In this document: one piece after another, positions 1 through 64,000 of the stretch
Position numbering within the stretch: position 1 is the first letter of the stretch
Layout: each line of letters begins with the position of its first letter
Virus record (IMG/VR): IMGVR_UViG_3300022745_000017
Coordinates: 1 to 64,000 of that record
Direction: 5' to 3' (one strand)
Length of the DNA stretch: 64,000 bases
Made by a program: the position numbers and the translations under genes
Notes under the pieces: generated by a model
The model's input: the letters and a program-made list of their open reading frames with translations, nothing else
Told to the model about the DNA's origin: nothing
Databases searched by the model: none

Positions 1-2015
1 GCATCTGGGAAGTTAACCAGTTTAGATGCCCAGTATGACGCAGTCGTCAGCTTGCTGAGCTCAGCGCGCTTGGTAGCTAGCTGGTACTTCATGATCTGCC
101 AGCGACTATCTACGTCTTTGAGCTGCATTCCACTCAAAACCATCATGTAATCGGTGAAGTTATTCTCAGAGTCAAACACCCCTTTGAACAAACTAAACCC
201 AGGCTGGATCGGCATCGCTGTCATGCTACTCATGTCTCTGACAGCAATACTGATCTCAATGCCCATGGCATGGCCGGTGTTGGTAAAGCCAATGTTGCCT
301 GTACCGCGTGTGACGGTAATGGACTCCATCATGCAAAGACGCTTCATGGTACGACCACGGTCATACATCTCTAGCATGTAAGGCGATGTGTAACTCTGCT
401 TACCTGTAGACAGCGCCATGCCCATCCCCAAGATTGCGCACAAAGGCACGATCTGTTTGAAGAGTTTGTGCACGGGGTTGTTGTATGCCACAGGTAGTTT
501 GATCACATACGTTGACTTAGGGAAGGTAGCTGACGAGTCATCCCAGTAGTCAGGGATGTCTACAAACGCTGAGCCAGCAAACGCAGCGACGCCTTGGATT
601 TGTAAGACATCCGCAGCACCTGTCAAGATGCTTCTTGCCCCATCAATGATTGAGCTGGTAATGCCCATGCTGTCAAAGTTACCGTCAGCTAAGTTTACCC
701 GCAGGTTACGGGCTGACTTGGAAGCTGAGTTAATTGTCCCTTTGAGTGTGTTCTCGGAAAACGAGCTACTGAAAGACTCTGAGACTTGGCCTGTGCTATC
801 AACACGGATAGATACCCACGAAGCACCGTCGGCCTTTTCTGCTGTGAAGAAGTCAACGATACCGCCTTCCGGGTACTGTGGGCCATACTGCTTAGTCTCA
901 TCGACTTTACCTGGGTACTTGTTAACTTGAATAGCCTTCTCACCAGAGCTCTCATTGCCTTTATCTGTACCTGAGAGATCAGTTGTCTCCCACCACTTTA
1001 AGAAATACGCTTCTAGAGATAGGCTCCTGGATTCATTGGCTTGAGGCTTATCAACCCCTAGCTTATCAATCATCACGACATCACGGACAATGCCGTACAT
1101 GTCTTTCTTGCCCTGATTGGACTTGAGATACGCATCCATGAGGTACTCATGACGCATCTGCATCCGCTTGGCTTTATTGAAGATCGCGTAGACATTGACG
1201 ACACCATCCGAGTTGATGATGTCAGGCAAGATGTCATGCATTGCACTGACTTCACCGCCTGAGATCTTGTGCTCTTTACCAATGATGTTGTCGATTTGAT
1301 CGTGGTGGGAGTAGCTGGTAATACCCATGTTCACCGAAATCTGGTTGATCATGTTCGTTACCGCAGCGTAGTACACAGGCATACATGGCTTGAGGTAGTA
1401 GAACTTACTGGCTGGCCAACGCATAAAAAACCGAGCCATTTGACCTAGCATCATGATACCCCAAGGGATGATCATGAGGGGCATAACCAACAGCCCTAGT
1501 GCGTTACCAGCTACCCGCAGTACGGTATTGATAAAGCCTTCGCTCATCCGGCCTGTGCGCGCCATAAGTGCAGCACCCGAGTCATAAAACCCTGTCATGA
1601 ACTGCATCATGGAGTTATAAGAAGGCACACCTACACGGAAGTGCACAATCTGGTTGTTGTCATCGATCGCCTCAGAGTAGTACCGGCCCATCCCAGGTGA
1701 GCCAGCGATATAGTCTCTACGTGTCTCCACTGCACCGAAGCGGGCAATCCCTGGGTCACGGATGTCAGCAAACCGGGTGAATTGACTCGGTGGGTTGACA
1801 CACAAGTTACCACCTACACTACTGTCAGTGTATTTGAACGACGCGGAAGTATACCTGCGATTGCGTACTTCGTTGTCAGATAAACTACCTGGACTGATCG
1901 CGTAAGCTCTGGCGATCCATTCGCTGTTGCGAGGCAGTGCATTAGGCCGCTCACCACTGGGTTCGGTCTTAGCCAAATACACATTGGCTAAGTCGGAGAG
2001 TTTAGATGTTGTCAT
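1..2015 (-). CDS. phiKZ gp182-like virion (tail/baseplate) structural protein, truncated by the window edge
   Basis: Missing from the ORF track, consistent with no stop before the edge (only the N-terminal part was translated by hand). ATG at 2015 reads MTTSKLSDLANVYL...SFKYTDSSVGGNLCVNPPSQFTRFADIR...GMGRYYSEAIDDNNQ, resembling gp182-family proteins. Lies directly downstream of the gp181-like gene. Confidence 0.7.
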   Translation of the reverse strand, partial: MTTSKLSDLANVYLAKTEPSGERPNALPRNSEWIARAYAISPGSLSDNEVRNRRYTSASFKYTDSSVGGNLCVNPPSQFTRFADIRDPGIARFGAVETRRDYIAGSPGMGRYYSEAIDDNNQIVHFRVGVPSYNSMMQFMTGFYDSGAALMARTGRMSEGFINTVLRVAGNALGLLVMPLMIIPWGIMMLGQMARFFMRWPASKFYYLKPCMPVYYAAVTNMINQISVNMGITSYSHHDQIDNIIGKEHKISGGEVSAMHDILPDIINSDGVVNVYAIFNKAKRMQMRHEYLMDAYLKSNQGKKDMYGIVRDVVMIDKLGVDKPQANESRSLSLEAYFLKWWETTDLSGTDKGNESSGEKAIQVNKYPGKVDETKQYGPQYPEGGIVDFFTAEKADGASWVSIRVDSTGQVSESFSSSFSENTLKGTINSASKSARNLRVNLADGNFDSMGITSSIIDGARSILTGAADVLQIQGVAAFAGSAFVDIPDYWDDSSATFPKSTYVIKLPVAYNNPVHKLFKQIVPLCAILGMGMALSTGKQSYTSPYMLEMYDRGRTMKRLCMMESITVTRGTGNIGFTNTGHAMGIEISIAVRDMSSMTAMPIQPGFSLFKGVFDSENNFTDYMMVLSGMQLKDVDSRWQIMKYQLATKRAELSKLTTASYWASKLVNFPD

Positions 2016-2066
2016 GGTACTTGTGGCTAAAAGGTTGGGGTAAAATACACAGTATAAAAATACGCA

Positions 2067-2098
2067 CTAAAGAGGTGGGCCGAAACCCACCTCTTTAG
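2067..2098 (-). terminator. hairpin, 13-bp stem, after the gp181-like gene
   Basis: ctaaagaggtggg-ccgaaa-cccacctctttag; minus-strand loop contains UUCG and a T-rich run follows. Confidence 0.7.
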
Positions 2099-2106
2099 CA
2101 CTTGTT

Positions 2107-5100
2107 TCACGTCGTAAATGAAGACCTCATAGGCACTGGGACATTCCTTGGCTTGATGGTTTTCACATCAGCTGCTGGTGTCTTGCTGTCTATGGGAGTC
2201 GCTGCCTGAGTAGGCGTTTCCTTTTTAGTCGTGATAAACTTCTCTAACCTTGTCAGGGCTTCGAGGATCTTTTGCTGCACACCTAGTTGTGCCGTCAGTG
2301 TATCGTTAGCAGTGCTAAGCGCTTTTTCCGACAAACCTTGGTTAGGAATCACCTTTTGCTCTTTGAGCATTTGACTAGGTTGGAAACCATAAGGTGTGCT
2401 CATTGGTCCTTGCGTAGCAATGGCGTTGGCCTTTTCGATGGCTTGTGACCTCGACATCGGTGGCTGCTCAGCATTAGACACCTCAGGCTTACCTGTGGTC
2501 GCAGACTTATCAGCTGGCGCTGGTTTAGCCGCAGGAGCGTAACTATCACGAGCCTGAAGTTTACCCGTCGTGCCGAAGCGATCGACGTAGCTTTGCCCAG
2601 GCTCTTTTGCCACGTCAGTCTTTTGCTTATCCACCTTAAACCGAGCTGGGCGCTGACCGCCCGATGTTTCCTCTGGTTTGGTCTGTTGAATAGTAGGCGC
2701 ACCATCTGCTGGTGCCGTGGCCACAGGTGTGGCGGTGTCGATGCCAGAGGTAGTCGGCGTAGCCGCAGGCGATGCAGCAGTTGACGCTTTAGTCGGTTTA
2801 CCCAGCGGGGCTGACTTCGCCGGGTTGGCTGTCGCTGGAGCACCAGCCGCCGGCGCTGGACTGGGCGCAGCCCCGCCGATATCTGGTGCATCAGAAGCAA
2901 CAGGTGTGCTGTTGGCCTTCATCAGCTTATCAGAGTAAGCTGCATTGATCGAGCCAAGAGGTGCATTAGGGATCGTGCCGAGGCCACCCCCACCAATACC
3001 AGCTCCCTTCTCGATCACATCGCGCGCCAAACCTTGGTTGCGCTTAAAGCTCTCACGCGCTTCCCCTTGTGTCGCCGCATGCTCCATGTGCCATGGCTCA
3101 CCCCCGATCGGACGTGTAAACCCGTACTTGCGCATCAGCCCTAGCTTTTCAGCCTCGTTGAGCTCATCGCGGTTCAAGTCCATCGCTAGGCCAAACTCAT
3201 GCATCGAGCTACCTGGCTTAGCTGCGCGCTTTGGCCCGTACTTCTCATATAGCTCAGCTTGCTTAGCTATTGAGCGATAGCCAGAGGTGACGATGAACTT
3301 CTTGCCTGTGATCTTATTGTACTCTTCGGCCATGCCGTAGAGCTTTTTAAGGAAGGCAGGATTAACACTGTTGATGTCCACGCCAGGCATGACCTGTAGC
3401 GCGTTATAGCCATTCTCTCCGTCTAACAGAGCCCCAGGTGCTGTCTTGATGCTCGAAGGAGCACTTGGCATGGGCGCGTTGGTTTTTGCCGCACCCTGAT
3501 CTTTAGGGGCTGTTGGGCTAGCGCCTATCGAAGCGGACTTCTTAGGATCACCTTCTGACAGGGGGGTCGCTGCTGGTGTTGTTCCAGAAGGTGATCCGGG
3601 CATCCCAGGCTTGAGGCCTGTGATTTTACTTTGCCCAAAGCCAAAGAAGTCACCGATCTTGTCCATGACAGATTTCGATTTAGTGACATCATCACCGCCT
3701 TGCAGATCCGCCTTCGTTGCTTTCTTGACATCATTACTAGAGGACTTACCTGTCTGTTCAGACAAGTTGTCAGACTTCATCATCGACTCAAGCAAGTCCA
3801 AATTGGCTTTTACACTTGACGAGTCTGTGTTAAGCGAATAACCCGGCCATGGCGAAATAGCGACATTCCAGCAGCTAGAGTCTCCAGAGGTGGTTTTAGC
3901 AATCTGGTAGAGTTGGCGAGCTTTAAGGGTTTTGATCCCTTCTAAAACATCGACTCGCTTAGTCTCACGCTTATACGCTGATGCAAACGTGGTGATGACT
4001 GGCAAGAAGCGCTTAACAAACCAAACTGTCCAATTACTGACAGCGTCTTTGTTGATCAAAGAGACACGGAAATCCCCGCACACTTTGTTCAACACCGCCG
4101 CTGGATCGCCTTCCCAGGCAGCACCAGAGTAGCCAGAGTAGCTGACATCTGCCAGAATCATACGCTCCAGCTTAGACAGTGCCAAGACTTTATCGAAGTC
4201 AAGCTTTGTCAAGCCATAAGAGCGCCAGCGAACAGCGTCAATAGCTTGCACCTGCTGACGCGAAGCGTCTTGCGCATCACCGGTCTCTTTGGTGACTTTA
4301 GCCTTAGCGACTTCTTTTGGTTTATCTGCGCCGGCGTTTTGAGCAATCGCTTGGCTGACGATCGCACCGGGTGTTTCTTTAGGCTTGGCTTTAGTAGGAG
4401 CTACTTTTGCCGCAGGTGCGGCCTTTACCATAGGTGAGGCTTTGCGATACGCCTCCATTGGATCGACTTCTGCTTCGGGGCCAACCGCTTCTTGCGACGC
4501 GTCATCTGGTTTCTCAGCGACAGGTGCCAAAGACATGCTCAAAGGTTTTTGCACCTGTGTGCTAACGCCAGCTTGACGATGTCGGTTAAACTTAGTAATT
4601 GGCTCTGTTCTGGCATTTGCTGGCGATAGGTGGCTGGCTTGGCCTGCTGCTACGTCTTGCTCAGTGAGTTCTTCTTGCTCGACTTGCTTTGGTGGCGCGT
4701 TAGTAAACGTCTTCTTAACCACCGGGGTTGCTAAAGCTAATGTAGGGACAACAGCAGCAGCAGCGGCCGCCGCTTTCACACCTGGGATCTTTTCAGATGC
4801 CTTGAGAGACTTAGGATCTACAACCAGATTAGCTTTTGGCTGATCAATGCTGTAAATGTTGTCTTGGCCAGCGTCCTTGCTGATAGCTGCCATTGCAGCG
4901 GCTGTCTTACCGATCGCCTTTTGCTTACTCTTGCTATTGTCTTTCTTGTCGATGAGCAAGTTATCGATAAACGCTTTAACGTACTTGCCATCAGTTGCAG
5001 CAATCGCTGGGATGATGGGTAGTTTGTTATAGTCGTAAGGGCCGTTGTCAAAGCGAGTCGCAGTGACAAACTTCTTAAACTCCTCACCCTTGAACTCGTC

Positions 5101-8100
5101 GGCTTTCGTGAGGTCATTTGACTTTGTCATGGCGTCGCATGCTACGACGTGTGACAAGAAGATAGGTTTAAAGCGCTTTTGATACCAGCCATAGAAAGTA
5201 GCTTGTTGTTGCTCATCCGTCGGATCTAGTCCAAAAGGCTCCAACATTGATTTAACATCAATTCCTCGCTCATTGATGTAGGCTTCGCCTTCGTTGAGAC
5301 GGACATTTTTCTTGACAACATCTTCGAGCGCAAAGACTTTATGGGCGTGTTTGTCATCTTCGATCGGGAAGCCATACTGCACGTAGCGCATACGTTGCAG
5401 TTTTGTCATGCTGTCTCTGGTCAGGTACTGGTAGGCTTTGTAAGCCCCGTAGCCAGCCAATGCAGCCGCACCAATACTCAAGACAACAGGTGAGGCTAAC
5501 AAGGACAGCAACCCACCACCAATGGTCATGACAGCAGAAGCTGTGCCAGCAATAGCACTACCAACCATGCCAAGGCCACCGCCTAAGACACCCACTCCTA
5601 AGCGCAGCGCACCCCCAAGCAAGTTAAGTCCTAAGCCACCCGTCATGCCAAGAGCTTTGAGACCAAATCCAGCAGTCGCCATGACGCCACGCCCAACCAT
5701 GCCTAAGCCTTTACCAAAGCCACCTCCAAGCTTCAAGCCAGTGGAGAATATGCTAGAGAAGGTACTCAGAGCTCCCGTGACATTGCTGAGCATGCCACTG
5801 ATCCCAGCCAAGAGACCGGTGGTCTCACCGCCTTTACCGTCTTTGCTGTCTTTACCCTTTCCAGCGATACCGGGAGCTTTGGGGTCTTTTGCCTTCTTTT
5901 CTTCATCGGCTTTCTTCTTGGCTTGGTAGTCCTGCCAAGAGTTTGCAACGATACCGTCACCATCGGGGTCACCGAGCTTGTTCTTTTTAGGGCGGAAGCG
6001 CACCATCAAGAACTCGTAAATCTTACCTAAGGTATCGGCGCTGCGTTTGTTGTTGATCTCGATAGAGAGTTCACCAAACAAGCCTTTGATACCTTTGCTC
6101 AACTTACCAGCCACACTGCGCGTAACACCCCAACTCCACTTGGCAATGTCCACACCTTTACCAACGACAGCCGAGATGATGTCCTTAAGCTTACCAGACA
6201 AAGCTTTGATGGGCTTGCCATGGGCGTCAACGATACCTTTCTTGAGGTCATCAATCGTAAGTGCAACAACAGGTTTATCACCTGTGACATCCATCACAGC
6301 CCCATCGATTTCACCTGGGCGCGTAATCTTCTTATCATGGTCTTTGGCACTGACGTAGCCTCCAATCTCCATGATCTTGGCGTAAAGTGCAGGAGTGGGA
6401 GACCCTACCACGTACACATCGATCGGGCGATCAAGCGCTTCAACGAGACCTTGTTTGACAACACCAGCAGCCGAGGTCAGTGTTTTAAAGGCTGTCGCTA
6501 CCAAGCCTGTCTCAGCTTTCCAGATCTTGGGATACCACTTAACCATGGCATCCTTCATCATGTTAAGTCCGGGCTTAACTAAGCTGACACCACTGCGGTA
6601 CGCTCGCACTACGCGTGTTTTAATGTCCATCACGTAGAGCTTAGTCAACTCTTCAGCACTGATGACACATTGACCAGCGGGATCGGCCACCGGGCGGTTG
6701 ATGTTCATGGAGTTTACCAGCTTTTCGCCGTTGTCCATGAAGTGATACAGTCCAGCTTTGATCCCTGTCGCTGTCAGTCTGGGTTTGTTATCACCCTCGA
6801 CATACACATCGAAAGTATCATCTGTGGCAATGTTTTTGAGAACATTACCAATGCCTCGCACGAGCTTGAAAGACTTCATGCCTCCCCATGAAAATAGCTT
6901 TGCGCCACCGTGCGCGCCTGAACCAATCAACTGGGCGACCTTGTAGGCAATGAAGCTAGCTACGCCTGGCAAAGACGCATCGAACTGCTGGTCAGCTGGG
7001 AGTCCGGCATTTGTCTTTGCGAGCTTGCTGTCAACCAAGTCTTTCGTCTTGGTTTTAGCAGCGCTCATCAAGGCAGTGACAATCTCTTTTCGCTCTTTGA
7101 AACTGCCTTTGGTAGGGTCAACAAAGTCAACGATATCAGGATAGTGCTCAAGCAGGTAAGCGCGAGTGGTTTCCCACTGCTCTTTGCCTTTCTCTAGCAC
7201 CTCGCCACCTTTTTTCTTAGCAGACTTTGCCAGATCAGCAGCTTTGTCGAGGTGTTGCTTGGCCTTACCAAAGAGTTCTGGGTGGTTCTTCTCCAGATAG
7301 TCGAGCATCTCCTTTTGCTTTTTAGCCGCCAGCTCTTTTGCATCACCAGTGATTTCGGTGATCTTATCGCCAGCGGCTTTGGCTTTGTCTAGCAACTCCG
7401 GGTGATTCTTCTCGAAATAGTCAAGCGCTTGTTTTGTCTTGGCTTTACCAAAACCCTTCGCACCTTCCAGCTTCTCCTTGGCAAATGCTTTCACACCTAC
7501 CTTTTGCATCACCAGCAACTCTTCACGCATTTGTTGCACAGAGTCTGCGACGAGTGCTGCGGGACGGGTTGCTTTGATCTTTTGGTACAGCTCTTTAACC
7601 TTGCTGGGGTCGAGATCTTTGATCTGGAGTGTCTTTAGCTTTTTGAGCAGGGGCACTGCTCCCAAGAAGTCTGTGTTAGAGCGTGTGACTTTCATCACCA
7701 GACCAGACTTCATGACCTCGAACATGTCTGTTACATTCCAAGCAATGCTCAAGACACCCTCTTTGATCTGCTCAAGCATCTCGCTGAGTGGTCCACGAGG
7801 AGGCTTACCTCCACCACCCCCTCCGCCAAATTCAGGGGTTGTGATAGATTCCGTAAAGCTACTATCGTTACCAGCCTGAGTAGAGCGGGCTAGCTGTGCA
7901 ATCTTTGGTGAGAAAGCGTCCAGACTAGCTTTTTGAATGTCTTTAGGCTGGGCTGTTTTGATAGCATCCCGAATACCGAGCTTCACAGCTCCATCATGGA
8001 TTGCTGAGCGCACCATCGAGAAAGCTCGCTCTGTCAGCCCTTGCGCAGGTTGTGGGTTACTAGCAGATCCCTTGGTGAAGGAAAAGCCACCACTACCCTT

Positions 8101-10614
8101 ACCAGCACTCATCATGATCCCGGTGCCATTGGAGTCTTGTGCAGTGAATTGGTCACTCTGCCCAATAGCATCTACAGGCGGTGCCCACCAGCCCGCGTTG
8201 GCGACGTTCTTGATACGCTCAGGCATGACAGCCATGGCATCGTCATTGCTGGAGCGTCCACGCATGAAAGTCGTAAGATCACTCTTAGGCAGTGACAAGT
8301 CACGCCAGCTCGCAGTCACAGAGGCACCTGACGACTTACCCCTTTTGCGCTTAGCCTTGCCTGTCGAGCTCGTCGACTGTCCATCTGTGTTCGTTCCATC
8401 TGTCGTTGGTGGTGGCGCGGGTGGCTCTGGAGGCTGAGTCGGTTTGAAGAGCCCTCGCAAATCGTCAAAGCCCTCAGCATGCAGCCTGACGAAGATAGGC
8501 TTTAAGACACTAGCGGCTTGGAAGTCTTGAATGAACTGATCGGAGTTAAAACCAGTTTTAGGGATTTCAGCGCGCTCCCTCCAAGCTTTCAAGGGGTCCA
8601 CCCGGTTGGAGAGCACTTGTGCATTGTTAGTGCTCGTCATAGGCCTTTGCGACTCATCGTAGAATCCACGCAAGTAGTCGCTCAGTGCAAAGCTAGACGT
8701 ATCGCTGTTCTTGTCTTGCCTAATGAGGCCAATGCGCTGGAGGCGGTCAGTTTGTCCGGCATGCACTTGTGACTGGATACGCTCACGCGGATCACCGACA
8801 TTGTTGCGCAGGGAGTTGTGCAACTTGTCAAACTCTAACTTCTTAGAGGGCTCCAGTCCGGGGGCATAAAACTGATCGAGCAGCTCAGTGATCGCTTGCT
8901 TATCTGACGATGAGGCTGTGCTGACGGCTTCAGTCTTCAGGAAGTTATCCCTGGTAGCGGATGTACCAGCCACAGAGTTTTGGAACAATGCTGCGCGCAA
9001 AGCTTTATTTTGCTCAGGCGTTAGTTTCTTGTCCTTGTCGAGCTTGTCCATCAGCCGGTCTAGATCGGAGTGCGTACTGTACTGACCGATGCGATCAGTG
9101 AAACGCTCTTTGAACTTATCGTCAATGCTGCTCTGGGTATCAAACACACCTTTATCGTGATCAAACTCAGTGAGCTCAATGTCTTTCATACCCGTCAGCA
9201 GCATTTGCTGAACTTGCAATTGCCTAGATAGCAATCCGGGGATGATCTCATTGATTGTTCGATCTGTGCGACGCGTGTAGATGAAAGCGTTGTCGAGCTC
9301 TTTGCCGTTGATGATCTCCATGCCTGTGCTGACGGAGTTGTTAGGCAGCACACTTTGGATCGAGCGCACAATGGCAGGAATAAGGCCCGTCTTATAGTTG
9401 TACTCATCTGACCTGCGGAAGTCTTCGGCTTTACGGGTCTTATTCTCCATCATATCCAGCAACCAGTCATTGGCTTTACCAATGGTCTTATTGCCATCCA
9501 CGACGTTTTTCTTGACCCATGAGCCAGCCCTGTTCATCATCTTCTCACCGACAAACCCACCTGCGATGCTGCCTCCGAGTTCTGTCGGATCAACCATGCC
9601 GCCTTCACCAGCGACCGATTGCAGCATGTCCGCACCACTCTCAGCGCCAGCCAAACCCATGCGGAAATCACTGGCCATGGAGCTGACTTTACCCGTGATC
9701 TTGTTGCGCACATTGGTAAAGAGGTCTTTGATGTATTTGGAGTTATCACCAAACAAACCAGATTGCACGGAGCCAAAGAACTTATTGCGACCAAGCTCCA
9801 TGAAGGCTTCAGACTTCTGAATCTTCTTGAACTCAGGCAGTCCTGTGTTCTTGATAACGTCTTGAAAGCCTTTGTCTGCGAGCTCTCGGTGGGCTTTGCT
9901 CTCTGTCAAGATGTCTTGCAGTGCGAACAGGGATCGAAACTGGAGCTCCAGTGATTTCTTCTGGAATGCCAAGGTGATCGTTGTCTCGTACTTAGACAAC
10001 CGTGAGACATCTTTAGAGATGTTGTTAATCACACCAAACGACGTTGCAAACCGAAACTGGTCTGTGCCTTCTTTCAAGGCGTCTTTGGCTTTATCCTCGA
10101 CTCGGTTTTTGGTGTCTTGCTCTACAGAGAACTTAAACGCTTCTGCCATTTGCCCAGTGAGGAAATCCTCACGTTGGCGCTCAGCAGAGAGATCTGGCCG
10201 AATGGAGTCTACTTCGTCTTGCTTCCACTCTTTGAGCTTATCGCGTACACTCTGTGGTATAAACGAGGCGTCTTGAGGGATCAGCTTAGTGACCAGGCGT
10301 TTAGTGTCTTTGATGACAGGTTTGACTGTCTTGGCGACTTCGTCGTAGGTCTTACTGACATTTTGTGTCACGTCGCTGGCAAAGTCTGCCGTTTGACCAA
10401 ACCCGGCTGGCAACACCCCGCGTGTTACACGAGAGATGGTATGGATGTCTTGTGCGCTATCCTTCAAGCCATCGAGAAACCCGGTGCTAAACTTGGTGAT
10501 CGGCTTGCGGTCATCTTTGCCATCAGGTGCGTCAAAGTCAAAGCCAGCAAAGTCTAAATCGGCATCGATGTCAAACCCACTGTCTACCTTTTCGTCGATC
10601 TTCTTGGAAGCCAT
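2107..10614 (-). CDS. giant tail/tape-measure-like virion protein (phiKZ gp181-like) with C-terminal M15 (VanY-like) zinc peptidase domain
   Basis: 2835 aa, GGAG RBS at about 10621-10624, divergent from the vRNAP beta' gene. Contains two DVYVxGxxxPxLxA repeats, a long Gly-rich hydrophobic segment, and the M15 motifs TSGYRS, SMHEFGLAMD and EPWH. Confidence 0.85.
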   Translation of the reverse strand: MASKKIDEKVDSGFDIDADLDFAGFDFDAPDGKDDRKPITKFSTGFLDGLKDSAQDIHTISRVTRGVLPAGFGQTADFASDVTQNVSKTYDEVAKTVKPVIKDTKRLVTKLIPQDASFIPQSVRDKLKEWKQDEVDSIRPDLSAERQREDFLTGQMAEAFKFSVEQDTKNRVEDKAKDALKEGTDQFRFATSFGVINNISKDVSRLSKYETTITLAFQKKSLELQFRSLFALQDILTESKAHRELADKGFQDVIKNTGLPEFKKIQKSEAFMELGRNKFFGSVQSGLFGDNSKYIKDLFTNVRNKITGKVSSMASDFRMGLAGAESGADMLQSVAGEGGMVDPTELGGSIAGGFVGEKMMNRAGSWVKKNVVDGNKTIGKANDWLLDMMENKTRKAEDFRRSDEYNYKTGLIPAIVRSIQSVLPNNSVSTGMEIINGKELDNAFIYTRRTDRTINEIIPGLLSRQLQVQQMLLTGMKDIELTEFDHDKGVFDTQSSIDDKFKERFTDRIGQYSTHSDLDRLMDKLDKDKKLTPEQNKALRAALFQNSVAGTSATRDNFLKTEAVSTASSSDKQAITELLDQFYAPGLEPSKKLEFDKLHNSLRNNVGDPRERIQSQVHAGQTDRLQRIGLIRQDKNSDTSSFALSDYLRGFYDESQRPMTSTNNAQVLSNRVDPLKAWRERAEIPKTGFNSDQFIQDFQAASVLKPIFVRLHAEGFDDLRGLFKPTQPPEPPAPPPTTDGTNTDGQSTSSTGKAKRKRGKSSGASVTASWRDLSLPKSDLTTFMRGRSSNDDAMAVMPERIKNVANAGWWAPPVDAIGQSDQFTAQDSNGTGIMMSAGKGSGGFSFTKGSASNPQPAQGLTERAFSMVRSAIHDGAVKLGIRDAIKTAQPKDIQKASLDAFSPKIAQLARSTQAGNDSSFTESITTPEFGGGGGGGKPPRGPLSEMLEQIKEGVLSIAWNVTDMFEVMKSGLVMKVTRSNTDFLGAVPLLKKLKTLQIKDLDPSKVKELYQKIKATRPAALVADSVQQMREELLVMQKVGVKAFAKEKLEGAKGFGKAKTKQALDYFEKNHPELLDKAKAAGDKITEITGDAKELAAKKQKEMLDYLEKNHPELFGKAKQHLDKAADLAKSAKKKGGEVLEKGKEQWETTRAYLLEHYPDIVDFVDPTKGSFKERKEIVTALMSAAKTKTKDLVDSKLAKTNAGLPADQQFDASLPGVASFIAYKVAQLIGSGAHGGAKLFSWGGMKSFKLVRGIGNVLKNIATDDTFDVYVEGDNKPRLTATGIKAGLYHFMDNGEKLVNSMNINRPVADPAGQCVISAEELTKLYVMDIKTRVVRAYRSGVSLVKPGLNMMKDAMVKWYPKIWKAETGLVATAFKTLTSAAGVVKQGLVEALDRPIDVYVVGSPTPALYAKIMEIGGYVSAKDHDKKITRPGEIDGAVMDVTGDKPVVALTIDDLKKGIVDAHGKPIKALSGKLKDIISAVVGKGVDIAKWSWGVTRSVAGKLSKGIKGLFGELSIEINNKRSADTLGKIYEFLMVRFRPKKNKLGDPDGDGIVANSWQDYQAKKKADEEKKAKDPKAPGIAGKGKDSKDGKGGETTGLLAGISGMLSNVTGALSTFSSIFSTGLKLGGGFGKGLGMVGRGVMATAGFGLKALGMTGGLGLNLLGGALRLGVGVLGGGLGMVGSAIAGTASAVMTIGGGLLSLLASPVVLSIGAAALAGYGAYKAYQYLTRDSMTKLQRMRYVQYGFPIEDDKHAHKVFALEDVVKKNVRLNEGEAYINERGIDVKSMLEPFGLDPTDEQQQATFYGWYQKRFKPIFLSHVVACDAMTKSNDLTKADEFKGEEFKKFVTATRFDNGPYDYNKLPIIPAIAATDGKYVKAFIDNLLIDKKDNSKSKQKAIGKTAAAMAAISKDAGQDNIYSIDQPKANLVVDPKSLKASEKIPGVKAAAAAAAVVPTLALATPVVKKTFTNAPPKQVEQEELTEQDVAAGQASHLSPANARTEPITKFNRHRQAGVSTQVQKPLSMSLAPVAEKPDDASQEAVGPEAEVDPMEAYRKASPMVKAAPAAKVAPTKAKPKETPGAIVSQAIAQNAGADKPKEVAKAKVTKETGDAQDASRQQVQAIDAVRWRSYGLTKLDFDKVLALSKLERMILADVSYSGYSGAAWEGDPAAVLNKVCGDFRVSLINKDAVSNWTVWFVKRFLPVITTFASAYKRETKRVDVLEGIKTLKARQLYQIAKTTSGDSSCWNVAISPWPGYSLNTDSSSVKANLDLLESMMKSDNLSEQTGKSSSNDVKKATKADLQGGDDVTKSKSVMDKIGDFFGFGQSKITGLKPGMPGSPSGTTPAATPLSEGDPKKSASIGASPTAPKDQGAAKTNAPMPSAPSSIKTAPGALLDGENGYNALQVMPGVDINSVNPAFLKKLYGMAEEYNKITGKKFIVTSGYRSIAKQAELYEKYGPKRAAKPGSSMHEFGLAMDLNRDELNEAEKLGLMRKYGFTRPIGGEPWHMEHAATQGEARESFKRNQGLARDVIEKGAGIGGGGLGTIPNAPLGSINAAYSDKLMKANSTPVASDAPDIGGAAPSPAPAAGAPATANPAKSAPLGKPTKASTAASPAATPTTSGIDTATPVATAPADGAPTIQQTKPEETSGGQRPARFKVDKQKTDVAKEPGQSYVDRFGTTGKLQARDSYAPAAKPAPADKSATTGKPEVSNAEQPPMSRSQAIEKANAIATQGPMSTPYGFQPSQMLKEQKVIPNQGLSEKALSTANDTLTAQLGVQQKILEALTRLEKFITTKKETPTQAATPIDSKTPAADVKTIKPRNVPVPMRSSFTT

Positions 10615-10784
10615 TTGGTACTCCTAAACCAGGATTCATTAAAAGTAGTATTATTCTGTTTTGACTTACTCGCCTTTGCTTGGCGGGGAGTCAAAACAGA
10701 ATAATGCATATATTGAGCATGCGTCAACTATAGCATGAATTTTTTAACGCTTACCATTCATCACTCAAACCAGGAATTAGCATC

Positions 10785-12413
10785 ATGGCTGCTGTACCAT
10801 TTAACATCAAGCTCTTGCAAATCACCGATCCGATGGCCTCTTTGATGCAGGCTGTCCAGGTCCTAGACTTTTTTGACGGGGCGACGAAGAACTTTCATCC
10901 AGATGGTTTGTTCTCTACGAAGATTTTTGGGGCAGCAGGCACAGAGCAGCGGTCGAGTAAGTTCTCTTACATCGACATGAAATTACCAATCTTTCACCCG
11001 ATCATCTATAAACGCATTGTCAAAATGAAAGCGTTTTACGGTGATATCATGGCTGGTAAAGAGTACGCTACCTGGGATGTCAATCTCAGTGACTTCGTGC
11101 GCAGCAATGCCTTGACAGGCGAGACGGGTTATACATTCTTCTTGAAGCACTGGAAGAAGATCAAGTTTGAAGAAACCGATACGATCTCCCGGCGTGAAAC
11201 GATTGAGCTGATCGAAAAGTACAAAGACACCTGCACCACGTCCAGGCTGCTAGTGATCCCTGCCGGATACCGAGATTTGGAAATCGATGAACATGGTCAG
11301 CAGAGCTCCGATGAGGTCAATGGTTTATACCAGAAAGTCTTGTCTACCTCCAACACGATTCACCGCACTGTCGCTAACACCACACCCGAAGCATATGACC
11401 ACCAGCGTGTTGTGTTGCAGCGGGCATTCATCGAGATCTATGAACTCTTTGAGAAAGTCGTTGAAGGCAAGAAAGCCCTACTGCTTAACAAGTGGGCAGG
11501 TCGAAACATCTTCAATGGCACGCGAAACGTCATCACAGCTCAGCAAGCTAACGTCGAGTTTTTAGGCAGCCATGGCAACCCCGGATTTAACAACACCAGT
11601 GTCGGCATCTATCAGACACTCAAAGGGATCTTGCCTATCTCCAAGTACCTGTTGCGCACGGGTTTCTTGTCTGAGGTCTTCACCTCTGTTACCACGCCTG
11701 CACTGCTGACGGATAAGAAGACCCTCAAGAGTGTGCGCGTGACACTCAAGCACAGTGACTTTGATGAATGGATGACAGGTGAAGGCATGGAGAAAGTCAT
11801 TGAGTCGTTTTCTGAAGAGAGTATTCGCCATGACCCTGTGGAAATCGATGACTACTACTTGGGCTTGATGTACAAGGGGCCTGACGGCACTTTCAAACTC
11901 ATTCACGGGATCGACGAACTCCCAGAAGGCCGACTCGCTAAAGATTGCACCCCGCTGACTTTAGCTGAGCTGTTTTATTGCTCGATTTACTTCAAAGCCA
12001 ATACCTACCCACTGCTGGTCACACGCTACCCTATCACTGGGATGGGGAGTATCTACACCTCGTTTACTTTCTTAGAGTCAACGATCGTCACCGAGGTGCG
12101 CAAAGAGCTCGGGACTGACTGGACTCCCATGGGTCCAGAGCGGGTAGCTTATCGTTTCCCGACGCTGACATCGTTCTACAACAGCTTGAGCCCACATGGC
12201 TCTCGCTTGGCAGGACTAGGCGCTGACTTTGACGGCGATACCGCATCGGCTAACTTCCTCTACAGCGATGAAGCCATTGAGTCGGCGATCAAGATGCTCA
12301 AGTCACGTAACTACTACGTCGGCAGTGATGGCAAGATCAACGTGGCAATCAACACAGACACGGTGAAATACGTGGTGCACAATCTCGCGCGTGGTCGCAA
12401 GAAAGCCAAGTAA
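10785..12413 (+). CDS. virion RNA polymerase beta' subunit, catalytic part (phiKZ gp180-like)
   Basis: FHPDGLFSTKIFG near the N-terminus, TRNVIT, TRYPI, and catalytic GADFDGD. Confidence 0.92.
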   Translation: MAAVPFNIKLLQITDPMASLMQAVQVLDFFDGATKNFHPDGLFSTKIFGAAGTEQRSSKFSYIDMKLPIFHPIIYKRIVKMKAFYGDIMAGKEYATWDVNLSDFVRSNALTGETGYTFFLKHWKKIKFEETDTISRRETIELIEKYKDTCTTSRLLVIPAGYRDLEIDEHGQQSSDEVNGLYQKVLSTSNTIHRTVANTTPEAYDHQRVVLQRAFIEIYELFEKVVEGKKALLLNKWAGRNIFNGTRNVITAQQANVEFLGSHGNPGFNNTSVGIYQTLKGILPISKYLLRTGFLSEVFTSVTTPALLTDKKTLKSVRVTLKHSDFDEWMTGEGMEKVIESFSEESIRHDPVEIDDYYLGLMYKGPDGTFKLIHGIDELPEGRLAKDCTPLTLAELFYCSIYFKANTYPLLVTRYPITGMGSIYTSFTFLESTIVTEVRKELGTDWTPMGPERVAYRFPTLTSFYNSLSPHGSRLAGLGADFDGDTASANFLYSDEAIESAIKMLKSRNYYVGSDGKINVAINTDTVKYVVHNLARGRKKAK

Positions 12414-12438
12414 TCACTGACAACCAGGAACCAACATC

Positions 12439-15400
12439 ATGGCACAATTGATCCATCAAAACGCGTTCTACCTCAAGCACGGCTTGCGCAATCAGCAGCA
12501 ATTCTCCCAACTACCTCTCTCACCGTGGCTTGACATTCGCTTGCCTGTTAACTCAGTGCTGCACTACCACACCCTGGACGCTGTTGATCCAGGTCCCAGT
12601 GCCAGCGATCCGATTTTCAAGAACCAAGAATCGGTTCCACTGATTCAACACGTTACGAGTCTGGCCAGCACCAAGGGCAATCCAACTCATCTGTCGGTCA
12701 ACCCGACACAACTCGTGACAGATTATCAGTCTAAGCACCGGATGTTTCGACTGATGAAGAACATGGACAGCGCTATTCGCAACCCGAATACACTGGTCGT
12801 GTTTAACTACAATCTGATCAACCAGGCTTACAAGTACACTCGCACGGTCTACACGGCGTTTCATAAGTGGGAGAACTTGCTGGCGACAGTGTTTGCCAAT
12901 GTCGCTAAGGTGGTGACAGAGTCTACGATTCACCATCACTACATCGTCTGGGAAGTCCCCAGCGTCTGTCCCACCATCATGCAGTTGGACAACCTCTGCA
13001 AAGAGGTGACCTCCTCGCATCTAGAGCCGTTTACAGAAGCTTCGGCTTTCAACGTGTTTGAGATGTGGCGCTGGTTGGGTAAAGACAGAACAGCGTCCCT
13101 GATCTCAAAGATCCCTAAGGAGCATATCCACAAGGTCAACATCATTTACAAAGATGTCAATCGCTGGATGGTTGTGAACCTTGGGGTGCTCAACTCCCTG
13201 CGTGTGTGTGATGACACCGACACCGGCTACGTGACCAAACCCCTCAAGGTGTTTGACCCGATTCAGTTGCAAAAGCGCATGCTGTTGGTCAACATCTCGA
13301 TCGTGGCCGCACGCACTTCCGACCTAGCCAGCCAGGTTAAGCACAGCAACGATGACACCCAAGGGACTCCCAAAGATCATGTACCTCTGGCAGATGACAG
13401 TGTCGATACTGATCCAATGGCTCAAACGCCTGTGGACAACAACACTGTCTCACAAGACTTACCGAGCCAAACAACGGTAACTCCAGCTGAGCCCGAGTTA
13501 AAAGCCGGCACGCTGCATGTCCAGATCGATGATGATGACACGGCTAAAGACATCATTCGAAAAGAAGACAAAAGCATCGACGAGCAGCTCGACGCATTAG
13601 CTGAAATCGCTGCGCGCAAAGTCTCACAAGGCACTGAGCCCAAGCGCAGCATCGGACAGATCATTCGCACCAAAGCGCCTGATCTGGAAGAAGCCTTCAT
13701 GCAAGAGTGCGACATCTTGGCCAGCACTGGCGCTGTGACTGCTGGCGAGTACCGACGCTTTGAGCGCTTAGCCAGTGCTCACAAGACCCTGGTCGCACCT
13801 AACGGTCAGCCGATGATTGACTTCATCAAGATTGACCCAGAAGACCTTAAAGTCGTTAACAAACAAAACCTCAAAGACGACCCCACAGTTCTTGACAAAT
13901 CCATGTTATCTAACACGCTGATGGATATGGAGAAGAACTACGTCGAGAAGATCTTGCAAAAAGATATCGCTGCGTGTGTGATGAACTTTCACCGTGCAGG
14001 TGTTGCGATCACTGGGTATAAGCTAGAGACGGTAGAGGACTACACTGGCGCGGAAGATCTCCTGACCATTAAGCTCGCACCGATTGAAGGCAAGCCAACC
14101 ACGTCTCGCCACAAGCTCCCCAAGATCTACCCCGAAGGCTACTACAAAGCCAACGGCGTGAAGTACCGGCTCCGTAAGCAACGCGGGGAAATCCCAATCT
14201 GTAAAGTCGGGCCTGACCGTGTGGCGCTCACCAGTTACTACGGTAAGACTTTCATCAACCGGGGGCGTCGCAAAGTCACTGACTACGGAATCTGGTTGAC
14301 TAATAGTGTCATGGCCAAAGCCATTGACCCTAATGACCACCAAATCACCAACATCATCACCTCAGAAGTGTTTGATGGTGAGCAAAACGTCTGCCGGGCT
14401 TACTCTGCTTTGTCGGGGCGTATCCGCTCTTTCCATTGTGGGGGTTACGAGCTGTGCTTTGACAAGATCATCAAAGAAAAGTCAGTAGATGAAGCTGTCT
14501 TGAAGGCACTGGAGAATAAGGGCAGTGTCGTAGCTGGTTGGAATGGGCCTAAAGAGAAACCCTTCTTGGTCATTGACAAGAACAACATCGCTTACGCTAG
14601 CGATGGTAAAAGCCTTGACCTCATTGGGCCTTTCGAGAACTTCCTGGGCCTGCAAGCTGATGACGCTCCGGTGGAGTGCGCAGAGCTGACAGTGTTTGGT
14701 AAGGACGTTCCAGTCGGTGTGATCCTTGGTTACCAGATGGGATTGACAGCACTGCTGTCTTTGCTAAAGGCCAATGTCCGCCGAGTACCTGCTGGCACAC
14801 AAATGCGTTTGCAGCCGCATGAGTATGCTATTGAGTTTTCCGATGAGTCTTTGATTCTCCCTAAGGACGACATCTTTACGAACTTGGTGGTCAGTGGGTT
14901 TAACGAATACCGTAAGGCCATTCGCACCTTCTCCTCACGCAGCTTTGACAACCCCGGTGTCTATCTGAATCTGCTGGAGTCAGCGGGTCTATCTACACGC
15001 TACCTGCGTGAGATCGACACCATGCACAAGCTGTTCATTGATCCGATCACACTAGACATCTTGATCGAGATGAAAGAGCCTGAGACGTTTGAAGGCCTAC
15101 TGCTGCGAAGTTGTGAGTTGCTGACGGATGATTTCTGCTACCCCGCTGGTGACCCTCGCAATCTGCGCGATAAGGGTTATGAGCGTATTGCTGGCGCTGT
15201 CTACAATGAGCTCGTTCAAGGCTACCGCAATCACAATGCGCGCTTTGCTAAGAGCATGTACGGCATTGAAGTACCGCCTTACGCGACTTGGAACCGTATC
15301 ACGCAAGACCCGGTGAAAGTCCAGCTCTCCGAGATCAACCCCGTGCACGCTCTTAAAGAGCTAGAAGCAGTAACGTACTCGGGCACGGATGGTCGTAACC

Positions 15401-16752
15401 GCCGTAGCATGACGAAAAAGACCCGTGCATTTAGTCCGCGAGAAATGGGTGTGACCTCGGAGTCTACCAGTGACTCGTCTGATGTGGGGATTAACTTCCA
15501 AGTCACCGGCAATCCTCAGTACACCTCTTTGCGGGGACTGTTGGGAGACTTTGATTACAAGAAAACAGGCGCTACCAGCATGTTTTCTACCGCAGCGCTG
15601 TTAGCCCCAGGTAGTGACCAAGATGAGTTTCGCCGGGTTAACTTCGTGGCTATCCAGCAGTCTCATGCTGTTGCATGTGTTGGCTACACACAGTCTCCGT
15701 TTCGCACTGGCTATGAAACGATCTTGGGCCAGCGCACCTCTGATCTGTACTGCTACACAGCCAAAAAGCCTGGGAAGGTCTTACAGATCAATGACCACGG
15801 GATCATCGTCAATTACGATGACGGTAGTATCCAAGGCTATGAGCTGGGTGTTAGACACGGTCACGCAGCTGGCTTGGTAATTCCGCACAACGTCGTTACA
15901 CCGCTCAAGCTCGGGGATAAAGTCGAAGTAGGTGACTGCATCGTCTACAACACTGGGTTCTTCGAGCGAGACTGGATGAACAAAAAGCGGGTGGTGTGGA
16001 AAAATGCAGTGATGGTTAACACGGTCTTCTGGGAGTCTGCCAATACTCATGAAGATGCTTCTGCTATCTCTGCTGACCTCGGCGCTAAACTAGAGACCAA
16101 GTACACCAAGATCAAAAACATCACGATCAACTTTAACCAAAGTGTCTCCAACTTGGTTAAGCCTGGTCAAAGCGTCAAAGCCAAAGATGTACTATGCTAC
16201 ATCGAAGACTCAATGACGGCTTCGACTGACTTGTTTTCTGGCAAGTCTATTGAACTACTCAAGGCTTTGGCTAAGCGCTCTCCTAAAGCCAGCGTGAAAG
16301 GGGTTGTCGATAAAATCGAAGTCCTCTATCACGGTGACAAAGAAGACATGAGTGACTCTTTGCGAGCGATTGCAGATGAAAGCGATCGTCAACTCAAGCG
16401 CATCGCTAAGTCCACAGGCAACGAAGGTTTCACAGGAGCCGTTGGGTCAGGTTATCGCATTGAGAACAAACCCATTGCGCTAGATACAGCTGTCATCCGG
16501 GTCTATATCACAGCCAGTGCTGGTAACGGCCTCGGCGATAAGGGCGTGCTGTTTAACCAGATGAAAACCGTGTTTTCTTCGGTGATGGCAGGTGTTTACC
16601 GTGATGCTTATGGTCGGCAAATCGATTTCATCTTTGGACAGAAATCCTTGGATGACCGGATCGTGCGATCACCTGTCAAGATAGCGACGACTTGTACACT
16701 AAACCGCTTGGGTGCCAAGCGCGTGTGCAACGCGTACTGGGGCCGTAAGTGA
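12439..16752 (+). CDS. virion RNA polymerase beta subunit (phiKZ gp178-like)
   Basis: 1437 aa; beta-type motifs DQDEFRRVNFVAIQQSH, NTHEDAS, GDKGVLFNQMKTV; follows the beta' gene; AGGA RBS. Confidence 0.9.
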   Translation: MAQLIHQNAFYLKHGLRNQQQFSQLPLSPWLDIRLPVNSVLHYHTLDAVDPGPSASDPIFKNQESVPLIQHVTSLASTKGNPTHLSVNPTQLVTDYQSKHRMFRLMKNMDSAIRNPNTLVVFNYNLINQAYKYTRTVYTAFHKWENLLATVFANVAKVVTESTIHHHYIVWEVPSVCPTIMQLDNLCKEVTSSHLEPFTEASAFNVFEMWRWLGKDRTASLISKIPKEHIHKVNIIYKDVNRWMVVNLGVLNSLRVCDDTDTGYVTKPLKVFDPIQLQKRMLLVNISIVAARTSDLASQVKHSNDDTQGTPKDHVPLADDSVDTDPMAQTPVDNNTVSQDLPSQTTVTPAEPELKAGTLHVQIDDDDTAKDIIRKEDKSIDEQLDALAEIAARKVSQGTEPKRSIGQIIRTKAPDLEEAFMQECDILASTGAVTAGEYRRFERLASAHKTLVAPNGQPMIDFIKIDPEDLKVVNKQNLKDDPTVLDKSMLSNTLMDMEKNYVEKILQKDIAACVMNFHRAGVAITGYKLETVEDYTGAEDLLTIKLAPIEGKPTTSRHKLPKIYPEGYYKANGVKYRLRKQRGEIPICKVGPDRVALTSYYGKTFINRGRRKVTDYGIWLTNSVMAKAIDPNDHQITNIITSEVFDGEQNVCRAYSALSGRIRSFHCGGYELCFDKIIKEKSVDEAVLKALENKGSVVAGWNGPKEKPFLVIDKNNIAYASDGKSLDLIGPFENFLGLQADDAPVECAELTVFGKDVPVGVILGYQMGLTALLSLLKANVRRVPAGTQMRLQPHEYAIEFSDESLILPKDDIFTNLVVSGFNEYRKAIRTFSSRSFDNPGVYLNLLESAGLSTRYLREIDTMHKLFIDPITLDILIEMKEPETFEGLLLRSCELLTDDFCYPAGDPRNLRDKGYERIAGAVYNELVQGYRNHNARFAKSMYGIEVPPYATWNRITQDPVKVQLSEINPVHALKELEAVTYSGTDGRNRRSMTKKTRAFSPREMGVTSESTSDSSDVGINFQVTGNPQYTSLRGLLGDFDYKKTGATSMFSTAALLAPGSDQDEFRRVNFVAIQQSHAVACVGYTQSPFRTGYETILGQRTSDLYCYTAKKPGKVLQINDHGIIVNYDDGSIQGYELGVRHGHAAGLVIPHNVVTPLKLGDKVEVGDCIVYNTGFFERDWMNKKRVVWKNAVMVNTVFWESANTHEDASAISADLGAKLETKYTKIKNITINFNQSVSNLVKPGQSVKAKDVLCYIEDSMTASTDLFSGKSIELLKALAKRSPKASVKGVVDKIEVLYHGDKEDMSDSLRAIADESDRQLKRIAKSTGNEGFTGAVGSGYRIENKPIALDTAVIRVYITASAGNGLGDKGVLFNQMKTVFSSVMAGVYRDAYGRQIDFIFGQKSLDDRIVRSPVKIATTCTLNRLGAKRVCNAYWGRK

Positions 16753-16771
16753 TGGGTTAATACTGTGTGCG

Positions 16772-16803
16772 CTGTAGGCCCTGTTTCTAAACAGGGCCTA
16801 CAG
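16772..16803 (+). terminator. hairpin, 15-bp inverted repeat, after vRNAP beta
   Basis: ctgtaggccctgttt-ct-aaacagggcctacag followed by T-rich sequence. Confidence 0.7.
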
Positions 16804-16842
16804 TGTCTTTATTTGCGAGCTTTTTCTTGTAAAGGAAATCAA

Positions 16843-17046
16843 ATGAAAACGAGTTCTGAAGTTTCAGTGCTCACCATGGGGTGCGCAATCACTCTGGGTG
16901 GTGAAATCGCGCGGCGTGTCGTTGGGAAAAACATCTCTGACACCCTCTCCGGTGAGGTCATTACGCCCAACCAACTCTACCAAGTGATTGGCCAGCGCAT
17001 CGCTGCTCGGCTCATCGAGCGTGTCTCTGCCAAAAAAGGAGCTTAA
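16843..17046 (+). CDS. small virion/head-associated protein (67 aa)
   Basis: AAAGGA RBS before ATG 16843; the track start at 16765 runs through the hairpin. Occupies the slot between vRNAP beta and the gp177-like gene. Confidence 0.65.
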   Translation: MKTSSEVSVLTMGCAITLGGEIARRVVGKNISDTLSGEVITPNQLYQVIGQRIAARLIERVSAKKGA

Positions 17047-17049
17047 GCA

Positions 17050-18480
17050 ATGATTCCCGTCGAAGCTGCAAAAGTCGCCATCAGTCAAGTCGAGTTGTTT
17101 GACCGTCGTGGCGAGATCCTCACTACCATGGGCCAAACACCTGTGGCTACGATCATGTCTACGATCGGTATGCGTAGCTGTTACGCTGGCGCTACGGAGT
17201 ACTCCCCCACCCCGGAATCCGTGAGTTACATGAGCACCGGCGATTGCACGGATGGTCCCATCAGTTTGTGCAGCAAGGCGATCGAAGCGCTGGCCGCTGA
17301 CATCGGTGGTGAGATTGAAAAGCATCTGTTCTTTACTCGCAACACCGTACAACCAGTGATCAAGCTGGTAGCCGCATCCATCAAAGCGCATACGGATCGC
17401 ATCCCACCAGACGTGGACAAAACGATCACCGTCATCGAACGTGAGCTCCCACCTCCGATGTTTGATCTGGAAGACGACATCAACAAGTTCTCTGACGCAC
17501 CTTACCGGGCGATCAATCAGCGCATTTTGGTGGGCGACAAGTCACCTCCCGAAATCATTGAGCTGATGCTCACTGGCAAGAAAGGTGTGGACGCTAAGCT
17601 CAGCGCCTGGGCGATTGGCCAAGACCCCTTGTTGCTGCAAAACATCTGGGACGCCTTGTTCACTGCCAAAGAAACACTGGCAGCTGATGCCATCTTGCGT
17701 GACCCTGAGAAGTCTGTCGCTAGTGCGTTGGTGGCGTACTTGTGCGCTAGCAAGATGTATGAGAAGATCCCCGAGGGCATCAACTCATCTCTGGGCACTT
17801 TCCGCGCATTCCTCACCTTGGTGATGGAGCAGTGTGCCAAAGTCATGATTGGTGGTTTTGAAGACGAACACCAAGCCATCAAGTCTGGTCGCATTGTGTT
17901 TGCCAACGTCTTCCGTAAGGTCTATGTCAACAAGACGGTATACCGACAATGGTTGAGTGAAGGTGGTGTTGAGCAAGCCATCTATGGCAACAGCTTGATG
18001 GCTGTCCCATTCTTCTTTGTCGATCAGATCAAGGAAAACCAAAGTGCACTGATTTCGCGCTGGCGCGATTACACGCTGCAATCAGCTACCGGTGAAGCTG
18101 AGCGTCGCCATGCACTGATTCGGGACATCATCAAAGATGCTTTCGATGATGTGGTGGTGCAAAACTTCAAGATGTGCTTTTGCCACCTCTGTGATGACCC
18201 GACGCCTGAGCGCAACCAAAGTGATTACGCTGCGTTCCGAGCCAAGCTAGCGATGGTGACAGCTCGCATGGCCAACGCGGACTACGAGAAAGATCCCTGG
18301 AACTTCGTGATCAACTTGGTGCTCGATTGTCTCTACGAGAAAGCCCCTTGTGCGCGACGCATCCTGGACGGCATCTCTCAGGCCAGTCGCGTCAACCCAG
18401 ACGCTACACCTGAAGAGTGCGCAAGCCTGGCGACACTGACCTACATCGCTGACTTCTGCGCAGATCAGATCGTCATCTAA
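17050..18480 (+). CDS. virion (head) protein, phiKZ gp177-like
   Basis: 476 aa, AGGAG RBS, syntenic position between vRNAP beta and the protease. Confidence 0.6.
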   Translation: MIPVEAAKVAISQVELFDRRGEILTTMGQTPVATIMSTIGMRSCYAGATEYSPTPESVSYMSTGDCTDGPISLCSKAIEALAADIGGEIEKHLFFTRNTVQPVIKLVAASIKAHTDRIPPDVDKTITVIERELPPPMFDLEDDINKFSDAPYRAINQRILVGDKSPPEIIELMLTGKKGVDAKLSAWAIGQDPLLLQNIWDALFTAKETLAADAILRDPEKSVASALVAYLCASKMYEKIPEGINSSLGTFRAFLTLVMEQCAKVMIGGFEDEHQAIKSGRIVFANVFRKVYVNKTVYRQWLSEGGVEQAIYGNSLMAVPFFFVDQIKENQSALISRWRDYTLQSATGEAERRHALIRDIIKDAFDDVVVQNFKMCFCHLCDDPTPERNQSDYAAFRAKLAMVTARMANADYEKDPWNFVINLVLDCLYEKAPCARRILDGISQASRVNPDATPEECASLATLTYIADFCADQIVI

Positions 18481-18486
18481 GGGAGA

Positions 18487-19218
18487 TTGGCCATGGATTT
18501 TTCACGCCTCGTGCATGATAAATCAAAGGTACTTGCGTCCCTGGCGCAAATGCCTGATGGCCAAGTCATCGCTTTGAAACCGTGTAAGGTTCACATCCCT
18601 TGCCGGTTTACAGAACATGACCTGGCTTACGTCGGAGCACAGACCAAGATCGTAGGACTTTTCAGCATCGTTGTTGAAGATTCGTTTTACTGTGTTTTGA
18701 TGATTAACGCCATCTTACAACTCGATCCGATGACCACTGACAAGGTCAAGATCGAGGGCAATGACTACTATGAGTTTGGATTCCCTAAAGGATCTACTCT
18801 CATCACGTCCTGCCTGGCTGTGAAGGACAACACGGTTCCTTACAAAATCTACGACGAGATCTTGTCAAAGGCCAAAGTGCCCGCCTATGTAAGCTACGAC
18901 ATGCTCGGGCGACTGTTTGACACCGCCAAAAAGCACGCTGGGGCTAACGTGGGTGGTCAGTCTGAGGTCACTGAAATGCTAGCGAGTGTGATTACTCGCT
19001 GGTCTGATGACTTGACGATGTACTTTCGTCAAGTCATTAAAAAGCCCAGTGATGTCAATCGCTACAAAAAGACTTACGCTGCTATGCGTAACGTAGCGCT
19101 ATCGGCTACCAACACCTCCGCCAAGCTGCTAGGTAGTCACTTCGATTCAGGTATCGCTAGCGCACTCCTACACCCCTCAGAGCGTGTAGAGCGTATGGAA
19201 GAAATACTGCGCAAGTAG
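18487..19218 (+). CDS. phiKZ gp176 / SPN3US gp244-like protein, putative extra vRNAP subunit
   Basis: About 240 aa immediately upstream of the prohead protease, C-terminal SERVERMEEILRK; likely start ATG 18493; assignment mainly by synteny. Confidence 0.6.
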   Translation: MAMDFSRLVHDKSKVLASLAQMPDGQVIALKPCKVHIPCRFTEHDLAYVGAQTKIVGLFSIVVEDSFYCVLMINAILQLDPMTTDKVKIEGNDYYEFGFPKGSTLITSCLAVKDNTVPYKIYDEILSKAKVPAYVSYDMLGRLFDTAKKHAGANVGGQSEVTEMLASVITRWSDDLTMYFRQVIKKPSDVNRYKKTYAAMRNVALSATNTSAKLLGSHFDSGIASALLHPSERVERMEEILRK

Positions 19219-19245
19219 TCTATTATTTTTTAAGGTAGATCAATC

Positions 19246-20046
19246 ATGGAAAAACTCCGTTTCACATGCACCTCGCTTGCAGCAGGTGTGAAAGGCATTT
19301 TGCCTAAGGATGAGAAAGGCTATCGCAAGATGCCTGTAGGTGGGCTCAATATGTACAACTCCGTAGGGGATTACTACCCTTACGAAGGTGTGCAAGAGAT
19401 CTTCCACCGCTCTAACTCTTTCATGCGACGCATCGAGACACGCTGCTTGAAGTGTGAGGAAGGCCATCCTGAGTTCTTGCCAGGCATGACCGATGACATG
19501 TATGCTCAGCGCATCATGCACATCGAAGAGACCAGGGTGTGTGCTCACATCAAAGCCATTGAGCTGGACTTTGACTCGCTCACCGATGAAGCAGGCCGAC
19601 CTATCGTTGCGATCATCGCCTTGATGAAGGGTGATGGCATCTTTGGCCCGGCACTGGAGAAATCCTTTGACAACACGGAAGAAGACGTTTGCTTCTCCAT
19701 CCGTGCACTCACCGAGAACCGCCGCATTGTAGGGGTGAATAACCGCTACATTCGCCAGATCATCACTTGGGACCGTGTCACTGAACCAGGTTTGAATGTG
19801 GCTCGCAAAATGCGCGCACCTTCTCTGGAAGGCTTCCGAGACTCTATCGCAATCGCTACCAGCATTACCGAGCGTGACATGGAACTCGCTAGCTTTGCCA
19901 AGGCGATCGAGCGTCAGTCGCAAGTGCTCAAGTCTGCTGGGATGTCGTTTGAGTCTGCTGGGATGTTGACAGCCCAAGAGCTGTTTGCTTCCTTCCGCTG
20001 GGGCATTGACGACCAGAAGAAACTACCTGCCAGCATGCAGTGGTAA
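19246..20046 (+). CDS. prohead maturation serine protease (phiKZ gp175-like)
   Basis: KGILPKDEKGY N-terminus, EEGHP (catalytic His), CFSIRALT (catalytic Ser), ITWDRVTEPG; APSLE candidate autocleavage site. Confidence 0.85.
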   Translation: MEKLRFTCTSLAAGVKGILPKDEKGYRKMPVGGLNMYNSVGDYYPYEGVQEIFHRSNSFMRRIETRCLKCEEGHPEFLPGMTDDMYAQRIMHIEETRVCAHIKAIELDFDSLTDEAGRPIVAIIALMKGDGIFGPALEKSFDNTEEDVCFSIRALTENRRIVGVNNRYIRQIITWDRVTEPGLNVARKMRAPSLEGFRDSIAIATSITERDMELASFAKAIERQSQVLKSAGMSFESAGMLTAQELFASFRWGIDDQKKLPASMQW

Positions 20047-20048
20047 AC

Positions 20049-20083
20049 CCCTAGGTACAGAGCTTTTGTCTCTGTACCTAGGG
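20049..20083 (+). terminator. hairpin, 14-bp stem, after the protease
   Basis: ccctaggtacagag-cttttgt-ctctgtacctaggg, then actatgccgttttt. Confidence 0.75.
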
Positions 20084-20108
20084 ACTATGCCGTTTTTATT
20101 TGATCCTA

Positions 20109-20140
20109 TTTTTCTTCAATCACATATATCAGTAGTGAGT
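20109..20140 (+). promoter_or_regulatory. putative phage early promoter
   Basis: TTTTCTTCAATCACATATATCAGTAGTGAG; near-identical copy at 27232-27262; resembles the phiKZ early TATATTAC core. Confidence 0.65.
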
Positions 20141-20182
20141 TGGTAATGATGTTAAAGCCATTCTCGTATCTTAACCTACATC

Positions 20183-21061
20183 ATGAAAGGAATTGAGGTG
20201 ACTCAATTATCATGGAATGGTGTTGCGGAGTTTACCGCAACAGCTGGGGAAGTCTTCCCCAGTCTTGAAGCCATTGGCACCAAGCTCGGTGCTATCAGCA
20301 TCCTCGCCGACCTGGTGCACCCAGAGGGCGAGGAGTCAATCTGGCAAGTCCAGATTGACGCACCCCAGGCTTCGTGGCATCCAGTGCGCAAGAGCTTGCC
20401 CAAAGCTCTGCGCGCCGCCGGATGGGCAAGCCTAACCACAGTACAGGGCGGTCCCGGCCGCACTGTACTGATCCTCACTTGCCTAGCCGGCAATGAGGAT
20501 CAGGGAGAGTCGCAAGACGCTCCTGTTGAAGTTTCCACCACCCCCACTGTTACCCAGGAGTCTACAATGTCCGCTGTTCCCACTTCCACCATCCCCGGCG
20601 TGAGCGCCGCCCCCACCACCGCCGCAGTGACCATCGAACAGCTGCTGGCGGCAGTCGCCGCTACCAACGCCAGCGTCGACACGCTGAGCAAAGCGGCTGC
20701 CTCCGCCCAAGCGGCGCAACTGGCACTGGGCCAGCGCGTCGACGCGCTGGCACCCGCCCTGCCCAAGGCCAGCGAGGCAGCCGCTGCTGCCGAGGCGGCT
20801 AACAAAGCAGCAGCAGCAGCGGCTGCTGCTGCTGCTGACGCAGCCGCCAAGGCCCTCAAGGCTGAGGCTGATCTGCAAGTGTTGACCGCCAAGGTCAACG
20901 CCCTGCCCGCCCCGAGTGCGGCCGGTGCCACCAAGTCCTCTACGGCTTCTGAAGACTGGACCACGGGCGAAATCGCAGTAGCGGTTGGCTGCACCTTGCT
21001 GCTCATTGGTGGTGTGTGGATGCTTGTGGACAAGTTCACAGGCAAAGCCACTCCGGTCTAA
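20183..21061 (+). CDS. hypothetical early protein with Ala-rich coiled coil and C-terminal transmembrane anchor; second in-frame start at 20567
   Basis: 292 aa; poly-Ala helix; hydrophobic IAVAVGCTLLLIGGVWMLV near the C-terminus; AGGAG-6nt-ATG at 20556-20569. Confidence 0.7.
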   Translation: MKGIEVTQLSWNGVAEFTATAGEVFPSLEAIGTKLGAISILADLVHPEGEESIWQVQIDAPQASWHPVRKSLPKALRAAGWASLTTVQGGPGRTVLILTCLAGNEDQGESQDAPVEVSTTPTVTQESTMSAVPTSTIPGVSAAPTTAAVTIEQLLAAVAATNASVDTLSKAAASAQAAQLALGQRVDALAPALPKASEAAAAAEAANKAAAAAAAAAADAAAKALKAEADLQVLTAKVNALPAPSAAGATKSSTASEDWTTGEIAVAVGCTLLLIGGVWMLVDKFTGKATPV

Positions 21062-21063
21062 CT

Positions 21064-21120
21064 GGTGAGGTGCCCTAGGGCACCTCACCTAGAAAACCCC
21101 TCACTGGGTTTTCTTTTTTT
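21064..21120 (+). terminator. 26-bp perfect palindrome followed by an intrinsic terminator
   Basis: ggtgaggtgccct|agggcacctcacc (21064-21089), then agaaaaccc-ctcact-gggttttct plus a T run. Confidence 0.75.
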
Positions 21121-21227
21121 ATCCAAACATTGTTTACCCATATATCACTGCTTGGTGAATGGTTATAAAAGTAACGTCATACAAGTATTTAGTGCAGCGG
21201 TGCACATCCATTTTTAAGGAAACAAGC

Positions 21228-21536
21228 ATGACTCATTTTGTTACTCACAACAACATCGATTACGATCCGAGCGTTTTGACTGCGCAAGCAGCATTGGCTC
21301 ATACTGAAGAAGTAGACCGTAGCCTCATTGTCATGAGTCCGGGAGCAATCGCGGCTGCTGAACGTATGGGCAACTTTCCCCCCATTGCTTTCAAATCAGA
21401 AGGCAAGTACGTGATTTTGCTGGTATGTCGGGCAGACCTAGATGTCATGTGCCGGCTCAAAGAAAAGAACACGCTGCGAGTGCTCAGCAAGCCAGCGCTC
21501 AAACGCGCTAAGCTTTTCAGTGGTACAGAACCCTAA
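21228..21536 (+). CDS. hypothetical protein (102 aa)
   Basis: AAGGA RBS before ATG 21228; promoter-like CCCATATATCAC at 21137. Confidence 0.65.
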   Translation: MTHFVTHNNIDYDPSVLTAQAALAHTEEVDRSLIVMSPGAIAAAERMGNFPPIAFKSEGKYVILLVCRADLDVMCRLKEKNTLRVLSKPALKRAKLFSGTEP

Positions 21537-21658
21537 GGCGCTTGACTATGCCTTTACAAATAGTCGCAACTCCCAGGAGATAGACATGTAACACATACCA
21601 CCTTGTTAATCCCTGAGAACCTATACAACCTCCTTACCTTCATCACCAAGGAAGCATC

Positions 21659-22150
21659 ATGGCAAAGAATCACTTTGACGAGCTGGCAGCTCAAATCGCC
21701 AAGCATTTCAGCACCGAAGGCGCGAACATCACCTTCAATGGCCAAGCCGCATGGCAAGAAGCCGTTGAGAGCTCGGGCCTCACCATGGACACCGTGGCCA
21801 AGGTGCGTGAGCTGGATGTGACCTACCACGCCGGCTTCGTGAGCGCAATGGGTGCACACTGCAACCAAGCGTCCAAAGAAAACCCTGACATCTCGAATGT
21901 GTTCCTCGAATCCCCGATGGGTGCGCACGACAAGGACGTGACCAAGGGCCACGCCCGCTGGCAGCGTTCAGTGGAGATGCCCAAGATTGGTTCTTCCAGT
22001 GGCGAAACCACCACGCGCTACGGGGCCATGGACACCGGGATGACCTACCCCGAGAGCGACCGCTTGATGCTGAGCAAGGCGCGCAAGGCGGTGAGCTCTA
22101 CCGCAGCAGCTCTGTTCCAAGACGCGGCTGTGGCCGCTGCCATGAGCTGA
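21659..22150 (+). CDS. hypothetical protein (163 aa), probably highly expressed
   Basis: AAGGA RBS, C/G-ending codon bias, its own promoter-like motif (21592) and terminator. Confidence 0.75.
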   Translation: MAKNHFDELAAQIAKHFSTEGANITFNGQAAWQEAVESSGLTMDTVAKVRELDVTYHAGFVSAMGAHCNQASKENPDISNVFLESPMGAHDKDVTKGHARWQRSVEMPKIGSSSGETTTRYGAMDTGMTYPESDRLMLSKARKAVSSTAAALFQDAAVAAAMS

Positions 22151-22168
22151 TCGCCTGAATCGCTGGTG

Positions 22169-22210
22169 TTACGTGAGTACGGATGGTTCTGTACTCACGT
22201 AATCTTTTTT
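22169..22210 (+). terminator. intrinsic terminator
   Basis: ttacgtgagtac...gtactcacgtaa stem followed by tctttttt. Confidence 0.8.
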
Positions 22211-22292
22211 CTTTTATTCTTTTGGATTCTAAAAAATCGAAGACACTTATTACCAAAGTGTAAGTTGGTTGGTAAAATATTAAGGAACCTCT

Positions 22293-22682
22293 ATGGAAAA
22301 CACAACACCTTTCTTCACCACTACCATGCAGGGCTTTCTAAACAGCCTTCTCAACGCTGTACTGGATAAAACCACAACGACGATTGAGCTGCTTCAAACG
22401 TCTCGTGATGAGCAGACGCTTCAGATCATCTGGACGCCTGTCGAGGCCACGTATGGTCAGCAAATCGAATACGCCACCCGCCTGTCATGCAGTCACACCA
22501 ACACCCTACTGAGGGCTGTACTCAAAGAAAGCCCTCACAGTCTGCGTGTACCTCTGGCACTGGCTGTCTTGATGCCCTTGCCCAAGTTTTCTCTGTTTAG
22601 TCCTGTTCGCATCCCGGCAGACCAAGACATTGAACAAATTTTGCGCAGTAAGTTGCGCCGCCTGACAACTAGCAAAAGCTAA
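22293..22682 (+). CDS. hypothetical protein (129 aa)
   Basis: AAGGA RBS; upstream CACTTATTAC motif at 22244. Confidence 0.6.
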   Translation: MENTTPFFTTTMQGFLNSLLNAVLDKTTTTIELLQTSRDEQTLQIIWTPVEATYGQQIEYATRLSCSHTNTLLRAVLKESPHSLRVPLALAVLMPLPKFSLFSPVRIPADQDIEQILRSKLRRLTTSKS

Positions 22683-22702
22683 TGGCCTTTAAACAGGCAT
22701 AA

Positions 22703-22742
22703 TGCCTCCTAGGAGCGTCCAAACGGACGCTCCTAGGAGGCA
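22703..22742. terminator. hairpin, 18-bp stem, between convergent genes
   Basis: tgcctcctaggagcgtcc-aaac-ggacgctcctaggaggca. Confidence 0.75.
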
Positions 22743-22786
22743 GTGCCACCAGACTTTATTTTTGGCTCTAGGAGGCTTTAAACCAA

Positions 22787-23653
22787 TCAGCCACGCGCCA
22801 CTGAGTTGTTGCGCAGGTAGTCTAGGTTGGTGACCAAGCCTGTGCCTTGTTTGGCGATGTCTTGGCTGACTTCGCTCACAAAGGCCTTGGCATTCGAGTA
22901 GATCACACCGCCGATTTGCTGTGCCGAGAGCAACTGTTGTGTCATGGCGTTGATGCCAAAGCCAACTGCTGCAACACCAGTCATACCGATGGTGAGTTCG
23001 GTCTTGGCTTCCATGCCCTGCGTCAAGTCACGCTTGCCGGTCACTTCACCCGTGGTCTTGGGAGCCATGTTGGTCACCAGCCAAGCCTTCATGATGTACT
23101 TGTACAAGGGGTCAGTCTCGTAAAAGAGCATCGTGGCAGTGTACCAGTCGGGCAACCAATCTTCAGCGGTGTTGTTCAGGCCGATGATGGCGGGGTACTT
23201 GGTATTGGCGTCAGCGATCAGGTAAGTGATCCAGTCGTCAAAGAACGTGCCAACCGGGCGGCCAGGGCGTTCAGGGAAGACGAAGTTGGGCTCAGTGCGC
23301 GTGCGCGTCACGTTGGTGTAGTCTTGGAAGAGCTCGCCAGCGCCGCCTACGGCCTGCTCGGCGCTCCAGTCGACTTCCAGCCCAGAGTTGAAACCGTCGT
23401 AACTTTTGGCTACGGTTTCAAACAGTGCCTTACCCGCAGAGTAGTAAGGATCAGGGTCGGGGAACAGACCAAAGCCGCGTGGCATGTCGATGACGATGCA
23501 GTTGAGGTGGCGGGCCACGTAGGTGCCAGAAGACAAAATCTCCTGCATCACCGGCGAGAAGCCGTTTTGACCCCCTCGGGCCAAGTTCACCATCGGGTTG
23601 CGACCAGCGGCATATGCGCCGGTGGCCATCATGTCGGACAGACGTTGTACCAT
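22787..23653 (-). CDS. tail tube protein (phiKZ gp30-like)
   Basis: 288 aa directly downstream of the sheath; NVTRTRTEP, YTATMLFYETDP, AWLVTNMAP; GAGG RBS. Confidence 0.8.
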   Translation of the reverse strand: MVQRLSDMMATGAYAAGRNPMVNLARGGQNGFSPVMQEILSSGTYVARHLNCIVIDMPRGFGLFPDPDPYYSAGKALFETVAKSYDGFNSGLEVDWSAEQAVGGAGELFQDYTNVTRTRTEPNFVFPERPGRPVGTFFDDWITYLIADANTKYPAIIGLNNTAEDWLPDWYTATMLFYETDPLYKYIMKAWLVTNMAPKTTGEVTGKRDLTQGMEAKTELTIGMTGVAAVGFGINAMTQQLLSAQQIGGVIYSNAKAFVSEVSQDIAKQGTGLVTNLDYLRNNSVARG

Positions 23654-23695
23654 GTCGGATACCTCGTAAAAGTTCGTTTGAAGAATTCAAAATGT

Positions 23696-23727
23696 GGGAT
23701 GGGGTCACTGTTAAATCACCCCATCCC
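23696..23727 (-). terminator. hairpin between sheath and tube genes (attenuator or mRNA stabiliser)
   Basis: gggatggggt...accccatccc, 10-bp arms. Confidence 0.5.
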
Positions 23728-23737
23728 TGGAGCTCGA

Positions 23738-25921
23738 TCAGGCCACGTAGTCCGACATACGGAACAGCGACAAGTCGACGGTAGCGGCCGTCTTCATGTT
23801 GTTGGCGTACACCTCGGTCAGCATGCTCCAGCTGTAGCCGCGCAGCTCATCTCCGTCAGAGATGTAGCAGTTGGGCTTGATCTGGAACAAACCAGCAAAG
23901 CGACCAAAGGTCTTGGCAGCAATGCGGCGGTTGGCTTCTTCCACCAGTTGGCCACCTGTGTAGCGAACAGCACCGGTGAGCTCGGCGTGCGTGCGCTCCA
24001 TCACCTTCTGGACTTCAGCACAAGCCATCACCACGAAGGCACTGGTCAGCGGAGAAGTTTCTTCGGCGTAGATGGTGCGAAAGCCCGGCATGTAGCACTT
24101 GGTGCGATCGGAGTCAAGCGGGAAGTTCATCCCTGCGGTCAACCAATCTTCCGTGCGAACATCCGTCGGTGTCCACGAGTTGCTGATCTTGCGGAAGCGC
24201 TTGAAGGTGTTGTTGGGCTGGATGTCGAACAGGTACTTGGAATTCCACTTACCGTTGGAAGCACCCATCATCTTCGCACACCACTCGACGACTTCGATCA
24301 CCAGGGGCAAGCGATGCGGGTACTCGCTGGAGATCAGCTCACCGCTGCGAGCCACCAAAATGCCACGCACGGCTTGAGTGCCGTAGTAGTCACTCTCGGG
24401 CAGCACTTGCAGCATGGTGCGCAAGCTAACTGCACGGGCTTTTTCGGTGTCCAGATCTGGGTCGGGGTCACCGACGATGATCGGAGTGCCGATGAAGTAC
24501 GTGTCCTTGCGCAGTGCAATGATGTTGGTCATCGCATTTTTGGTTTCCACCCCGAAGCCGGTGTCGATCAGGCAGGATTGATCGAAACGCGCACGGTTCA
24601 TGTACACATTCGTCGGATCAGCGTACTTCAGTGCTTCTTGCTTGACCAGGTAGTCAAAGACTTCCAGGTTCATGGTGCCGTCGTCACCACCAGAGAGCAT
24701 CATGTTGGTTTCGCTCGAAGGCATCACCGACCCACGGAAATCCGTTTCCAGAGCCACCGTGAAGTACGGCACCCCCTTGAACGACTTGGCAGTGAGCAAG
24801 TTGATCAGTGAGGCGTGGGTGTCGTCAGTGGCTGAGAAGTCTGTGTGGCGATAGCTGTTGTTGGTGTTGTATTGTGGGATTTCCGCAGCATCACCACCTT
24901 GGCCAAAAGCACGCTCAGTGTTGAACAAGATCCGTGTGACGGTCTGCACATTGTCGTGGTAGACAAAGACATCACCAATGTCACCGTAGATGATCGGGTC
25001 AGACTTGGTGCTATAGGCATCTGAGAAGATCTCGTCAGCACTGATTTTCACACCTGTGTCGCTATTGCGCTGATTCGGTTCCAAAGAGACCGTCAGACTG
25101 GTGCGCATGTCGCCAGTGGTCACCAACACCGGAGTGGTCGTCGGTTTGGCGCGGCGTACAAAGGCCATCTTGTAGAAAAATGCCTTGGAGTCGCGCAGCG
25201 TAGCCGATGTCGGGGCATCGACATCCGTGCTTTGGCAGGGCCACAAACGCACGCCACACTTGTTGTAGTGAGAGCCTTCGCCACGACCGACGATTTCCAT
25301 GATCGGATAACGCGTCGTGTCCTTGCCCGCCGGCTTGTGCCACTCGTTAGCGGGGCCACCGGCAGCCATGGTGTAGCTATCCAAATGACCAACTGGGCCG
25401 CTTGCAGTGCCGTCTTCCAAGTCATTGGTCACGACCCAGCGGATGTTGCGACCCATGGTCTTGACGGGGACGTTGTTACTATCCACCAGTGCCGTCGGAG
25501 TGGTCGTGGTGTACGTGCCATTGGTCTTGCGAGCGTACTGCTGGATGGGTGTTTGCTCAGAGACTTCAATCCACAGCACCATGCGAGCCAGTGCAGCGTT
25601 TGTGTAGCCCTTGTTCGTCATAGAAGCAGGCAGTTCTTTGGCTACCACGCGCTGCCACATCTGTGCGCAACCGGTGGCGTTGATCAGCCGGGCTGCCACG
25701 CTTTGGTGTGTGGCGTAATCGCTGCCGTCGTCAAAGACTTCAGTGCCAAAGTTGCTGGTGACTGCCGAGCCCACCATCGGGAAAGGCTCACCCGTCGGGC
25801 CCTTGGCCGCGAAGGTGAAGATGTGCGGGAAAAACGTCGGCACCGGCGGGGTTTCAGGCGGCAGGGTGCGAGCACCCAAGTCCTGAATACCGCGCGGGAT
25901 CGTCATCGGGGTAGAGTTCAT
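23738..25921 (-). CDS. tail sheath protein (phiKZ gp29-like)
   Basis: 727 aa; IQDLG and FAAKGP near the N-terminus, LSGGDDG, DTGF, C-terminal RGYSW...YANNMKT; GAGGA RBS; paired with the tube gene. Confidence 0.88.
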   Translation of the reverse strand: MNSTPMTIPRGIQDLGARTLPPETPPVPTFFPHIFTFAAKGPTGEPFPMVGSAVTSNFGTEVFDDGSDYATHQSVAARLINATGCAQMWQRVVAKELPASMTNKGYTNAALARMVLWIEVSEQTPIQQYARKTNGTYTTTTPTALVDSNNVPVKTMGRNIRWVVTNDLEDGTASGPVGHLDSYTMAAGGPANEWHKPAGKDTTRYPIMEIVGRGEGSHYNKCGVRLWPCQSTDVDAPTSATLRDSKAFFYKMAFVRRAKPTTTPVLVTTGDMRTSLTVSLEPNQRNSDTGVKISADEIFSDAYSTKSDPIIYGDIGDVFVYHDNVQTVTRILFNTERAFGQGGDAAEIPQYNTNNSYRHTDFSATDDTHASLINLLTAKSFKGVPYFTVALETDFRGSVMPSSETNMMLSGGDDGTMNLEVFDYLVKQEALKYADPTNVYMNRARFDQSCLIDTGFGVETKNAMTNIIALRKDTYFIGTPIIVGDPDPDLDTEKARAVSLRTMLQVLPESDYYGTQAVRGILVARSGELISSEYPHRLPLVIEVVEWCAKMMGASNGKWNSKYLFDIQPNNTFKRFRKISNSWTPTDVRTEDWLTAGMNFPLDSDRTKCYMPGFRTIYAEETSPLTSAFVVMACAEVQKVMERTHAELTGAVRYTGGQLVEEANRRIAAKTFGRFAGLFQIKPNCYISDGDELRGYSWSMLTEVYANNMKTAATVDLSLFRMSDYVA

Positions 25922-26202
25922 GGTACATTTCCTCTTGCAAGAAAGAAAAGAAAAACAAAGAAAAGCAGGTTATCGGTAAAGGCGGATTTGACTGTTTATT
26001 TTTAACTGTCAAAAAGCCGCATAAATCGAGACAGCCTGCGGCTGACTACATCAGGCCAATAGCCGCTGATGACAGCCATGACATACCATTAGTAAGCGCT
26101 TAAATTAGCATGAGTGTTATATTTTTAGTTGATTTCACATCATAAATAAGGCATTTATTGTAGGACTCCTCGTTTTTACATTTACTTTATTCGGAGAAAG
26201 CA

Positions 26203-27171
26203 ATGCCTATCTTTAAAACCCCCTGGGATACGACCTCGCGCAGTGGCGCTGTGATGACCCCCACGATCAAAGCGCTTGACAGCATCTCCTTGAGCAGGGG
26301 GAGTGCGCAGTTCAAAACTATCAAGCCTGGAGAATATGAGGACGGCTTCGAGATCCTCATGGTCACTGGTGGCAATAGCATCATTGACGCCATCAAGTAC
26401 TTCAACCACCCTGTGATTTTGCCCACACCTGGGCCCAATGGCGTGGTGCCAGCTATTGATGTGCGCGGGTTTGGTAAGTGGGATGCTGTGCGTGGTGACT
26501 TCCATGTGCGCAACATGCCCGAGTACAAGATGATGGTCATGCGTGCTTGCATGAACTACTTCTGGCTGACACGTCGCCCCACCATCATGCGTGACATGAC
26601 GACGCTGCCCATCAAGCTATTTGCTTCGATGATCAGTGAGACGATCAAGCGCACGTACTCTCTGGACTTGGGTGAGCAGTTGCGACTGAGCATTCTGGCG
26701 GCTTACTTCTACTTGGGTTTGTTTACCGATGCCAAGGAGTTCAGTGAATCTGAGCAGCATAAGGTGACTGCACAGATTATCGCCGCGACCAATGCGCCTA
26801 ATCAGCTCATTGAAGAAGTGCTCGACGACTTGCCGATCATTGCGGACATCTTGACGTTTTGTGATGTCTGCAAAAAGCGCGTGGGTAGTGTTCGGCTGGA
26901 TGACTTCAACTACGGGATCTTGTTGTCGGCTATTGGTGGTGTTTGGTACGCTACGAACGGGCATGAGATCTTGACGATTGCTCTTGAGCACCCACCGACT
27001 TGGTTGATGATCGTATATGCCTGTATCAGTGAGGCGACCTTCCGTCGCAGCCCTCTAGCACAGATGGCTGAAAAGCAGGGCAAGTCAGGCAGTGGTCAAG
27101 CGTTTACGGCCAGCATCAACAGTTTGTTTGGTGGGGATCGTTGCCTCAAAGAGATCTTCGAACAAGAATAA
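26203..27171 (+). CDS. virion structural protein (phiKZ gp28-like)
   Basis: 322 aa, divergent from the sheath gene; MPIFKTPWDTT, FNHP and ALEHPPTW motifs; GGAG RBS. Confidence 0.7.
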   Translation: MPIFKTPWDTTSRSGAVMTPTIKALDSISLSRGSAQFKTIKPGEYEDGFEILMVTGGNSIIDAIKYFNHPVILPTPGPNGVVPAIDVRGFGKWDAVRGDFHVRNMPEYKMMVMRACMNYFWLTRRPTIMRDMTTLPIKLFASMISETIKRTYSLDLGEQLRLSILAAYFYLGLFTDAKEFSESEQHKVTAQIIAATNAPNQLIEEVLDDLPIIADILTFCDVCKKRVGSVRLDDFNYGILLSAIGGVWYATNGHEILTIALEHPPTWLMIVYACISEATFRRSPLAQMAEKQGKSGSGQAFTASINSLFGGDRCLKEIFEQE

Positions 27172-27183
27172 GTGCTATGGCAG

Positions 27184-27215
27184 CTACAGGTAAGGGTTAG
27201 TCCCCTTACCTGTAG
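27184..27215 (+). terminator. hairpin, 13-bp stem
   Basis: ctacaggtaaggg-ttagtc-cccttacctgtag followed by tatg. Confidence 0.7.
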
Positions 27216-27231
27216 TATGACCGGAATGTAG

Positions 27232-27262
27232 TTTTCTTCAGTCACATATACTAAAAATGAAT
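27232..27262 (+). promoter_or_regulatory. putative phage early promoter
   Basis: TTTTCTTCAGTCACATATACTAAAAATGAAT, a copy of the 20109 element. Confidence 0.65.
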
Positions 27263-27313
27263 CGGCAGTGATGCAAACCGACTCTATTCATTAACTGCAT
27301 CTAGGAGAATATC

Positions 27314-27811
27314 ATGACTGAAATGTACAACCCATATGGATGGAGTGCCAGTGAGCTGGCTCGCCATCCGGTGCAAACATTCCAAGGCGTTGGCTACGCC
27401 CTGTTACCGGGCCTCACCATGGCTGGTGAGGGTTGGAAGGCGGTGGCTGGCTTCAAGGCTGGAAAACGCTTCGCCTTCGGGGAATACCCCGACCGAGCGA
27501 ATGGGGCGTACTGCGCAGCTTGCGAGTACCTTGGGCTGCATGAAAATACGGAAGCTACGGCTACTACTGCACCCACCGCAGTGGGCAAGAAGCCCGAGAA
27601 AGAGCCCCTCACGATGGAACTCCAGCGAGGGATCTGGTATCGTGATCTGCCCGGAGGTCAGATCGAGCTTACAGTGGTCGCCAAGAAGGCCATCGAGTTT
27701 GAAGGCAAGACCTATGAGTGGGGCGACTCGTGCGTCCTGATGTGTGACAGCAAAACCTACCAAGAAAAGATCAGCTTAGCTCGCCAGCTCGCCAAGCAGG
27801 CCGGCTACTGA
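27314..27811 (+). CDS. hypothetical early protein with possible AP2-like DNA-binding domain
   Basis: AGGAG RBS; FQGVGY...GWKAVAGFKAGKRFAFGEYPDRANGAYCAA follows the AP2 pattern YxGV...W.A.I...GKr..LG.F....AA.AY; has its own promoter and terminator. Confidence 0.6.
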   Translation: MTEMYNPYGWSASELARHPVQTFQGVGYALLPGLTMAGEGWKAVAGFKAGKRFAFGEYPDRANGAYCAACEYLGLHENTEATATTAPTAVGKKPEKEPLTMELQRGIWYRDLPGGQIELTVVAKKAIEFEGKTYEWGDSCVLMCDSKTYQEKISLARQLAKQAGY

Positions 27812-27823
27812 TCCTATGTAGCG

Positions 27824-27871
27824 CTACTACAGTGGGCCTAAGCCCACTGTAGTAGTCAGCTTTCTTTTTTT
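27824..27871 (+). terminator. intrinsic terminator
   Basis: ctactacagtgggc-ctaa-gcccactgtagtag followed by a T tract. Confidence 0.75.
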
Positions 27872-27894
27872 TGTTATTAACCGAGTAAAAACAA

Positions 27895-30156
27895 ATGGAC
27901 ATCATCTTATTTAAGAAAGACTGGGCACGCTTTCCAACAGCTAGGCCTGACTGGAAGACTAAGAACAAATCGTTCTTAGACATGGCATTAAAGTTTAAGA
28001 TGATGGGCATTGAAAACCATGCCTGGCCACTGGCTCTGGTGGATCAGTCATTGGTGGGGGTCGATCCGCATGACCCTGACTTGACTCTTGAGCAAATGGG
28101 GCGTGTGACGATTGAAATACGTCGCAACCCATGGTACTACTTCCGTGAAGTTGGTAAGGCTCCTGGACAGTCTGGTAAAGCCTCGGGGCCTATTGAAGCT
28201 AACCGAGGAAACCTATCAGCTTGGTGGTGTTTTTTCAACCATGTCACCTACATTCTCACACAGCCTCGGCAGACAGGTAAGTCATTCTCCATTGACCACT
28301 TGATGACACTGCTCTACGCTGTGTACTGTAAAGACACAGAAATCAACCTGCTCACTAAAGATGATAAGCTGCGTATCGCCAATATTGACCGGTTGAAGAA
28401 GATTTACGAGGAGCTGCCGCCTTATCTCCAGTTTAAGGTCTCTGGCGATACCTATAACACGGAAGAGATCGGCATCAGTGCGCTCAAGAACAAGTACCGC
28501 ACCCATGTCCCTAATGCCTCTGAGAAGAGAGCTTACAATGTGGGCCGGGGTCTAACGACGCCAATCCTTCAGATCGATGAGCCCCCCTTCCAGCCCAATA
28601 TCAAAGTCGCTATGGGTGCAGCCATGGCTGCCATGAAGGCCGCTAGAGACTTGGCTAAGGAAGCTGGTGAGCCCTATGGCACGATGCTCACAACGACCGC
28701 TGGCAAGATCGATGACCCGGACGGCTCTTACGTCTATGGCTACATTCAAGAGGCTGCTCTATGGACGGAGCGACTCTATGACTGTATTGACGAGGCTGAT
28801 CTGGAATACACGATTCGCAGAAACTCTCGCAGCAGCAAAGCTGGTAGTCTTTTGAGTGGGGAAGAGGGCGGCGGGGATAGTGGTCGCGGTGTGTACCGGG
28901 TTTATGGGTGTTTCTCTCACAGGCAGTTAGGTAAGACCGATGCTTGGTTGCGTGACGCTCTGGAAAACTCTGACCAAAAAGACCTCGATGCTGACCGAGA
29001 CTACTTTAACGTGTGGACGGCCGGTAGTATCAGCTCACCCATTGATAAGCGACTCCTAGAGATCATCAAGCGCAGCTCTACAGAGCCTGTGTATACCGAC
29101 ATCAGTGCGATAGGCAATTACATCACACGCTGGTACATCGATGAGAACACGATCGACAGCTACATGGCTAACAACTACTGCACCATCGGGATTGACACAT
29201 CTAACGCTGTAGGCAAGGATGATATCTCCTTGGTGTTGTCAGATGTGAAGACAGGTGATACGATCGCTGTAGGGGCCTTTAACGAGACGCTGATCACCAC
29301 GTTCTCTAACTGGCTAGTGAGTCTAGCTGTCAAGTGGCCTAAAGCCATCTTTGTCATTGAGAACAGATCAACCGGTCAGGCTGTGATCGATCACCTCATC
29401 ACTTTCTTGCCTCAAAAGGGGATTGATCCGTTTAAGCGCATCTTCAACTGGGTCGTCAATAACCCTCTGGATCACCCTGCTTTGTATGACCAAGCCAAGC
29501 TGCCGATGTCTCGTAGAGCTCAAGACATCTATAGAAAAGCTAAGGGTCTGTTTGGCTTTGCTACCAGTGCGAGAGGGCAGACTTCACGAGAAGCTCTTTA
29601 TAGCAACACCTTAAAGAGTGCTTGTAAGTACTGTGCTAAGGCTGTGAAAGATCATGAGTTGATTGGTCAGATCGCTGCGCTGACAAACCGTAAAGGTCGC
29701 ATTGATCACCCTGAAGGTGGACATGATGACTTGGTGATCGGATGGCTGCTGGGTCACTGGTTGATCACAGAGGGTAAGAACCTAGCCTTCTACGGGATTG
29801 ACTCCCACACCATCTTAGTGAACTCGGTTACTGAGAAGACTGATCCTCTAGCACTGTTCCAAGCTGCTCAGCAAAAGAAGGTCAGACAAGCTATTGAAGA
29901 GATGGTAGGAGAGTTGTCCCAAGAGGAAGATCCTAACGTCATCTTCTATATCCAGTCTAAGTTGAAACACTTGTCTTCTCAGATTGTCTATATGGAGGGT
30001 GAGTCTCTCAGTGTGGATGCGATGATTGAGCAGGCTAACAAAGATAGAAATTTACGCATGAAGCAAAATCAGATGAGACAAAGCTCTCACTGGTCTACTG
30101 CTCGTGAGAGCGGTGGGTCGAGAGGATGGAGTAACGCACTGACTCGTGTCATGTAG
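27895..30156 (+). CDS. terL: terminase large subunit (phiKZ gp25-like)
   Basis: NPWYYFRE, Walker A PRQTGKS, GRGLT, Walker B LQIDE, motif III TTTAG, nuclease IGIDTS and GGHDDLVI. Confidence 0.93.
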   Translation: MDIILFKKDWARFPTARPDWKTKNKSFLDMALKFKMMGIENHAWPLALVDQSLVGVDPHDPDLTLEQMGRVTIEIRRNPWYYFREVGKAPGQSGKASGPIEANRGNLSAWWCFFNHVTYILTQPRQTGKSFSIDHLMTLLYAVYCKDTEINLLTKDDKLRIANIDRLKKIYEELPPYLQFKVSGDTYNTEEIGISALKNKYRTHVPNASEKRAYNVGRGLTTPILQIDEPPFQPNIKVAMGAAMAAMKAARDLAKEAGEPYGTMLTTTAGKIDDPDGSYVYGYIQEAALWTERLYDCIDEADLEYTIRRNSRSSKAGSLLSGEEGGGDSGRGVYRVYGCFSHRQLGKTDAWLRDALENSDQKDLDADRDYFNVWTAGSISSPIDKRLLEIIKRSSTEPVYTDISAIGNYITRWYIDENTIDSYMANNYCTIGIDTSNAVGKDDISLVLSDVKTGDTIAVGAFNETLITTFSNWLVSLAVKWPKAIFVIENRSTGQAVIDHLITFLPQKGIDPFKRIFNWVVNNPLDHPALYDQAKLPMSRRAQDIYRKAKGLFGFATSARGQTSREALYSNTLKSACKYCAKAVKDHELIGQIAALTNRKGRIDHPEGGHDDLVIGWLLGHWLITEGKNLAFYGIDSHTILVNSVTEKTDPLALFQAAQQKKVRQAIEEMVGELSQEEDPNVIFYIQSKLKHLSSQIVYMEGESLSVDAMIEQANKDRNLRMKQNQMRQSSHWSTARESGGSRGWSNALTRVM

Positions 30157-30175
30157 TAAAAGTAATGCTAATGCT

Positions 30176-30214
30176 AGTAGGAGTAGAGAGAGCAAAGCTC
30201 TCTCTACTCCTACT
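30176..30214. terminator. hairpin, 18-bp stem, after terL
   Basis: agtaggagtagagagagc-aaa-gctctctctactcctact. Confidence 0.7.
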
Positions 30215-30334
30215 CATACTAAGCTCTTACCTTGTCTATCACTTCTCTTACTATATCTCACCTAGAGACTACTACCTCTTATACCTATACCTACCTAAGA
30301 CTCTCTACCTACTCACCTACCAACACCTACTACT
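30198..30334. repeat. G-depleted low-complexity tract of degenerate CTAC/CCTA units
   Basis: Only 5 G in 137 nt on the + strand; reiterated acctac/ctac. Confidence 0.7.
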
Positions 30335-30734
30335 GCTGAGACTTAATGGCATGGATGTAGGCTAGGTAAGCCTCTATAGCCATACGTGAGTGCAAAGCAT
30401 TAGAAGCACCACTATGCAAGATGTGAGGAATGGTCATCTCTGTCTCAAAGAGCTTTTTGATATGCTCAGGGGTATCGGGTGAGCATTCAGCGTAGACTTT
30501 GAAAACAGTGAGGTCTCTGTGCCTGGGCCATAGGTGATTGAAGGTACAGGCATAAGACTCCTGTTGACAAAAGATCGTTGTCTTTTGTACATGTCCTACA
30601 CGGATCTCTAGGAGCTCATAGAGGTCTTCAGCGGTGAGGACTCTTGTAAAGCTTTTGATACCTCTTTGGGCTTCATAGAGGTCAAAGATAAACTGAGCAC
30701 ACGCTCTGAGGGTTTTGGTGATACGCTTAAACAT
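30330..30734 (-). CDS. hypothetical protein (134 aa)
   Basis: Last gene of a tightly packed minus-strand run. Confidence 0.55.
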   Translation of the reverse strand: MFKRITKTLRACAQFIFDLYEAQRGIKSFTRVLTAEDLYELLEIRVGHVQKTTIFCQQESYACTFNHLWPRHRDLTVFKVYAECSPDTPEHIKKLFETEMTIPHILHSGASNALHSRMAIEAYLAYIHAIKSQQ

Positions 30735-30740
30735 AGCCGC

Positions 30741-31976
30741 TCAGTGGTGGGTGTAGTGGTTCATGGTGAAAGCTCGCAAGATCACGTAGAGCATGAAGCC
30801 TGTGCGAGCAGCAGAGATAGCTGACTCGTTTTTAGACTTTGTCGCTGCTTTGACGATATGCGCGATGGATACACGCAGCTCTAGCAAGACAGGCTCAGTC
30901 GTTCGTGAGGACATGTACACCCCTTTCAAACGCCTGAGGATGCCTGTGAGGTCGTCCTTATGGCGGATGAGGTCTTTGTTCTCAGCGAAGTATGTGTGGG
31001 CGTGCTCGATGATCTTGGTGAGGGTTTGAGAGATCTTGATGTCAGTGGTTGTGTAAGCGAAGTTCTCACTGGCCCACTTGAGGGTGTTCTCTAGCATGCC
31101 TGGGTAGAGCGTATCGACGGCTTCGTAGATGATGCCAATGAGCTCTGGCTTGATAAGCGCATTAGCGTCTGGGAAGATCGTCTGGATGTAGCGCTCATGC
31201 TCCATGAGAGAGTTCTTCTTGTCTTTGAGGATCATCTCTCCATCGATCTCAATGACGGAAGAAGTCTGGGAGATCTTGACACCTGAGTTGTGGATACTCA
31301 AGAAGACCCCGTAGATGTTTTTGAGCATATCACGGATACGCCCTTGCACATCGTTGATCATGTAAACGATTCTAAAGTCATCATCGAGTTTAGCGATGGT
31401 ATCGCCGTGGATGCCTTTAGGGTTGACGACCTCCTCTGCACGGGCTCTGAGAGCTGCTCCCCAGGAGCCGTAGTACTTGAGAGCGTACTTGCGCGAGAGA
31501 GCTGCGTAAGTCGCTTCAGCCGTGTCACGGTTAGCTGGGTAGCGAAAATGCTGGAAAAGCCGAGAGGTGAGGAACTTGTATTGCAAGTACATGACCACAC
31601 GCACCTGGGCTTCAAATCGCTGGTCATCGGTGAGACTAGCAGACTTGTAGAAAAGGTGGAGCAGGTAAATGCACGAGATGTTAAAGATGTCTGAGGAGAC
31701 AATGAAGTCCTTGTTGATGGCTGGCAGGGCATGCAGCTCATGCTCTAGTGCGGATTCATCAGCTAGCAAGACCTCATTGAAGAGTCGGTTTTTGTCTTCA
31801 GTCATAAACCGCACGACATGCACACCAGTCAAGTGCCCACCGAAGAACTCCATGTGCTCACGCTTTTTATTGACAAACCCAGCCTCCAGAGAGATCACGA
31901 GTTTGTAGAGTCGCATGTCTGCGACCAAGTGAGGGCACTCGTTTTCAAATACGTCTTTGACGCTACGATAAGTCAT
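30741..31976 (-). CDS. conserved chimallivirus protein, probably virion-associated
   Basis: 411 aa; HMEFFGGHLTGVHVVRF and C-terminal RTGFMLYVILRAF; GAGG RBS. Confidence 0.65.
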   Translation of the reverse strand: MTYRSVKDVFENECPHLVADMRLYKLVISLEAGFVNKKREHMEFFGGHLTGVHVVRFMTEDKNRLFNEVLLADESALEHELHALPAINKDFIVSSDIFNISCIYLLHLFYKSASLTDDQRFEAQVRVVMYLQYKFLTSRLFQHFRYPANRDTAEATYAALSRKYALKYYGSWGAALRARAEEVVNPKGIHGDTIAKLDDDFRIVYMINDVQGRIRDMLKNIYGVFLSIHNSGVKISQTSSVIEIDGEMILKDKKNSLMEHERYIQTIFPDANALIKPELIGIIYEAVDTLYPGMLENTLKWASENFAYTTTDIKISQTLTKIIEHAHTYFAENKDLIRHKDDLTGILRRLKGVYMSSRTTEPVLLELRVSIAHIVKAATKSKNESAISAARTGFMLYVILRAFTMNHYTHH

Positions 31977-31983
31977 GTGGGCC

Positions 31984-32463
31984 TCACTTGACGGTCTTGG
32001 TCTTGCGCAGCTTGTGCAGCAACTTAGCAGGGTCTTTGATGACTTTGACCTTGTGCTTATTGGCTACTGTGAGCAAACTAGCGACGTAAGGATTGTCTTT
32101 CTTACTCACGCCTTCTTGCACATAAACCACGGCGTTAGACTTATCGTAGTCTGTCATGTCACTCAGACTATCACCTAACTCAACCGTGTCAGTGCTGCTG
32201 ACCTGGTCGCTGTCGACAGCGTAGACAAACCCCATGGGTTTATTGAGAGCGGCTTCTTTGTCTTTTTGCATCTGTGCGGCTAGCCATGCACTCGCTAGGT
32301 TGTTGGAGTCAATAGCGAGCGTCTCCAAGACGATGCCTGTTTCTGGATCGACTTCTTTTTGGTAACGCTCATTGAGCTGGGCTACCAGTGCTGCCGAGAG
32401 TGGGCCATCGACGAGGGTGAGTTGGTCACCGATTTCGATGAAGTTGGACTTTTGATCAGCCAT
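31984..32463 (-). CDS. hypothetical protein (159 aa)
   Basis: AGGAG RBS, in operon. Confidence 0.7.
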   Translation of the reverse strand: MADQKSNFIEIGDQLTLVDGPLSAALVAQLNERYQKEVDPETGIVLETLAIDSNNLASAWLAAQMQKDKEAALNKPMGFVYAVDSDQVSSTDTVELGDSLSDMTDYDKSNAVVYVQEGVSKKDNPYVASLLTVANKHKVKVIKDPAKLLHKLRKTKTVK

Positions 32464-32498
32464 GATGTTTTCTCCTAGAAGGTAAGGGATGGATTAGA

Positions 32499-33329
32499 TT
32501 AGCGTGAGGTCGAGAACTTCATTGCGATGAACTTGCGCATCTGGCGGTCATCGCTTTGGAATGCAACGAGCCTCCATTTTTGGAGTTGCTCTTGGTAGCT
32601 CTTGTAAGCGTCAGAGTAGCTGTCGATGATGCTCTTGAACGACCCCAGTGTGTAGCCGTTTTGGACTTCGTTTTGATCGATCGCTACGACCAGCTTTTTC
32701 CAGATGTGTGCTTTGGTAGCTAGCAGCACCAGCTCAGAGAAGATTGGAGCCGAGGACATTGGGATGTTGTTGAGCTCTTTGTCGTTCTCTAAGGTGCAAT
32801 CCAAATAGCAGTACGGAGTCAGTACAGCAGTGTCGTGAATCAAGATGGTGTTTTCATTGACCTTTGATACACGAGCTGTAGAGAGGATGGGGATGTTGTC
32901 AAAACTCTCCATCAGACTCTGGGAGGCTGCCATGGTCGCCGTAGCGTCACCAGACCCGAATAAGCTATTAGAGTATGAACCCGTGGAGGCTGTCGTATTT
33001 GAAGCGCTGTACGCTAAGAAGACGACTTTCGTAACGCCCATGATAGAGCGCCCCGAGGTCAGTGACTTAGGTATGCGAAACATGTAGCTGTAATCAGACG
33101 GCTTTTCATACCCGAGACCATCCAAGTTAATCATGGTCGTTGTCCCGCCCACGACATTACAGTCACTCATGACGCGACGGTAGATCACTTCTTCTTTGAT
33201 GATCTCTTCAATGTTAATGATCGAGCGAGACAAGTAGTTGATGTTCTTGCGAATGAATGCTCGCTCCAAGATTTCTTCTGGGATATCTGAGCTGCGCAGA
33301 TCCAACAGAGCCTTTTCAATAAGGTTCAT
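32499..33329 (-). CDS. conserved chimallivirus protein (276 aa)
   Basis: AGGAG RBS; IPEEILERAF, DCNVVGG and IIDSYSDA motifs. Confidence 0.7.
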   Translation of the reverse strand: MNLIEKALLDLRSSDIPEEILERAFIRKNINYLSRSIINIEEIIKEEVIYRRVMSDCNVVGGTTTMINLDGLGYEKPSDYSYMFRIPKSLTSGRSIMGVTKVVFLAYSASNTTASTGSYSNSLFGSGDATATMAASQSLMESFDNIPILSTARVSKVNENTILIHDTAVLTPYCYLDCTLENDKELNNIPMSSAPIFSELVLLATKAHIWKKLVVAIDQNEVQNGYTLGSFKSIIDSYSDAYKSYQEQLQKWRLVAFQSDDRQMRKFIAMKFSTSR

Positions 33330-33366
33330 GGTAAACTCCTAAGGGTAGATTGAAAAAGAATTGAGC

Positions 33367-33384
33367 CACTTATTACCTATGTGA
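33367..33384 (+). promoter_or_regulatory. putative phage promoter for the PhuZ operon
   Basis: A-run upstream, then CACTTATTACCTATGTGA; same core as at 22244. Confidence 0.55.
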
Positions 33385-33439
33385 TACGCTGGCGCAGCTA
33401 TCACACCGACATAGCATCTCTCTGAAGAAAGGTACTCGC

Positions 33440-33973
33440 ATGGAAAATACACCGCAAGGTGTCATGCAGGTTTTGCGAAACTTGCAAAAGGTTTTTCCCC
33501 TCCCACAAAGCTTACAACTGGGCTCTACCAAAGTGCCCGTTGTGTATCGGTGCTTCATTGAAGACGATACATTCGTCGTGAGTGGCTTCACGATGAGTAG
33601 CAAGCCTGAAGTCGAGCTCACTGCCATCCATCCTCAGGCCGAACTCTACATGCCCTTTGGCCGGCGAACGTGGGTGGCAGGAAATCAATTCGTCTTTGCT
33701 GACTATGTCAGCTCTGGCACGGGCACCAAAGCCTACGAGAAGTCCAATGGCCTGTTCAGCCTGTTCATGGCAGGTCAGCAGCCTTTGGCCATTGAATCTT
33801 TCCATGTCAACCTCAACAAGCCTGTGATGAACATGCAGTTCCGCTGTTCGCACCTTGAAGAGCTGGCTGACAGCTTGGTCAAATCTCCCGAGACATCTAC
33901 GGTTATCCGTGTGGTGGCTCCAGAAGTTGACGACCCCGTCGTCTCCGGCATTTCTTCCTTAACCGGTCAATAA
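33440..33973 (+). CDS. hypothetical protein (177 aa) co-transcribed with PhuZ
   Basis: AAAGG RBS; directly upstream of the tubulin gene. Confidence 0.7.
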   Translation: MENTPQGVMQVLRNLQKVFPLPQSLQLGSTKVPVVYRCFIEDDTFVVSGFTMSSKPEVELTAIHPQAELYMPFGRRTWVAGNQFVFADYVSSGTGTKAYEKSNGLFSLFMAGQQPLAIESFHVNLNKPVMNMQFRCSHLEELADSLVKSPETSTVIRVVAPEVDDPVVSGISSLTGQ

Positions 33974-33999
33974 GACCAACCCCTCTAGAAAGTACTCCC

Positions 34000-34965
34000 A
34001 TGAAAGTTTCTCTGATTGCATTCGGTGGCTGTGGTCACAACCTGATGAAGGCCGTGTTGGAAGCTGAAGTCTTCCAAAAGGCTGAAAAGTTCCAGACGGA
34101 CTTGGTCAAAACCATCGATGGGCTCGATGGTGTCAAGACCTACACCTACAAAACCAAGGCCAAAGACGGCTGTGGCCGCAACCGCAATGCCGCTGTGGAG
34201 CCCGTCAAGCGCGAACTCGACAGCCTGGCGGTGGCCTGCCCTCCCGGTGATGTGGTGATCATGCTGCACTCCTTGGGCGGGGGTAGCGGGAATGTGCAAG
34301 CGCGCTACTACGGTGAGCTCGCGGCCAGCCAGGGCAAGCTGGTGTTCTCTCTTGGCGTGGGCTCCAAGAGCAACACCAAGGAGATTACCAACACGATTGG
34401 TAGTCTGGCCTCCCTGGAAAAGGCGGTGAGTGACGCTGGTGCGCCGATCATCTTCTGCCCCTTCTTCAATCAAAATGAAGCCAAGCGCGCCGAGGTGAAT
34501 GCACAGGTGATCGAAACGCTCAAGATGTTGGAACTCCTCTTCAGTGGCATTTGCAAGACGCCCGACGAGAGCGATCTGGCTTCTTGGGTGAACTTTCACA
34601 AAATCACCAAGGCCGAGCCCATGCTCACCTCCATCGTCTTCTTGGACGGCTCAGCCAAGAGCGACGATTGGGCCAAGGTCGAAAGCATTGAAAGCGTGAT
34701 CACGCTGACGACCGAAGAATCGCCAGCGCCCCTGCCGATTCTGCCTGCGTTTGATATTTGGGGCCAACTGCCGCCCAAGTACATTCTTAAGGCAGAAGGA
34801 AAGCTGCCGCAAGACCAGCGCCTGAGCTTTTGCCTCAGCGTGAATCACACGGCCGTCTTCATGGCCAAGATGCAAGAGATCCAAAAGGCCGACAAGGCCA
34901 GCAAAACGGCCTCTGTGCGCCGCTCTTCGCTGGCCGAAGGGGTAGATGAGGACGACGTGATCTGA
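34000..34965 (+). CDS. phuZ: phage tubulin PhuZ
   Basis: FGGCGHN, DGCGRNR, signature SLGGGSG, T7-like PDESD, acidic tail EGVDEDDVI. Confidence 0.92.
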   Translation: MKVSLIAFGGCGHNLMKAVLEAEVFQKAEKFQTDLVKTIDGLDGVKTYTYKTKAKDGCGRNRNAAVEPVKRELDSLAVACPPGDVVIMLHSLGGGSGNVQARYYGELAASQGKLVFSLGVGSKSNTKEITNTIGSLASLEKAVSDAGAPIIFCPFFNQNEAKRAEVNAQVIETLKMLELLFSGICKTPDESDLASWVNFHKITKAEPMLTSIVFLDGSAKSDDWAKVESIESVITLTTEESPAPLPILPAFDIWGQLPPKYILKAEGKLPQDQRLSFCLSVNHTAVFMAKMQEIQKADKASKTASVRRSSLAEGVDEDDVI

Positions 34966-34989
34966 CGCCTCTGACGGCCTCTAATTAAA

Positions 34990-35031
34990 CGCACTACCCG
35001 CATCATGTGCAGATGCGGGTAGTGCGATTTT
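34990..35031 (+). terminator. hairpin, 15-bp stem, after phuZ
   Basis: cgcactacccgcatc-atgtgca-gatgcgggtagtgcg followed by atttt. Confidence 0.75.
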
Positions 35032-35075
35032 CTACCCCTTTTGTTTTTAAATTAAACGATGATTCAAAACTCATT

Positions 35076-35798
35076 ATGGAAAAATACAGGTCTACTACCT
35101 CAATTGACAGTCTTGATATCTTGGAGACCTATTGCTTCGATATGTTTCCTCTGGCCACTGAAATCGAAGCGCGATTAGCTCCGCTTCTGAGGCCACTGCC
35201 TGAGCGCATCTACATTGGTGCTGACTTAGAAGGTATCGATCTCAACCGCGACTACTATTTCATGCAAACGGGGCGTGAGCGGGTGAGAGTGCGTAGTTTG
35301 CAAGACATTGTCCTTCCTGTATACCGACAAGACGGAGATGATGTAACAGGGATTGTGCGCCCCGTCATTACAAGCTGGCACCTTAGAAATAAGAGTGTGA
35401 CAGACACCCCAAGAGGCCCTAAGCGAGGCATCGCTATTTTATCTGACTACGTCAAGTATTTTGTCGATAGGATGTTGCCCCACTGTCGTGGCCATGATTT
35501 TATAACTTCGCTTGATAAACACATCCTTTTGACTCCTCGTAACTCACCGAGGGCATTCGAATACGGTAACACTGACGACGATAGTGACAGGCTTTATTGC
35601 GAAAAAGACGCGATAAAATGTGACATTGAGCAAATCATCGAAAACCTACTCACGAACATAAATCGATTCGTCGGAAGTTACCGAGACCATCTGTACTTCA
35701 TCAAACGTGACAAGACGTTTATGCTGATACAGCGCAGCATTGACCACCGAGCCTGGAACTGGCTACAGTCACAAGCACGCGAACAAGGCTATGATTAA
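35076..35798 (+). CDS. hypothetical protein, first of the coupled array
   Basis: The track start at 35007 lies in the hairpin, so ATG 35076 is more likely. Confidence 0.65.
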   Translation: MEKYRSTTSIDSLDILETYCFDMFPLATEIEARLAPLLRPLPERIYIGADLEGIDLNRDYYFMQTGRERVRVRSLQDIVLPVYRQDGDDVTGIVRPVITSWHLRNKSVTDTPRGPKRGIAILSDYVKYFVDRMLPHCRGHDFITSLDKHILLTPRNSPRAFEYGNTDDDSDRLYCEKDAIKCDIEQIIENLLTNINRFVGSYRDHLYFIKRDKTFMLIQRSIDHRAWNWLQSQAREQGYD

Positions 35799-35809
35799 AG
35801 GAAGTACAC

Positions 35810-36190
35810 ATGAAGAGTGTGATTATCGACCTATATCCAGCGCACGCTGAGTGTCTTAGTTTGCTCAATGAGCATATTGACATCGATGAAGCAGGCTGGG
35901 ACTTTAGCCTAGATGTTTTGCAGTTGGCTGTAGACTACCAACTCATGAGTGTGTCCAAGAACGTCGTCAAGCCTTCTAACACCCTTGAGCTACTAGAGCA
36001 ACAATTAGAGCAAACCGTCGGGCTCGACCGATCCAGCAGAGCGATATTCTTGAGACGTTTGACGGATGAGATCATTCGCAACATCTGTCGCTACCTGCCT
36101 GACTTACGGCTTGCGCAAGTCGCCTCTGTAAACTGGCTAACCCGAACACTCGTGATGATTACTTATGAAACAAAAGACAGTGGTCGTTGA
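35810..36190 (+). CDS. hypothetical protein (array member)
   Basis: AAGGA RBS; begins MKSVIIDLY. Confidence 0.7.
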   Translation: MKSVIIDLYPAHAECLSLLNEHIDIDEAGWDFSLDVLQLAVDYQLMSVSKNVVKPSNTLELLEQQLEQTVGLDRSSRAIFLRRLTDEIIRNICRYLPDLRLAQVASVNWLTRTLVMITYETKDSGR

Positions 36191-36530
36191 CCTATACTTG
36201 GCGCGCGATACACTTCATCAAGCACTCAGTGAGTGCGGCGTGGTGCCAGACAGAGCGGTTAGTGATGAGTTGTTTCAACACTTGTTGTTTCAACACCTCT
36301 GCCCGCCTGACGGAAACTCTCATGCACGAGCAGGATGTATTCGGATCATCTTAGGCGAGCATCGCTGGGATGAGGCTTGCTTTTATTGCAGCGATGAGTG
36401 GTTTTACATTCTTGAATATATGGATAGGGCGTGTAAGCTGGCAGGTGTCAACAAGCGCTTGCTGCCTGAAAACATACGCATGCTCACTCCAACCCTCATG
36501 CATGTCGTACTCACAAGGCACACGTTATGA
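36165..36530 (+). CDS. hypothetical protein (array member)
   Basis: Overlaps the previous gene; begins MKQKTVVVDLY. Confidence 0.65.
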   Translation: MKQKTVVVDLYLARDTLHQALSECGVVPDRAVSDELFQHLLFQHLCPPDGNSHARAGCIRIILGEHRWDEACFYCSDEWFYILEYMDRACKLAGVNKRLLPENIRMLTPTLMHVVLTRHTL

Positions 36531-37120
36531 ATGTGGTATTTGTTATAGATATGAAATACACAGACGCAGCGAAGTCCATTAGCCGAGCGCAAGCTTACAA
36601 CGCTGCGCTGGAGATGGACTTTTGTGTCTACAGCATCTTGGACTTGGTACTTGGCACCTTATGCATGCCGCGTGATTACGTGGATGAGTTCATAGACGCT
36701 ACGCAAGACGCAGACTTAGAGACAGCGTTTGCTAACTTGCTCGATTACTTCTACTGTGCACTCGATGCCATCTTAGATGACCAAGCCAGTGACATAGCCA
36801 TCCGAAATACACCCCAATTTAATAAAGATCAAGAGTTCCATTCTAAGATACACGCTAGTGACGACACTTACCTCAATGAGAGTGTCTCCAACACTTACCT
36901 CATCAGCACAGCGTTTGCTGAGCACGTCATCCAGACACTGCGCAGCAACCTCCCTGATGACCTGTTTTATCTCAAAGGTTACACTATCACCGATGCTAAA
37001 AAATTCCAGTTCGGTGGCCCTTACTACGTCACCGCAGAAATCGAAATCCTTAGAAAGTCCGTACCTCGTTTTAGACCTGTACGAGACTATTTGCGGCTTA
37101 GCAAGCTTTCCGCTCTTTAA
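36527..37120 (+). CDS. hypothetical protein (array member)
   Basis: ATGA start/stop coupling; begins MNVVFVIDM. Confidence 0.65.
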   Translation: MNVVFVIDMKYTDAAKSISRAQAYNAALEMDFCVYSILDLVLGTLCMPRDYVDEFIDATQDADLETAFANLLDYFYCALDAILDDQASDIAIRNTPQFNKDQEFHSKIHASDDTYLNESVSNTYLISTAFAEHVIQTLRSNLPDDLFYLKGYTITDAKKFQFGGPYYVTAEIEILRKSVPRFRPVRDYLRLSKLSAL

Positions 37121-37493
37121 CAACGAGGAAGTTTTAGAAACCGTCTTGAGGTTATTTTTTGAATACTTTGACGATGAGTGCGAGGCGCTGGATGATCTGG
37201 CGACCTATGTAGAGTGGCAATCAAAACTCGTCATGGAATCAATGCCTGTTGCGATGAGTGATGAAGCTTTGAAAGAAATGACATGGGTGTGTCAGAGCTG
37301 TCTCTACACTGCACTTGAAATATTTATAAGAACTTTGCGCAAACTAGGGGTCATTGACCATGCAAACAGACTACCATATGCGCTGGATAGGCGCTTGCCA
37401 AACAATAGAGTACTATGCAAACGAAAGCAAGTACTCCCTATACCCAGGCGCAGTGGCGATGGATATCCCGGAGCTGGCGCAGATATCTTCTGA
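36993..37493 (+). CDS. hypothetical protein (array member), start uncertain
   Basis: Frame open from 36858; last ATG before the YLVLDLY motif is at 36993. Confidence 0.55.
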   Translation: MLKNSSSVALTTSPQKSKSLESPYLVLDLYETICGLASFPLFNNEEVLETVLRLFFEYFDDECEALDDLATYVEWQSKLVMESMPVAMSDEALKEMTWVCQSCLYTALEIFIRTLRKLGVIDHANRLPYALDRRLPNNRVLCKRKQVLPIPRRSGDGYPGAGADIF

Positions 37494-37824
37494 TCAATAT
37501 GTCCAAGGGGACTTACATAAAGAAGTCATCTGTGTAGACACACTCAAAGCAATTCGCAATCAGTGCAGTGCGCTTAACAACATCCACGTCCTAGCTGATT
37601 GCGAAGACTGGCGATTTGCTGTGTCTGTCGAAAAAGACGGTAGTGCTGATGAGGTCGACGTACTAAGCATTGCCTTAGGGATTTATGATAGATGCAACTA
37701 CCGCAGACTCTATACGCACGCTGGCAAACTAAGGTACTCATTTTACAGTGTCGTTGGCACTGTGCTGCTGATTATCCGCAATGACATCATGGCTAGGATG
37801 GTAAGAGATGAGACCATTGCCTGA
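37360..37824 (+). CDS. hypothetical protein (array member)
   Basis: AGGGG upstream of ATG 37360; AVAMDI motif. Confidence 0.55.
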   Translation: MQTDYHMRWIGACQTIEYYANESKYSLYPGAVAMDIPELAQISSDQYVQGDLHKEVICVDTLKAIRNQCSALNNIHVLADCEDWRFAVSVEKDGSADEVDVLSIALGIYDRCNYRRLYTHAGKLRYSFYSVVGTVLLIIRNDIMARMVRDETIA

Positions 37825-38206
37825 CACTGTAATCGTTGACTTACATGACTGTGCCGAGGTACTGCCTAAACACATCAGAGATGTTTTACATCCTGGGGAT
37901 TGGACGACACTGATGCACTTGGCCATTGATCAATGCATCAGTGTTTATATCCACCGACCGGACTACTGCCGCCTAGATCTAAGGATGCTGAGGTGTTACC
38001 GCAGAGCCCCGTCTTATCGCAACATGAATATAACCGAGGACGTTTGTAGAGACATCAAAACGAGCTTTGCAACGCTGTGCGAAGCAGTTCGCCACCGGCT
38101 GTGGATGACGCTAGGGCCACAAGCCGCTGGAGAAGACGGCGGTCTCGATTATATGGTGGTACAATTCGCTTTCAGTCGCGTCATCTTGAGACGCTTTAAA
38201 AATTGA
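37808..38206 (+). CDS. hypothetical protein (array member)
   Basis: Overlap-coupled; begins MRPLPDTVIVDLH. Confidence 0.65.
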   Translation: MRPLPDTVIVDLHDCAEVLPKHIRDVLHPGDWTTLMHLAIDQCISVYIHRPDYCRLDLRMLRCYRRAPSYRNMNITEDVCRDIKTSFATLCEAVRHRLWMTLGPQAAGEDGGLDYMVVQFAFSRVILRRFKN

Positions 38207-38217
38207 GGTCATAGAAA

Positions 38218-38610
38218 ATGTTTAATCTAGTCGTCGGTAACAGCTACACGTTCAACATGTTGGCTCCCCAGACGTTTGGCGCTACTTTTGTTAACGCAAA
38301 AGTAGAAGGCATTGTGAGTTATAACATCGCCATGCTCACGGAGAATGTGGCTCACTTGCACGCCAAGGTGTTGCCTTACCTGCCAGCGGGCACCAGCGCA
38401 GATCCGGCTAACTTGAGCTATGTCATCATCACGACCATGTCAGGAGCAAGGCGCGCTATAGCGATGGACTGGATCGCTGACCAGCCTGCTGAGAGTGGTA
38501 CGAGTGTCATTGTGTTTCGCTGCGTGGGTAGTGCCTCCGATGTGGCTGCTTACATGGCCATGTTCGCAGAAAACAATCGCCAAGTCATTGACTACACCCT
38601 GTCTAACTAA
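38218..38610 (+). CDS. phiKZ gp49-like small beta-rich (SH3-fold-type) protein
   Basis: GAGG RBS; GNSYTFNMLAP...FVNAKV...LPYLPAGT; sits just upstream of the DNA polymerase. Confidence 0.65.
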   Translation: MFNLVVGNSYTFNMLAPQTFGATFVNAKVEGIVSYNIAMLTENVAHLHAKVLPYLPAGTSADPANLSYVIITTMSGARRAIAMDWIADQPAESGTSVIVFRCVGSASDVAAYMAMFAENNRQVIDYTLSN

Positions 38611-38613
38611 CCC

Positions 38614-38657
38614 TTAAGCCCACCTACTCACAGATCGTTGTGAGTAGGTGGGCTTAA
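38614..38657. terminator. hairpin, 19-bp stem
   Basis: ttaagcccacctactcaca-gatcgt-tgtgagtaggtgggcttaa. Confidence 0.65.
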
Positions 38658-38710
38658 AAAACCATGATTCTTTTGTATTGTTTGTGAGCTAACTCTTACC
38701 TCTTAAAACC

Positions 38711-40891
38711 ATGTCAGAAGTCATCGAAAATCCTTTTCAGTTGCAAACCCACGAGTATGTCCGTGACATCAATCCTCTCAAACACTATATCGAGAATCAA
38801 GCACTCGGTTTGAGCAAGATGCGCAACATCCCTTTAGACAAAGCTAAAGAGATCGTGGTCTCGATGCTAAAGCCCGGTGGTGTCTTTGAGTTTAAAGACC
38901 CGAAGATCGTTTATCTCCAGCGCAAAGAAAATGGAGACCGTGAAAAGCGTGAGTCTACATTTTTAGCTTATATCAAGGATTCTGTCAAAAAGCGTGAATT
39001 GATATCTCCGAGTCTGGCGACTTATCTCCATCCTGATGTTAAAGTCTCCTTGCTCTCGGAGTTCATGGACTTTGGCGTGGCCAAGCGCAATAGCGCCAAA
39101 CAAGCCCAGCATGAAGCAGAGGCGGTTGGCGATAAGTTCATGGCGGAGTTCAAGAAGTGCGAGCAAACTGGTGCTAAGCGTACAAACAACGCTGGCTCAG
39201 GAGCGCAGTGCACAGAGTCTACACCTTTGTTTAACCCGACTGCCCACTCGACACTGACTTCTAACTGTCGCTCTACAGCTGGTAACGGTAACGCTAATAA
39301 CGAAAAACTACTAGCTGGCAATCGTCACTATTGGTCAAGTGAAGTTGTAGTCAACAATATCATCTCCATTAGCATCTTGACAGACTTGCAAGCTGTTAGT
39401 GCTGTGATGAAGAAGTATAAGCTTCATGTGCCTAGTGTAGACGATGTCATGAAAGTGATTCGTTACTCGACGGACTTGTATTGGCGCAATGAGAGCAAGA
39501 TGGCTTTCATTCATGAGCTAGTCTCTAAGCTAGAGCCCGTTGAGCGCGCTGCGTTTGTGTATGTCAGTGACTTGTACCACTTGAGGCTTTTCAATGAAGC
39601 CTTTATGCGCAACTTCTTGTCTACCTTGGCAGCAAAGACATATGGTGACATCACTGATGAGGTCGCTTATGCGATCATCAAGTCAGCTAATGAAGACGTG
39701 CTTAACTTTGCTCAGCTGGTTTGTCGCAAAGAGACCATGGGGCATGGCAAGAAGCACTCTCAGATGGGCGAGCAAGCCAGAGCTATCTTGGCGAGCACGA
39801 TCAAAAACATCCAGTCTGTTATCAACGCGCACAGCGATCTGATACGTGCCTTTCTCACGACGCCCAATATGCCTGCGAGTATGGCGTATTTCCCGTCCAG
39901 TATTCGGCGTGTGGTGGTGACAGGTGATACTGACTCAACGATTTTCACCGTACAAGAGTGGGTGCTTTGGTTTAAGAACAAGGTTTGCTTCGATGACGAA
40001 GCTGTGTCTATCGCTACGGGGATGAGCTTTTTTGCCAGTGCGACAATCACACACTTGTTGGCCATCATGAGCTCGAACTACGGTGTGGTACAAAAGCGTC
40101 TGTACCAAATCGCTATGAAAAATGAGTTCTTCTATCCGATCTACCTGTTGACTCATTTGGGTAAACACTACGCTGCACTCATGGGCGCTAAAGAAGGCGC
40201 TGTTTACAAAGACATGGTGCTCGATATCAAGGGTGTGTATCTTAAGTCTTCTACCCTGCCTGAAGATATTCGTGTGCGGGCTGTGCAGATGATGAAAGAC
40301 ATCTTCAATGAGCTGATGGAAACAGGTGTGATCAGCATCATGAAGTACATTCGTCTTGTGACCAATGTAGAAAAGCTCATTGAGCACTCGATCGCTGCTG
40401 GTGAGTTCACTTACTTGCGAGCTGGTCAGATCAAAGACGCCGAGACTTACTCCAAGGAAGAAAGCAAGTCGCCTTTCCAGATGCACCATTTCTGGAACCA
40501 AGTCTTCGGTGAGAAGTATGGTGAAATGCCCCTACCCCCATATGACACCTTGAAGTTCTCACTGACTTGTAAGAACAGGACTGACACAAAGCGTTGGCTA
40601 GCCTCCATCGCAGATGAGAGTGTACGCAAGCGCCTTGAGACGTACATGGCTAAGAATGGTAAAACACATTTGACGACTCTGAACTTACCGACTGTCATGA
40701 TGATGAACACTGGTTTTCCTGTAGAGATTTTGCCTGTACTCGATATGCGCAAGATCGTTAAGGACATCAGTAAGATTTTCTACATTTTGATGGAAGTGTT
40801 AGGTGTATTTACCCAAGGCGAAAAGAAAGTAGATCGTTTGATTGGAGACATGTATCCCCTTGAAGAGATCGATCTGAAAATTGAACTATAG
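38711..40891 (+). CDS. split family-B DNA polymerase, polymerase (motif B/C) subunit (phiKZ gp50-like)
   Basis: Motif B-like QTGAKRTNNAGSG, motif C GDTDS, MKNEF, KHY, IKGVYLK; no exonuclease motifs seen. Confidence 0.88.
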   Translation: MSEVIENPFQLQTHEYVRDINPLKHYIENQALGLSKMRNIPLDKAKEIVVSMLKPGGVFEFKDPKIVYLQRKENGDREKRESTFLAYIKDSVKKRELISPSLATYLHPDVKVSLLSEFMDFGVAKRNSAKQAQHEAEAVGDKFMAEFKKCEQTGAKRTNNAGSGAQCTESTPLFNPTAHSTLTSNCRSTAGNGNANNEKLLAGNRHYWSSEVVVNNIISISILTDLQAVSAVMKKYKLHVPSVDDVMKVIRYSTDLYWRNESKMAFIHELVSKLEPVERAAFVYVSDLYHLRLFNEAFMRNFLSTLAAKTYGDITDEVAYAIIKSANEDVLNFAQLVCRKETMGHGKKHSQMGEQARAILASTIKNIQSVINAHSDLIRAFLTTPNMPASMAYFPSSIRRVVVTGDTDSTIFTVQEWVLWFKNKVCFDDEAVSIATGMSFFASATITHLLAIMSSNYGVVQKRLYQIAMKNEFFYPIYLLTHLGKHYAALMGAKEGAVYKDMVLDIKGVYLKSSTLPEDIRVRAVQMMKDIFNELMETGVISIMKYIRLVTNVEKLIEHSIAAGEFTYLRAGQIKDAETYSKEESKSPFQMHHFWNQVFGEKYGEMPLPPYDTLKFSLTCKNRTDTKRWLASIADESVRKRLETYMAKNGKTHLTTLNLPTVMMMNTGFPVEILPVLDMRKIVKDISKIFYILMEVLGVFTQGEKKVDRLIGDMYPLEEIDLKIEL

Positions 40892-40904
40892 AGCTAAGGC
40901 TCTG

Positions 40905-40942
40905 GCCACTGGTACTGGAGTTTACACTCCAGTACCAGTGGC
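40905..40942. terminator. hairpin, 17-bp stem, between convergent genes
   Basis: gccactggtactggagt-ttac-actccagtaccagtggc; GNRA loop on the minus strand. Confidence 0.75.
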
Positions 40943-42025
40943 TTACAGATAACCCAGTAGTTTAGAAAACTTAGCCTTCTCCTCGAAAAACAAATCAGAA
41001 GGCAATACCTCTTGCATGATCTCGATGGTGCTGTCAGACTTGATGGACTTGGCCATCTGGTAAATGTCGTGACGATTGGCCGCTGAGCTCTTGACTTGAC
41101 CTAAGTCAATCAAGAATAATACTTCATCAATCCGAGCTAGCTGGAGTGCCCAGTTGATTTGCCTTGTCAGAGACACTTCCGGTATCTTTAAGAACTCTCC
41201 TGCGTTGGTGAGTGTGATCAAATCCATACACTCTAGCATTGCATCAAAGTCGGCCTTAGCCAAACGAATGTTGCCAAGCATCTTAGAGATGCCTCTGTCC
41301 ACATGCGCTGTGTGATTGGCTAGATTAAAAGGGTGGTATTTGAAGCTTACGTCCGTGTAGTCGTTTTGTCCGTAGTGCAAACGCATCAGTCTTTTGATAA
41401 TCGCATTATCGAGCTGACTATAGAGAATGTTTGGAATGACAAACCGCGCAACAAACTGTGTGGTCGTTCCAGCGTAGTCATTAGCTGAGCACCATTTCTT
41501 ATAAGAGCGGTACTGAAGAGCTAGGCGAGGGATATCGATCTGGAAGATAGACAGCCCGGTTTGTGTTGAGTATGCTTGCCCATTGGCTAGCATCAGCGCT
41601 AGATCCGACTTAGGGGAGCGCAGCACCTTGATAGCTTGTACATTCCACCACTGGGCTTCATCATGGTTAGGATTGAAAGACTCGTTGACACTGATCAATA
41701 GCTCTGTTGAGCCTGCACCAAAAAAGAGACCCTTAAAGACCCTACCTACATTGTAAGGCCCAGTCCAACCAAGCATCGAAGTCATAGAGACTGCGTTAAG
41801 TGCGATATCGTCGATGTAATTATAGGGACTTTGTGTAGGTGGTGTTGGCACGGAGTTCAGCAGGCGTACAAGCAGGTGATCTGACTTAACCACAAAGACG
41901 TGCTTGCGGTAGTAGTCAATCGTCGTAGCGATGTTTTGGCGCATCATGCGGCGCACATAAGGCCAAATGATCGGATGCTGTACACCAGACACAATTGGAC
42001 TATAGTAGGTAAAGTAATCGAACAT
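40943..42025 (-). CDS. phiKZ gp52-like conserved (virion) protein
   Basis: 360 aa, inverted between DNA polymerase and chimallin as in phiKZ-like phages; AAGG RBS. Confidence 0.65.
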   Translation of the reverse strand: MFDYFTYYSPIVSGVQHPIIWPYVRRMMRQNIATTIDYYRKHVFVVKSDHLLVRLLNSVPTPPTQSPYNYIDDIALNAVSMTSMLGWTGPYNVGRVFKGLFFGAGSTELLISVNESFNPNHDEAQWWNVQAIKVLRSPKSDLALMLANGQAYSTQTGLSIFQIDIPRLALQYRSYKKWCSANDYAGTTTQFVARFVIPNILYSQLDNAIIKRLMRLHYGQNDYTDVSFKYHPFNLANHTAHVDRGISKMLGNIRLAKADFDAMLECMDLITLTNAGEFLKIPEVSLTRQINWALQLARIDEVLFLIDLGQVKSSAANRHDIYQMAKSIKSDSTIEIMQEVLPSDLFFEEKAKFSKLLGYL

Positions 42026-42202
42026 GTGGATGACCTTAAAAGCTTTTCGTATGAATATTTACGCCGCGTTGACATACGATGTCCGACACAGATGCAAACA
42101 TTAATTTTTTACACAATCACCTATAGTGTGTAGAAGATTAGCGTCTTCACACTGATCGGCGTAAGCTGGTCAAGCGAAGCTGTGTTGTCTTTTGTGGTCT
42201 TA

Positions 42203-42233
42203 AAAAATTTGACCCACATATCACCCTTATGAC
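42203..42233 (+). promoter_or_regulatory. putative promoter of chimallin
   Basis: AAAAATTTGACCCACATATCACCCTTATGAC; weaker second copy at about 42105-42130. Confidence 0.6.
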
Positions 42234-42279
42234 TTGACATCCGTGTCGTGTCGTTTTAACTCTTGCAAGAGGATTTTTC

Positions 42280-44220
42280 ATGTCGACTCCCACTGGGATC
42301 AAAATCGGTGGCGCTTCCCCTTTGGTGCGCCCTGTAACCACCGCCCCTGCCGCTGCACCCGCAGCTCCTTCCTCCCCCGCCTACAGTAAGCGAGAAGATG
42401 CAATGGAAAAAGACAAAGACTTCGATCAGCGCGCCAACTGGCGCGCTAAAGCCATCAGCACCCCCAGCCAATCTGCGCAAGCCGGTGACCTGCTGGAGCT
42501 GACCCGCAAGGTCATGAGCGATTACAACATCCCTGGCTGCAAGCTCTCGGCCGAGCTGGTCTCTGGCACGACCTACGGCCTGCTGTTCTCGACGGTGGTG
42601 GTGCGCCTCTCTGCTGGCTCCAGCCATGCGGTGTACATGCTGGCTGCTGAAGGCAGCTTCGCCGATGGTCGCTACCCCGACGCTGTCGTCAAAGTGGCCA
42701 ACTCCGGCGAAGTAAGTGTGGCCCGTGGCCCGATGGACGCACTGGGCGGCAAGTATGCCAAGACTTTGACCGACCATGTCTTGGCTGGCCTGCCCCACGG
42801 TGACACCCTCATCTACGTGGGCAACACCTACGTCCCGCGTGAGTGGGATTGTGGCGCGGACACGAGCGTCAACGTGCGCACCAAGGTGGTTGGCCTGATC
42901 GTCAACGCCATCGCAGCGGTGGCCGCTGAGTTCACCGAGCAACGCGGCGAGCAGCCCATCAATTTGGCAACATGGTTGCAACCAGGTGAAATCCTGGAAG
43001 CCGCTGTTTCGTTCGGCAACGAACCTCGCCCCAATGCCCTCGGCGTGCCCACTCGCACCGATGTCATCATCGACCTGCGCACTGCGGTGACTGGTCGCAC
43101 AGCTGTGCGTGAACGCGACCGCGACGGGTTCGACTTCATGGACTTGAACACCACCAAGGGCGGCGGCACACTGGCGTCGATCGGTGGTTGGCTCCAAGCC
43201 GAATGGATGCCTGAAACGGGCGAGGTCGTGCGTGACTCCGAAGGCCGGATCTTGCCGCGCCCCTTGGCGGCTCGCTTGATCTTGAGCAACCTCGTCAGCA
43301 CCGAAGCCAAGTGCTTGTCCCTCACCACGTTGGCGGTGGCAACGGCAGCGGTAATGCGTCAAAGCAGCATCTGGTGGCATGGCTTCAAGCCGCGCTACAA
43401 TGCCACGCAAGCGGTGAAGGACGCCACGAACGTGGGCGCGCTGGATGTGCTGGTGAACCTGGCCGAACGGATGACGCCGCGTACCGCCATGGGTGACATC
43501 CCCTATGGCGAAGTGCAACGCCTGGGCAGCGACGCTGAGTGGGATTTCTTCATGAACGCCAGCTTTCAGCAACGTCTGGCCATCGGCTTGCTGGTGCCTG
43601 CGGCTGATCCCGAAAGCTGGGCCCTCGATCCTTTCCTGCGCTCAGCGCTGGGCGATCCCGACAGCGATGCCTTGATCGCAGGGTTGCTGAACTGGTTGAC
43701 CAACAACAAGTTCGCCGACTACTACGACGGTGGCTCGATCTGCCTACCCTACTCCGAGCAGGTGCAAACGGGCACCTACACCGGCAGTGATGGCATGCCA
43801 CGCCCCATCGAGGACGTTGACTTGACCGCCGTTTGCGCCCGCTTTGGCAAGCAGCAGCCTGACGGCATCGTGGCCTGGATGAACGCCGTCAACGACGCCA
43901 ACACGTCGTTTGCCCGCTCGGCAGCCAGCCGCGCGACGATCCGTGACACGGTGCTGGGTGTGCCCAGCAAGGTGCGTGGCACTGCCACCATCGTGATGCT
44001 GCGTGGCCATGTTCTGGACGCCGCACAACGTGCCATGGACGCCGCCAAGGTCAGCCCGCGTGTCATCGCTCCTGGCCTGGCTGCCATCGATCAGCGCCGT
44101 CAAGGTGCTCGCTGGGGTGATGCCTTGCTGGACAGCCGCACCTACGGGCGTGGTCGTGGTGGTGACGACGGTGGTGGCAGCACGCTGAGCCTGCGCAGTC
44201 GCGCCTTCCGCAACGCTTAA
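42280..44220 (+). CDS. chmA: chimallin, major phage nuclear shell protein (phiKZ gp54-like)
   Basis: 646 aa between the DNA pol/gp52-like genes and nvRNAP beta'N; disordered Pro/Ala N-terminus, GVPTRTD, GTYTGSDGMPRPIEDVD, RRQG...Gly/Arg C-tail; strong C/G codon bias; GAGGA RBS. Confidence 0.85.
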   Translation: MSTPTGIKIGGASPLVRPVTTAPAAAPAAPSSPAYSKREDAMEKDKDFDQRANWRAKAISTPSQSAQAGDLLELTRKVMSDYNIPGCKLSAELVSGTTYGLLFSTVVVRLSAGSSHAVYMLAAEGSFADGRYPDAVVKVANSGEVSVARGPMDALGGKYAKTLTDHVLAGLPHGDTLIYVGNTYVPREWDCGADTSVNVRTKVVGLIVNAIAAVAAEFTEQRGEQPINLATWLQPGEILEAAVSFGNEPRPNALGVPTRTDVIIDLRTAVTGRTAVRERDRDGFDFMDLNTTKGGGTLASIGGWLQAEWMPETGEVVRDSEGRILPRPLAARLILSNLVSTEAKCLSLTTLAVATAAVMRQSSIWWHGFKPRYNATQAVKDATNVGALDVLVNLAERMTPRTAMGDIPYGEVQRLGSDAEWDFFMNASFQQRLAIGLLVPAADPESWALDPFLRSALGDPDSDALIAGLLNWLTNNKFADYYDGGSICLPYSEQVQTGTYTGSDGMPRPIEDVDLTAVCARFGKQQPDGIVAWMNAVNDANTSFARSAASRATIRDTVLGVPSKVRGTATIVMLRGHVLDAAQRAMDAAKVSPRVIAPGLAAIDQRRQGARWGDALLDSRTYGRGRGGDDGGGSTLSLRSRAFRNA

Positions 44221-44240
44221 GCAATTAAGCGCTAGTGGCT

Positions 44241-44270
44241 AAAGAGGGGAGCGAATTCGCTCCCCTCTTT
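44241..44270 (+). terminator. 30-bp perfect palindrome, terminator after chimallin
   Basis: aaagaggggagcgaa|ttcgctcccctcttt, then tatgccgttt. Confidence 0.8.
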
Positions 44271-44308
44271 TATGCCGTTTGATCAACCTTTTCCTTTTGT
44301 AACAACAC

Positions 44309-45784
44309 ATGCCCGTATACCAGCGCCTCGTTTATTTGGACAAAGTGTTTGAGTCTCTAAAGACACAAGCTGTTGTGGTCAATGATGTCTCGATCACAAC
44401 AGAGAGCGAAAAAGGCATCTTTTCGAAGTTGTTGTTTCAGCGATTTGGCTCTGAGCTGGTGTCTTGTGTGCCTAAGTGTGAGTGCGGCGCAACCAAAGAC
44501 GCTCACCGGTTAGGCGAGATCTGCAACATCTGTGGGTATGCTGTCAAAGATCCGATGGATCAGAGACTCGAAGCTCTGGTCTGGTTGAGAGCGCCTAAGC
44601 AGGTGCTAGCGCTGATCAACCCGATCGTGCTGCTGCAATTGCGGCAAAAGTTTACCAAGTCAGGATTTAGCATCATTGACTGGTTGCTCAATACGGATTA
44701 TAGGCCAGGGATCAATTTACCCCCTGACGTAGTCGTGTTGATGGATAAAGGCGTCAAGCGGGGCTACAATAACTTCATTCAAAACTTTGATGTCATTATT
44801 GACCAACTGTTTTCCCTGAAGTTAACCCGCAACAAATCCCTAATGGATGACGATCTCTATAAGGAGATCCATCTGTTTAAAGACCGGATATTTTCTCAAC
44901 ACATTCCGCTGCCTAATCGGTCGCTGATGGTGGTTGAGGACAACTCAACTGGTAGTTGGGTTGATCCGGTCATCTTGGGTGCCTTAGATGCAGTGAACAT
45001 GTTGACGGGGATTGACACCCCACTGAAGTTCCGCAATGAGCGTCAGCGACAGAACACGACAGCTAAGGCACTACTGACACTGTGTGATTTTTACACGGGT
45101 CTGAATCAAACAGTTTTTGCTAAGAAGGGTGGCTTGTACCGCAAGCACATCTACGGCGGCAGAAACATGTACTCTGCGCGTGCAGTGATCAGCTCAATCA
45201 CTGACCCACATGAGTACGACGAGCTGCACATCAGCTGGGGCGTCGGGGTGACGATGCTGCGCATCCATCTGCTCAACAAGCTGATGCGCGCGCCTTACAA
45301 GCTCAGTCCCCGTGAGGCCAACTTAAAGATTCGCTCTGCGACATACACGTATGACGCGGATCTCGATAAGTTGTTCCAAGAGATCATTGCAGAGTCTGAA
45401 GAAGGTGGGCTGGTCTGTATCTTTCAGCGCAACCCAAGCCTTGAGAAGAACTCTGCACAGCGTCTAAGAATTACACGCGTCAAGACTGATCCGCGAGACC
45501 CGACGATCTCGCTATCGATCTTGGTCGTGCGTGGCTTTAATGCCGACTTTGACGGCGATGCCATGAACTTGATCTTGGCGCTAGACAATGCAACTGCACT
45601 GTCATGGATGGCTCTGGCTCCTCACACCAGCATGATCAACATCAACCACTCGCGTCGCTTGAGCCAAGCTGCCGCAATGCCAAAACCTGTCGTGACGACC
45701 ACAAACGTCTGGCTGACCTGGCCTGATCAGCAACCTAATGCCGAGCAACTAGAGTTTATGGAATCAATCCGCATGAAGGACTAA
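44309..45784 (+). CDS. non-virion RNA polymerase beta' N-terminal/catalytic subunit (phiKZ gp55-like)
   Basis: Zn finger CECG...CNICG, KKGGLYRKHIYGGR, ARAVISS, QRNPSL, catalytic NADFDGD. Confidence 0.93.
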   Translation: MPVYQRLVYLDKVFESLKTQAVVVNDVSITTESEKGIFSKLLFQRFGSELVSCVPKCECGATKDAHRLGEICNICGYAVKDPMDQRLEALVWLRAPKQVLALINPIVLLQLRQKFTKSGFSIIDWLLNTDYRPGINLPPDVVVLMDKGVKRGYNNFIQNFDVIIDQLFSLKLTRNKSLMDDDLYKEIHLFKDRIFSQHIPLPNRSLMVVEDNSTGSWVDPVILGALDAVNMLTGIDTPLKFRNERQRQNTTAKALLTLCDFYTGLNQTVFAKKGGLYRKHIYGGRNMYSARAVISSITDPHEYDELHISWGVGVTMLRIHLLNKLMRAPYKLSPREANLKIRSATYTYDADLDKLFQEIIAESEEGGLVCIFQRNPSLEKNSAQRLRITRVKTDPRDPTISLSILVVRGFNADFDGDAMNLILALDNATALSWMALAPHTSMININHSRRLSQAAAMPKPVVTTTNVWLTWPDQQPNAEQLEFMESIRMKD

Positions 45785-45785
45785 T

Positions 45786-46397
45786 ATGGAGCTGATGACA
45801 GCATCTGACCACGTATGGAACGCTGCTACGCGCAGTGCACCATCGCCCAGGCTCACTGAGCACGTTCGCTCACAGTGGGACAGGGTAACTGAGTACGCCT
45901 CTAAGACGCAACGACTGGTCTTAGAAACCGCCAGGAGAGCCTATGAGGATTTCAACTCCTCACAGACTTTGAGCATTGTTCGCTCGGCGCTAGGAAAGAT
46001 CAACAAGCGTGTCACCGTTGAGCGAATCATGGAGCTGACGACGCTCGACCAGATCCGGCACGCACCAGTCATCATGCAACGCTATTTGGTGGCTAACCCA
46101 ACCGTTCGCAAGATGTACAACCAGCAGTCTATCGACGGCTGGGCGGGTAGTTACATGGATTGCGATCCTGGCACAATTGGTGATGATCACTACGATTATC
46201 GCCGCGCTACGGATTGTATGTTCATCGAAAAGGACGGGCGCATGCAGCTCACCCGCTACTTTGATGATCTGCGAGACGGTGATGCACACTTGTCCTTCCA
46301 AGATAAGTGTGCTGTCTTGATGACTTGGTCTGCAACTGATGCGTTGCTGGCTGCGCAACAAGATGACCCGACAAGTCCAGTAGGCGAAATGCTCTGA
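45786..46397 (+). CDS. conserved chimallivirus protein (possibly phiKZ gp59/Imp3-like)
   Basis: AAGGA RBS; APVIMQRYLVANP, HYDYRR, C-terminal DPTS; assignment by synteny. Confidence 0.55.
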   Translation: MELMTASDHVWNAATRSAPSPRLTEHVRSQWDRVTEYASKTQRLVLETARRAYEDFNSSQTLSIVRSALGKINKRVTVERIMELTTLDQIRHAPVIMQRYLVANPTVRKMYNQQSIDGWAGSYMDCDPGTIGDDHYDYRRATDCMFIEKDGRMQLTRYFDDLRDGDAHLSFQDKCAVLMTWSATDALLAAQQDDPTSPVGEML

Positions 46398-46407
46398 TCT
46401 TGTGTAG

Positions 46408-46437
46408 CTGAGTGATGGGGCTAGCCCCATCACTCAG
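46408..46437 (+). terminator. 30-bp perfect palindrome centred on CTAG
   Basis: ctgagtgatggggct|agccccatcactcag, with a T-rich run shortly after. Confidence 0.7.
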
Positions 46438-46475
46438 TCCTACTGCTTTATTTTTTCGATATCTAGGAGTTTAAA

Positions 46476-46871
46476 ATGACCATACCTGTACCTACGCTCA
46501 GCACCGATGGTTGGGTTTACGATACCGCTAAGCGACTAGACCATTTGCTCGCCAATGCCTGGATGTGTGAGTCTACACAGAGCGACGATTACCAAGGCAA
46601 GATCACCAGCGTGCCCGACATCTTTGCGCAGATTGGCTCACGCTTAGACACAGCACCAGCTTTGCTAGAAGAAGCATTGACCCGCTACCTGACATGCTAT
46701 TTCGATAGTGTCACAGTGTCAGCTTCTTTGACAGATGCTACGGACGGAGGTAGTCTTACGACAATCAACTTGGTCATTGGGGTGTATGAGAAAAATGACA
46801 CTTCGACATTTGAGTATCTCTTTAGCAGTGAGGGCTCCAAGTTCGTCAATTACTTGCGGATTAGTCAGTGA
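46476..46871 (+). CDS. conserved hypothetical protein (131 aa)
   Basis: AGGAG RBS; VPTLSTDGWV N-terminus. Confidence 0.7.
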   Translation: MTIPVPTLSTDGWVYDTAKRLDHLLANAWMCESTQSDDYQGKITSVPDIFAQIGSRLDTAPALLEEALTRYLTCYFDSVTVSASLTDATDGGSLTTINLVIGVYEKNDTSTFEYLFSSEGSKFVNYLRISQ

Positions 46872-46925
46872 ATTTAATTAGACAACCCCATCAAATTTTG
46901 TGCATTTAACCCACCTAGCCAAATC

Positions 46926-47513
46926 ATGAGCACCCCACCCAACTTCATTCAAGCCAATCAGATCCAACAACTGCGTCGCAATAGCGACAATATTCGGGAC
47001 TTCCTGGGCGATATTCCTGTGCCCAAGGGACGTATCTCTGAGCTTGCATTCGTTGAATATTTCTTGCCTTTGTTCACCGGCAAGATACCACCCCAGGAGC
47101 ACGATGAACGCTTAGGGCGCTGGTATCGCATCAGTGGTGGGCCCTACAAGGCAGTCGATATCGTAAAGCCTGATGGGAGTGTTTTAGAGTTCCCGATGTT
47201 TTTCGATCTCAGCACCATCTCAGTGCGCCGGGTTGAGCGGCGAGATTCCTTCAGCTTGGAGTCTTTGTCCCATCAAGCGAGTTTGGCTGTCGGTAAACCC
47301 CCTGCGCAAGCGGCTCAAGCTGTTACTGACCTAGTGGATGCAACCCTCGCAGCCATCGGTACGACAGAACAAATAGAGGTGCCAGAGAACGTCAAGAAGA
47401 TCCATGCGATCTTGAAGAGCTACGACCCGAGCTTTACGCCCAACACAGGTACTGTAAGCACGCAAGTAGCTCCACCTCCCGTACAGGCTTCTTTTACCGA
47501 TGATGAATACTGA
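46926..47513 (+). CDS. conserved hypothetical protein (195 aa)
   Basis: ISELAFVEYFLPLF...WYRISGGPY; overlaps the nuclease start. Confidence 0.65.
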   Translation: MSTPPNFIQANQIQQLRRNSDNIRDFLGDIPVPKGRISELAFVEYFLPLFTGKIPPQEHDERLGRWYRISGGPYKAVDIVKPDGSVLEFPMFFDLSTISVRRVERRDSFSLESLSHQASLAVGKPPAQAAQAVTDLVDATLAAIGTTEQIEVPENVKKIHAILKSYDPSFTPNTGTVSTQVAPPPVQASFTDDEY

Positions 47514-48666
47514 GCTCACACCAGTAGCCCAGGCAGCGCGTATTGTGGTGGTGAGTGACTTACACTTAGGTCACCGCAATACGCCTACGCGTCACATCGT
47601 TGAAAACCTCAACCGGCATGTGACGTGCCCTAAGGTGTTTTCCAAACTCGACATCTTCTTTGTCGCAGGTGACTTGTTTGATGATTTGCTCTTACTCACA
47701 CAAGACGAGATCGCTGAGATACAGGCTTGGTTGTTTAGGACATTGGCGCTGTGCTTAAAGTACCGTGTTAAGTTTCGCCTACTCAAGGGCACACCTAGCC
47801 ATGACCGAGATCAATCTGATTGGGTAGACTCAATCGCCAAGTTGTGCAATGAGCACTTTAACTGCAAGATCGATTTTAAGTATTTCAACGACATCTCTCT
47901 AGAGTACTTTCCTGAGTTTGATCTGAAGGTGCTCTATGTCCCCGATGAGATTAGGCCAACGGGCGTAGAGACTCTCAGAGATGCAAAGCAGTTAGCGCTA
48001 TCAGAGGGTTGGGATGGTGTTGATTTGGCAATCATGCATGGGTTCTTCAAGTCTCAGCTACCGGCTTGTGCGGTGAGTCCTCAAGCCCTCGATGAAAACG
48101 ATTGGCAAGACTTTGTCAAAGGGCAGCTCTTTATTGGGCATGTGCATACACACACCGTGTGTGGACGTATCTTTGCACAAGGATCTTTCGATAGACTCTC
48201 TCACGGTCAGGAAGAAGACAAAGGGTTTGCATTGGCTAACTTGGGGCCAGGTAGTGCGATCAACAGTGTAGAGTTTGTGACAAATCCACAAGCTCAGACT
48301 TATAAGACATTGACCTGTAATCACTCAGAGGTTGACCGAGCCATTACTTACATCGATAAGATGTTAGCTAATGAGACAGGTAGGATCTTTGTGAAGATCA
48401 AAGCACAGGAAGATAAGCCGATCTTACTGGCTAAGCGTCTGCTCAAGCAGCGCTACCCTCTTGTGCACTGGGACTTTGAGAAGATTAAGTCCGGTGAAAA
48501 GCAAACGAGAGAGCACGCCAGCAAGTCTAGACTAACCCAGTCACTTATCATTAACCGCAGCACAGTTCGTGCACAGCTCCTTGATCGTTTAAAAGTCAAT
48601 GGAGTCAGCAAAGAAGTCATTCACCATTGTTCTGTCCTCATCGATGAAACACTAGGACGCATATGA
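47500..48666 (+). CDS. Mre11/SbcD-like metallophosphoesterase nuclease (phiKZ gp65-like)
   Basis: SDLHLGH, AGDLFD, GTPSHD, MHG, GHVH, GSFDRL motifs. Confidence 0.88.
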   Translation: MMNTELTPVAQAARIVVVSDLHLGHRNTPTRHIVENLNRHVTCPKVFSKLDIFFVAGDLFDDLLLLTQDEIAEIQAWLFRTLALCLKYRVKFRLLKGTPSHDRDQSDWVDSIAKLCNEHFNCKIDFKYFNDISLEYFPEFDLKVLYVPDEIRPTGVETLRDAKQLALSEGWDGVDLAIMHGFFKSQLPACAVSPQALDENDWQDFVKGQLFIGHVHTHTVCGRIFAQGSFDRLSHGQEEDKGFALANLGPGSAINSVEFVTNPQAQTYKTLTCNHSEVDRAITYIDKMLANETGRIFVKIKAQEDKPILLAKRLLKQRYPLVHWDFEKIKSGEKQTREHASKSRLTQSLIINRSTVRAQLLDRLKVNGVSKEVIHHCSVLIDETLGRI

Positions 48667-49523
48667 GTCTATCTATCTTAGCTTCTAGAGCCACTTCGGC
48701 TTTTCCCATCTCGATTGGTACGAGCTTAGCACTGGAGTCTTGCTATAAAGGCACACAACCACCGTTTGATCCTAACCGAGTCATCCCGCAAGTCATCGAT
48801 GTCTCCAAGTACGGCTCTGTCTGGATCAACCTACTGACAGTTGTGAGAAACATCTACAGTAGTGTGCCTTCGGCTGATGCGAAAGCTTTGCACGTCAGAG
48901 ACATCGTTGATGTGATGGCAAATGAGTGTGACTTGATCAAAGAGATCTTCACCAAGAATACGCCAGGCATCAAAGTCGTTTTCTATCAATGCGATTACGA
49001 CGGGATCAAAAGCAACTATCCTCGGGCCATCCCAAAAGAGAGTCAGACCACCAACCAAGTGATGTTTGACAAACTGTGCGTATCGGTACTAAAGACATAT
49101 CTGAGGACAATCGCCGAAGACGATGTCAAGACTTTCGCTTTGTTTCTCAGTCCCGATCTGTTTGAGAAGGCAATCATCATCACTCATATGACGCACGATC
49201 TGCTCAGTCATGAAAAGTTCCACACACTAGACCTACTGGAGTCTCACACCGGGGCGCTTAAGTCCAAAGCGCGCTGGTATACGAAGTTTGCAAAGTCTGT
49301 TGTCAGCGACGGGATTGAGCGTATTGCGTTTAACCGAGTGACTTGGCAATTCTTCGGGGATGGACAGCTAGTGAGTCCTTATCCTAACAAGGCTAGAAAG
49401 ATGCTTCTAGACTTTGCCAAAGAAAAAGATTGGACAGCTCTAACCACTCTGGAGCGCATGCGCTACACACTGTCTGATTTCCCCGACCGCTTCCTAGGAG
49501 AGACGCTCAAACTCATGTTTTAA
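48663..49523 (+). CDS. conserved chimallivirus protein (phiKZ gp66-like)
   Basis: ATGA coupling; FPISIGTSLALE, LLESHTG, WYTK, FGD. Confidence 0.65.
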   Translation: MSLSILASRATSAFPISIGTSLALESCYKGTQPPFDPNRVIPQVIDVSKYGSVWINLLTVVRNIYSSVPSADAKALHVRDIVDVMANECDLIKEIFTKNTPGIKVVFYQCDYDGIKSNYPRAIPKESQTTNQVMFDKLCVSVLKTYLRTIAEDDVKTFALFLSPDLFEKAIIITHMTHDLLSHEKFHTLDLLESHTGALKSKARWYTKFAKSVVSDGIERIAFNRVTWQFFGDGQLVSPYPNKARKMLLDFAKEKDWTALTTLERMRYTLSDFPDRFLGETLKLMF

Positions 49524-49597
49524 ACTCAACACACGCTACATCTATTGAGTCAGAGGTGATGCCACTTACCTTTGACTTTTATTTTTAGGAAAACATC

Positions 49598-50290
49598 ATG
49601 GCATATGAGAAAACCAGCAGCATTTTGAATGGCCGCCCGCAAACTTTCAGCTCCAAATCAGCCGATGGTCATTGGGCTACCATTCGCTTCCTCGTCAATC
49701 GCAACATGGTGCAGCTCGAAGCAGCCACCAACAACCCTGCTGATCGCAACAAGCAGCGCAACTTCGGCAAGATCACTTGCAACATCAGCTTCGTCGACTT
49801 CATGTTTATCTTGGATCAGTTCGACAAGATGATCAAGTCGGAAAAAGAAGCTTCAGTGGCCATGCAGCTGAGCGACACGGTCTGGAAAGATGGTCAGCGC
49901 ACCAAAGATCCTGAACCCGTGTGCCGCCTGACGATTGGCAAGAACGAAAAGCTCATCGTCTACATCGAAGTCGAAGACCTGACCAATGTCGGCCTGGGCA
50001 CGCTGCGGTACTACCCTGGCACACCCGATCGCCGCACGTTTGCCGTACTGTCTCCCACAGGGGAAGTGGTGCCGCCAGCCAAGGTGATCAACGCCTACGC
50101 TCGCTCTTGGTACACAGCTTGGTCGACTCTGGTTCCTGCGGTGATGGTCCAAGAGTGGCAACCTCCTTCGCCTCCGGGCTCCAATGGCGGTGGCGGTGGC
50201 GGTGGTGGAAACTCAGGTGGGGCTCCCAAGCGTGCGCCGGCCAATGTATCCGATGGTGACCTCGGACTCGATGACGACATTCCGTTCTAA
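49598..50290 (+). CDS. single-stranded nucleic-acid-binding protein, ChmC/Imp6 (phiKZ gp67)-like
   Basis: AGGA RBS; immediately upstream of the sigma-like subunit; Gly/Pro linker and acidic DDDIPF C-terminus. Confidence 0.7.
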   Translation: MAYEKTSSILNGRPQTFSSKSADGHWATIRFLVNRNMVQLEAATNNPADRNKQRNFGKITCNISFVDFMFILDQFDKMIKSEKEASVAMQLSDTVWKDGQRTKDPEPVCRLTIGKNEKLIVYIEVEDLTNVGLGTLRYYPGTPDRRTFAVLSPTGEVVPPAKVINAYARSWYTAWSTLVPAVMVQEWQPPSPPGSNGGGGGGGGNSGGAPKRAPANVSDGDLGLDDDIPF

Positions 50291-50312
50291 AGCGGCATTG
50301 ACGTAAAACGCC

Positions 50313-50341
50313 ACAGCGGCTACGGCCGCTGTTTGTTATTT
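50313..50341 (+). terminator. intrinsic terminator with cUACGg tetraloop
   Basis: acagcggc-tacg-gccgctgt followed by ttgttattt. Confidence 0.7.
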
Positions 50342-50428
50342 ACACAACAGTACAATATAGTGTCTAACTAACTCTCTACCAAAATGACAAAATTCAACCC
50401 ATCCAAATACGTGTATACGGATAAATCG

Positions 50429-50470
50429 TTACAAACACATTGAACCATAACAGGTTCAATGTGTTTGTAA
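50429..50470. repeat. 18-bp perfect inverted repeat
   Basis: ttacaaacacattgaacc-ataaca-ggttcaatgtgtttgtaa. Confidence 0.85.
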
Positions 50471-50490
50471 GAGTGTATTTTACTCAAAGC

Positions 50491-50518
50491 AAAAACACTC
50501 ACATATCATCCCTTTGAC
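50491..50518 (+). promoter_or_regulatory. putative phage promoter
   Basis: AAAAACACTCACATATCATCCCTTTGAC, matching the chimallin promoter motif. Confidence 0.6.
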
Positions 50519-50536
50519 AGACAACTGAGAGAACAA

Positions 50537-52135
50537 ATGCAAATCAATCTACCGAAAGATCCTATTGCCAGCAAAGGCATGACCGCGCACCTGATGCATA
50601 AGGGGTTGGTATTGGAGTGGGATGTTTCCCAGTTTCCATTCCGTGCATTCAAGGCTGATGTGCTCTCCAGACATATCAACGCCTATTGGGCGAGCTTACC
50701 CAGCGCAAGGCAAGATCAGATCTTTGAGGTTTACAGAACCATTCGCAAGATCTTCGACCGAGCCAGCGACGTTTTTAGTGTCCAAGAGTTCAGTGTCAAT
50801 GCGCTGATTTGTGAACTCAAGGACCCCTGCTGTCAGTTGATCAACTTGCACCCATTTGACGACATCTGGAAATGGGCAAGTGTGCGCCAAGACATTGTCG
50901 TGCCTGCGAGCATGAAAAATAGCTTCAATCCTGATAGTGATTGGATGCAGACAGCTGCCAAGACTTATACTGCGATGGACTACACGCAGTTGACAGCGAT
51001 GGTCGTTATGCTTCGGTCACTGATTCCGGTGTGGGGTGAGTTTTTGTTTCGAACCAACAGCGAGATCAGCAACTCCTGGAAAAGCTACTACGCTTTGCAG
51101 TTGGTGGACTCAGCCGAGATCATGACGTGTATTCCGATGGAGAAGTTGACGCAATACGTTTTGCACAACATGCCCAAGGACAAGACCAATGCGGCTGCAA
51201 CACTGGAAGGCGCTAGCACTGAGGAGTATCCGACGATGCTGCTAGCGACACTGCTCATCGGTAAAGTCGCCGTAGGTGACATTAGCAAGGTCGTCGATGA
51301 GACTAACCTCGTGACCATCATCTTCAATGCGCTGGGTACAAAAAGCGGTGTGAACAATGGTGCGTTGTTTCGTAACAACGACATTCGCATGAAGGACTTC
51401 CCAGAAGACGGCGACGGTGCGCTGGCTGTTTCACGTATTGAGTCGATGCGTGCTCAGATGGAGATCCCTTCGAGTGCCATTGTCACGGCCAATTATTACG
51501 CAAGCAAGCCATTCGATGTCCTGGAAAAGATTGACAAGAGTTGTCCACCCCAACTACTTGAGACGTTTAGCCAGAACAATCTACGGCTTATCGGGGCATC
51601 ACACCGCATCAAAGATGTGCAAGTCTTGTTGACGAGCTATGTCGTGCACAAAGCCATGTCAGCGAGGTATTTGCCCTACATTGACAAGAGCAATGTCATC
51701 AATTGCATCAGTGTAGCTCAAGCCGTTTTGTGGCATTGGGGATTCAAACAACTGGCTGGCTTGCTTAGCGCTAGTGTCCCTAATGATGCAGGCATGATGG
51801 CTGCCACCGGGACGTGCTTTAACATCCCTAGCGAGCTGATGGCCAAGCTCCAAGACATCTATCCTTACGGGCAACCTGCGCCTACCCGTAAGAAATACGA
51901 AGCAAACGAAGATGCTTCCCAACGTGCCACAAGGAGAGTCCCACCCGTCTCAAGAGACATCGCTCACATCACCGAGCAGCTCACTCAATACGAGTGGCTG
52001 ATCAACCTCCCCAAAAACATGCTGGAAGAAGTCACAGGTCGCGCTGAACAGCGCAGACTACCTTGCCCCAGCGATATCCGCGTACAGCTAGCCCAACTAG
52101 CTATTCGCATCCACTCAGCCTCTATGGAGAAATAA
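50537..52135 (+). CDS. non-virion RNAP promoter-specificity (sigma-like) subunit (phiKZ gp68-like)
   Basis: 532 aa; INAYWASLPSARQDQIFEVY, KTYTAMDYTQL, LIPVWGEF, AQAVLWHWGF; synteny. Confidence 0.72.
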   Translation: MQINLPKDPIASKGMTAHLMHKGLVLEWDVSQFPFRAFKADVLSRHINAYWASLPSARQDQIFEVYRTIRKIFDRASDVFSVQEFSVNALICELKDPCCQLINLHPFDDIWKWASVRQDIVVPASMKNSFNPDSDWMQTAAKTYTAMDYTQLTAMVVMLRSLIPVWGEFLFRTNSEISNSWKSYYALQLVDSAEIMTCIPMEKLTQYVLHNMPKDKTNAAATLEGASTEEYPTMLLATLLIGKVAVGDISKVVDETNLVTIIFNALGTKSGVNNGALFRNNDIRMKDFPEDGDGALAVSRIESMRAQMEIPSSAIVTANYYASKPFDVLEKIDKSCPPQLLETFSQNNLRLIGASHRIKDVQVLLTSYVVHKAMSARYLPYIDKSNVINCISVAQAVLWHWGFKQLAGLLSASVPNDAGMMAATGTCFNIPSELMAKLQDIYPYGQPAPTRKKYEANEDASQRATRRVPPVSRDIAHITEQLTQYEWLINLPKNMLEEVTGRAEQRRLPCPSDIRVQLAQLAIRIHSASMEK

Positions 52136-53614
52136 ATGTCCTATGGTATTCGCAGCGTTACTGCTGTCTCAATCAGTTTTCAGGAAATCGGCGGATACGA
52201 TCCGGTTTACTTGCGCCCATGGGAGATGGCCTACAGCGAACGCGAGAAAGGTGCGTTTGTCGATGCCCTGGGCGGCGCGAGCCAGGTCACCGTCGGTGCA
52301 ATGGCTCGCGTCGCACACCACCTTATCAAGCCTTCGGTGCGCCCCTATGGTGCGGCTGAGATTGCCAACGGCTGGGAAACCCAGCGCTTTCGCTTTTGCG
52401 GTACGTTCGAAATGGAACGGCTGGATGGGGACATCTTCTACTGTGAAGTCCAGGGCTATACTGACTACCTTGGGATCACAGACATGGGAGACCAGATCGA
52501 TCCCAAGATGGTTTTGCACATCAATAGCCTGACCAACCTCTATAAGTCGGTGCGGCGAACTCCCACCGGCTCACAAGCACATGCTCGTGTGCTCAACTCG
52601 TGTCAGGCAGTCAACACAGTTGGTGAAGAAGACACCTATGCGTTGCGACCCGAGGACATCGCACGAAAAGTGCAGTTGCTGGAAATTGGAGATTCGCCCG
52701 ACGAGCGCAGCAATGGGCAAATCTCCATGGCGATGGACTTGACATCGAAGATCACCGCTGAGGGCGCTCTGAGCAACCGCTCAAACCAAGTGGCTTCCAG
52801 CATGCTGGTCAGGACACTCAATCCGTTCTTTGCTCAAACGCTCAACCCCGAGGGCCCGAGTGAGACGTATAACCTGATCGAGGAAGCGCTGCCCGAGATG
52901 CGCTCCACGAGCGTGACATCTGACCAATTCATCAGCTACATCAATGGAGATGATCGATTCAATTACAACAGGCGCTGTAATGAGATCACATGGGGTGATT
53001 TGTGCTACAAGATCCCCAACGCATTACGCGTGACGACCGTCTTGCACTTGGACTCGCGCCAGCGCATGGGTTTGGATCGCCCTGGCATGTACCAGGGCTG
53101 GAACAACACCCTGCCAGAAACCATTTTTGCAGATCAAGTCCTCAAAAGCTTGCCGGCATTGATGGGTGAGTACTACCTGAACACGGTGGCATTCACAGTG
53201 TCTAACTATGACACTGGCAACGGCCAAGCTTACTTTGCTTGGTCACAAGCGCCGACCTTGTCGGTGCCGGGTCTCGATGAGTTGCGCTTGGCTACGGGGT
53301 TCGAAAACCGCATCCTGATGGAGCTCTATGCCATCAGCCGGTCTAATCTGATCGGCTATCACCTGGAAGTGTTCTGTAGCGCCGACGGCATGTTCCGCTG
53401 CAAGTTGGGCATCGAAGGCGCATCGCCCTTGACCTACGCTGCGCCAGTGCTGGCAGACTCCCTGTTCCCGCCGGTCTTGACGACCAATCCGAATCACCTG
53501 CAAAACCTGGCCGCAGGTTTCAATGACTTGTACACGGTCGTGCAGGACTATGTGGCCAGCCACAACACCCGAGCACCTGTGCGTGAAGCAGCGCGCTTGC
53601 TTGGAAATCTGTAA
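52136..53614 (+). CDS. nuclear protein-import factor PicA/Imp1 (phiKZ gp69)-like
   Basis: 492 aa; IANGWETQRFRF, GYTDYLG, LRPEDI, ADSLFPPV; directly after the gp68-like gene. Confidence 0.7.
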   Translation: MSYGIRSVTAVSISFQEIGGYDPVYLRPWEMAYSEREKGAFVDALGGASQVTVGAMARVAHHLIKPSVRPYGAAEIANGWETQRFRFCGTFEMERLDGDIFYCEVQGYTDYLGITDMGDQIDPKMVLHINSLTNLYKSVRRTPTGSQAHARVLNSCQAVNTVGEEDTYALRPEDIARKVQLLEIGDSPDERSNGQISMAMDLTSKITAEGALSNRSNQVASSMLVRTLNPFFAQTLNPEGPSETYNLIEEALPEMRSTSVTSDQFISYINGDDRFNYNRRCNEITWGDLCYKIPNALRVTTVLHLDSRQRMGLDRPGMYQGWNNTLPETIFADQVLKSLPALMGEYYLNTVAFTVSNYDTGNGQAYFAWSQAPTLSVPGLDELRLATGFENRILMELYAISRSNLIGYHLEVFCSADGMFRCKLGIEGASPLTYAAPVLADSLFPPVLTTNPNHLQNLAAGFNDLYTVVQDYVASHNTRAPVREAARLLGNL

Positions 53615-53623
53615 GGAAAAAAG

Positions 53624-54886
53624 ATGGAAGACATCTATGCCCAGGTCGTAAAGGCCTACACACCCATTCTGGCCAATGCAGGATTAATCGCATCTGCCGA
53701 TGGCTACATCAGCATCGTCGGCAGCGACAAGCCTTTGCCCTTCATCACGGAAGGCAAGCGCTGGGTATTGCCAGTTCGTGAACGCCTGGCTGACCCATCA
53801 GTGTTGGCTAACAACCACGTCTTTCACCCACTCAGTGAAAGCAGTCTGATGGAGTCCGAGTCACCAGTGCTGTCGCGTTTGCGCATTGCACAACTGGCCC
53901 GACTGAACTTCCAGCTGTGTGCACTGTTTGGCTCCCTGGTGGCTCTCATCACCAGTACTGCCTTGCACGCCACACTGGTGGGCGATCAGCGACAACTCAT
54001 CAACGCCACACCTGAAGCAACGGAAAAGACCATGGAAGTGGTCAACAAGTTGCTGGAGGTGATGAAAGGCCAGGTGCGGGAGAACTGCTTTGTCAGTATC
54101 TTCTTGAAGCGCCATGCGATCGTGCGTGGCAAGACGTACACGCGTGGCGCGATCGTGCGCTGGCCGCTGTACGAGGCCATCAAAGCAGCAGGCAAGAAAG
54201 ACAAGATCTTTGGCGTCGATGTCAAGGAAAAAGATCGCTCGACGATCTTGGCGGTGTTGGAGTACATGATCCCTGGCATCGGTGAATCGGAGCAATCCAT
54301 TTACAACCAAGGCTCACTCCATCCCGATGCGCCTTTTCTGGATGCGCTGCTGCGCTGTGTTGGCAAGATCGCTGGGTGTGTCACGACGATCGTATCGTTG
54401 TTCGGTGATCACGTCCCTGACCACAAGCTGTTTGCCTACAGTGATGAGTGGCGTGAGGTCATGGACAACCCCGACAACTACGCCAAGTTGACACGGATCA
54501 TTGCGACACCAGCGGAAGACTCTCCCGCCAGATCGATGTCCATGGCAGCCCCAGCTCCAACCACCCAGCAAACTGCGGGCAAGAAGTCCAAGACTATCGC
54601 CGAGCTGATGGCAGAAGCCCCACCTGCTTACGTTGATCCTCGCTACGAGCGCCGTGGTTACGCCCCGCGCCAGTATGAGGATGATCGCTACGACTCGCGT
54701 GTCAGTGCTTTGCCTCGGGCGCGTGATGACCGGGGTTATGATGATCGTCGTTACGACCCACCCCCACCACGTCGTGAAGAGCCACGCGATTGGAGCGGTA
54801 TCCGCCGAGTGGAGCCAGATCCCTACGAGCGTCGCGGTTACGATGACGATCGGCGTGGCTACCGACCAGGGCTTGATCGCCTGTAA
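53624..54886 (+). CDS. phiKZ gp70 / Nlp-like nucleus-associated protein with R/D/Y-rich tail
   Basis: AAGGA RBS; KRWVLP, VFHPLSES, SIFLKR; low-complexity C-terminus; synteny. Confidence 0.6.
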   Translation: MEDIYAQVVKAYTPILANAGLIASADGYISIVGSDKPLPFITEGKRWVLPVRERLADPSVLANNHVFHPLSESSLMESESPVLSRLRIAQLARLNFQLCALFGSLVALITSTALHATLVGDQRQLINATPEATEKTMEVVNKLLEVMKGQVRENCFVSIFLKRHAIVRGKTYTRGAIVRWPLYEAIKAAGKKDKIFGVDVKEKDRSTILAVLEYMIPGIGESEQSIYNQGSLHPDAPFLDALLRCVGKIAGCVTTIVSLFGDHVPDHKLFAYSDEWREVMDNPDNYAKLTRIIATPAEDSPARSMSMAAPAPTTQQTAGKKSKTIAELMAEAPPAYVDPRYERRGYAPRQYEDDRYDSRVSALPRARDDRGYDDRRYDPPPPRREEPRDWSGIRRVEPDPYERRGYDDDRRGYRPGLDRL

Positions 54887-54905
54887 GTCGGCATAAGTGC
54901 CATGC

Positions 54906-54943
54906 GAAAAAGAGGGGCCTTTGACAGCTCCTCTTTTTCTTTT
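54906..54943. terminator. bidirectional terminator between convergent genes
   Basis: gaaaaagaggggc-ctttgaca-gctcctctttttc with A and T runs on both sides. Confidence 0.75.
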
Positions 54944-54946
54944 GGA

Positions 54947-55288
54947 TTATAGCTTGATAACTCCGGTGTTTTTAAACGCTGCTCTGAGTTGCTCTAATGC
55001 GACAGTCGTAGGTAGCTTGATGGTCGTGATGTGAGAGAAGTCTTGCTGCGGGTGAGACAGGCCTGCGAGCTGCATGACTGTCCAATGTAGCTGAGGCTTG
55101 ATTTTCATCTTAAATAGTAGCGAGTAAAAGTTGCGCTCGTAGTCGAGTTTATCTTTTTCCTCCAGAGGGACATCAGCTGTCTCCCTGTGATTGATTAAGA
55201 AAGGCTTGCTGGATTGGATCACTGCCCGAAACTCTCGGGACTGATACACAGCAGCCACTTTTGCTTGATCGAAGTCGAGGATTTTCAT
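54947..55288 (-). CDS. small conserved protein (113 aa) inverted inside the nvRNAP block
   Basis: Fills the gap between the terminator and the beta gene; YERNFYSLL...LHWTVM. Confidence 0.6.
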   Translation of the reverse strand: MKILDFDQAKVAAVYQSREFRAVIQSSKPFLINHRETADVPLEEKDKLDYERNFYSLLFKMKIKPQLHWTVMQLAGLSHPQQDFSHITTIKLPTTVALEQLRAAFKNTGVIKL

Positions 55289-55388
55289 AAGTTTGCTTTC
55301 TCAAGAGGGTTATAAATACCAAAGCAGCGTCAGTCATATATCATCAACATGGGCCTCGCTGATGGCTCTATCTTTTACGGAAAAACAC

Positions 55389-57524
55389 ATGTTAGATCCC
55401 AAGTACGCTAAACTTTTTCCACAACCCAAGCCAGCTACTCCTTATGACCTGAGCTTGATTTACCCCAATCAGCTCAACAATGCTTGGATGGGCGTGTGTG
55501 GCCTACAGCCTTTTGTAGGTAATGTGTCCTCATCACGGCTCCAAATGGAGTCCCAGCACATTGGGCAGTGTTTACCCATTGAAGGCGCTGATGAGCGCAT
55601 GATTCAGACCACACTAGATAAAGAGTATGCAAAGTATTCTTTCAGTGTGAGCATGCCGGAGAATGGTCGCATCTTGAAGATTTTCAAGAAGTACCCTTCT
55701 TCTGGGCTTGCGGCGGACTCCATCCAGCACAACCCGCTGACAACGGTGATTTACGAGTCTGAAGAAGGTGAGATTGGATACTTTAACTTAACGGACTACC
55801 GCAGCGAGCATCAGTATTTTGGATTTCGCTACGAAGCTGGCGCTGAGTTGTCCAATCTGGCCCCTGACCGCGACTTCAAGAAAGGTGATGTGTTCTTGAA
55901 GTCCCCACTCGTGTCTAAGCGCGGTGGTTGGAAGTTCGGTGTGACAGCCAACATGGCTCTGTTTAGCCACCCAGGCACAGCTGAAGACTCGGTGTTGGTG
56001 CGTGCTGGGTTTTTGAAGAAGATGCGATTCAAGATGTTTCGCCAACGCGTCTTCGAATATGGCAAGACAGCGTTTCCGAAGAACTTGTACGGCAAGAATG
56101 GGCGCTTTAAGTTCATGCCTGACATCGGTGAGAAGGTCGCTGAGCATGGCTATTTGTGTGCACTAGGGCAGCATGACGAAGGACACTTGTCGTTCGTTGA
56201 GCAAAGCACGCAAGCCATGGCAACGATCGATGAGTTTGATGAAACTGTGTTCGTTGGCCCAGGTGGTACAGTGGTGGATGTGCAAGTCTTCCACGACATG
56301 AAGGACGACAAGAACATTCAACCGGAAATGGATGAGCAGGCGCTGAAGTACTACCTGGCTGGTAAGCGCTACTATCAGAGTATTTACGATTATTACAAGC
56401 GCTTGCGTGCAGCACGCGGAGATGGCTTGCGCATGACGGATGCGTTCCATCACCTGATCGTAGAAGCGATGTCGGTCATCACTCCGACAAAGGCCAGGCT
56501 GATTCACCGTCGCACTCCGATCGATCGGTTTCGCATCGTCGTCACTGTCGAGTATGACATCGAGCCCAACATCGGTTTTAAGATGGCTGGTCTCAGCGGC
56601 GATAAGTCGATCATGTGTAAGATCGTGGCCGATGAAGACATGCCTGTCGACGAACACGGCAATGTGGCTGACTTCATCTCATCTGAAGACTCTACCGTGG
56701 GTCGTAACAACTCGTCACGTATCTACGAGCAGTTTGTTGGATCGGTTCAGGTACAACTTCACCGCGAGATATGTCAAGCGCTAGGGATAACTCCCAAGAC
56801 AGTGTTTGCACGAGCTGTCAAGCACCTGCAACAAGTCGATCAGTCGATCATTGATGAGGTTTGGGCGACACTCATTCGCTTTTACACGATTACCCGACAA
56901 GAAACAGCGCAAGCGGCTCTGAATACACCGAATGTGCGCAACTTCTTGGCGACCATCGTAGCCTACGGAGTCAACCTGATCTGGCCTACTGATAACGAGG
57001 TCGATAACCCGTTGATGGCGCTGGAGTTGGAGCGTGAGTTCAGGCCACTGCATGCCCCCATCTCTTACCGAGTGGAAGGCAGAGCTGTCAGAACCCTGCT
57101 GCCTATTCGCATTGGCCCGATGTATATCATCTTGCTTGAAAAGATCGGCGATGACTGGTCAGCGTGTTCTAGTACGAAGACACACTACCACGGCGTCCCT
57201 GCTCAAACGAGCATGGGTGACAAGTACCGCAACCCAGCGCGCGAAACACCTGTGCGTGCAACCGGTGAAGCCGAGGTCCGATTGCTTGTGAGCTACACAG
57301 GCCCTGAATCGGCGGCTGAGCAAATTGACAGAAACTCTAACCCCCAGACCCATGCGCTCATTACCAGAGGTTTGTTTGAAGCTGAAAAAGTCGGCAACAT
57401 CGGACAATTGGTAGATCGCAACAAGCACCCATATGGCGGAGCTAAGTCGCTTCAGATGGCTCACCACTACAACCTGTGCATGGGTTGGGAATTTGCCTAT
57501 AGAAAGGCCACTGTAACATGCTAA
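55389..57524 (+). CDS. non-virion RNA polymerase beta subunit, C-terminal part (phiKZ gp71-73-like)
   Basis: NVSSSRLQM, TAEDS, GFKMAGLSGDKS, LLEK, RATGEAE; likely start 55389 after the promoter-like motif at 55333. Confidence 0.9.
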   Translation: MLDPKYAKLFPQPKPATPYDLSLIYPNQLNNAWMGVCGLQPFVGNVSSSRLQMESQHIGQCLPIEGADERMIQTTLDKEYAKYSFSVSMPENGRILKIFKKYPSSGLAADSIQHNPLTTVIYESEEGEIGYFNLTDYRSEHQYFGFRYEAGAELSNLAPDRDFKKGDVFLKSPLVSKRGGWKFGVTANMALFSHPGTAEDSVLVRAGFLKKMRFKMFRQRVFEYGKTAFPKNLYGKNGRFKFMPDIGEKVAEHGYLCALGQHDEGHLSFVEQSTQAMATIDEFDETVFVGPGGTVVDVQVFHDMKDDKNIQPEMDEQALKYYLAGKRYYQSIYDYYKRLRAARGDGLRMTDAFHHLIVEAMSVITPTKARLIHRRTPIDRFRIVVTVEYDIEPNIGFKMAGLSGDKSIMCKIVADEDMPVDEHGNVADFISSEDSTVGRNNSSRIYEQFVGSVQVQLHREICQALGITPKTVFARAVKHLQQVDQSIIDEVWATLIRFYTITRQETAQAALNTPNVRNFLATIVAYGVNLIWPTDNEVDNPLMALELEREFRPLHAPISYRVEGRAVRTLLPIRIGPMYIILLEKIGDDWSACSSTKTHYHGVPAQTSMGDKYRNPARETPVRATGEAEVRLLVSYTGPESAAEQIDRNSNPQTHALITRGLFEAEKVGNIGQLVDRNKHPYGGAKSLQMAHHYNLCMGWEFAYRKATVTC

Positions 57525-59560
57525 TGCGATTTGATGCCAGAACAATTCGCGGGATCGCTCCCACTGCACTGTGGAAAAAGATTGAAGGCGACATGGAAGT
57601 CGTTTGCAGTGACGGGGCGGTCGCTTGCACTGGACGTGATACCATCTGGACACGTTTTACGTGGGATCTTCTACGTGGGTTTGAAGAAACACCCATCACG
57701 AAGATGATGCACTTGAGAGGCTTTAGCAAGCCTTACACCGAGATCGATAACAACACCCACACCAAACTGTTGGGACATCTGTTGTTCGGGATCTACGATA
57801 GTTATGCGAGTCGTGTCAATGACCGCATGAAGATGGTAGATCATCTCAAGAGGCAGGCTTACGTCATCACCAACGTCATGTACAACTGGTTTTCTGTCCA
57901 GATACCTGAGTACGTGAGCTCGATTGACTTACTCGACTTTTTAGAGTGCTGTCAGTTTGAGCCAATTCGGCAGTCGATGATCAGTATCCAGCCTACGCCC
58001 GCTAGTATCGCTAACTGCCATGCCACGATTCGTAACGCACTCAACACAGCACCGGAGCTGCGTTACAATTCACTGGCTCGTGCAGTGCGTGGCAAGACAG
58101 TTCGTGTCGACCAGGTACTCCAAGCAATTGGTCCCGTTGGCTATCGCACAGAGACAGATTCTTCTGTGTTTCCGGCCCCGATCTTAACGGGATTCTTTCA
58201 CGGAGTACGCTTAATCGCTTGGTCAGCTATGGAGTCAAGGTCTTCAGCGAAGTCCTTATCGTTTACAAAGACTCCACTACAGCAAGCTGAGTATTTCTCC
58301 AGGCGTCAGCAGCTCGTTTGTTTGAATGTTTGGCGCATCCACCGTGGTGACTGTGGCTCGACTCAGTATTTGACCTGGCATGTCAAAGGCCCAGAGATCA
58401 ATGCTGAAGGCAAAGCCGTTGGCAATAGTGATCTGGATGCACTTGACGGGAAGTACTTCGTCAATGCTTCGGGTGGCTTGTCAGTCATTCGTCCCTGGAA
58501 CAAAGAGCTGATCAATACGACGATTAAAATCCGTTGCATTGTCGCTGGTTGTGCTCACCCCGATCCAAACGGTGTGTGTGAAGTCTGCTACGGTGAGACT
58601 TCACTAGGGATTGATGATGGTACAAACGGTGGGCACCAGTCATGTGTTACCATGACAGCGCCTGTCTCACAGATCGTGATCTCTAACAAGCACTTTGACG
58701 GCAGTGCAGTGGTGAGCTCGATTGTGCTATCCTTGTTTGAGAAGAAGTACTTGTCTGCCCCGTCAGGTGGTAGTCTGTACTACTTACAGCAAGACCTCAA
58801 GAACCGCAAAGTCAAGATTCGCTTGTGCGCTGATGAAGCGCCTGGGCTACCTGACGTGTTCACCATCGACGATGTGAACCTGTTGAGCGCCAGCCGGGTG
58901 AGTGAGATCTCCAGCTTGCGCTTGGTGGTGTGGGACAAATCTGGTAACCCGGAAGAAATCCCTCTCAACACAACGGTTGATAAGAATGCGTCTAACATGA
59001 CGCACCAACTACTTGCTCACATCAAGAAGGTTGGCTTCGAAGTGGCAGAAGGTGGCTACTACCAAGTCGATATGGCTGGGTGGGATTATAGCCAACCGAT
59101 TCTGTCGCTGCCGATGCGTCAAGTCAACATGGGTGACCACCAAGCCGAAATCGCTGGCTTGCTGGAGTCTACAGTAAGTGACTTGGAAAAGCGCTCCAAT
59201 GTGGTTTCTCCCGAAGCCCTGTTGGCTGAGCTGTTCAACCTCATCAACCGTGGTCGACTACTGGTGAACATGGCTGTGCTTGACCTCATCGTCTACAGCT
59301 CTATGGTGATCAGCAACTCCAAAGCTGACTACCGTTTGCCCAAGCCTTGGACGACAAAGGAGCTAGGCATTTTAAGGCACAACATGGAAGGTCGCTCAGC
59401 AGGAGCAGCATGTGCTTTTGAGCGCCATCAGACGTACTTGACTGACCCTAAACAGTTTGTCAATACAGATCTGCGCCCAGATCACCCGATGGACGCACTC
59501 TTGCTGCCTGAACAGGTGCTCGGTGGTAAGTACGGCCGGTTTTACGCTGACGTGGACTAA
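57518..59560 (+). CDS. non-virion RNA polymerase beta' C-terminal subunit (phiKZ gp74-like)
   Basis: Bridge-helix-like EYFSRRQQLV, GDCGS, Zn site GVCEVCYG, ISNKH. Confidence 0.88.
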   Translation: MLMRFDARTIRGIAPTALWKKIEGDMEVVCSDGAVACTGRDTIWTRFTWDLLRGFEETPITKMMHLRGFSKPYTEIDNNTHTKLLGHLLFGIYDSYASRVNDRMKMVDHLKRQAYVITNVMYNWFSVQIPEYVSSIDLLDFLECCQFEPIRQSMISIQPTPASIANCHATIRNALNTAPELRYNSLARAVRGKTVRVDQVLQAIGPVGYRTETDSSVFPAPILTGFFHGVRLIAWSAMESRSSAKSLSFTKTPLQQAEYFSRRQQLVCLNVWRIHRGDCGSTQYLTWHVKGPEINAEGKAVGNSDLDALDGKYFVNASGGLSVIRPWNKELINTTIKIRCIVAGCAHPDPNGVCEVCYGETSLGIDDGTNGGHQSCVTMTAPVSQIVISNKHFDGSAVVSSIVLSLFEKKYLSAPSGGSLYYLQQDLKNRKVKIRLCADEAPGLPDVFTIDDVNLLSASRVSEISSLRLVVWDKSGNPEEIPLNTTVDKNASNMTHQLLAHIKKVGFEVAEGGYYQVDMAGWDYSQPILSLPMRQVNMGDHQAEIAGLLESTVSDLEKRSNVVSPEALLAELFNLINRGRLLVNMAVLDLIVYSSMVISNSKADYRLPKPWTTKELGILRHNMEGRSAGAACAFERHQTYLTDPKQFVNTDLRPDHPMDALLLPEQVLGGKYGRFYADVD

Positions 59561-59585
59561 AACGCGACTGATTAGTCGGTGACAT

Positions 59586-59617
59586 AGGTAGCTTGTGTAT
59601 AACAACACAAGCTACCT
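59586..59617 (+). terminator. hairpin, 13-bp stem
   Basis: aggtagcttgtgt-ataaca-acacaagctacct, flanked by GACATA and TATGTC. Confidence 0.7.
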
Positions 59618-59685
59618 TTATCTTTTGACTATGTCCGCCGGCATTTATTTCAAAATGAGTGCCTCTAACTACAAGCAGGTACATC

Positions 59686-61221
59686 ATGATTGCAATGGAA
59701 ATCCAGGAGAAGTCTCACAACTTCACTGTTAAGATAAAATCACCTGAAGAAAGAAAGATTTGTTACGCGTTTAGCCGAGACTTTATTGAGTACGACTTGC
59801 AGCGCAAGGGCGGTAACTACGTTCGGCAAATGAAGCGCGTGTATGCCACGTCTAACAGTGGACATACTGAGTTTAGATTCATGCAGTCAACTCTGCCTGA
59901 CTTCCTGAAGTTTTTGAAGAATCACGGCTACACGGAAGGTAAAGACTACAAGTTTACACCTTGTGAGCTTTATGAGCCTGCTGCTGCTAAATTTACGGTG
60001 TTTGATAAATGGACAGACTTACCTGATCAAAAGCCGATCTTAGACAAGCTCCATGTGCCGCAACCTGTCACAAAACCGAGCCGTGTTTTGATCACGGTTC
60101 AAACAGGCAAGGGCAAGACTTACACAGCTCTGAGGGAGTTGAGTAAAAGAAACCACAGATGGATCAACATCTGTAAGCCCGCTTACATGGAGAAGTGGTG
60201 GGAGGATATCAAGAAGACTTACGACATGGACATGAACCGTGTGCTCATGGTCGCGGGCAGTAAGTCACTCAAAGCGCTACTCCAACTCGATGCAGAAGGC
60301 CAGGCCGATTGGGATATCGCTATCGTTAGCACCAAGACCATGCTCAATTGGTTAAAAGAGTATGAAGAACTTGGTAAAGACACGCTCGATCTTGGCTATG
60401 CATGTTTGCCAGAGAACTTCTTCGAACACCTCAAGGCAGGTACACGCCTTAACGACGAAGTCCACTTAGAGCTGCACTTTCAGATCAAGCTCGATTGCTA
60501 CACGCATGTGCCTAACAGCATTTCTTTGTCTGCGACTTACTCTAATGACAACCCGTTCTTAGAGCGCATGATGAAGCTGGCGTACCCCATCAGCACCCGG
60601 CTTAAAGACATCCAGATCGACAAGTACGCTGACGCCTACCCTGTGTTTTATAAGGCGTCAGATAGTCGGCATTTGCGCACGACGGAGCTCAACAGCAACA
60701 ACTACAGCCACATCGCTTTTGAGAAAAGCATCATGCGCCACAAACAGTGGCGAGAGAACTATCTCAGGATGATTGGTGATATTGTTCAAAATACTTACAT
60801 TGGCTTAACCAGGCCAAAGAAAGTAGCTGCCGTTTTTGCAGCCAGTATCGCCATGTGTACATTGCTTAAAGAGTATCTCTCTCAGCGCTTTCCAGACAAA
60901 GTGGTTAAGCGTTACGTGGAAGATGACTCTGTCGACAATGTCTACTCATGTGACATTTTAGTGACCACTGTGCTATCGGCTGGTACGGCGCTAGACATCC
61001 CGGACTTGGTAGCGGTTTACCTCACGATCGCTATCAACTCGACCCAGGCAAACATCCAGACGTTTGGCCGGCTGCGCAAACTGGCTGACCACAAGACAGA
61101 GTTTTACTACTTCGTCTGTATGGATGTCGCTAAGCACTGCGAGTACCACGACAACAAGCTCAAGATGTTGAAAGTCAGAGCCAAGAGCGTGCGAGAATAT
61201 CACTCCGGCGTTACCATTTAA
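59686..61221 (+). CDS. superfamily 2 (DExH) helicase (phiKZ gp75-like)
   Basis: Walker A QTGKGKT, DEVH, SLSAT, GTALDIP, QTFGRLR; likely start 59686. Confidence 0.9.
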   Translation: MIAMEIQEKSHNFTVKIKSPEERKICYAFSRDFIEYDLQRKGGNYVRQMKRVYATSNSGHTEFRFMQSTLPDFLKFLKNHGYTEGKDYKFTPCELYEPAAAKFTVFDKWTDLPDQKPILDKLHVPQPVTKPSRVLITVQTGKGKTYTALRELSKRNHRWINICKPAYMEKWWEDIKKTYDMDMNRVLMVAGSKSLKALLQLDAEGQADWDIAIVSTKTMLNWLKEYEELGKDTLDLGYACLPENFFEHLKAGTRLNDEVHLELHFQIKLDCYTHVPNSISLSATYSNDNPFLERMMKLAYPISTRLKDIQIDKYADAYPVFYKASDSRHLRTTELNSNNYSHIAFEKSIMRHKQWRENYLRMIGDIVQNTYIGLTRPKKVAAVFAASIAMCTLLKEYLSQRFPDKVVKRYVEDDSVDNVYSCDILVTTVLSAGTALDIPDLVAVYLTIAINSTQANIQTFGRLRKLADHKTEFYYFVCMDVAKHCEYHDNKLKMLKVRAKSVREYHSGVTI

Positions 61222-61231
61222 GATGGACATA

Positions 61232-61265
61232 CCCAGGTACTCGTGCTTGCGCACGAGTACCTGGG
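61232..61265. terminator. hairpin, 15-bp stem, between convergent genes
   Basis: cccaggtactcgtgc-ttgc-gcacgagtacctggg; GCAA loop on the minus strand. Confidence 0.75.
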
Positions 61266-61284
61266 CACATATTTTCTTTTTCTC

Positions 61285-61794
61285 TTAGGACTCTAAGTCC
61301 TTCATTGAGTCTTTCAAGTTGTCTAAGACCTCTCTGCCTTTTGCCTCTTTTGAAGACATGATCTTGTCGCACACCGCGATCATCTTTTCGACGACTTCAG
61401 GGGGGCAGTTGATGAAGTCCAAAAAGCTGATGTTGTAGAGTTCACCGATCTTTTTGTTTGGGAAAACATCCAGTAGTTTGAACAGCTGGCTGTGTTCGGT
61501 GTACTCTTCAGCAGGGTGTATCTCGAACGAAGCAAAGGGTCGTTTCAAGCTTGGGTCGACGGCGGGATTATCATCCAGGGCTTCTTGCTGAATGTGATCG
61601 AAGATGCCGTAACGTGTGTTGTAAGCATCTCCGAGTAACTTCCTAGCTTCTGCCCAGGTTTTAATCCGATCGCCTTGTAGCAAGATCTCTATAACGCTCT
61701 CTCCGGTAGCTTCTACCCCGAAGTCGACGTTACAGATGTGATTGACCCTTACCGGGTCTCCTTGATGATTTTTGCTTTCTGCCCCAGGAGGGTA
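61285..61794 (-). CDS. T-like C-terminal extension reached by -1 frameshift from 61749-63215 (phiKZ gp76-like)
   Basis: Frame open from 61827 to 61285, with no ATG/GTG/TTG until the TTG at 61683. It is the -1 frame of the upstream gene at T TTT TTT. C-terminal YNISFLDFINCP. Confidence 0.65.
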   Translation of the reverse strand, partial: YPPGAESKNHQGDPVRVNHICNVDFGVEATGESVIEILLQGDRIKTWAEARKLLGDAYNTRYGIFDHIQQEALDDNPAVDPSLKRPFASFEIHPAEEYTEHSQLFKLLDVFPNKKIGELYNISFLDFINCPPEVVEKMIAVCDKIMSSKEAKGREVLDNLKDSMKDLES

Positions 61795-63215
61795 AAAAAA
61801 GCTTTCGTCGCATCCACCGGAATGACATCAGCCCAGCGCGGAGATGCGTCGGTGATCTTTTCCACACCGCCGCAAGAAGGGCACTTGTAGGCATTCACAC
61901 CGATGATGGCGATCGTGGAGTCGTCGATGAACTTGCCGACTTCCGTGGTGAAAGCCTTGCGCAACTCATCATCACAGCTCAAGCGTCCCAGGGTTTCTTC
62001 GATCGCTTCTTGTTGCTCTTTCTCGCACGTCGCACGCACTTCACCATCCACCAAGATCGCTTCCACGAAGTGCGCGTATTGACGCATTGCCGTGGCTTTG
62101 GCTTGATCGAAGAGGTAATCGTTGCGGGTTTGTGTGTCCGCGATCAGCGCTTCCGTGTAAGCCTTTTCCAGCTCACTGACCCAGCGGTAGCCGCTGTCGG
62201 CGTAGTCCTGGATGGTGCAGATGCGCAGTTGCAGACCAATGCCTGTGTCCTGACCCAAGCTGATGATGCGGGGTTGGCCACGCAGGAACTCCTTTTGGTA
62301 AGACTTCAAGTCTTCTACCGTGACGGAGTTGTAAGTGCGGCGAGCCAGTTGAGCACACTGACGCTTGGTGAGCGCTGTCAGATCGATCTGGTGCATGCGC
62401 TGCGGGAACATCTTACCTGTCGAGACGTGTGTGCATTTGTCGGGATCGACTGTACAGGCTCGACTGTATTTCACGCCATTGGGCCAAGTCGCTGCGGCAA
62501 TGGCAGTCACCAAGGCATCATGATCAAGCAGCTTGATGTGGCTCATCAGTGTTTCCACCGGGACATTCAAGGTAGACTCCTTGATATGTCGCATGATGAA
62601 TCGCATCACTTCTGCACTGAAGTAAGAGCGCACATTGGAGAAGATCGCCCCAAAGGTTTGGCGACCCAGCGTAGCGCGCTCTTCGACGATCAGGCGATGC
62701 AGCTCCAGCAGCTCACCTTCAGTGGCTGGCAAGATCGAGACACAAAAGCCCGAATGAGGCAGGGGTGTCCACTTGGGCGTGCCCAGGCCCAGGCGCTTGG
62801 TGACGATGTCAGCCAGTTGTACTGAGCCAGTCCCACCTGAGGTGTTGACACTGCGCATCTGGATGAGGTCGCCTTCGTACTCGATCTCTTGCCGCCAGTC
62901 GCTGTTTTTGTCTTCAGCCGATTTGACGAATCGGTCGGCGTGGGTGGTGGTGTAGGAGCCGTTGTTAACAGCACTGATCCATTCCCGCCCATCCTGCGTC
63001 CGCCCGAGCTTTTCGAGCAAAGCGGTGTTGCCCAGGAGCACACGGTAGCGCGTTTCAGAGGTCGTGGGAATAAAAAGCGTTTCAAAGCCCTTGACACCCT
63101 TGACATCATCGGAAAACAGTGGCGTCTTCGTGCTCCAGGTGATGTTCTTTCCTTCGGCGATGGGCGGTGTATCGTCGCCAGTGGGCACAGTGTTGGTATC
63201 GGTTTGATTGTTCAT
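61749..63215 (-). CDS. putative tail/baseplate-hub assembly chaperone (phiKZ gp77-like; G-like)
   Basis: 488 aa, AGGAG RBS; PLPHSGF, CTVDPDKC, YKCPSCG; ends KAFFTLL over a slippery T7 run. Confidence 0.65.
   Translation of the reverse strand: MNNQTDTNTVPTGDDTPPIAEGKNITWSTKTPLFSDDVKGVKGFETLFIPTTSETRYRVLLGNTALLEKLGRTQDGREWISAVNNGSYTTTHADRFVKSAEDKNSDWRQEIEYEGDLIQMRSVNTSGGTGSVQLADIVTKRLGLGTPKWTPLPHSGFCVSILPATEGELLELHRLIVEERATLGRQTFGAIFSNVRSYFSAEVMRFIMRHIKESTLNVPVETLMSHIKLLDHDALVTAIAAATWPNGVKYSRACTVDPDKCTHVSTGKMFPQRMHQIDLTALTKRQCAQLARRTYNSVTVEDLKSYQKEFLRGQPRIISLGQDTGIGLQLRICTIQDYADSGYRWVSELEKAYTEALIADTQTRNDYLFDQAKATAMRQYAHFVEAILVDGEVRATCEKEQQEAIEETLGRLSCDDELRKAFTTEVGKFIDDSTIAIIGVNAYKCPSCGGVEKITDASPRWADVIPVDATKAFFTLLGQKAKIIKETR
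61794..61800 (-). other. putative -1 ribosomal frameshift slippery heptamer U UUU UUU
   Basis: GCT TTT TTT ACC in frame 0 fits X XXY YYZ; the -1 frame is open for 169 codons. Confidence 0.7.
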
Positions 63216-63231
63216 GATGACGTTCTCCTGA

Positions 63232-63738
63232 TCAGAGTTGGCTCAAAAGAGTGGGTTGTTGTTTGGCGCGTTTGGTGGCTGCCACAGTTTTCTCAACGAT
63301 CAGCAGTTGCCGCGTCAGATCCACAGTCAACGGATGCATGACTGAGTTATAAAACATTTGCAGGTCGGCGTATTCTTGGCCTAATGCAAGGGCCTCCATG
63401 TTCTCGTCGGCATTGACAGCTGCTCCCTTGCGGTCAGTGTGTTTGTCACGCAAGGCGTACAGCCTGTCTCGGTATGTTTCATACTGAGCGTCCAGCGCTT
63501 CGACGACTTCACGCAGAGCTTGTGCGTTGGTGATGAGGGGAAGCACTTCCTGATCTTTGATGAAATCACACGCAAGCATCAGGGATTCGGTCACACGCGA
63601 GAAGCACTCCATCTGGATGTCTTTGAGGCCATTGACCTCATCCCAGATTTTCACACGGGTGTAGACTTGTTCTTTGGGAGGGCGTTCTTCCTTGGATTGG
63701 AGGACGCGCTGATGGACTTTGGACATACGAGAAGACAT
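63232..63738 (-). CDS. helical hypothetical protein (168 aa)
   Basis: TGGAG RBS before ATG 63738; first gene of the chaperone operon. Confidence 0.65.
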   Translation of the reverse strand: MSSRMSKVHQRVLQSKEERPPKEQVYTRVKIWDEVNGLKDIQMECFSRVTESLMLACDFIKDQEVLPLITNAQALREVVEALDAQYETYRDRLYALRDKHTDRKGAAVNADENMEALALGQEYADLQMFYNSVMHPLTVDLTRQLLIVEKTVAATKRAKQQPTLLSQL

Positions 63739-63857
63739 GGTGTGTAAACTCCAAGTTAAAATAAAGAGGTAAAACGCGCAATCCGCGTACACCTAGACCA
63801 AAAGATTGGTGCTTGGTTAATTTTTTATAGTACATCCACTGCGAAGGAACTCTCCAA

Positions 63858-64000
63858 ATGTTAGACCGCGAAGAGCTTTTCACTTACCTCTCACACGCCA
63901 CAGATGACACGGACATGGTGCTGACGCGTGCGTCTTTCGATGTGTTTGACAAGTATAACTTACCCGACTACATGGACATGTACGACATGATGGTTGGGGA
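63858..64000 (+). CDS. hypothetical protein, 5' fragment running off the window
   Basis: AAGGA RBS; reads MLDREELFTYLSHATDDTDMVL... and stays open to the edge. Confidence 0.55.
   Translation, partial: MLDREELFTYLSHATDDTDMVLTRASFDVFDKYNLPDYMDMYDMMVG

What the first reader, a model, noticed from the sequence alone, without database searches (positions are those of the whole stretch)
35076..38206. Seven coupled ORFs between phuZ and DNA polymerase look like a tandem array of highly diverged paralogs
Seen: all seven carry a hydrophobic strand ending in Asp-hydrophobic near the N-terminus (YCFDM, VIIDLY, VVVDLY, FVIDM, LVLDLY, VAMDI, VIVDLH). Each then has a helical-looking middle and ends in two short beta-like segments (e.g. 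VNWLTRTLVMITYE, IRMLTPTLMHVVLTR, YSFYSVVGTVLLIIR, YMVVQFAFSRVILRR). They abut or overlap, two junctions by about 130 nt, suggesting translational coupling and fixed stoichiometry. Recalled knowledge: the equivalent phiKZ interval includes import factors Imp2 (gp47) and Imp5 (gp48). Inference: one fold expanded into a hetero-oligomer or a set of cargo adaptors, possibly an undescribed part of the nuclear import or replication machinery.
Basis: partly seen in the sequence, partly recalled or inferred. Interest (0 to 1): 0.65.

Follow-up and report, generated by a model that had tools for sequence, protein, structure and literature searches.

The report
Diverged paralog array in nucleus-forming phage
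Between the tubulin and DNA polymerase genes of this freshwater nucleus-forming jumbo phage lies a row of small genes, at least four of which are very old, highly diverged copies of one protein fold that is also predicted for the phiKZ nuclear-import adaptor Imp2, so the row may be a set of import adaptors found across this phage family.

Summary
The seven + strand ORFs, the quoted motifs, the C-terminal strand pairs and two overlaps of about 130 nt are all present. Independent assemblies show no indels there.

The paralogy claim is partly right.
- o5, o6 and o7 belong to one family (famC), which sits two or three times in a row at this position in most related phage contigs.
- o2 belongs to the position-1 family (famA).
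- famA and famC are linked by profile-profile comparison (76%, E 2e-5, end to end).
- Confident AlphaFold2 models of o2 and o7 share the same strand, four-helix, two-strand order. About half of each model's top 50 BFVD matches are shared, and nearly all named matches are chimallivirus proteins.
- o3 and o4 carry the motif but have no detectable relatives anywhere.
- o1 belongs to the conserved phiKZ gp43 family. Its link to the fold is only hinted.

The fold has no solved relative. It does match predicted models of Imp2 homologues (PhiPA3 gp044).

The most likely function is a set of cargo-specific adaptors for Imp1-dependent import. This is inferred, not shown. A co-fold test of the hetero-oligomer idea gave no answer.

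The parts
34990..35026 (+). 15-bp perfect hairpin with a T-rich tail between phuZ and o1. It is terminator-like and marks the 5' boundary of the o1-o8 unit.
35076..35798 (+). o1, 240 aa. Member of the phiKZ gp43 / Eowyn gp075 family, with an N-terminal strand, an insertion, a C-terminal hairpin and a DYRIxDW-like motif. Possibly a distant, enlarged member of the same fold; not shown.
   Evidence: Iterated HMM finds the family in 71 loci, including phiKZ gp43. Psa21, PhiPA3 and 201phi2-1 homologues score E 1e-10 to 1e-14. Consensus. hhalign to famA is only 23% over 23 N-terminal columns.
35810..36190 (+). o2, 126 aa. Position-1 family (famA). Predicted fold is strand, four helices, two strands.
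   Evidence: hhalign to famA built without window sequences: 54%, E 1.3e-4, 98 columns. AF2 pLDDT 91.8. Best full-length fold hit is an Eowyn 153-aa protein, TM 0.71, the length of Eowyn gp076, which famA's HMM hits at 1.3e-12.
36165..36530 (+). o3, 121 aa. Orphan with the N-terminal VVVDLY motif and a C-terminal strand pair. Borderline famA similarity. Contains the LFQHL-LFQHL tandem duplication.
   Evidence: (score 18.5 against a control maximum of 17.45)
36527..37120 (+). o4, 197 aa. Orphan with the N-terminal FVIDM motif. Its C-terminal GGPYY...EILRK resembles the famC consensus G.LPY.F...VLlr. No statistical support for membership.
36993..37493 (+). o5, about 166 aa (start uncertain: 36993 ATG or 37014 GTG). 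famC paralogue at position -3. Overlaps o4 by at least 107 nt.
   Evidence: famC HMM without window sequences: 15.6 bits, E 2e-5. hhalign 69%, 115 columns..
37354..37824 (+). o6, 148-156 aa (candidate starts 37354, 37360 or 37378). famC paralogue, and orthologue of the position -2 clade. Overlaps o5 by at least 116 nt.
   Evidence: 19.8 bits, E 1e-6. hhalign 71%. Tree: clade of 36 leaves, 33 from position -2, holds o6. SNP 37389 is synonymous in both frames.
37808..38206 (+). o7, 132 aa. famC paralogue, and orthologue of the position -1 clade.
   Evidence: 15.0 bits, E 3e-5. hhalign 40%, 116 columns. Clade of 24 leaves, all from position -1. AF2 pLDDT 86.5, pTM 0.80.
38218..38610 (+). o8, 130 aa. 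SH3DP domain protein (equivalent to phiKZ gp49). Last gene of the unit and not part of the paralogue family.
   Evidence: PF20287, 63.9 bits. hhalign to the gp49 group 100%.
38614..38657 (+). Hairpin with 19-nt perfect arms between o8 and the DNA polymerase gene. Marks the 3' boundary of the unit.
52136..53614 (+). Homologue of Imp1/PicA (phiKZ gp69), the import factor that such adaptors would work with.
   Evidence: E 4.6e-26. ORF.

Best explanation
The interval is this phage's version of a unit found in nearly every nucleus-forming (chimalli-) phage examined. The unit is a gp43-family gene (o1), then five or six small, tightly packed genes, then the SH3DP gene and the DNA polymerase.

The small genes are ancient, extremely diverged paralogues of one roughly 125-aa fold. 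An N-terminal strand pairs with a C-terminal hairpin on a four-helix core. Related phages usually have the order A B C C C. This window has A (o2), two orphans (o3, o4), then C C C (o5, o6, o7). Each C copy is orthologous to the copy at the same position in other phages, so the copies have been kept apart for a long time and are not redundant.

The same fold is predicted for homologues of phiKZ Imp2. Imp2 sits at the equivalent place in phiKZ, next to Imp4. I therefore think the most likely role is a set of cargo-specific escorts: each binds one cargo in the cytoplasm and presents it to Imp1 (homologue at 52136-53614) for import into the phage nucleus.

Shown: the genes are real, four are paralogous, the array is conserved, and the fold is shared with Imp2 homologues at the level of predicted structure. 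Inferred: membership of o3, o4 and o1, and the import function.
For: - **Array conservation.** 71 loci hold an o1 homologue, and 5-6 small ORFs lie between it and SH3DP. phiKZ, PhiPA3, Psa21, 201phi2-1, Viktualia, PS119XW and Eowyn have the same layout.
- **famC.** 122 distinct sequences. 43 of 71 loci carry two or more copies, and the commonest order is A B C C C.
- **Window proteins against profiles built without them.** o6 30.5, o5 30.5, o2 27.9 and o7 25.3, against a maximum of 17.45 for 14 control small proteins of the same window. HMM E-values 1e-6 to 3e-5.
- **Links between families.** famA-famC 76%, E 2.3e-5, 111 columns. famB-famC 56%, E 1.1e-4, 116 columns. Controls 1.7% or less. 11 sequences are hit by both the famB and famC HMMs.
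- **Models.** o7 and o2 are confident and share one order of secondary-structure elements. Both hit the same chimallivirus proteins in BFVD, several per phage. These include PhiPA3 gp044, the Imp2 homologue (TM 0.53 and 0.52, prob 0.84 and 0.99). They also include proteins the length of Imp2 homologues: SL2 178 aa, Psa21 183 aa and PS119XW 264 aa. PDB searches give only background.
- **Positional orthology.**
- **Purifying selection.**
- **Literature.** Imp2 (orf47) and Imp4 (orf48) are cargo-specific import factors, Imp2 is itself imported through Imp1, and both lack transposon insertions.
Against: - No sequence-level link connects any window protein or famA/B/C to the phiKZ-clade groups. Imp2 group to famC is 0.4%, Imp4 group to famC is 0.3%, and the best is the gp45 group at 18% over 44 columns.
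- Foldseek E-values to Imp2 homologues are weak (0.01-0.1) and TM is only about 0.5.
- The BFVD entries other than PhiPA3 gp044 were identified by length only.
- o3 and o4 have no detectable relatives, and their ESM Atlas models are poor.
- o1 shows no significant profile similarity.
- A shared fold does not establish a shared function. Only two of the phiKZ array genes have an import phenotype.
- The co-fold with the Imp1 homologue gave no answer.
Confidence: 0.45

Rival explanations
1. The paralogues assemble into one hetero-oligomer. The tight packing and overlaps would set equal amounts of each subunit, and the complex would act as a single machine part at the nuclear shell or the replisome.
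For: Three famC copies are kept side by side as separate orthologous lines in most relatives. Starts and stops overlap. A three-stranded sheet with free edges could pair between copies.
Against: phiKZ selections hit imp2 alone for Nlp1, and hit imp4 but not imp2 for TopA. That fits separate adaptors better than one obligate complex. Copy number varies from 0 to 6 famC genes per locus. No computational support was obtained.
Confidence: 0.15
2. They are accessory factors of DNA replication that work with the SH3DP protein and the DNA polymerase encoded directly downstream, for example by loading or tethering replisome parts inside the phage nucleus.
For: The position directly upstream of SH3DP and the polymerase is fixed in every locus examined. 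o1-o8 are bracketed by two strong hairpins as one unit.
Against: No similarity to any known replication protein in Pfam, PHROGs or PDB. The sequences turn over very fast, which is unusual for core replisome parts. The only members of the equivalent phiKZ array with a known phenotype affect import.
Confidence: 0.15
3. They are fast-evolving host-takeover or counter-defence proteins, each aimed at a different host target, and the shared scaffold is merely a convenient small fold.
For: Orthologues become undetectable by sequence at 52% polymerase identity. There are lineage-specific duplications, with up to six famC copies in L058. o3 and o4 are orphans.
Against: The array is kept at one place, in a fixed positional order, across a very wide clade. 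This is unlike typical accessory anti-defence islands. Strain-level variation is mostly synonymous. phiKZ imp2 and imp4 tolerate no insertions.
Confidence: 0.15
4. Only o2 and o5-o7 are related. o1, o3 and o4 are unrelated small proteins whose N-terminal hydrophobic-Asp motif and C-terminal strands are coincidental or convergent.
For: o4 and o1 score within the control range, and o3 is only just above it. No homologues or usable models exist for o3 and o4.
Against: In the window's gene set the motif occurs within the first 40 residues only in array genes. Related arrays have famA, A' or B members at those positions. Proteins with the lengths of gp43-family members appear among the fold hits.
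Confidence: 0.3

Closest known systems
phiKZ Imp2 (gp47) and its PhiPA3 homologue gp044, a cargo-specific nuclear import factor
   Same: It lies in the same syntenic array between the gp43-like gene and SH3DP/DNA polymerase. It is a small protein. Its predicted fold matches the o7 and o2 models (PhiPA3 gp044 TM 0.53 and 0.52). The genome also has an Imp1 homologue.
   Different: No sequence or profile similarity. Imp2 homologues are longer (170-310 aa). Function and localisation are untested here. Imp2 was described as conserved only in Pseudomonas phages.
phiKZ Imp4 (gp48), needed for TopA import
   Same: It is the last gene of the array before the SH3DP gene, as o7 is. Its size is similar (127 aa against 132 aa). 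It has an N-terminal hydrophobic strand and a C-terminal strand pair by eye.
   Different: No profile similarity (0.3%). I could not identify it among the fold hits. The function is untested.
phiKZ gp43 family (for o1)
   Same: o1 is a member by iterated HMM, and it occupies the same position at the head of the array.
   Different: o1 is shorter than the phiKZ-clade members (240 aa against 305-357 aa) and carries an insertion that phiKZ and Eowyn lack. No function is known for the family.
Paralogous gene families of jumbo phages, such as the phiKZ inner-body proteins gp93/162/163 and baseplate proteins gp131-135
   Same: Tandem or dispersed expansion of one fold within a jumbo phage genome.
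   Different: Those are virion proteins with recognisable sequence families (PF12699). This array is non-virion by context, is far more diverged, and has no Pfam or PHROG family.

Membership tests
famC (family defined here: last three positions of the array) | Significant match to the family profile built without the query | tested here: met
   o5, o6 and o7 score 15.6, 19.8 and 15.0 bits, E 2e-5, 1e-6 and 3e-5. hhalign gives 69%, 71% and 40% against controls of 2.8% or less. o2, o3, o4 and o1 do not match famC directly.
famC | Position among the last three genes before SH3DP, grouping with the copies at the same position in other phages | tested here: met
   o6 falls in the position -2 clade (33 of 36 leaves) and o7 in the position -1 clade (24 of 24). 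o5's neighbours are mixed between -3 and -1.
famA (position-1 family) | Profile match and a coherent structure model from the family alignment | tested here: met
   o2 gives hhalign 54%, E 1.3e-4, 98 columns and AF2 pLDDT 91.8. o3 is borderline at 4.7% with score 18.5.
One superfamily covering famA, famB and famC | Profile-profile similarity over the full length, above controls | tested here: met
   A-C 76%, E 2.3e-5. B-C 56%, E 1.1e-4. A-B only 1.5%. Controls 1.7% or less. The tool's hhalign gives A3-A2 62%, E 7.7e-5. 11 sequences are shared by the famB and famC HMMs.
One superfamily covering famA, famB and famC | Same predicted fold | tested here: met
   Tested for A (o2) and C (o7) only. 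They have the same order of elements, and about 25 of each top-50 BFVD list are shared. No direct superposition tool was available.
Imp2 (phiKZ gp47) family | Sequence homology to gp47 and its homologues | tested here: not met
   The Imp2 group of six phages against famA, famB and famC gives 0.1-1.0%. HMM E is above 0.3.
Imp2 (phiKZ gp47) family | Same fold | tested here: inconclusive
   Foldseek against predicted models: PhiPA3 gp044 TM 0.53 and 0.52, prob 0.84 and 0.99. Length-matched SL2, Psa21, Noxifer and PS119XW entries give TM 0.35-0.56. E-values are 0.01-0.1.
Imp2 (phiKZ gp47) family | Required for import of a specific cargo, and itself imported through Imp1 | not testable with these tools
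   Needs genetics and microscopy. The co-fold job gave no answer.
Imp4 (phiKZ gp48) family | Sequence homology to gp48 and its homologues | tested here: not met
   The Imp4 group against famA, famB and famC gives 0.26-0.35%.
phiKZ gp43 family (o1) | Profile match, and position at the head of the array | tested here: met
   The iterated HMM reaches 71 loci, including phiKZ gp43 and Eowyn gp075. Independent phiKZ-clade members score E 1e-10 to 1e-14.
SH3DP, PF20287 (o8) | Pfam match above the gathering score | tested here: met
   63.9 bits against a cut-off of 25.
Chimalliviridae (genome context) | Chimallin, PhuZ and Imp1/PicA present | tested here: met
   PF25677 43.5 bits at 42850-44052. PhuZ-like tubulin at 34000-34965. 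Imp1 homologue.

The most novel reading that the evidence does not exclude
Every nucleus-forming phage carries, at one fixed place ahead of its DNA polymerase, a family of five to seven paralogues of a single phage-specific fold. These include gp43-like proteins, Imp2 and Imp4. Together they form the cargo-recognition layer of the nuclear import system, with one paralogue per cargo class feeding Imp1. Import specificity in this phage family would then have evolved by duplication and divergence of one adaptor gene, much as importin-alpha or karyopherin families did in eukaryotes.
Probability: 0.25. Interest if true: 0.8.

Novelty: new variant of a known kind. Interest (0 to 1): 0.6.

Why it matters
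How proteins are chosen for entry into the phage nucleus is an open question. So far only Imp1 is known to be broadly conserved, and the adaptors Imp2 and Imp4 were thought to be limited to Pseudomonas phages.

If the syntenic array is one diverged adaptor family present throughout the Chimalliviridae, three things follow:
- It gives a list of candidate adaptors in every such phage.
- It suggests which uncharacterised phiKZ genes (gp44-gp46, gp43) to test next.
- It offers a simple evolutionary route to import specificity.

It also defines a fold with no solved relative and no Pfam or PHROG family. The papers I could search describe no paralogy among these genes.

Tried and rejected
- **Pairwise BLASTP among the seven** gave nothing significant.
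- **Pfam and PHROGs** on o1-o7, on 60 famC members and on phiKZ gp43-gp48 gave no family. The only hits were sub-threshold noise such as F-box and YegS_C.
- **Close relatives.** Megablast against phages found none. Single-protein scans of viral contigs with PhuZ and the polymerase found none. The nearest polymerase (78% identical) sits on a 3.9-kb contig without the array.
- **o3 and o4.** Word-index searches of 5.8 billion proteins returned only themselves. Their ESM Atlas models are poor (pLDDT 0.56 and 0.43) with meaningless neighbours. Orthologues at 52% polymerase identity were already invisible to phmmer in a database of 2,648 ORFs, so it could not have helped.
- **Co-fold.** The Imp1 homologue with o5, o6 and o7 (partner o7) scored 0.26 and 0.30, below the mark of 0.32. 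The controls were not run. This is no answer, and is not evidence for or against binding.
- **DNA repeats.** No long repeats in the array, so no recent duplication or gene conversion.
- **o1 against the families.** Only a 23-column N-terminal local match.
- **Rest of the genome.** The famC and famA profiles find no further copies in the 218-kb genome. One weak hit (E 0.013) lies outside the window.
Full report
**Context.** The window is the first 64 kb of a 217,973-bp IMG/VR virus record with direct terminal repeats. It is a nucleus-forming jumbo phage. It encodes a PhuZ-like tubulin (34000-34965, 24% identical to that of Klebsiella phage Eowyn). It also encodes a chimallin (PF25677 above cut-off, 42850-44052), a divergent family-B DNA polymerase (PF20286, 38711-40891) and a homologue of the import factor Imp1/PicA (52136-53614). 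The same DNA occurs in freshwater metagenomes from five studies.

**The observation.** Seven + strand ORFs fill 35076-38206. The junctions are +11, -26, -4, about -128, about -134/-140 and -17 nt. The two long overlaps cannot be explained away, because no usable start codon lies closer to the conserved N-terminal strand of o5 or o6. Contigs from other studies cover both junctions without a single indel. Among the listed differences of a roughly 98.6% strain variant, 35 are synonymous and 5 are not. The one SNP inside the o5/o6 overlap is synonymous in both frames. So these are real genes under purifying selection. A 15-bp hairpin with a T-rich tail (34990-35026) and a hairpin with 19-nt perfect arms (38614-38657) bracket o1 through the SH3DP gene o8.

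**Is the shared motif more than chance?** The pattern [VILF][VILFA][VILM]D[LMI] occurs 8 times in 19,251 aa of the window's approximate gene set. All six of o2-o7 have it within their first 40 residues. In the gene set scanned (which dropped the overlapping o4-o6), the only genes with it there were o2, o3 and o7. o1 does not fit the strict pattern.

**Sequence-level paralogy within the window.** There is none by BLASTP, and no Pfam or PHROG family matches. The question therefore needed relatives.

**Relatives and synteny.** The phage has no close relative in the phage or viral-contig collections. Polymerase homologues at 35-53% identity gave one ENA contig and 80 viral loci with 10 kb of upstream DNA. 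An iterated profile from o1 finds a homologue in 71 loci, including phiKZ gp43 and Eowyn gp075. Members from PhiPA3, Psa21, 201phi2-1, PS119XW and Viktualia match at E 1e-8 to 1e-14. Between that gene and the SH3DP gene, almost every locus has five or six small, abutting or overlapping ORFs. The cultured phages phiKZ, PhiPA3, Psa21, 201phi2-1, Viktualia and PS119XW have the same layout, and Eowyn has nine such ORFs between its gp43 homologue and its SH3DP gene. In phiKZ these are gp44, 44.1, 45, 46, 47 and 48.

**Families in the array.** I clustered 381 array ORFs. One family, famC, recurs two or three times in a row at the last positions. After iteration it holds 122 distinct sequences. 43 of 71 loci have two or more copies, and the commonest order is A B C C C.

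Profiles built without any window sequence pick out o5, o6 and o7. HMM scores are 15.6, 19.8 and 15.0 bits (E 2e-5, 1e-6, 3e-5). hhalign gives 69%, 71% and 40%, with o5 and o7 aligned over 115-116 columns. o2 matches the position-1 family famA at 54% (E 1.3e-4, 98 columns). Fourteen other small proteins of the same window reach at most score 17.45. o3 reaches 18.5, o1 reaches 14.9 and o4 reaches 12.9. So four proteins are supported, o3 is borderline, and o1 and o4 are not supported by sequence.

A tree of famC splits by position. o6 sits in a clade of 36 leaves, of which 33 come from position -2. o7 sits in a clade of 24 leaves, all from position -1. The triplication is therefore old, and each copy has been kept separately.

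**One superfamily?** Merged profiles give the following:
- famA to famC: 76%, E 2.3e-5, 111 columns, end to end.
- famB to famC: 56%, E 1.1e-4, 116 columns.
- famA to famB: only 1.5%.
- Control families (SH3DP, gp43): 1.7% or less.

The tool's own hhalign on A3 against A2 gives 62%, E 7.7e-5, aligning o2 residues 2-118 with o7 residues 6-129. Eleven sequences are hit by both the famB and famC HMMs. famC reads P.yLILD...G.LPY.F...VLlr. famA begins svVISL and ends FdLtnRgDLlIt, and famB begins iILPT and ends qWIG.DLLV.

- o7, with 60 famC sequences: pLDDT 86.5, pTM 0.80. Strand 7-11, helices 13-26, 29-45, 59-71 and 77-102, strands 115-121 and 124-129.
- o2, with 34 famA sequences: pLDDT 91.8, pTM 0.82. 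Strand 2-7, helices 9-20, 27-46, 58-70 and 74-95, strands 102-109 and 114-121.

**Link to import factors.** So "Imp5 (gp48)" is an error. Imp2 is needed for import of Nlp1 and is itself imported in an Imp1-dependent way. Imp4 and Imp5 are needed for TopA. Imp2 and Imp4 were reported as conserved only among Pseudomonas phages. Later work calls them cargo-specific adaptors, and neither tolerates transposon insertions.

Both of my models match the BFVD model of PhiPA3 gp044, the Imp2 homologue named in that paper and in the PhiPA3 annotation (TM 0.53 and 0.52, prob 0.84 and 0.99). They also match entries whose lengths equal the Imp2 homologues of SL2, Psa21 and PS119XW. At the sequence level there is no link. 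The Imp2 and Imp4 groups from six phages score below 1% against famA, famB and famC. The connection to Imp2 therefore rests on synteny plus predicted fold. I rate it as moderate.

**o1, o3 and o4.**
- o1's family has an N-terminal "liid" strand followed by a helix. Many members, including o1, carry an insertion. The family ends with a C-terminal hairpin and a conserved DYRIxDW motif. Its only profile signal is a 23-column N-terminal match to famA (23%). Entries with the lengths of Eowyn gp075 (187 aa; prob 0.99, TM 0.57 with o2) and Psa21 gp039 (305 aa; prob 0.47 with o7) are among the fold hits. o1 may be an enlarged member, but this is a hint only.
- o3 and o4 have no homologue anywhere and poor Atlas models.
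- Their case rests on three things. They carry the motif. Their positions are held by famA-like or famB-like genes in relatives. o4's C-terminal GGPYY...EILRK resembles the famC consensus.

**Mechanism.** The best-supported reading is an old duplication series of one small scaffold whose copies have diverged to bind different partners. Three facts point to cargo-specific escorts for Imp1-dependent nuclear import:
- The only characterised genes at this place act in import, each for a different cargo.
- Imp2 homologues share the predicted fold.
- The genome has an Imp1 homologue.

This is inference. The rivals are a hetero-oligomer, replication accessory proteins tied to SH3DP and the polymerase, and fast-evolving host-directed proteins. 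My data exclude none of them.

**Novelty.** I found no description of paralogy among these genes in the searchable literature, and no Pfam or PHROG family. I rate it a new variant of a known kind. It concerns known array genes and known adaptors in one phage. What is new is the unification into one fold family that appears general to the Chimalliviridae, plus a divergent six-gene example here.

Noticed in passing
window 34990-35026 and 38614-38657: Two strong hairpins bracket o1 through the SH3DP gene. One has a 15-bp stem with a T-rich tail, and the other has 19-nt perfect arms with a 6-nt loop. They may be transcript boundaries or processing sites.
   Followed up: partly
window 36269-36296 (inside o3): An exact 13-nt direct repeat at 15-nt spacing encodes the duplicated peptide LFQHL-LFQHL. 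This is a small in-frame tandem duplication in an orphan gene.
   Followed up: no
window 33440-33973: A 177-aa ORF lies between the DUF7484 gene (32499-33329, minus strand) and phuZ. It has relatives in only 9 of the fetched loci and matches no family.
   Followed up: partly
window 52136-53614, with neighbours 50537-52135 and 53624-54886: An Imp1/PicA homologue (E 4.6e-26 to phiKZ gp69), flanked by 532-aa and 420-aa ORFs in the same order as phiKZ gp68 and gp70.
   Followed up: partly
L102 and L105 (both in the viral record that holds L054): One 322-kb relative carries two Imp1-like genes, with E 1.9e-24 and 9.7e-10 to the window's Imp1 homologue.
   Followed up: no
own genome 206901-207167, minus strand (outside the window): A weak famC-profile match (E 0.013, 12.9 bits) inside a 284-aa open frame. 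It could be a further diverged copy or noise.
   Followed up: no
window 42001-44000: The most GC-rich bin of the window (0.594 against about 0.50) coincides with the chimallin gene.
   Followed up: no
L058 6354-8852: One relative has six consecutive famC genes. The extra ones resemble the position -3 copy, which indicates a lineage-specific expansion.
   Followed up: partly
window 35000-38700 in public runs: The phage is present in freshwater metagenomes of five studies. One assembly from a different study is identical over every piece laid (largest 1,253 nt). Other runs carry a variant about 98.6% identical.
   Followed up: yes

What the first reader, a model, noticed from the sequence alone, without database searches (positions are those of the whole stretch)
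50160..50290. ChmC/Imp6-like protein ends in the exact bacterial SSB interaction tip (DDDIPF)
Seen: the C-terminus is PPSPPGSNGGGGGGGGNSGGAPKRAPANVSDGDLGLDDDIPF-stop, a Gly/Pro linker plus DDDIPF. Established: proteobacterial SSB ends in DDDIPF and uses it to bind ExoI, RecQ, PriA, RecO, RNase HI, Pol III chi and others. ChmC is described as a Whirly-fold RNA-binding, nucleus-associated protein. Inference: this homolog mimics host SSB to recruit, import or sequester host genome-maintenance enzymes, or it is the phage's functional SSB.
Basis: partly seen in the sequence, partly recalled or inferred. Interest (0 to 1): 0.6.

Follow-up and report, generated by a model that had tools for sequence, protein, structure and literature searches.

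The report
Phage ChmC carries an SSB-type tail
A nucleus-forming jumbo phage's essential RNA/DNA-binding protein ChmC ends in the same docking peptide (DDDIPF) that bacterial SSB uses to recruit repair and replication enzymes, and a tail of this kind turns out to be the common form in the deep branches of the ChmC family, which suggests ChmC works as the phage's own SSB-like recruiting hub.

Summary
ORF 49598-50290 (+) encodes 230 aa ending in a Gly/Pro/Asn linker and ...LGLDDDIPF-stop.

It is the ChmC/Imp6 (phiKZ gp67) orthologue of an uncultured 218-kb chimallivirus:
- The profile match to phiKZ gp67 has probability 99.9%.
- The gene order is the same as phiKZ gp65-gp69, and ChmA lies 5 kb upstream.
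- The predicted fold is Whirly (Z 8.8), not OB.

The tail is not peculiar to this phage. Outside one shallow Pseudomonas-type clade, 9 of 14 lineages sampled independently of the tail end in D-[IVL]-P-[FWLM]. All 96 members of the Pseudomonas-type clade, which includes phiKZ, PhiPA3 and 201phi2-1, have derived tips. That is probably why the SSB likeness is not in the ChmC literature I could search.

ChmC therefore copies the SSB design with a different core: a nucleic-acid-binding core that is a homotetramer in PhiPA3, a disordered linker and an acidic docking tip. No canonical SSB was found in this genome or in five model chimalliviruses.

Best reading: ChmC is an SSB-like hub whose tip docks partner enzymes. 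Whether those partners are host SSB-interacting proteins or phage proteins (Imp1/PicA, Rhc, polymerase) is unresolved. The one complex prediction I ran gave no answer.

The parts
49598..50290 (+). ChmC/Imp6 orthologue, 230 aa plus stop (protein P0001)
   Evidence: ORF and translation. phrog_3284, E 5e-27. hhalign of the 12-sequence profile against phiKZ gp67: probability 99.9, E 3e-33, full length.
49598..50167 (+). Whirly/PUR-type nucleic-acid-binding core, residues 1-190
   Evidence: AF2 model m4630ef2af604 is confident over residues 4-196, with two beta-sheet plus helix repeats. VIA-align: WHY1 Z 8.8, StWhy2 8.7, PBF-2 8.4, MRP1/2 8.2, PURA 7.0; unrelated rows score 5.3 or less. Of the six PhiPA3 residues needed for RNA/ssDNA binding, only K58 and R30 are kept, plus H25.
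50168..50260 (+). Disordered Pro/Gly/Asn-rich linker, residues 191-221
   Evidence: pLDDT is below 50 from residue 197. Across the family the linker is 46% Gly and 17% Asn, about 48 residues long. The same region is described as N/G-rich in PhiPA3, phiKZ and Goslar ChmC (PMC11077065).
50261..50287 (+). Acidic C-terminal tip LGLDDDIPF, residues 222-230. The last six residues are identical to the proteobacterial SSB-Ct hexapeptide.
   Evidence: Sequence. The last 12 residues carry net charge -5. Family conservation. SSB-Ct = DDDIPF (PMC5872125; PMC7584906).
50313..50342 (+). Terminator-like hairpin (8-bp stem, 6 G-C pairs) plus T-run, 23 nt after the stop codon
49547..49588 (+). Terminator-like hairpin plus T-run between the gp66-like gene and ChmC. 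With the downstream hairpin it makes ChmC look like a transcription unit of its own.
47500..48666 (+). SbcD-like nuclease subunit (phiKZ gp65 position)
   Evidence: phrog_100, E 4e-35; phiKZ annotation
48663..49523 (+). gp66-like protein
   Evidence: phrog_3229, E 5e-68; position
50537..52135 (+). gp68-like protein (non-virion RNA polymerase subunit in phiKZ)
   Evidence: BLASTP against phiKZ gp68, E 8e-37, full length; phrog_3209
52136..53614 (+). Imp1/PicA orthologue (phiKZ gp69), the published direct binder of gp67/Imp6
   Evidence: BLASTP against phiKZ gp69, E 3e-30 over about 490 residues; phrog_3141; Imp1-Imp6 binding in bioRxiv 10.1101/2024.03.27.586873
42280..44220 (+). Chimallin (ChmA) nuclear shell protein, which marks the genome as a nucleus-forming phage
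   Evidence: phrog_4795 'nuclear shell protein', E 2e-27

Best explanation
The gene is the ChmC/Imp6 orthologue of a deeply divergent, uncultured chimallivirus. ChmC is built like a bacterial SSB with a different core: a Whirly-fold single-strand-binding domain (a homotetramer in PhiPA3), a Gly/Asn-rich disordered linker, and an acidic C-terminal tip ending Ile-Pro-Phe-COOH.

I propose that the tip works as an SSB-Ct does. (a) In the free protein it folds back on the basic nucleic-acid face and, together with the linker, drives condensate formation. (b) Once the core is loaded with single-stranded nucleic acid (nascent mRNA and/or ssDNA in or at the phage nucleus), the tip is freed as a short docking peptide. 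It then recruits enzymes that have a basic-rim, hydrophobic-pocket SSB-Ct site.

On this reading ChmC is the hub or stand-in for the SSB that these phages otherwise lack. In this phage the tip is letter for letter the proteobacterial consensus, so it should be chemically able to bind host SSB-interacting proteins as well as phage enzymes of the same families, for example the phage's RNase H-type Rhc.

Shown here: identity, fold, disorder, motif, its distribution in the family, and the absence of known SSB families. From published work on homologues: tetramer formation, RNA and ssDNA binding, tail-dependent condensates and shell localisation, Imp1 binding, and essentiality. Inferred: docking by the tip, its fold-back, and the identity of its partners.
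For: Identity and context. Whirly fold rather than OB. Disordered tail.

Tip conservation: it exceeds core conservation in the deep lineages, and this is confirmed in tail-independent samples. The tree places every derived tip type inside one starred 96-row clade, and the DDIPF-like tips in the 38 deep rows outside it. An aromatic residue 2-4 positions before the D-[IVL]-P-F tip, as in E. coli FDDDIPF, occurs in 11 deep rows.

No PF00436 SSB in this genome or in phiKZ, PhiPA3, 201phi2-1, Goslar or RP31. No gp32, Enc34/gp2.5-like or DUF669 family in this genome.

Literature. PhiPA3 ChmC is a homotetramer that binds ssRNA (58 nM) and ssDNA (184 nM). Deleting its C-terminal 48 residues abolishes condensates and shell localisation but not RNA binding. 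It was found by proximity to nuclear UvsX (PMC11077065). E. coli SSB has the same core-IDL-CTP design. Its CTP binds at least 18 partners and also binds the OB fold, and IDL plus CTP drive condensates (PMC7584906). RNase HI is an SSB-Ct partner (PMC5872125). The phage RNase H-clamp protein Rhc co-purifies with ChmC in Goslar (PMC13648698), and this genome has an Rhc-like gene.

Tandem-core ChmC variants with a single tail parallel dimeric SSBs that carry two OB folds per chain. Other phage ssDNA-binding proteins of non-canonical build also carry (F)DDDIPF.
Against: There is no direct evidence that the tip binds anything. The only complex prediction (tail 186-230 against the Imp1 orthologue) gave no answer.

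The published GFP-ChmC pull-down in PhiPA3 lists ChmB, RNA polymerase subunits and ribosomal proteins, and no classical SSB partners; however, PhiPA3 has a derived tip. PhiPA3 ChmC prefers RNA to ssDNA, and its knock-down phenotype is mRNA retention (PMC11077065).

Tips have diverged far from the SSB consensus in Goslar, Eowyn, a Vibrio phage and the whole Pseudomonas-type clade, so exact SSB likeness is not required for the essential function. The window protein keeps only 2-3 of the 6 basic residues shown to matter in PhiPA3.

The authors' own reading of the acidic segment, an 'electronegative cluster' that tunes solubility and RNA binding, needs no partner. The absence of four Pfam SSB families does not exclude an unrecognised SSB.
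Confidence: 0.55

Rival explanations
1. Host-SSB mimicry in the strict sense. The tip exists to bind the host's SSB-interacting proteins (ExoI, RecQ, PriA, RecO, RNase HI, Pol III chi and others). The abundant early ChmC would either sequester them away from host SSB or bring chosen host enzymes to or into the phage nucleus.
For: The last six residues are identical to the conserved proteobacterial SSB-Ct. The D-[IVL]-P-F tip is held across lineages whose cores have drifted to 14-27% identity, as expected if the pocket belongs to proteins that do not co-evolve with the phage. SSB-Ct peptides alone suffice to bind partners (PMC5872125). ChmC is partly cytoplasmic and very abundant. Prophage DUF669 proteins and the phage protein Bas52_0087 carry the same tip, and their authors read it as host-directed.
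Against: Chimalliviruses of E. coli, Klebsiella and Pseudomonas have non-mimicking tips, although their hosts are expected to keep the conserved SSB tip (PMC5872125; not checked here). Within the Pseudomonas-type clade each tip type is conserved in its own subclade, which points to a partner that changes with the phage. No host SSB partner was reported in the PhiPA3 ChmC pull-down. The host of this phage is unknown; the nearest cultured relatives infect Burkholderia and Ralstonia at 38-45% DNA polymerase identity. Even close relatives vary the acidic positions: DEDIPF in P0002 and DGDLPF in L019.
Confidence: 0.3
2. The tip is a phage-internal address. It docks on a phage-encoded partner, most likely Imp1/PicA at the nuclear shell, or else the replisome (Rhc, DNA polymerase, helicase, UvsX). 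Its likeness to SSB-Ct reflects shared chemistry or ancient descent, with no role for host proteins.
For: phiKZ Imp1 binds gp67/Imp6 directly, and the two genes are adjacent there and here. PhiPA3 ChmC lacking its C-terminal 48 residues leaves the shell. Derived tips are clade-specific and conserved, as for a co-evolving pair. The tip diversified in the same Pseudomonas-type group in which the extra import factors Imp2, Imp4 and Imp5 are reported to be restricted. Rhc pull-down contains ChmC. T7 gp2.5 and T4 gp32 use acidic tails to bind their own replisome proteins (my knowledge, not checked here).
Against: The predicted complex of tail and Imp1 orthologue gave no answer (this is not evidence either way). 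The phiKZ Imp1-Imp6 complex is stable in gel filtration at about 2:1, which suggests a larger interface than a 6-9-residue peptide. An AF2 screen of phiKZ Rhc against all phiKZ proteins did not rank ChmC among the top partners. A private phage pair would not need to stay on the bacterial consensus across such deep divergence.
Confidence: 0.3
3. The tip has no protein partner. It is only an intramolecular 'electronegative cluster' that shields the basic nucleic-acid-binding face and tunes solubility and condensation, as the ChmC authors suggested for the S/D/E-rich end.
For: PMC11077065: the C-terminal region is needed for condensates. The last 10 residues average 3.2 acidic and 0.06 basic residues across 134 homologues. 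The SSB CTP also binds its own OB fold.
Against: Charge alone does not explain the near-fixed order [IVL]-Pro-aromatic at the very C-terminus, with P at position -2 in 29/38 deep rows and F/W/M at -1 in 33/38, nor the terminal aromatic or hydrophobic residue kept in nearly all 134 homologues (F 85, W 20, M 13). That is the signature of a pocket-binding peptide.
Confidence: 0.12
4. Chance resemblance or low-complexity artefact.
For: The motif is only six residues long and sits next to a low-complexity region.
Against: It is the only such tail among 1079 ORFs in the genome, and it recurs at the exact C-terminus in dozens of homologues found independently of the tail.
Confidence: 0.01

Closest known systems
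ChmC / Imp6 (PhiPA3 gp61, phiKZ gp67, Goslar gp176, 201phi2-1 gp123)
   Same: Orthologous: profile match, gene order, Whirly fold, and an N/G-rich disordered C-terminal region with an acidic end (PMC11077065).
   Different: The tip here is the unmodified SSB hexapeptide DDDIPF. The studied phages have derived tips: DEDMPSF, DDEIPNF, ELASFDW and AFDGLAF. The core is very divergent, at 20-24% identity and on a long branch, and keeps only 2-3 of 6 mapped basic residues. The linker is shorter.
Bacterial SSB (Pfam PF00436), e.g. E. coli SSB
   Same: Three-part design of a single-strand-binding core (homotetramer in E. coli SSB and in PhiPA3 ChmC), a Gly-rich disordered linker and an acidic tip. The last six residues are identical. 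Both show tail-dependent condensates (PMC7584906; PMC11077065).
   Different: The core is Whirly, not OB. There is no sequence match to SSB chains beyond the tip. The studied homologue prefers RNA to ssDNA.
Plant organellar Whirly proteins (WHY1/2/3, PBF-2) and trypanosome MRP1/MRP2, PUR-alpha
   Same: Best structural matches, Z 7.0-8.8 over 122-140 aligned residues. The Whirly and MRP proteins form tetramers and all of these bind single-stranded nucleic acid; the plant proteins act in organelle genome maintenance (my knowledge).
   Different: No sequence-level family match (Pfam gave none). These proteins do not end in an SSB-Ct hexapeptide as far as I know (not checked here).
Phage SSBs with acidic C-terminal tails (T7 gp2.5, T4 gp32)
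   Same: An acidic tail, ending in an aromatic residue in gp2.5, recruits the phage's own polymerase and helicase and competes with DNA for the binding cleft (my knowledge, not checked here).
   Different: They have OB-type cores. Neither family is detectable in this genome.
Non-canonical phage or prophage ssDNA-binding proteins that carry (F)DDDIPF: prophage DUF669 proteins and Bas52_0087
   Same: A phage-borne protein outside the canonical bacterial SSB family ends in the host SSB tip, and the authors read this as mimicry of SSB to engage host factors such as SbcB/ExoI (PMC13687109; bioRxiv 10.64898/2026.04.29.721553).
   Different: Different folds (DUF669; two OB folds) and different phage groups. 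None is from a nucleus-forming phage, in which the replication compartment is walled off from most host proteins.

Membership tests
ChmC / Imp6 (chimallivirus gp67 family) | Sequence homology to phiKZ gp67 / PhiPA3 gp61 | tested here: met
   hhalign probability 99.9, E 3e-33, full length; phrog_3284, E 5e-27; tblastn links to the RSF1-group orthologues.
ChmC / Imp6 (chimallivirus gp67 family) | Position in the conserved block SbcD-like, gp66, gp67, gp68, Imp1(gp69), in a genome that encodes chimallin | tested here: met
   The same order is seen on a 224-kb relative contig.
ChmC / Imp6 (chimallivirus gp67 family) | Whirly/PUR-type fold | tested here: met
   AF2 pLDDT 76.7, pTM 0.71; WHY1 Z 8.8, MRP1 8.2, PURA 7.0, well above unrelated rows.
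ChmC / Imp6 (chimallivirus gp67 family) | Disordered C-terminal region: N/G-rich stretch followed by an acidic segment | tested here: met
   pLDDT below 50 for residues 197-230; composition.
ChmC / Imp6 (chimallivirus gp67 family) | Homotetramer | not tested
ChmC / Imp6 (chimallivirus gp67 family) | Binds ssRNA/ssDNA through the basic face (PhiPA3 K30, K48, K59, R35, R44, R63) | tested here: inconclusive
   Only K58 and R30 (plus H25) align with basic residues; A43, Q39 and N62 do not. Binding itself is not testable here.
ChmC / Imp6 (chimallivirus gp67 family) | Direct binding to Imp1/PicA | tested here: inconclusive
   Only the tail (186-230) was tried against the Imp1 orthologue: ipSAE 0.00, verdict 'no answer'.
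Bacterial SSB (PF00436) | OB-fold ssDNA-binding core | tested here: not met
   No Pfam hit; the fold is Whirly. It is therefore not a member of the SSB family, only an analogue in design.
Bacterial SSB (PF00436) | Intrinsically disordered Gly-rich linker | tested here: met
Bacterial SSB (PF00436) | Conserved acidic C-terminal peptide ending DDDIPF | tested here: met
   reference motif in PMC5872125.
Bacterial SSB (PF00436) | The tip binds SSB-interacting proteins | not testable with these tools
   Needs peptide-binding or pull-down experiments.
Whirly (Pfam PF08536) / PUR / MRP families | Sequence-level family membership | tested here: not met
   No Pfam family at E up to 1. The similarity is structural only.

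The most novel reading that the evidence does not exclude
ChmC is the missing replicative and repair SSB of nucleus-forming phages as well as their mRNA chaperone. Its SSB-Ct tip is the handle by which selected enzymes are gathered on single-stranded nucleic acid at or inside the phage nucleus. These would include host SSB partners in phages that keep the exact host consensus. Through the ChmC-Imp1 complex, the tip might even serve as a licence for bringing such enzymes through the shell.
Probability: 0.2. Interest if true: 0.85.

Novelty: new variant of a known kind. Interest (0 to 1): 0.62.

Why it matters
ChmC is essential in phiKZ, is one of the most abundant early proteins, and is currently read as an mRNA-export factor. 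Its C-terminal region is known to be required for condensates and shell localisation, but it has been described only by composition.

Recognising that this region is an SSB-type linker plus docking tip gives a concrete, cheap experimental handle: tip deletion, tip swap and peptide binding. That handle bears on three open questions:
- how ChmC is tethered at the shell and to Imp1/PicA;
- whether nucleus-forming phages tap or disarm the host's SSB-interaction network.

The survey also shows that the laboratory models (phiKZ, PhiPA3, 201phi2-1, Goslar) carry derived tips. Phages of Erwinia, Salmonella, Xanthomonas or Ralstonia with IPF/IPW/IPM tips would be better systems for these experiments.

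Tried and rejected
- **Complex prediction.** Complex prediction of the tail (residues 186-230) with the Imp1/PicA orthologue gave 'no answer', ipSAE 0.00. It is evidence neither way.
- **Solved structures by sequence.** The search of solved structures returned only low-complexity Gly-run matches and no SSB or Whirly chain.
- **Pfam.** No family.
- **Nucleotide similarity.** blastn of the 7-kb neighbourhood against cultured phages found nothing.
- **Related loci from the ChmC alignment.** The search for related loci failed because no stretch was conserved enough. It was replaced by an RNA-polymerase anchor.
- **tRNAs.** None in the window, so no host clue from that source.
- **Literature.** No paper in the held library links ChmC/Imp6 to SSB or to the IPF tip. 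The 'anywhere' search for ChmC plus SSB returned only irrelevant hits.
- **Rejected ideas.** An OB-fold SSB is contradicted by the fold. A chance motif is contradicted by the family survey. 'Every homologue has exactly DDIPF' was the impression from the first word search, and it is partly an ascertainment effect.
Full report
**1. The observation**

Window 49598-50290 (+) is a single open frame of 230 codons. In a mechanical list of 1079 ORFs of at least 50 aa from the whole 217,973-bp record, this is the only one with an acidic-[ILVM]-P-[FWLM] C-terminus. The record is an IMG/VR virus genome with direct terminal repeats and 49.9% G+C.

**2. What the gene is**

The window carries the chimallivirus core block:
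- DNA polymerase at 38711;
- the nuclear-shell protein ChmA at 42280 (phrog_4795);
- non-virion RNA polymerase subunits at 44309, 55293 and 57518;
- a helicase at 59659.

Around the ORF the order is SbcD-like (388 aa), gp66-like (286 aa), the ORF itself, gp68-like (532 aa) and gp69-like (492 aa). This matches phiKZ gp65-gp69 gene for gene. The last two are confirmed by BLASTP with E 8e-37 and 3e-30.

A 12-sequence profile of the ORF's homologues aligns to phiKZ gp67 over its full length with probability 99.9% and E 3e-33. phiKZ gp67 is the protein named ChmC (PMC11077065) and Imp6 (bioRxiv 10.1101/2024.03.27.586873; the review PMC13282480 writes 'ChmC/Imp6').

An AlphaFold2 model has mean pLDDT 76.7 and pTM 0.71. 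It is confident over residues 4-196 and disordered from residue 197. It matches plant Whirly proteins (WHY1 Z 8.8, StWhy2 8.7, PBF-2 8.4), trypanosome MRP1/2 (8.2) and PUR-alpha (7.0), while unrelated chains score 5.3 or less (Foldseek gives the same ranking).

The nearest cultured phages by DNA polymerase infect Burkholderia and Ralstonia, at only 38-45% identity. The host is unknown.

**3. The tail across the family**

The first word-index search returned 11 homologues at 20-58% identity, and all ended in (D/E)DIPF. That search counts shared 5-residue words, so the tail itself can pull in such proteins. I therefore treated the result as possibly biased and took two samples that do not depend on the tail.

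(a) tblastn with phiKZ gp67, where the alignments cover only the core, followed by reading the annotated ORF ends in 13 cultured phages:

| Phage | C-terminal tip |
|---|---|
| phiKZ | FDEDMPSF |
| PhiPA3 | FDDEIPNF |
| 201phi2-1 | ELASFDW |
| Noxifer | DFDDFVM |
| Goslar | AFDGLAF |
| Klebsiella Eowyn | DDDVWG |
| Xanthomonas LucasX | DDDIPM |
| Ralstonia RP31 | SDDIPW |
| Pseudomonas DT01 | DDDVPL |
| Ralstonia FLC4-4C | DFDDISF |
| Erwinia SNUABM_37 | DSDIPF |
| Salmonella SA002 | DESIPF |
| Vibrio Yong XC31 | SSTGW |

(b) IMG/VR loci anchored on two conserved peptides of the RNA polymerase beta subunit, which lies about 4-9 kb upstream. A core-only HMM found ChmC in 20 of 23 loci. Those outside the Pseudomonas-type group end DGDLPF, DDDITF, DDDIPM, DNDVPW and DSDIPF.

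A profile word search added 114 more proteins. In all, 134 non-redundant homologues were classified, and a tree was built on the core columns only:
- One starred clade of 96 rows has median core identity 57%. It holds phiKZ, PhiPA3, 201phi2-1, Noxifer and Psa21, and it contains every derived tip type: [ILVM]PxF, LPxF[DNG][FW], DFDDFVM and GFGDVMAF. None of its members ends in IPF.
- The 38 rows outside it have median core identity 27% (minimum 14%). Of these, 28 carry a DDIPF-like tip. At the last four positions D, I, P and F occur in 33, 26, 29 and 25 of 38 rows.
- In the tail-independent samples, 9 of 14 deep lineages end D-[IVL]-P-[FWLM] and 2 more end DDI[ST]F.
- Across all 134 homologues, the last ten residues average 3.2 acidic and 0.06 basic residues, and the final residue is F, W or M in 118.

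The tree is unrooted, so 'ancestral' is an inference. It rests on the DDIPF-like form occupying all the deep, long branches while the derived forms sit in one shallow clade.

**4. What this means**

ChmC has the SSB design. PMC7584906 describes bacterial SSB in three parts. The first is a conserved ssDNA-binding core that usually forms a homotetramer. The second is a disordered linker of variable length and composition. [quoted passage not shown] Linker and tip together drive phase separation.

PMC11077065 shows the following for PhiPA3 ChmC:
- it is a homotetramer;
- it binds ssRNA (58 nM) and ssDNA (184 nM);
- it forms condensates that require the C-terminal 48 residues;
- it loses nuclear-shell localisation when those residues are removed.

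That paper describes the tail only as 'N/G-rich' plus an 'S/D/E-rich electronegative cluster'. The words SSB, IPF and acidic do not occur in it. Neither the two recent reviews nor the import papers mention SSB, and no held paper combines SSB with Chimalliviridae. The likely reason is that the four model phages have derived tips.

Supporting details:
- In 11 deep rows an aromatic residue lies 2-4 positions before the D-[IVL]-P-F tip, as in E. coli ...FDDDIPF.
- Two metagenomic ChmC proteins of 475-481 aa have two Whirly cores in tandem with one linker and one AFD[SN]DIPF tip, at the same genomic position. This parallels dimeric SSBs with two OB folds per chain.
- No PF00436 SSB is detectable in this genome or in phiKZ, PhiPA3, 201phi2-1, Goslar and RP31.
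- No gp32, Enc34/gp2.5-like or DUF669 family is detectable in this genome.

**5. Mechanism and partners**

I commit to the reading that the tip is an SSB-Ct-type docking peptide on an SSB-like hub (confidence 0.55). Who it docks is open.

For host SSB-interacting proteins:
- the tip is identical to the host consensus;
- it is retained across very deep divergence;
- other phage proteins carrying the same tip have been read this way.

For phage partners:
- phiKZ Imp1 binds Imp6 directly, and the two genes are adjacent;
- the tail is needed for shell localisation;
- Rhc, whose N-terminal domain is an RNase HI-type domain, co-purifies with ChmC in Goslar; E. coli RNase HI is an SSB-Ct partner, and this genome has an Rhc-like gene at 204623-206218;
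- derived tips are conserved within subclades, although I expect their Pseudomonas hosts to share the conserved SSB tip, which I did not check.

The two are not exclusive. My one complex prediction, the tail against the Imp1 orthologue, returned 'no answer' and counts for nothing.

A purely intramolecular role as a charge cluster is less likely. Charge alone does not explain a fixed [IVL]-Pro-aromatic order at the very C-terminus.

Weak points:
- there are no binding data for any tip;
- the studied homologue prefers RNA, and its knock-down phenotype is mRNA retention;
- this window's protein keeps only 2-3 of the six basic residues mapped in PhiPA3.

**6. Novelty**

The protein is a new, very divergent member of a known family, and the motif is a known motif. 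The new point is their combination: a Whirly-fold, phage-nucleus protein with an SSB-type linker and tip, prevalent in the deep lineages of the family and probably ancestral. I found no report of this in the held literature. I rate it a new variant of a known kind, with interest 0.62.

**7. Limits**

- The host is unknown.
- The tree is a quick search with several long branches.
- The census outside the tail-independent samples may over-represent DDIPF tails.
- The large representative-protein search was deliberately not used.

Noticed in passing
L018:6001-7428 (protein P0018); also P0016: Two metagenomic ChmC proteins of 475-481 aa hold two complete Whirly cores in tandem (HMM domains about 12-193 and 191-411), followed by a single N/G linker and one AFD[SN]DIPF tip. 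They sit at the usual position after the gp66-like gene. This resembles dimeric bacterial SSBs with two OB folds per chain.
   Followed up: partly
window 49547-49588, 50313-50342 and 50429-50480: The ChmC gene is bracketed by terminator-like hairpins with T-runs. An 18-bp near-perfect hairpin also lies in the 246-nt gap before the gp68-like gene. Six terminator-like sites were found against 1.2 expected in shuffles. This suggests a separately regulated, highly expressed unit.
   Followed up: partly
Tree of 134 ChmC cores; loci L002-L004, L014: Within the shallow Pseudomonas-type clade the tip has split into discrete types, each conserved in its own subclade: IPxF, LPxF[DNG][FW], DFDDFVM and GFGDVMAF. 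This is the same phage group in which the accessory import factors Imp2, Imp4 and Imp5 are reported to be restricted. A link is possible but untested.
   Followed up: partly
window 55293-57524 (+): A single 743-aa ORF matches both phrog_18919 (residues 64-433) and phrog_23982 (residues 446-736), as well as the full-length phrog_3295. The RNA polymerase subunit that is split and interrupted in phiKZ (gp71-73) appears uninterrupted here.
   Followed up: no
G000:C1:204623-206218 (L015:1174-2769), outside the window: A 531-aa protein has an N-terminal RNase H domain (PF00075, E 1e-20) and a full-length match to phrog_3265 (E 2e-77). It is probably the Rhc (RNase H-clamp) DNA polymerase subunit. 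It is a candidate partner for an SSB-type tip, because E. coli RNase HI binds SSB-Ct.
   Followed up: partly
window 49598-50167 (residues 25, 30, 39, 43, 58, 62): Of the six basic residues whose mutation abolishes RNA/ssDNA binding in PhiPA3 ChmC, the window protein keeps only R30 and K58 (plus H25). These columns are K/R in 95-127 of 134 homologues, except the R63 column (43 of 134). The nucleic-acid face of this lineage may be rearranged.
   Followed up: partly
window 2107-10614 (-): A very long open frame of 2835 aa. It was not examined.
   Followed up: no
L020:15196-16110 and L021:15196-16110: The ChmC homologue in two IMG/VR contigs is unusually long (304 aa) and ends DDDITF, with Thr in place of Pro.
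   Followed up: no

Follow-up and report, generated by a model that had tools for sequence, protein, structure and literature searches.

Lambda gpG/gpGT-type tail assembly chaperones, along with the P2 E/E+E' and Mu-like equivalents, are produced by a programmed -1 frameshift in tail morphogenesis genes, wherein a slippery heptamer near the end of the upstream ORF gives a major short form and a minor long form that share their N-terminal part (about 100-140 aa), often without a strong RNA stimulator. These proteins are assembly factors absent from the virion, and their layout, with the gene pair between the tail tube and tape-measure genes, is conserved across very divergent phages while their sequences are not. 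A second set of tail morphogenesis factors, the T4 baseplate hub assembly proteins gp51 and gp26, are both members of the Pfam family PF12322 (T4_baseplate; gp26 and gp51 score 216 and 178 bits, respectively); gp51 is non-structural, and gene 26 carries a second annotated product, 26', arising from an internal start. In bacterial -1 frameshift signals of the dnaX and IS-element type, the X_XXY_YYZ heptamer is combined with an upstream SD-like element and a downstream hairpin.

We examined a 64,000-nucleotide stretch (hereinafter the window) of the metagenome-assembled viral contig IMGVR_UViG_3300022745_000017, in which a 488-aa minus-strand gene homologous to phiKZ gp77 carries a run of seven T's close to its end. 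Comparison with related loci indicates that this run is a conserved slippery site, which very likely allows ribosomes to slip back by one base and make a second, 643-residue version of a likely baseplate-assembly protein, a possibility missed in genome annotations, including that of phiKZ. We found no published description of this frameshift, and none of the 24 annotated phage records examined joins the two ORFs.

Anatomy of the overlapping reading frames

The first-pass annotation had reported a perfect heptamer in a GCT TTT TTT ACC context, a -1 frame open from a TGA shortly before it, and the absence of an ATG or GTG start, and these sequence observations are confirmed. The relevant codons are 472-475 of the gene, and the -1 frame runs for 180 codons without a stop (CHSGGCDESFFYPPGAESKNHQGDPVRVNHICNVDFG...). 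Between the shift site and the first conserved motif this frame has neither ATG nor GTG, and its first ATG lies 138 codons after the shift site. A slip would give a protein of 474 + 169 = 643 aa with the junction ...KAFF followed by YPPGAESK, as had been proposed; in phiKZ the corresponding junction would be ...FPHLIPIDMLSTFF followed by YFGGLEVK. The T run is the only A/T homopolymer of 7 or more inside a long ORF in the window, the other two being intergenic.

Features of the gp77-like locus and other elements of the window (strand given where recorded)
Feature	Coordinates	Strand	Description
0-frame gene	61749..63215	-	488 aa, encodes the short isoform; homolog of phiKZ gp77 (Chimalliviridae core gene cg18; phrog_4585, E 4.6e-93; tblastn to PHIKZ077, E 4e-45); AlphaFold2 model pLDDT 91.9
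Slippery heptamer	61794..61800	-	U_UUU_UUU: last base of Ala472, then Phe473 and Phe474; proposed site of the -1 slip
Trans-frame (-1) segment	61285..61794	-	169 codons plus TAA stop (61287-61285); C-terminal extension of the 643-aa long isoform; phrog_12109; corresponds to phiKZ 076.4, RAY gp266 and Goslar 00082, all annotated too short or with a wrong start; predicted all-helical fold, pLDDT 68
Dual-coding overlap	61749..61793	-	0 frame: TLLGQKAKIIKETR plus stop, a conserved amphipathic C-terminus of the short isoform; -1 frame: YPPGAESKNHQGDPV
H-x5-FG motif	61717..61740	-	HICNVDFG in the -1 frame, upstream of the first possible start codon
TGA	61828..61830	-	Closes the -1 frame 9 codons before the heptamer
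TTG	61681..61683	-	First canonical start in the -1 frame, 38 codons after the shift site and inside conserved coding sequence; very probably not the real N-terminus
Cysteine span	61872..62456	-	Four near-invariant cysteines: C254 and C261 (62456-62433) and C445-P-x-C448 (61883-61872); probable zinc site
AAGGAG	61763-61758		Strong AAGGAG just before the 0-frame stop
Helicase gene	59659-61221		Neighbor
RNA-polymerase subunit genes	55293-59560		Neighbors
Chimallin homolog	42280-44217		
Tail sheath gene	23741-25921		
Tape-measure-like ORF	2107-10614		
T8 run	27865		Intergenic
T7 run	21114		Intergenic

The assignment of the window to a nucleus-forming chimallivirus, made in the first-pass annotation, is supported by the chimallin homolog. 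Megablast of the locus against phage genomes found no match, with only protein-level relatives being recovered: tblastn finds 209 phage records, and the homologs include RAY gp267 and Goslar gp081, the counterparts of phiKZ gp77 among the cg18 proteins. A search for related loci with the single window protein returned only the source contig.

Conservation of the T run and alternative routes to the downstream frame

The conservation of an in-phase heptamer among relatives, and of amino acids upstream of the annotated downstream start, had been named in advance as the test of the frameshift, and we accordingly compared 36 homologous loci (phiKZ, PhiPA3, RAY, Goslar, Ralstonia, Vibrio, Salmonella, and Bacillus phages, plus metagenomes; L-numbers below designate individual loci of this set). 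An in-phase T_TTT_TTN heptamer is present at this position in 32 of the 36, against 5.2 expected from each gene's own codon usage, with a maximum of 17 in 200,000 simulations, although the loci share ancestry and the counts are hence not fully independent. The heptamer is kept even in genes that otherwise avoid TTT (L033, with 66% GC, uses TTT for 5% of its Phe codons, and RTH11 for 0%) and where the encoded amino acids differ, as in the V-F-L (GTT TTT TTA/G) of AgentSmith and pEa54. The four deviating loci are PhiPA3, FLC9, and Noxifer, with G_TTT_TTY, and pVa-21, with only CTT_TTT_A. RTH11 initially appeared exceptional in that its upstream frame is off by one; however, its close relative LucasX has T8 where RTH11 has T7, indicating that the RTH11 record is probably one T short.

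The -1 frame is open from the run to the end of a 149-175-aa extension in all 35 loci that are complete downstream, and this segment shows conserved motifs (H-x5-FG, AY..GI.DH, PL...H..E) starting 3-31 residues after the site. In most relatives the frame opens only 2-22 codons before the run, and in L026 and L028 a -1-frame TAA directly abuts TTTTTTT, such that the frame can only be entered at the run. The 0-frame tail after the run is likewise conserved across loci (e.g., TLLQQKTEIIRVTR, TLAVQKIRRIESR, and TLLAQRVAIISRR). None of the 150 best representatives of a 1331-cluster family extends more than about 30 aa past the FF motif, i.e., no in-frame fusions were seen. The loci of all roughly 1300 family representatives were not scanned for the heptamer. 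The possibility that a one-base homopolymer error or a recent frameshift mutation has split a single 640-aa gene was considered, given the metagenomic origin of the contig, the error-prone nature of homopolymers, and the one-base discrepancy in RTH11. It is effectively refuted by the occurrence of the same two-frame layout in all 35 other loci from independent isolates, assemblies, and sequencing technologies, together with the absence of fusions and the conserved 0-frame tail.

A further alternative is that of two separate genes, with the downstream ORF being translated from the TTG, from a non-canonical start such as ATC or ATA, or by termination-reinitiation after the 0-frame stop, and the T run merely reflecting the Phe-Phe motif. 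Indeed, every GenBank record examined annotates two genes, the window has a strong AAGGAG before the 0-frame stop, RP31 has an ATGA stop-start overlap, RTH11 has GAGGAGG followed by GTG, and PhiPA3 and Viktualia have an ATG just before the FG motif. However, no start codon follows the AAGGAG of the window in any frame, and 21 of the 31 loci tabulated have no ATG, GTG, or TTG between the shift site and the H-x5-FG motif (the latter identified in an alignment of 31 trans-frame segments). The first start is at codon 137 of 161 in L030 and at codon 86 of 165 in phiKZ, and in the window the phrog_12109 homology begins 21 codons upstream of the TTG. Moreover, the -1 frame always reaches back to the T run, the T at the preceding wobble position plus TTT is kept against codon bias, the annotated starts are inconsistent (giving products of 74-183 aa), and gene callers skip the ORF entirely in L028 and L030. 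We therefore regard independent translation as improbable.

Transcriptional slippage, wherein the phage or host RNA polymerase stutters on the run and adds one U to a fraction of the transcripts, would yield the same 643-aa fusion. In its favor, a homopolymer of 6-8 T's is present in 34 of the 36 loci, no ribosomal stimulator was detected, chimalliviruses use their own unusual multisubunit RNA polymerases, encoded next door, whose slippage behavior is unknown, and the RTH11 record differs from LucasX by one T in this run. Sites of this type usually have a homopolymer of 8-9 or more whose length rather than phase is conserved, and runs of 6-7 are short for efficient polymerase slippage. Here the runs range from 5 to 8, most commonly 7, while it is the X_XXY_YYZ pattern that stays constant: YongXC32, L029, L033, and L034 have only six T's but a perfect T_TTT_TTC, which fits ribosomal slippage better, and extra T's are always added on the 5' side, at the wobble of the preceding codon, as needed for a heptamer but not for a mere run. 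The phase argument is weakened by the conserved Phe-Phe dipeptide, which itself fixes part of the run and its phase. These observations leave slippage by the phage polymerase an undecided, if unlikely, alternative.

The short complementary blocks downstream of the site, suggested in the first-pass annotation as a possible stimulatory structure, are not convincing as such. The 60 nt after the site fold with z = -1.1 in the window, and the mean z over 31 loci is -0.5 with no common hairpin. In the window alone, a 111-nt fold has z = -2.6, but it pairs the U run itself with the downstream AGAAAGC and is not a canonical stimulator. No conserved upstream SD-like element (anti-SD complementarity) was found, and Rfam gave no relevant match or frameshift element. 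Such elements are common but not obligatory at -1 frameshift sites; in their absence the efficiency may be low.

Predicted fold and possible function of the two proposed isoforms

A Foldseek search of BFVD with the confident model of the 488-aa protein recovered seven entries named baseplate hub assembly protein (bacteriophage T4-like), baseplate hub subunit, or baseplate protein, with E-values from 7e-5 to 9e-3, probabilities of 0.99-1.0, and target TM-scores of 0.44-0.54 over 304-375 columns. This supports, at the fold level, the earlier suggestion of a resemblance to T4 gp26/gp51, with the caveat that both sides of the comparison are predicted structures; Foldseek against the PDB gave nothing with E below 1. 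The four cysteines are near-invariant in a 104-sequence alignment, and T4 gp26 and gp51 have the same kind of two Cys pairs. At the sequence level, there is no PF12322 hit, even at E up to 10, for the window protein or nine homologs (ten diverse members of the 104). An hhalign comparison of the family profile with a gp51 profile gives 57% probability and E 1e-4 over only 30 columns around CPxCG, and 30% against single gp26, which does not settle a sequence relationship either way. Profile searches of the PDB gave nothing for the body and two insignificant hits for the extension, namely FAP385 (E 0.24) and Tli4_C (E 0.39). Word-index searches with the downstream piece and with its profile returned only 2 and 5 proteins, respectively; the alignment behind the extension model was therefore shallow and the model only moderately confident, and its BFVD hits are just its own mis-annotated family. 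The structure of the full trans-frame 643-aa protein, and of its complexes with the hub and tape-measure proteins, was not predicted.

Published data provide indirect evidence on function. gp77 is not mentioned in the phiKZ structural atlas of 40 virion proteins (PMC13250141). In the phiKZ Tn-seq supplement of PMC12676376, PHIKZ077 and PHIKZ076.4 have 0 insertions in one table and 16 and 2 sites in the other, whereas the neighbors 076 to 076.3 carry hundreds to thousands of reads. On the other hand, the Churi homolog of gp77 was listed among proteins detected early in infection (PMC11849849), which is unexpected for a tail-assembly factor. A requirement for hub assembly was not assayed here.

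Given these observations, we propose that a fraction of the ribosomes reaching U_UUU_UUU on the gp77/cg18-family mRNA slip one base backwards, with tRNA-Phe in both the P and A sites re-pairing perfectly. Ribosomes that do not slip would finish after 14 more codons to give the 488-aa protein, and those that slip would continue for 169 codons to give the 643-aa protein with a helical C-terminal extension. We hold this reading at a probability of roughly 0.75. The sequence anatomy and its conservation are what the analysis demonstrates, whereas the slip itself, the isoform ratio, and the function are inferred: protein products were not observed, and no junction peptide, Western blot, or reporter data were found in the papers searched. 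Both forms appear to be needed, since the 0-frame tail and the -1 extension are both conserved and the two frames are not fused in any of the 150 representatives. The signal seems to be the heptamer alone, so the long form is probably the minor product. By fold, the shared body is a distant relative of the T4 gp51/gp26 baseplate hub assembly proteins, and it is not reported among virion structure components; the most likely role is therefore that of a non-structural assembly factor for the baseplate hub or tail initiation, working in two isoforms as lambda G/GT do. The first-pass interpretation is thus supported in part, namely for the frameshift and its isoforms, the chimallivirus assignment, and the T4-like fold, but not for membership in the G/GT chaperones; a chaperone function is inferred, not shown.

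If correct, every phiKZ-like jumbo phage, including phiKZ, PhiPA3, 201phi2-1 relatives, RAY, Goslar, and SPN3US-like phages, makes an essential protein of about 640 aa that no annotation lists, affecting at least 209 GenBank genomes and a family of more than 1300 sequence clusters. The arbitrary starts of the downstream ORF, or its omission, would explain why we did not find it (RAY gp266) in the Chimalliviridae core-gene tables. It would also offer a concrete handle on how the very large phiKZ baseplate and tail is initiated, and a clean natural U_UUU_UUN signal, apparently without a stimulator, for studying frameshifting in Pseudomonas and other hosts. A more speculative and rather doubtful, though not excluded, possibility is that hub-assembly proteins of the gp26/gp51 fold generally have to act as two C-terminally different versions, achieved in T4 by two paralogous genes plus the internal start of 26' and in phiKZ-like phages by one gene and a -1 frameshift. 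In this view, the long gp77 isoform would be the missing functional counterpart of gpGT in Chimalliviridae, coupling the giant tape-measure-like protein to the hub or tube, and an unrecognized essential protein of every nucleus-forming phage.

Comparison with described recoding and hub-assembly systems

With the lambda-type chaperones the locus shares, at the level of gene anatomy and conservation, a slippery heptamer near the end of the upstream ORF and short and long forms with a common N-terminal part. However, there is no sequence or fold homology, with no chaperone hit in Pfam or PHROG and BFVD entries annotated as tail assembly chaperones matching only at E above 1, and the shared part is 474 aa rather than about 130 aa. 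The gene lies in a conserved block with a helicase, RNA-polymerase subunits, and a head protein gene, a gp78-like ORF being among its neighbors. This is about 36 kb from the tail sheath gene and about 51 kb from the tape-measure-like gene, not between the tube and tape-measure genes, in line with the unusual separation of about 50 kb remarked upon in the first-pass annotation.

With respect to the dnaX and IS-element signals, the X_XXY_YYZ heptamer read by bacterial ribosomes is common to both, but neither of their stimulatory elements is conserved here. The T4 gp51/gp26 proteins share the predicted fold and the two cysteine pairs, including a CPxCG that hhalign aligns, and T4 gene 26 provides a precedent for a hub-assembly gene making two products. 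The window protein is, however, about twice as long, and its second product would arise by frameshifting into a new frame rather than by internal in-frame initiation, while T4 uses two paralogous genes. If the proposed slip occurs, the principle of two isoforms by -1 frameshift in tail morphogenesis would extend from the small G/GT chaperones to an unrelated family with the gp51/gp26 fold.

The T-run and the two overlapping frames

The minus-strand ORF encodes a protein of 488 aa, whose codons 472-475 read GCT TTT TTT ACC, such that the seven Ts constitute T_TTT_TTT in the 0 frame. The -1 frame is closed by a TGA upstream of the run and then stays open for 180 codons up to a TAA, with its first ATG, GTG, or TTG being a TTG 38 codons after the run. 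A -1 slip would join residues 1-474 to 169 further residues, giving a product of 643 aa with the junction KAFF/YPPGAESK. The first-pass annotation, which had described this arrangement from the sequence alone, is right in all its coordinates, and its observation holds. The run is the only A/T homopolymer of 7 or more that lies inside a long ORF in the whole 64-kb window; the only two others in the window are both intergenic and are probably terminator or promoter tracts.

The 488-aa protein matches phrog_4585 (E = 4.6e-93) over profile positions 73-539 of 551, indicating that the family ends where this protein ends, whereas the stop-to-stop -1 translation matches phrog_12109 from its residue 28 onward, i.e., 21 codons upstream of the TTG. 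A tblastn search recovered the 488-aa protein in 209 phage genomes, including PHIKZ077, and gp77 is listed as the core gene cg18, 'hypothetical protein', of the Chimalliviridae (Cell Rep 2023, PMC10299810 supplement). The window is part of a 218-kb contig (IMGVR_UViG_3300022745_000017) and encodes a chimallin homolog, a phiKZ-type sheath, a divergent family-B DNA polymerase, split RNA-polymerase subunits, and a tape-measure-like or tail-fibre-like ORF with a lysozyme domain. It is therefore a chimallivirus, as the first-pass annotation had assumed.

Coordinates of the features of the gp77-like locus, of landmarks elsewhere in the window, and of related loci
Feature	Sequence	Position	Strand	Remark
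0-frame ORF	window	63215..61749	-	488 aa; gp77-like
T7 run	window	61800-61794	-	T_TTT_TTT in the 0 frame
TGA	window	61830-61828	-	closes the -1 frame
TAA	window	61287-61285	-	ends the -1 frame
TTG	window	61683	-	first ATG, GTG, or TTG of the -1 frame
AAGGAG	window	61758-61763	-	strong Shine-Dalgarno-like; 6 nt before the 0-frame stop codon
Minimum-free-energy fold	window	61700-61810	-	z = -2.6
T7 run	window	21114-21120	+	intergenic; after the ORF ending at 21061
T8 run	window	27865-27872	+	intergenic; before the ORF starting at 27895
Tape-measure-like or tail-fibre-like ORF	window	2107-10614	-	2835 aa; lysozyme (endolysin-type) domain at residues 2414-2512
Tail sheath	window	23741-25921	-	phiKZ gp29-type
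Family-B DNA polymerase	window	38711-40888	+	divergent
Chimallin homolog	window	42280-44217	+	PF25677, 43.5 bits
T7 run	Xanthomonas phage RTH11 (OQ790161.1), locus L001	2501-2507		upstream gene annotated as a 627-aa ORF
T8 run	LucasX, locus L051	2489-2496		close relative of RTH11
PHIKZ076.4	phiKZ (NC_004629), locus L005	2784-3299		annotated as 80 aa
Genes 26 and 26'	T4, locus L037	7803-8429		gp26 matches PF12322 end to end

Conservation of the heptamer and of the downstream frame

An alignment of related loci for an in-frame heptamer and for conservation upstream of the annotated downstream start had been named with the first-pass annotation as the check on a programmed frameshift, with absence of the site, or the presence of stops or independent initiation signals in relatives, counting against it. 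The first sign from this comparison was that tblastn with the stop-to-stop -1 translation hit Ralstonia, Xanthomonas, Erwinia, and Bacillus phages from query residue 3-10, that is, from the T-run itself, across two annotated genes. We then collected 36 homologous loci, comprising the window, 23 cultured phages, and 12 metagenomic relatives with 28-62% identity. Of these, 32 of 36 have T_TTT_TTN in the 0-frame phase at the homologous position, three (PhiPA3, FLC9, and Noxifer) have G_TTT_TTY, and one (pVa-21) has only CTT_TTT_A. The run is 6-8 Ts long in 34 of the 36 loci and 5 in Noxifer and pVa-21. In all 35 loci that are complete downstream, the -1 frame runs open from the site through 149-175 codons.

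The heptamer is retained where the amino acids change, as in AgentSmith and pEa54, which have V-F-L encoded as GTT TTT TTA/G, and also in GC-rich genes that otherwise shun TTT, viz., the homologous locus L033 (66% GC, 5% TTT) and RTH11 (0% TTT elsewhere in the gene). From the codon usage of each gene, 5.2 perfect heptamers would be expected as against the 32 seen, and none of 200,000 simulations exceeded 17. The loci are related, but at 20-40% protein identity their synonymous sites are saturated. In the RTH11 record, which has T7 where its close relative LucasX has T8, the upstream gene consequently runs into a wrong frame; this is probably a one-base homopolymer under-call, or else a natural length variant of the slippery run. 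The gp77-like gene with the same T7/T8 heptamer and -1 extension also occurs in a 200-kb Bacillus phage (AgentSmith, MW749006.1) and a 167-kb marine phage (Halocynthia phage JM-2012); hence, the recoding may be older than, or wider than, the Chimalliviridae, although the presence of chimallin in these two phages was not examined.

The downstream frame is coding from the run onward and mostly cannot initiate on its own. The 31 trans-frame segments align, with conserved motifs (H-x5-FG, L..AY..GI.DH, and PL...H..E) beginning 3-31 residues after the site, and 21 of the 31 loci have no ATG, GTG, or TTG between the site and the FG motif. In the homologous locus L030 the first start is codon 137 of 161, and in phiKZ it is codon 86 of 165, with the annotated PHIKZ076.4 being the 80-aa remnant from that ATG, even though the open -1 frame with conserved sequence extends 86 codons further upstream to the T-run inside PHIKZ077. 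In two further homologous loci, L026 and L028, a -1-frame TAA directly abuts TTTTTTT, such that the frame can only be entered within the run. Annotators chose inconsistent starts: RAY gp266 starts at an ATG inside gp267, and AgentSmith_12 and pEaSNUABM54_00304 are remnants of 77 aa and 75 aa, respectively; gene callers skipped the ORF in L028 and L030. In the window, no ATG, GTG, or TTG in any frame follows the AAGGAG that lies before the 0-frame stop codon; this element is not conserved in the closest relative (locus L024), and its significance is unknown.

The 0-frame tail after the run (TLLGQKAKIIKETR and its relatives) is also conserved. Among the 150 best representatives of a 1331-cluster family, none continues more than about 30 residues past the FF motif, and no in-frame fusions were found among them. 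Both products therefore seem to be selected, which is the signature of programmed recoding rather than of error or decay.

Inferred mechanism and predicted function of the two proposed isoforms

The conserved quantity is the X_XXY_YYZ pattern and not the run length: four loci have only six Ts but an exact T_TTT_TTC, and the extra T is always supplied by the wobble base of the preceding codon. This favors tandem tRNA slippage on the ribosome over RNA-polymerase stuttering. However, the conserved Phe-Phe dipeptide partly confounds the phase argument, and we accordingly retain transcriptional slippage as an unlikely but live alternative. No conserved downstream hairpin was found (mean z = -0.5 over 31 loci and -1.1 in the window), nor was a conserved upstream SD-like element or an Rfam element. 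The short complementary blocks that the first-pass annotation had put forward as a possible stimulatory structure are not supported as a stimulator. The minimum-free-energy fold, seen in the window only, pairs the U-run itself (GCUUUUU) with AGAAAGC 14 nt downstream, within the conserved Gln-Lys codons (GQKA); this is not a canonical stimulator, and we have no explanation for it or for any effect that it might have on slippage. A heptamer-only signal suggests that the long form is the minor product.

AlphaFold2 with a 104-sequence alignment yielded a confident model of the 488-aa protein (pLDDT 91.9, pTM 0.91), which has no match in the PDB either by sequence profile or by fold. Against BFVD, the model first recovers its own family (E from 1e-35 to 1e-17), followed by proteins of 226-312 aa annotated as 'Baseplate hub assembly protein, bacteriophage T4-like', 'Baseplate hub subunit', or 'Baseplate protein' (E = 7e-5 to 9e-3; probability 0.99-1.0; target TM-scores 0.44-0.54). 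T4 gp26 and gp51 both belong to Pfam PF12322, but at the sequence level the link is weak, as there is no Pfam hit and hhalign reaches only 57% probability over 30 columns centered on the shared CPxCG. We therefore term the protein a distant structural relative, rather than a member, of PF12322. The extension is predicted to be all-helical (pLDDT 68), with only its last 70 residues or so being confident, and it matches nothing but its own family.

In terms of context, gp77 is not mentioned in the 40-protein phiKZ structural atlas (PMC13250141), and the names gp81 and gp82, assumed from the Goslar locus tags 00081/00082, do not occur in the Goslar virion paper. In a phiKZ transposon screen (PMC12676376 supplement), PHIKZ077 and PHIKZ076.4 carry no insertions in one table and 16 and 2 sites, respectively, in the other, while 076 to 076.3 carry many. 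In a discordant note, the Churi homolog was among the proteins detected early in infection (PMC11849849).

Taken together, the arrangement of the two frames is confirmed directly by the sequences, whereas the recoding itself is inferred from their conservation, and the minor status of the long form and the role of the protein are likewise inferences. Recoding to a 643-aa isoform, by ribosomal or transcriptional slippage, is very likely, and ribosomal -1 frameshifting specifically is likely (probability of about 0.75), although neither a junction peptide nor a Western blot is as yet at hand; a role as a baseplate-hub assembly factor is plausible. The interpretation of the locus in the first-pass annotation as a frameshifted G/GT-like chaperone pair is supported in part. 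The finding is of real interest to jumbo-phage biology and to genome annotation.

Comparison with known two-isoform systems

We found no paper reporting this frameshift, with literature searches on frameshifting in phiKZ, gp77, the Chimalliviridae, and jumbo phages returning nothing relevant, and none of the 24 annotated phage records joins the two ORFs. In its proposed operation the system works like lambda G/GT, with short and long isoforms produced by a -1 slip in a tail-morphogenesis factor. However, it is not a member of that family, as there is no homology, the shared part is 474 aa, and it lies in a different genomic neighborhood. Its nearest relatives by fold are T4 gp51 and gp26, which are paralogs that both match PF12322 end to end. 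T4 gene 26 also carries an annotated second product, 26', albeit one arising by internal initiation, and this is a possible parallel to the two isoforms proposed here.
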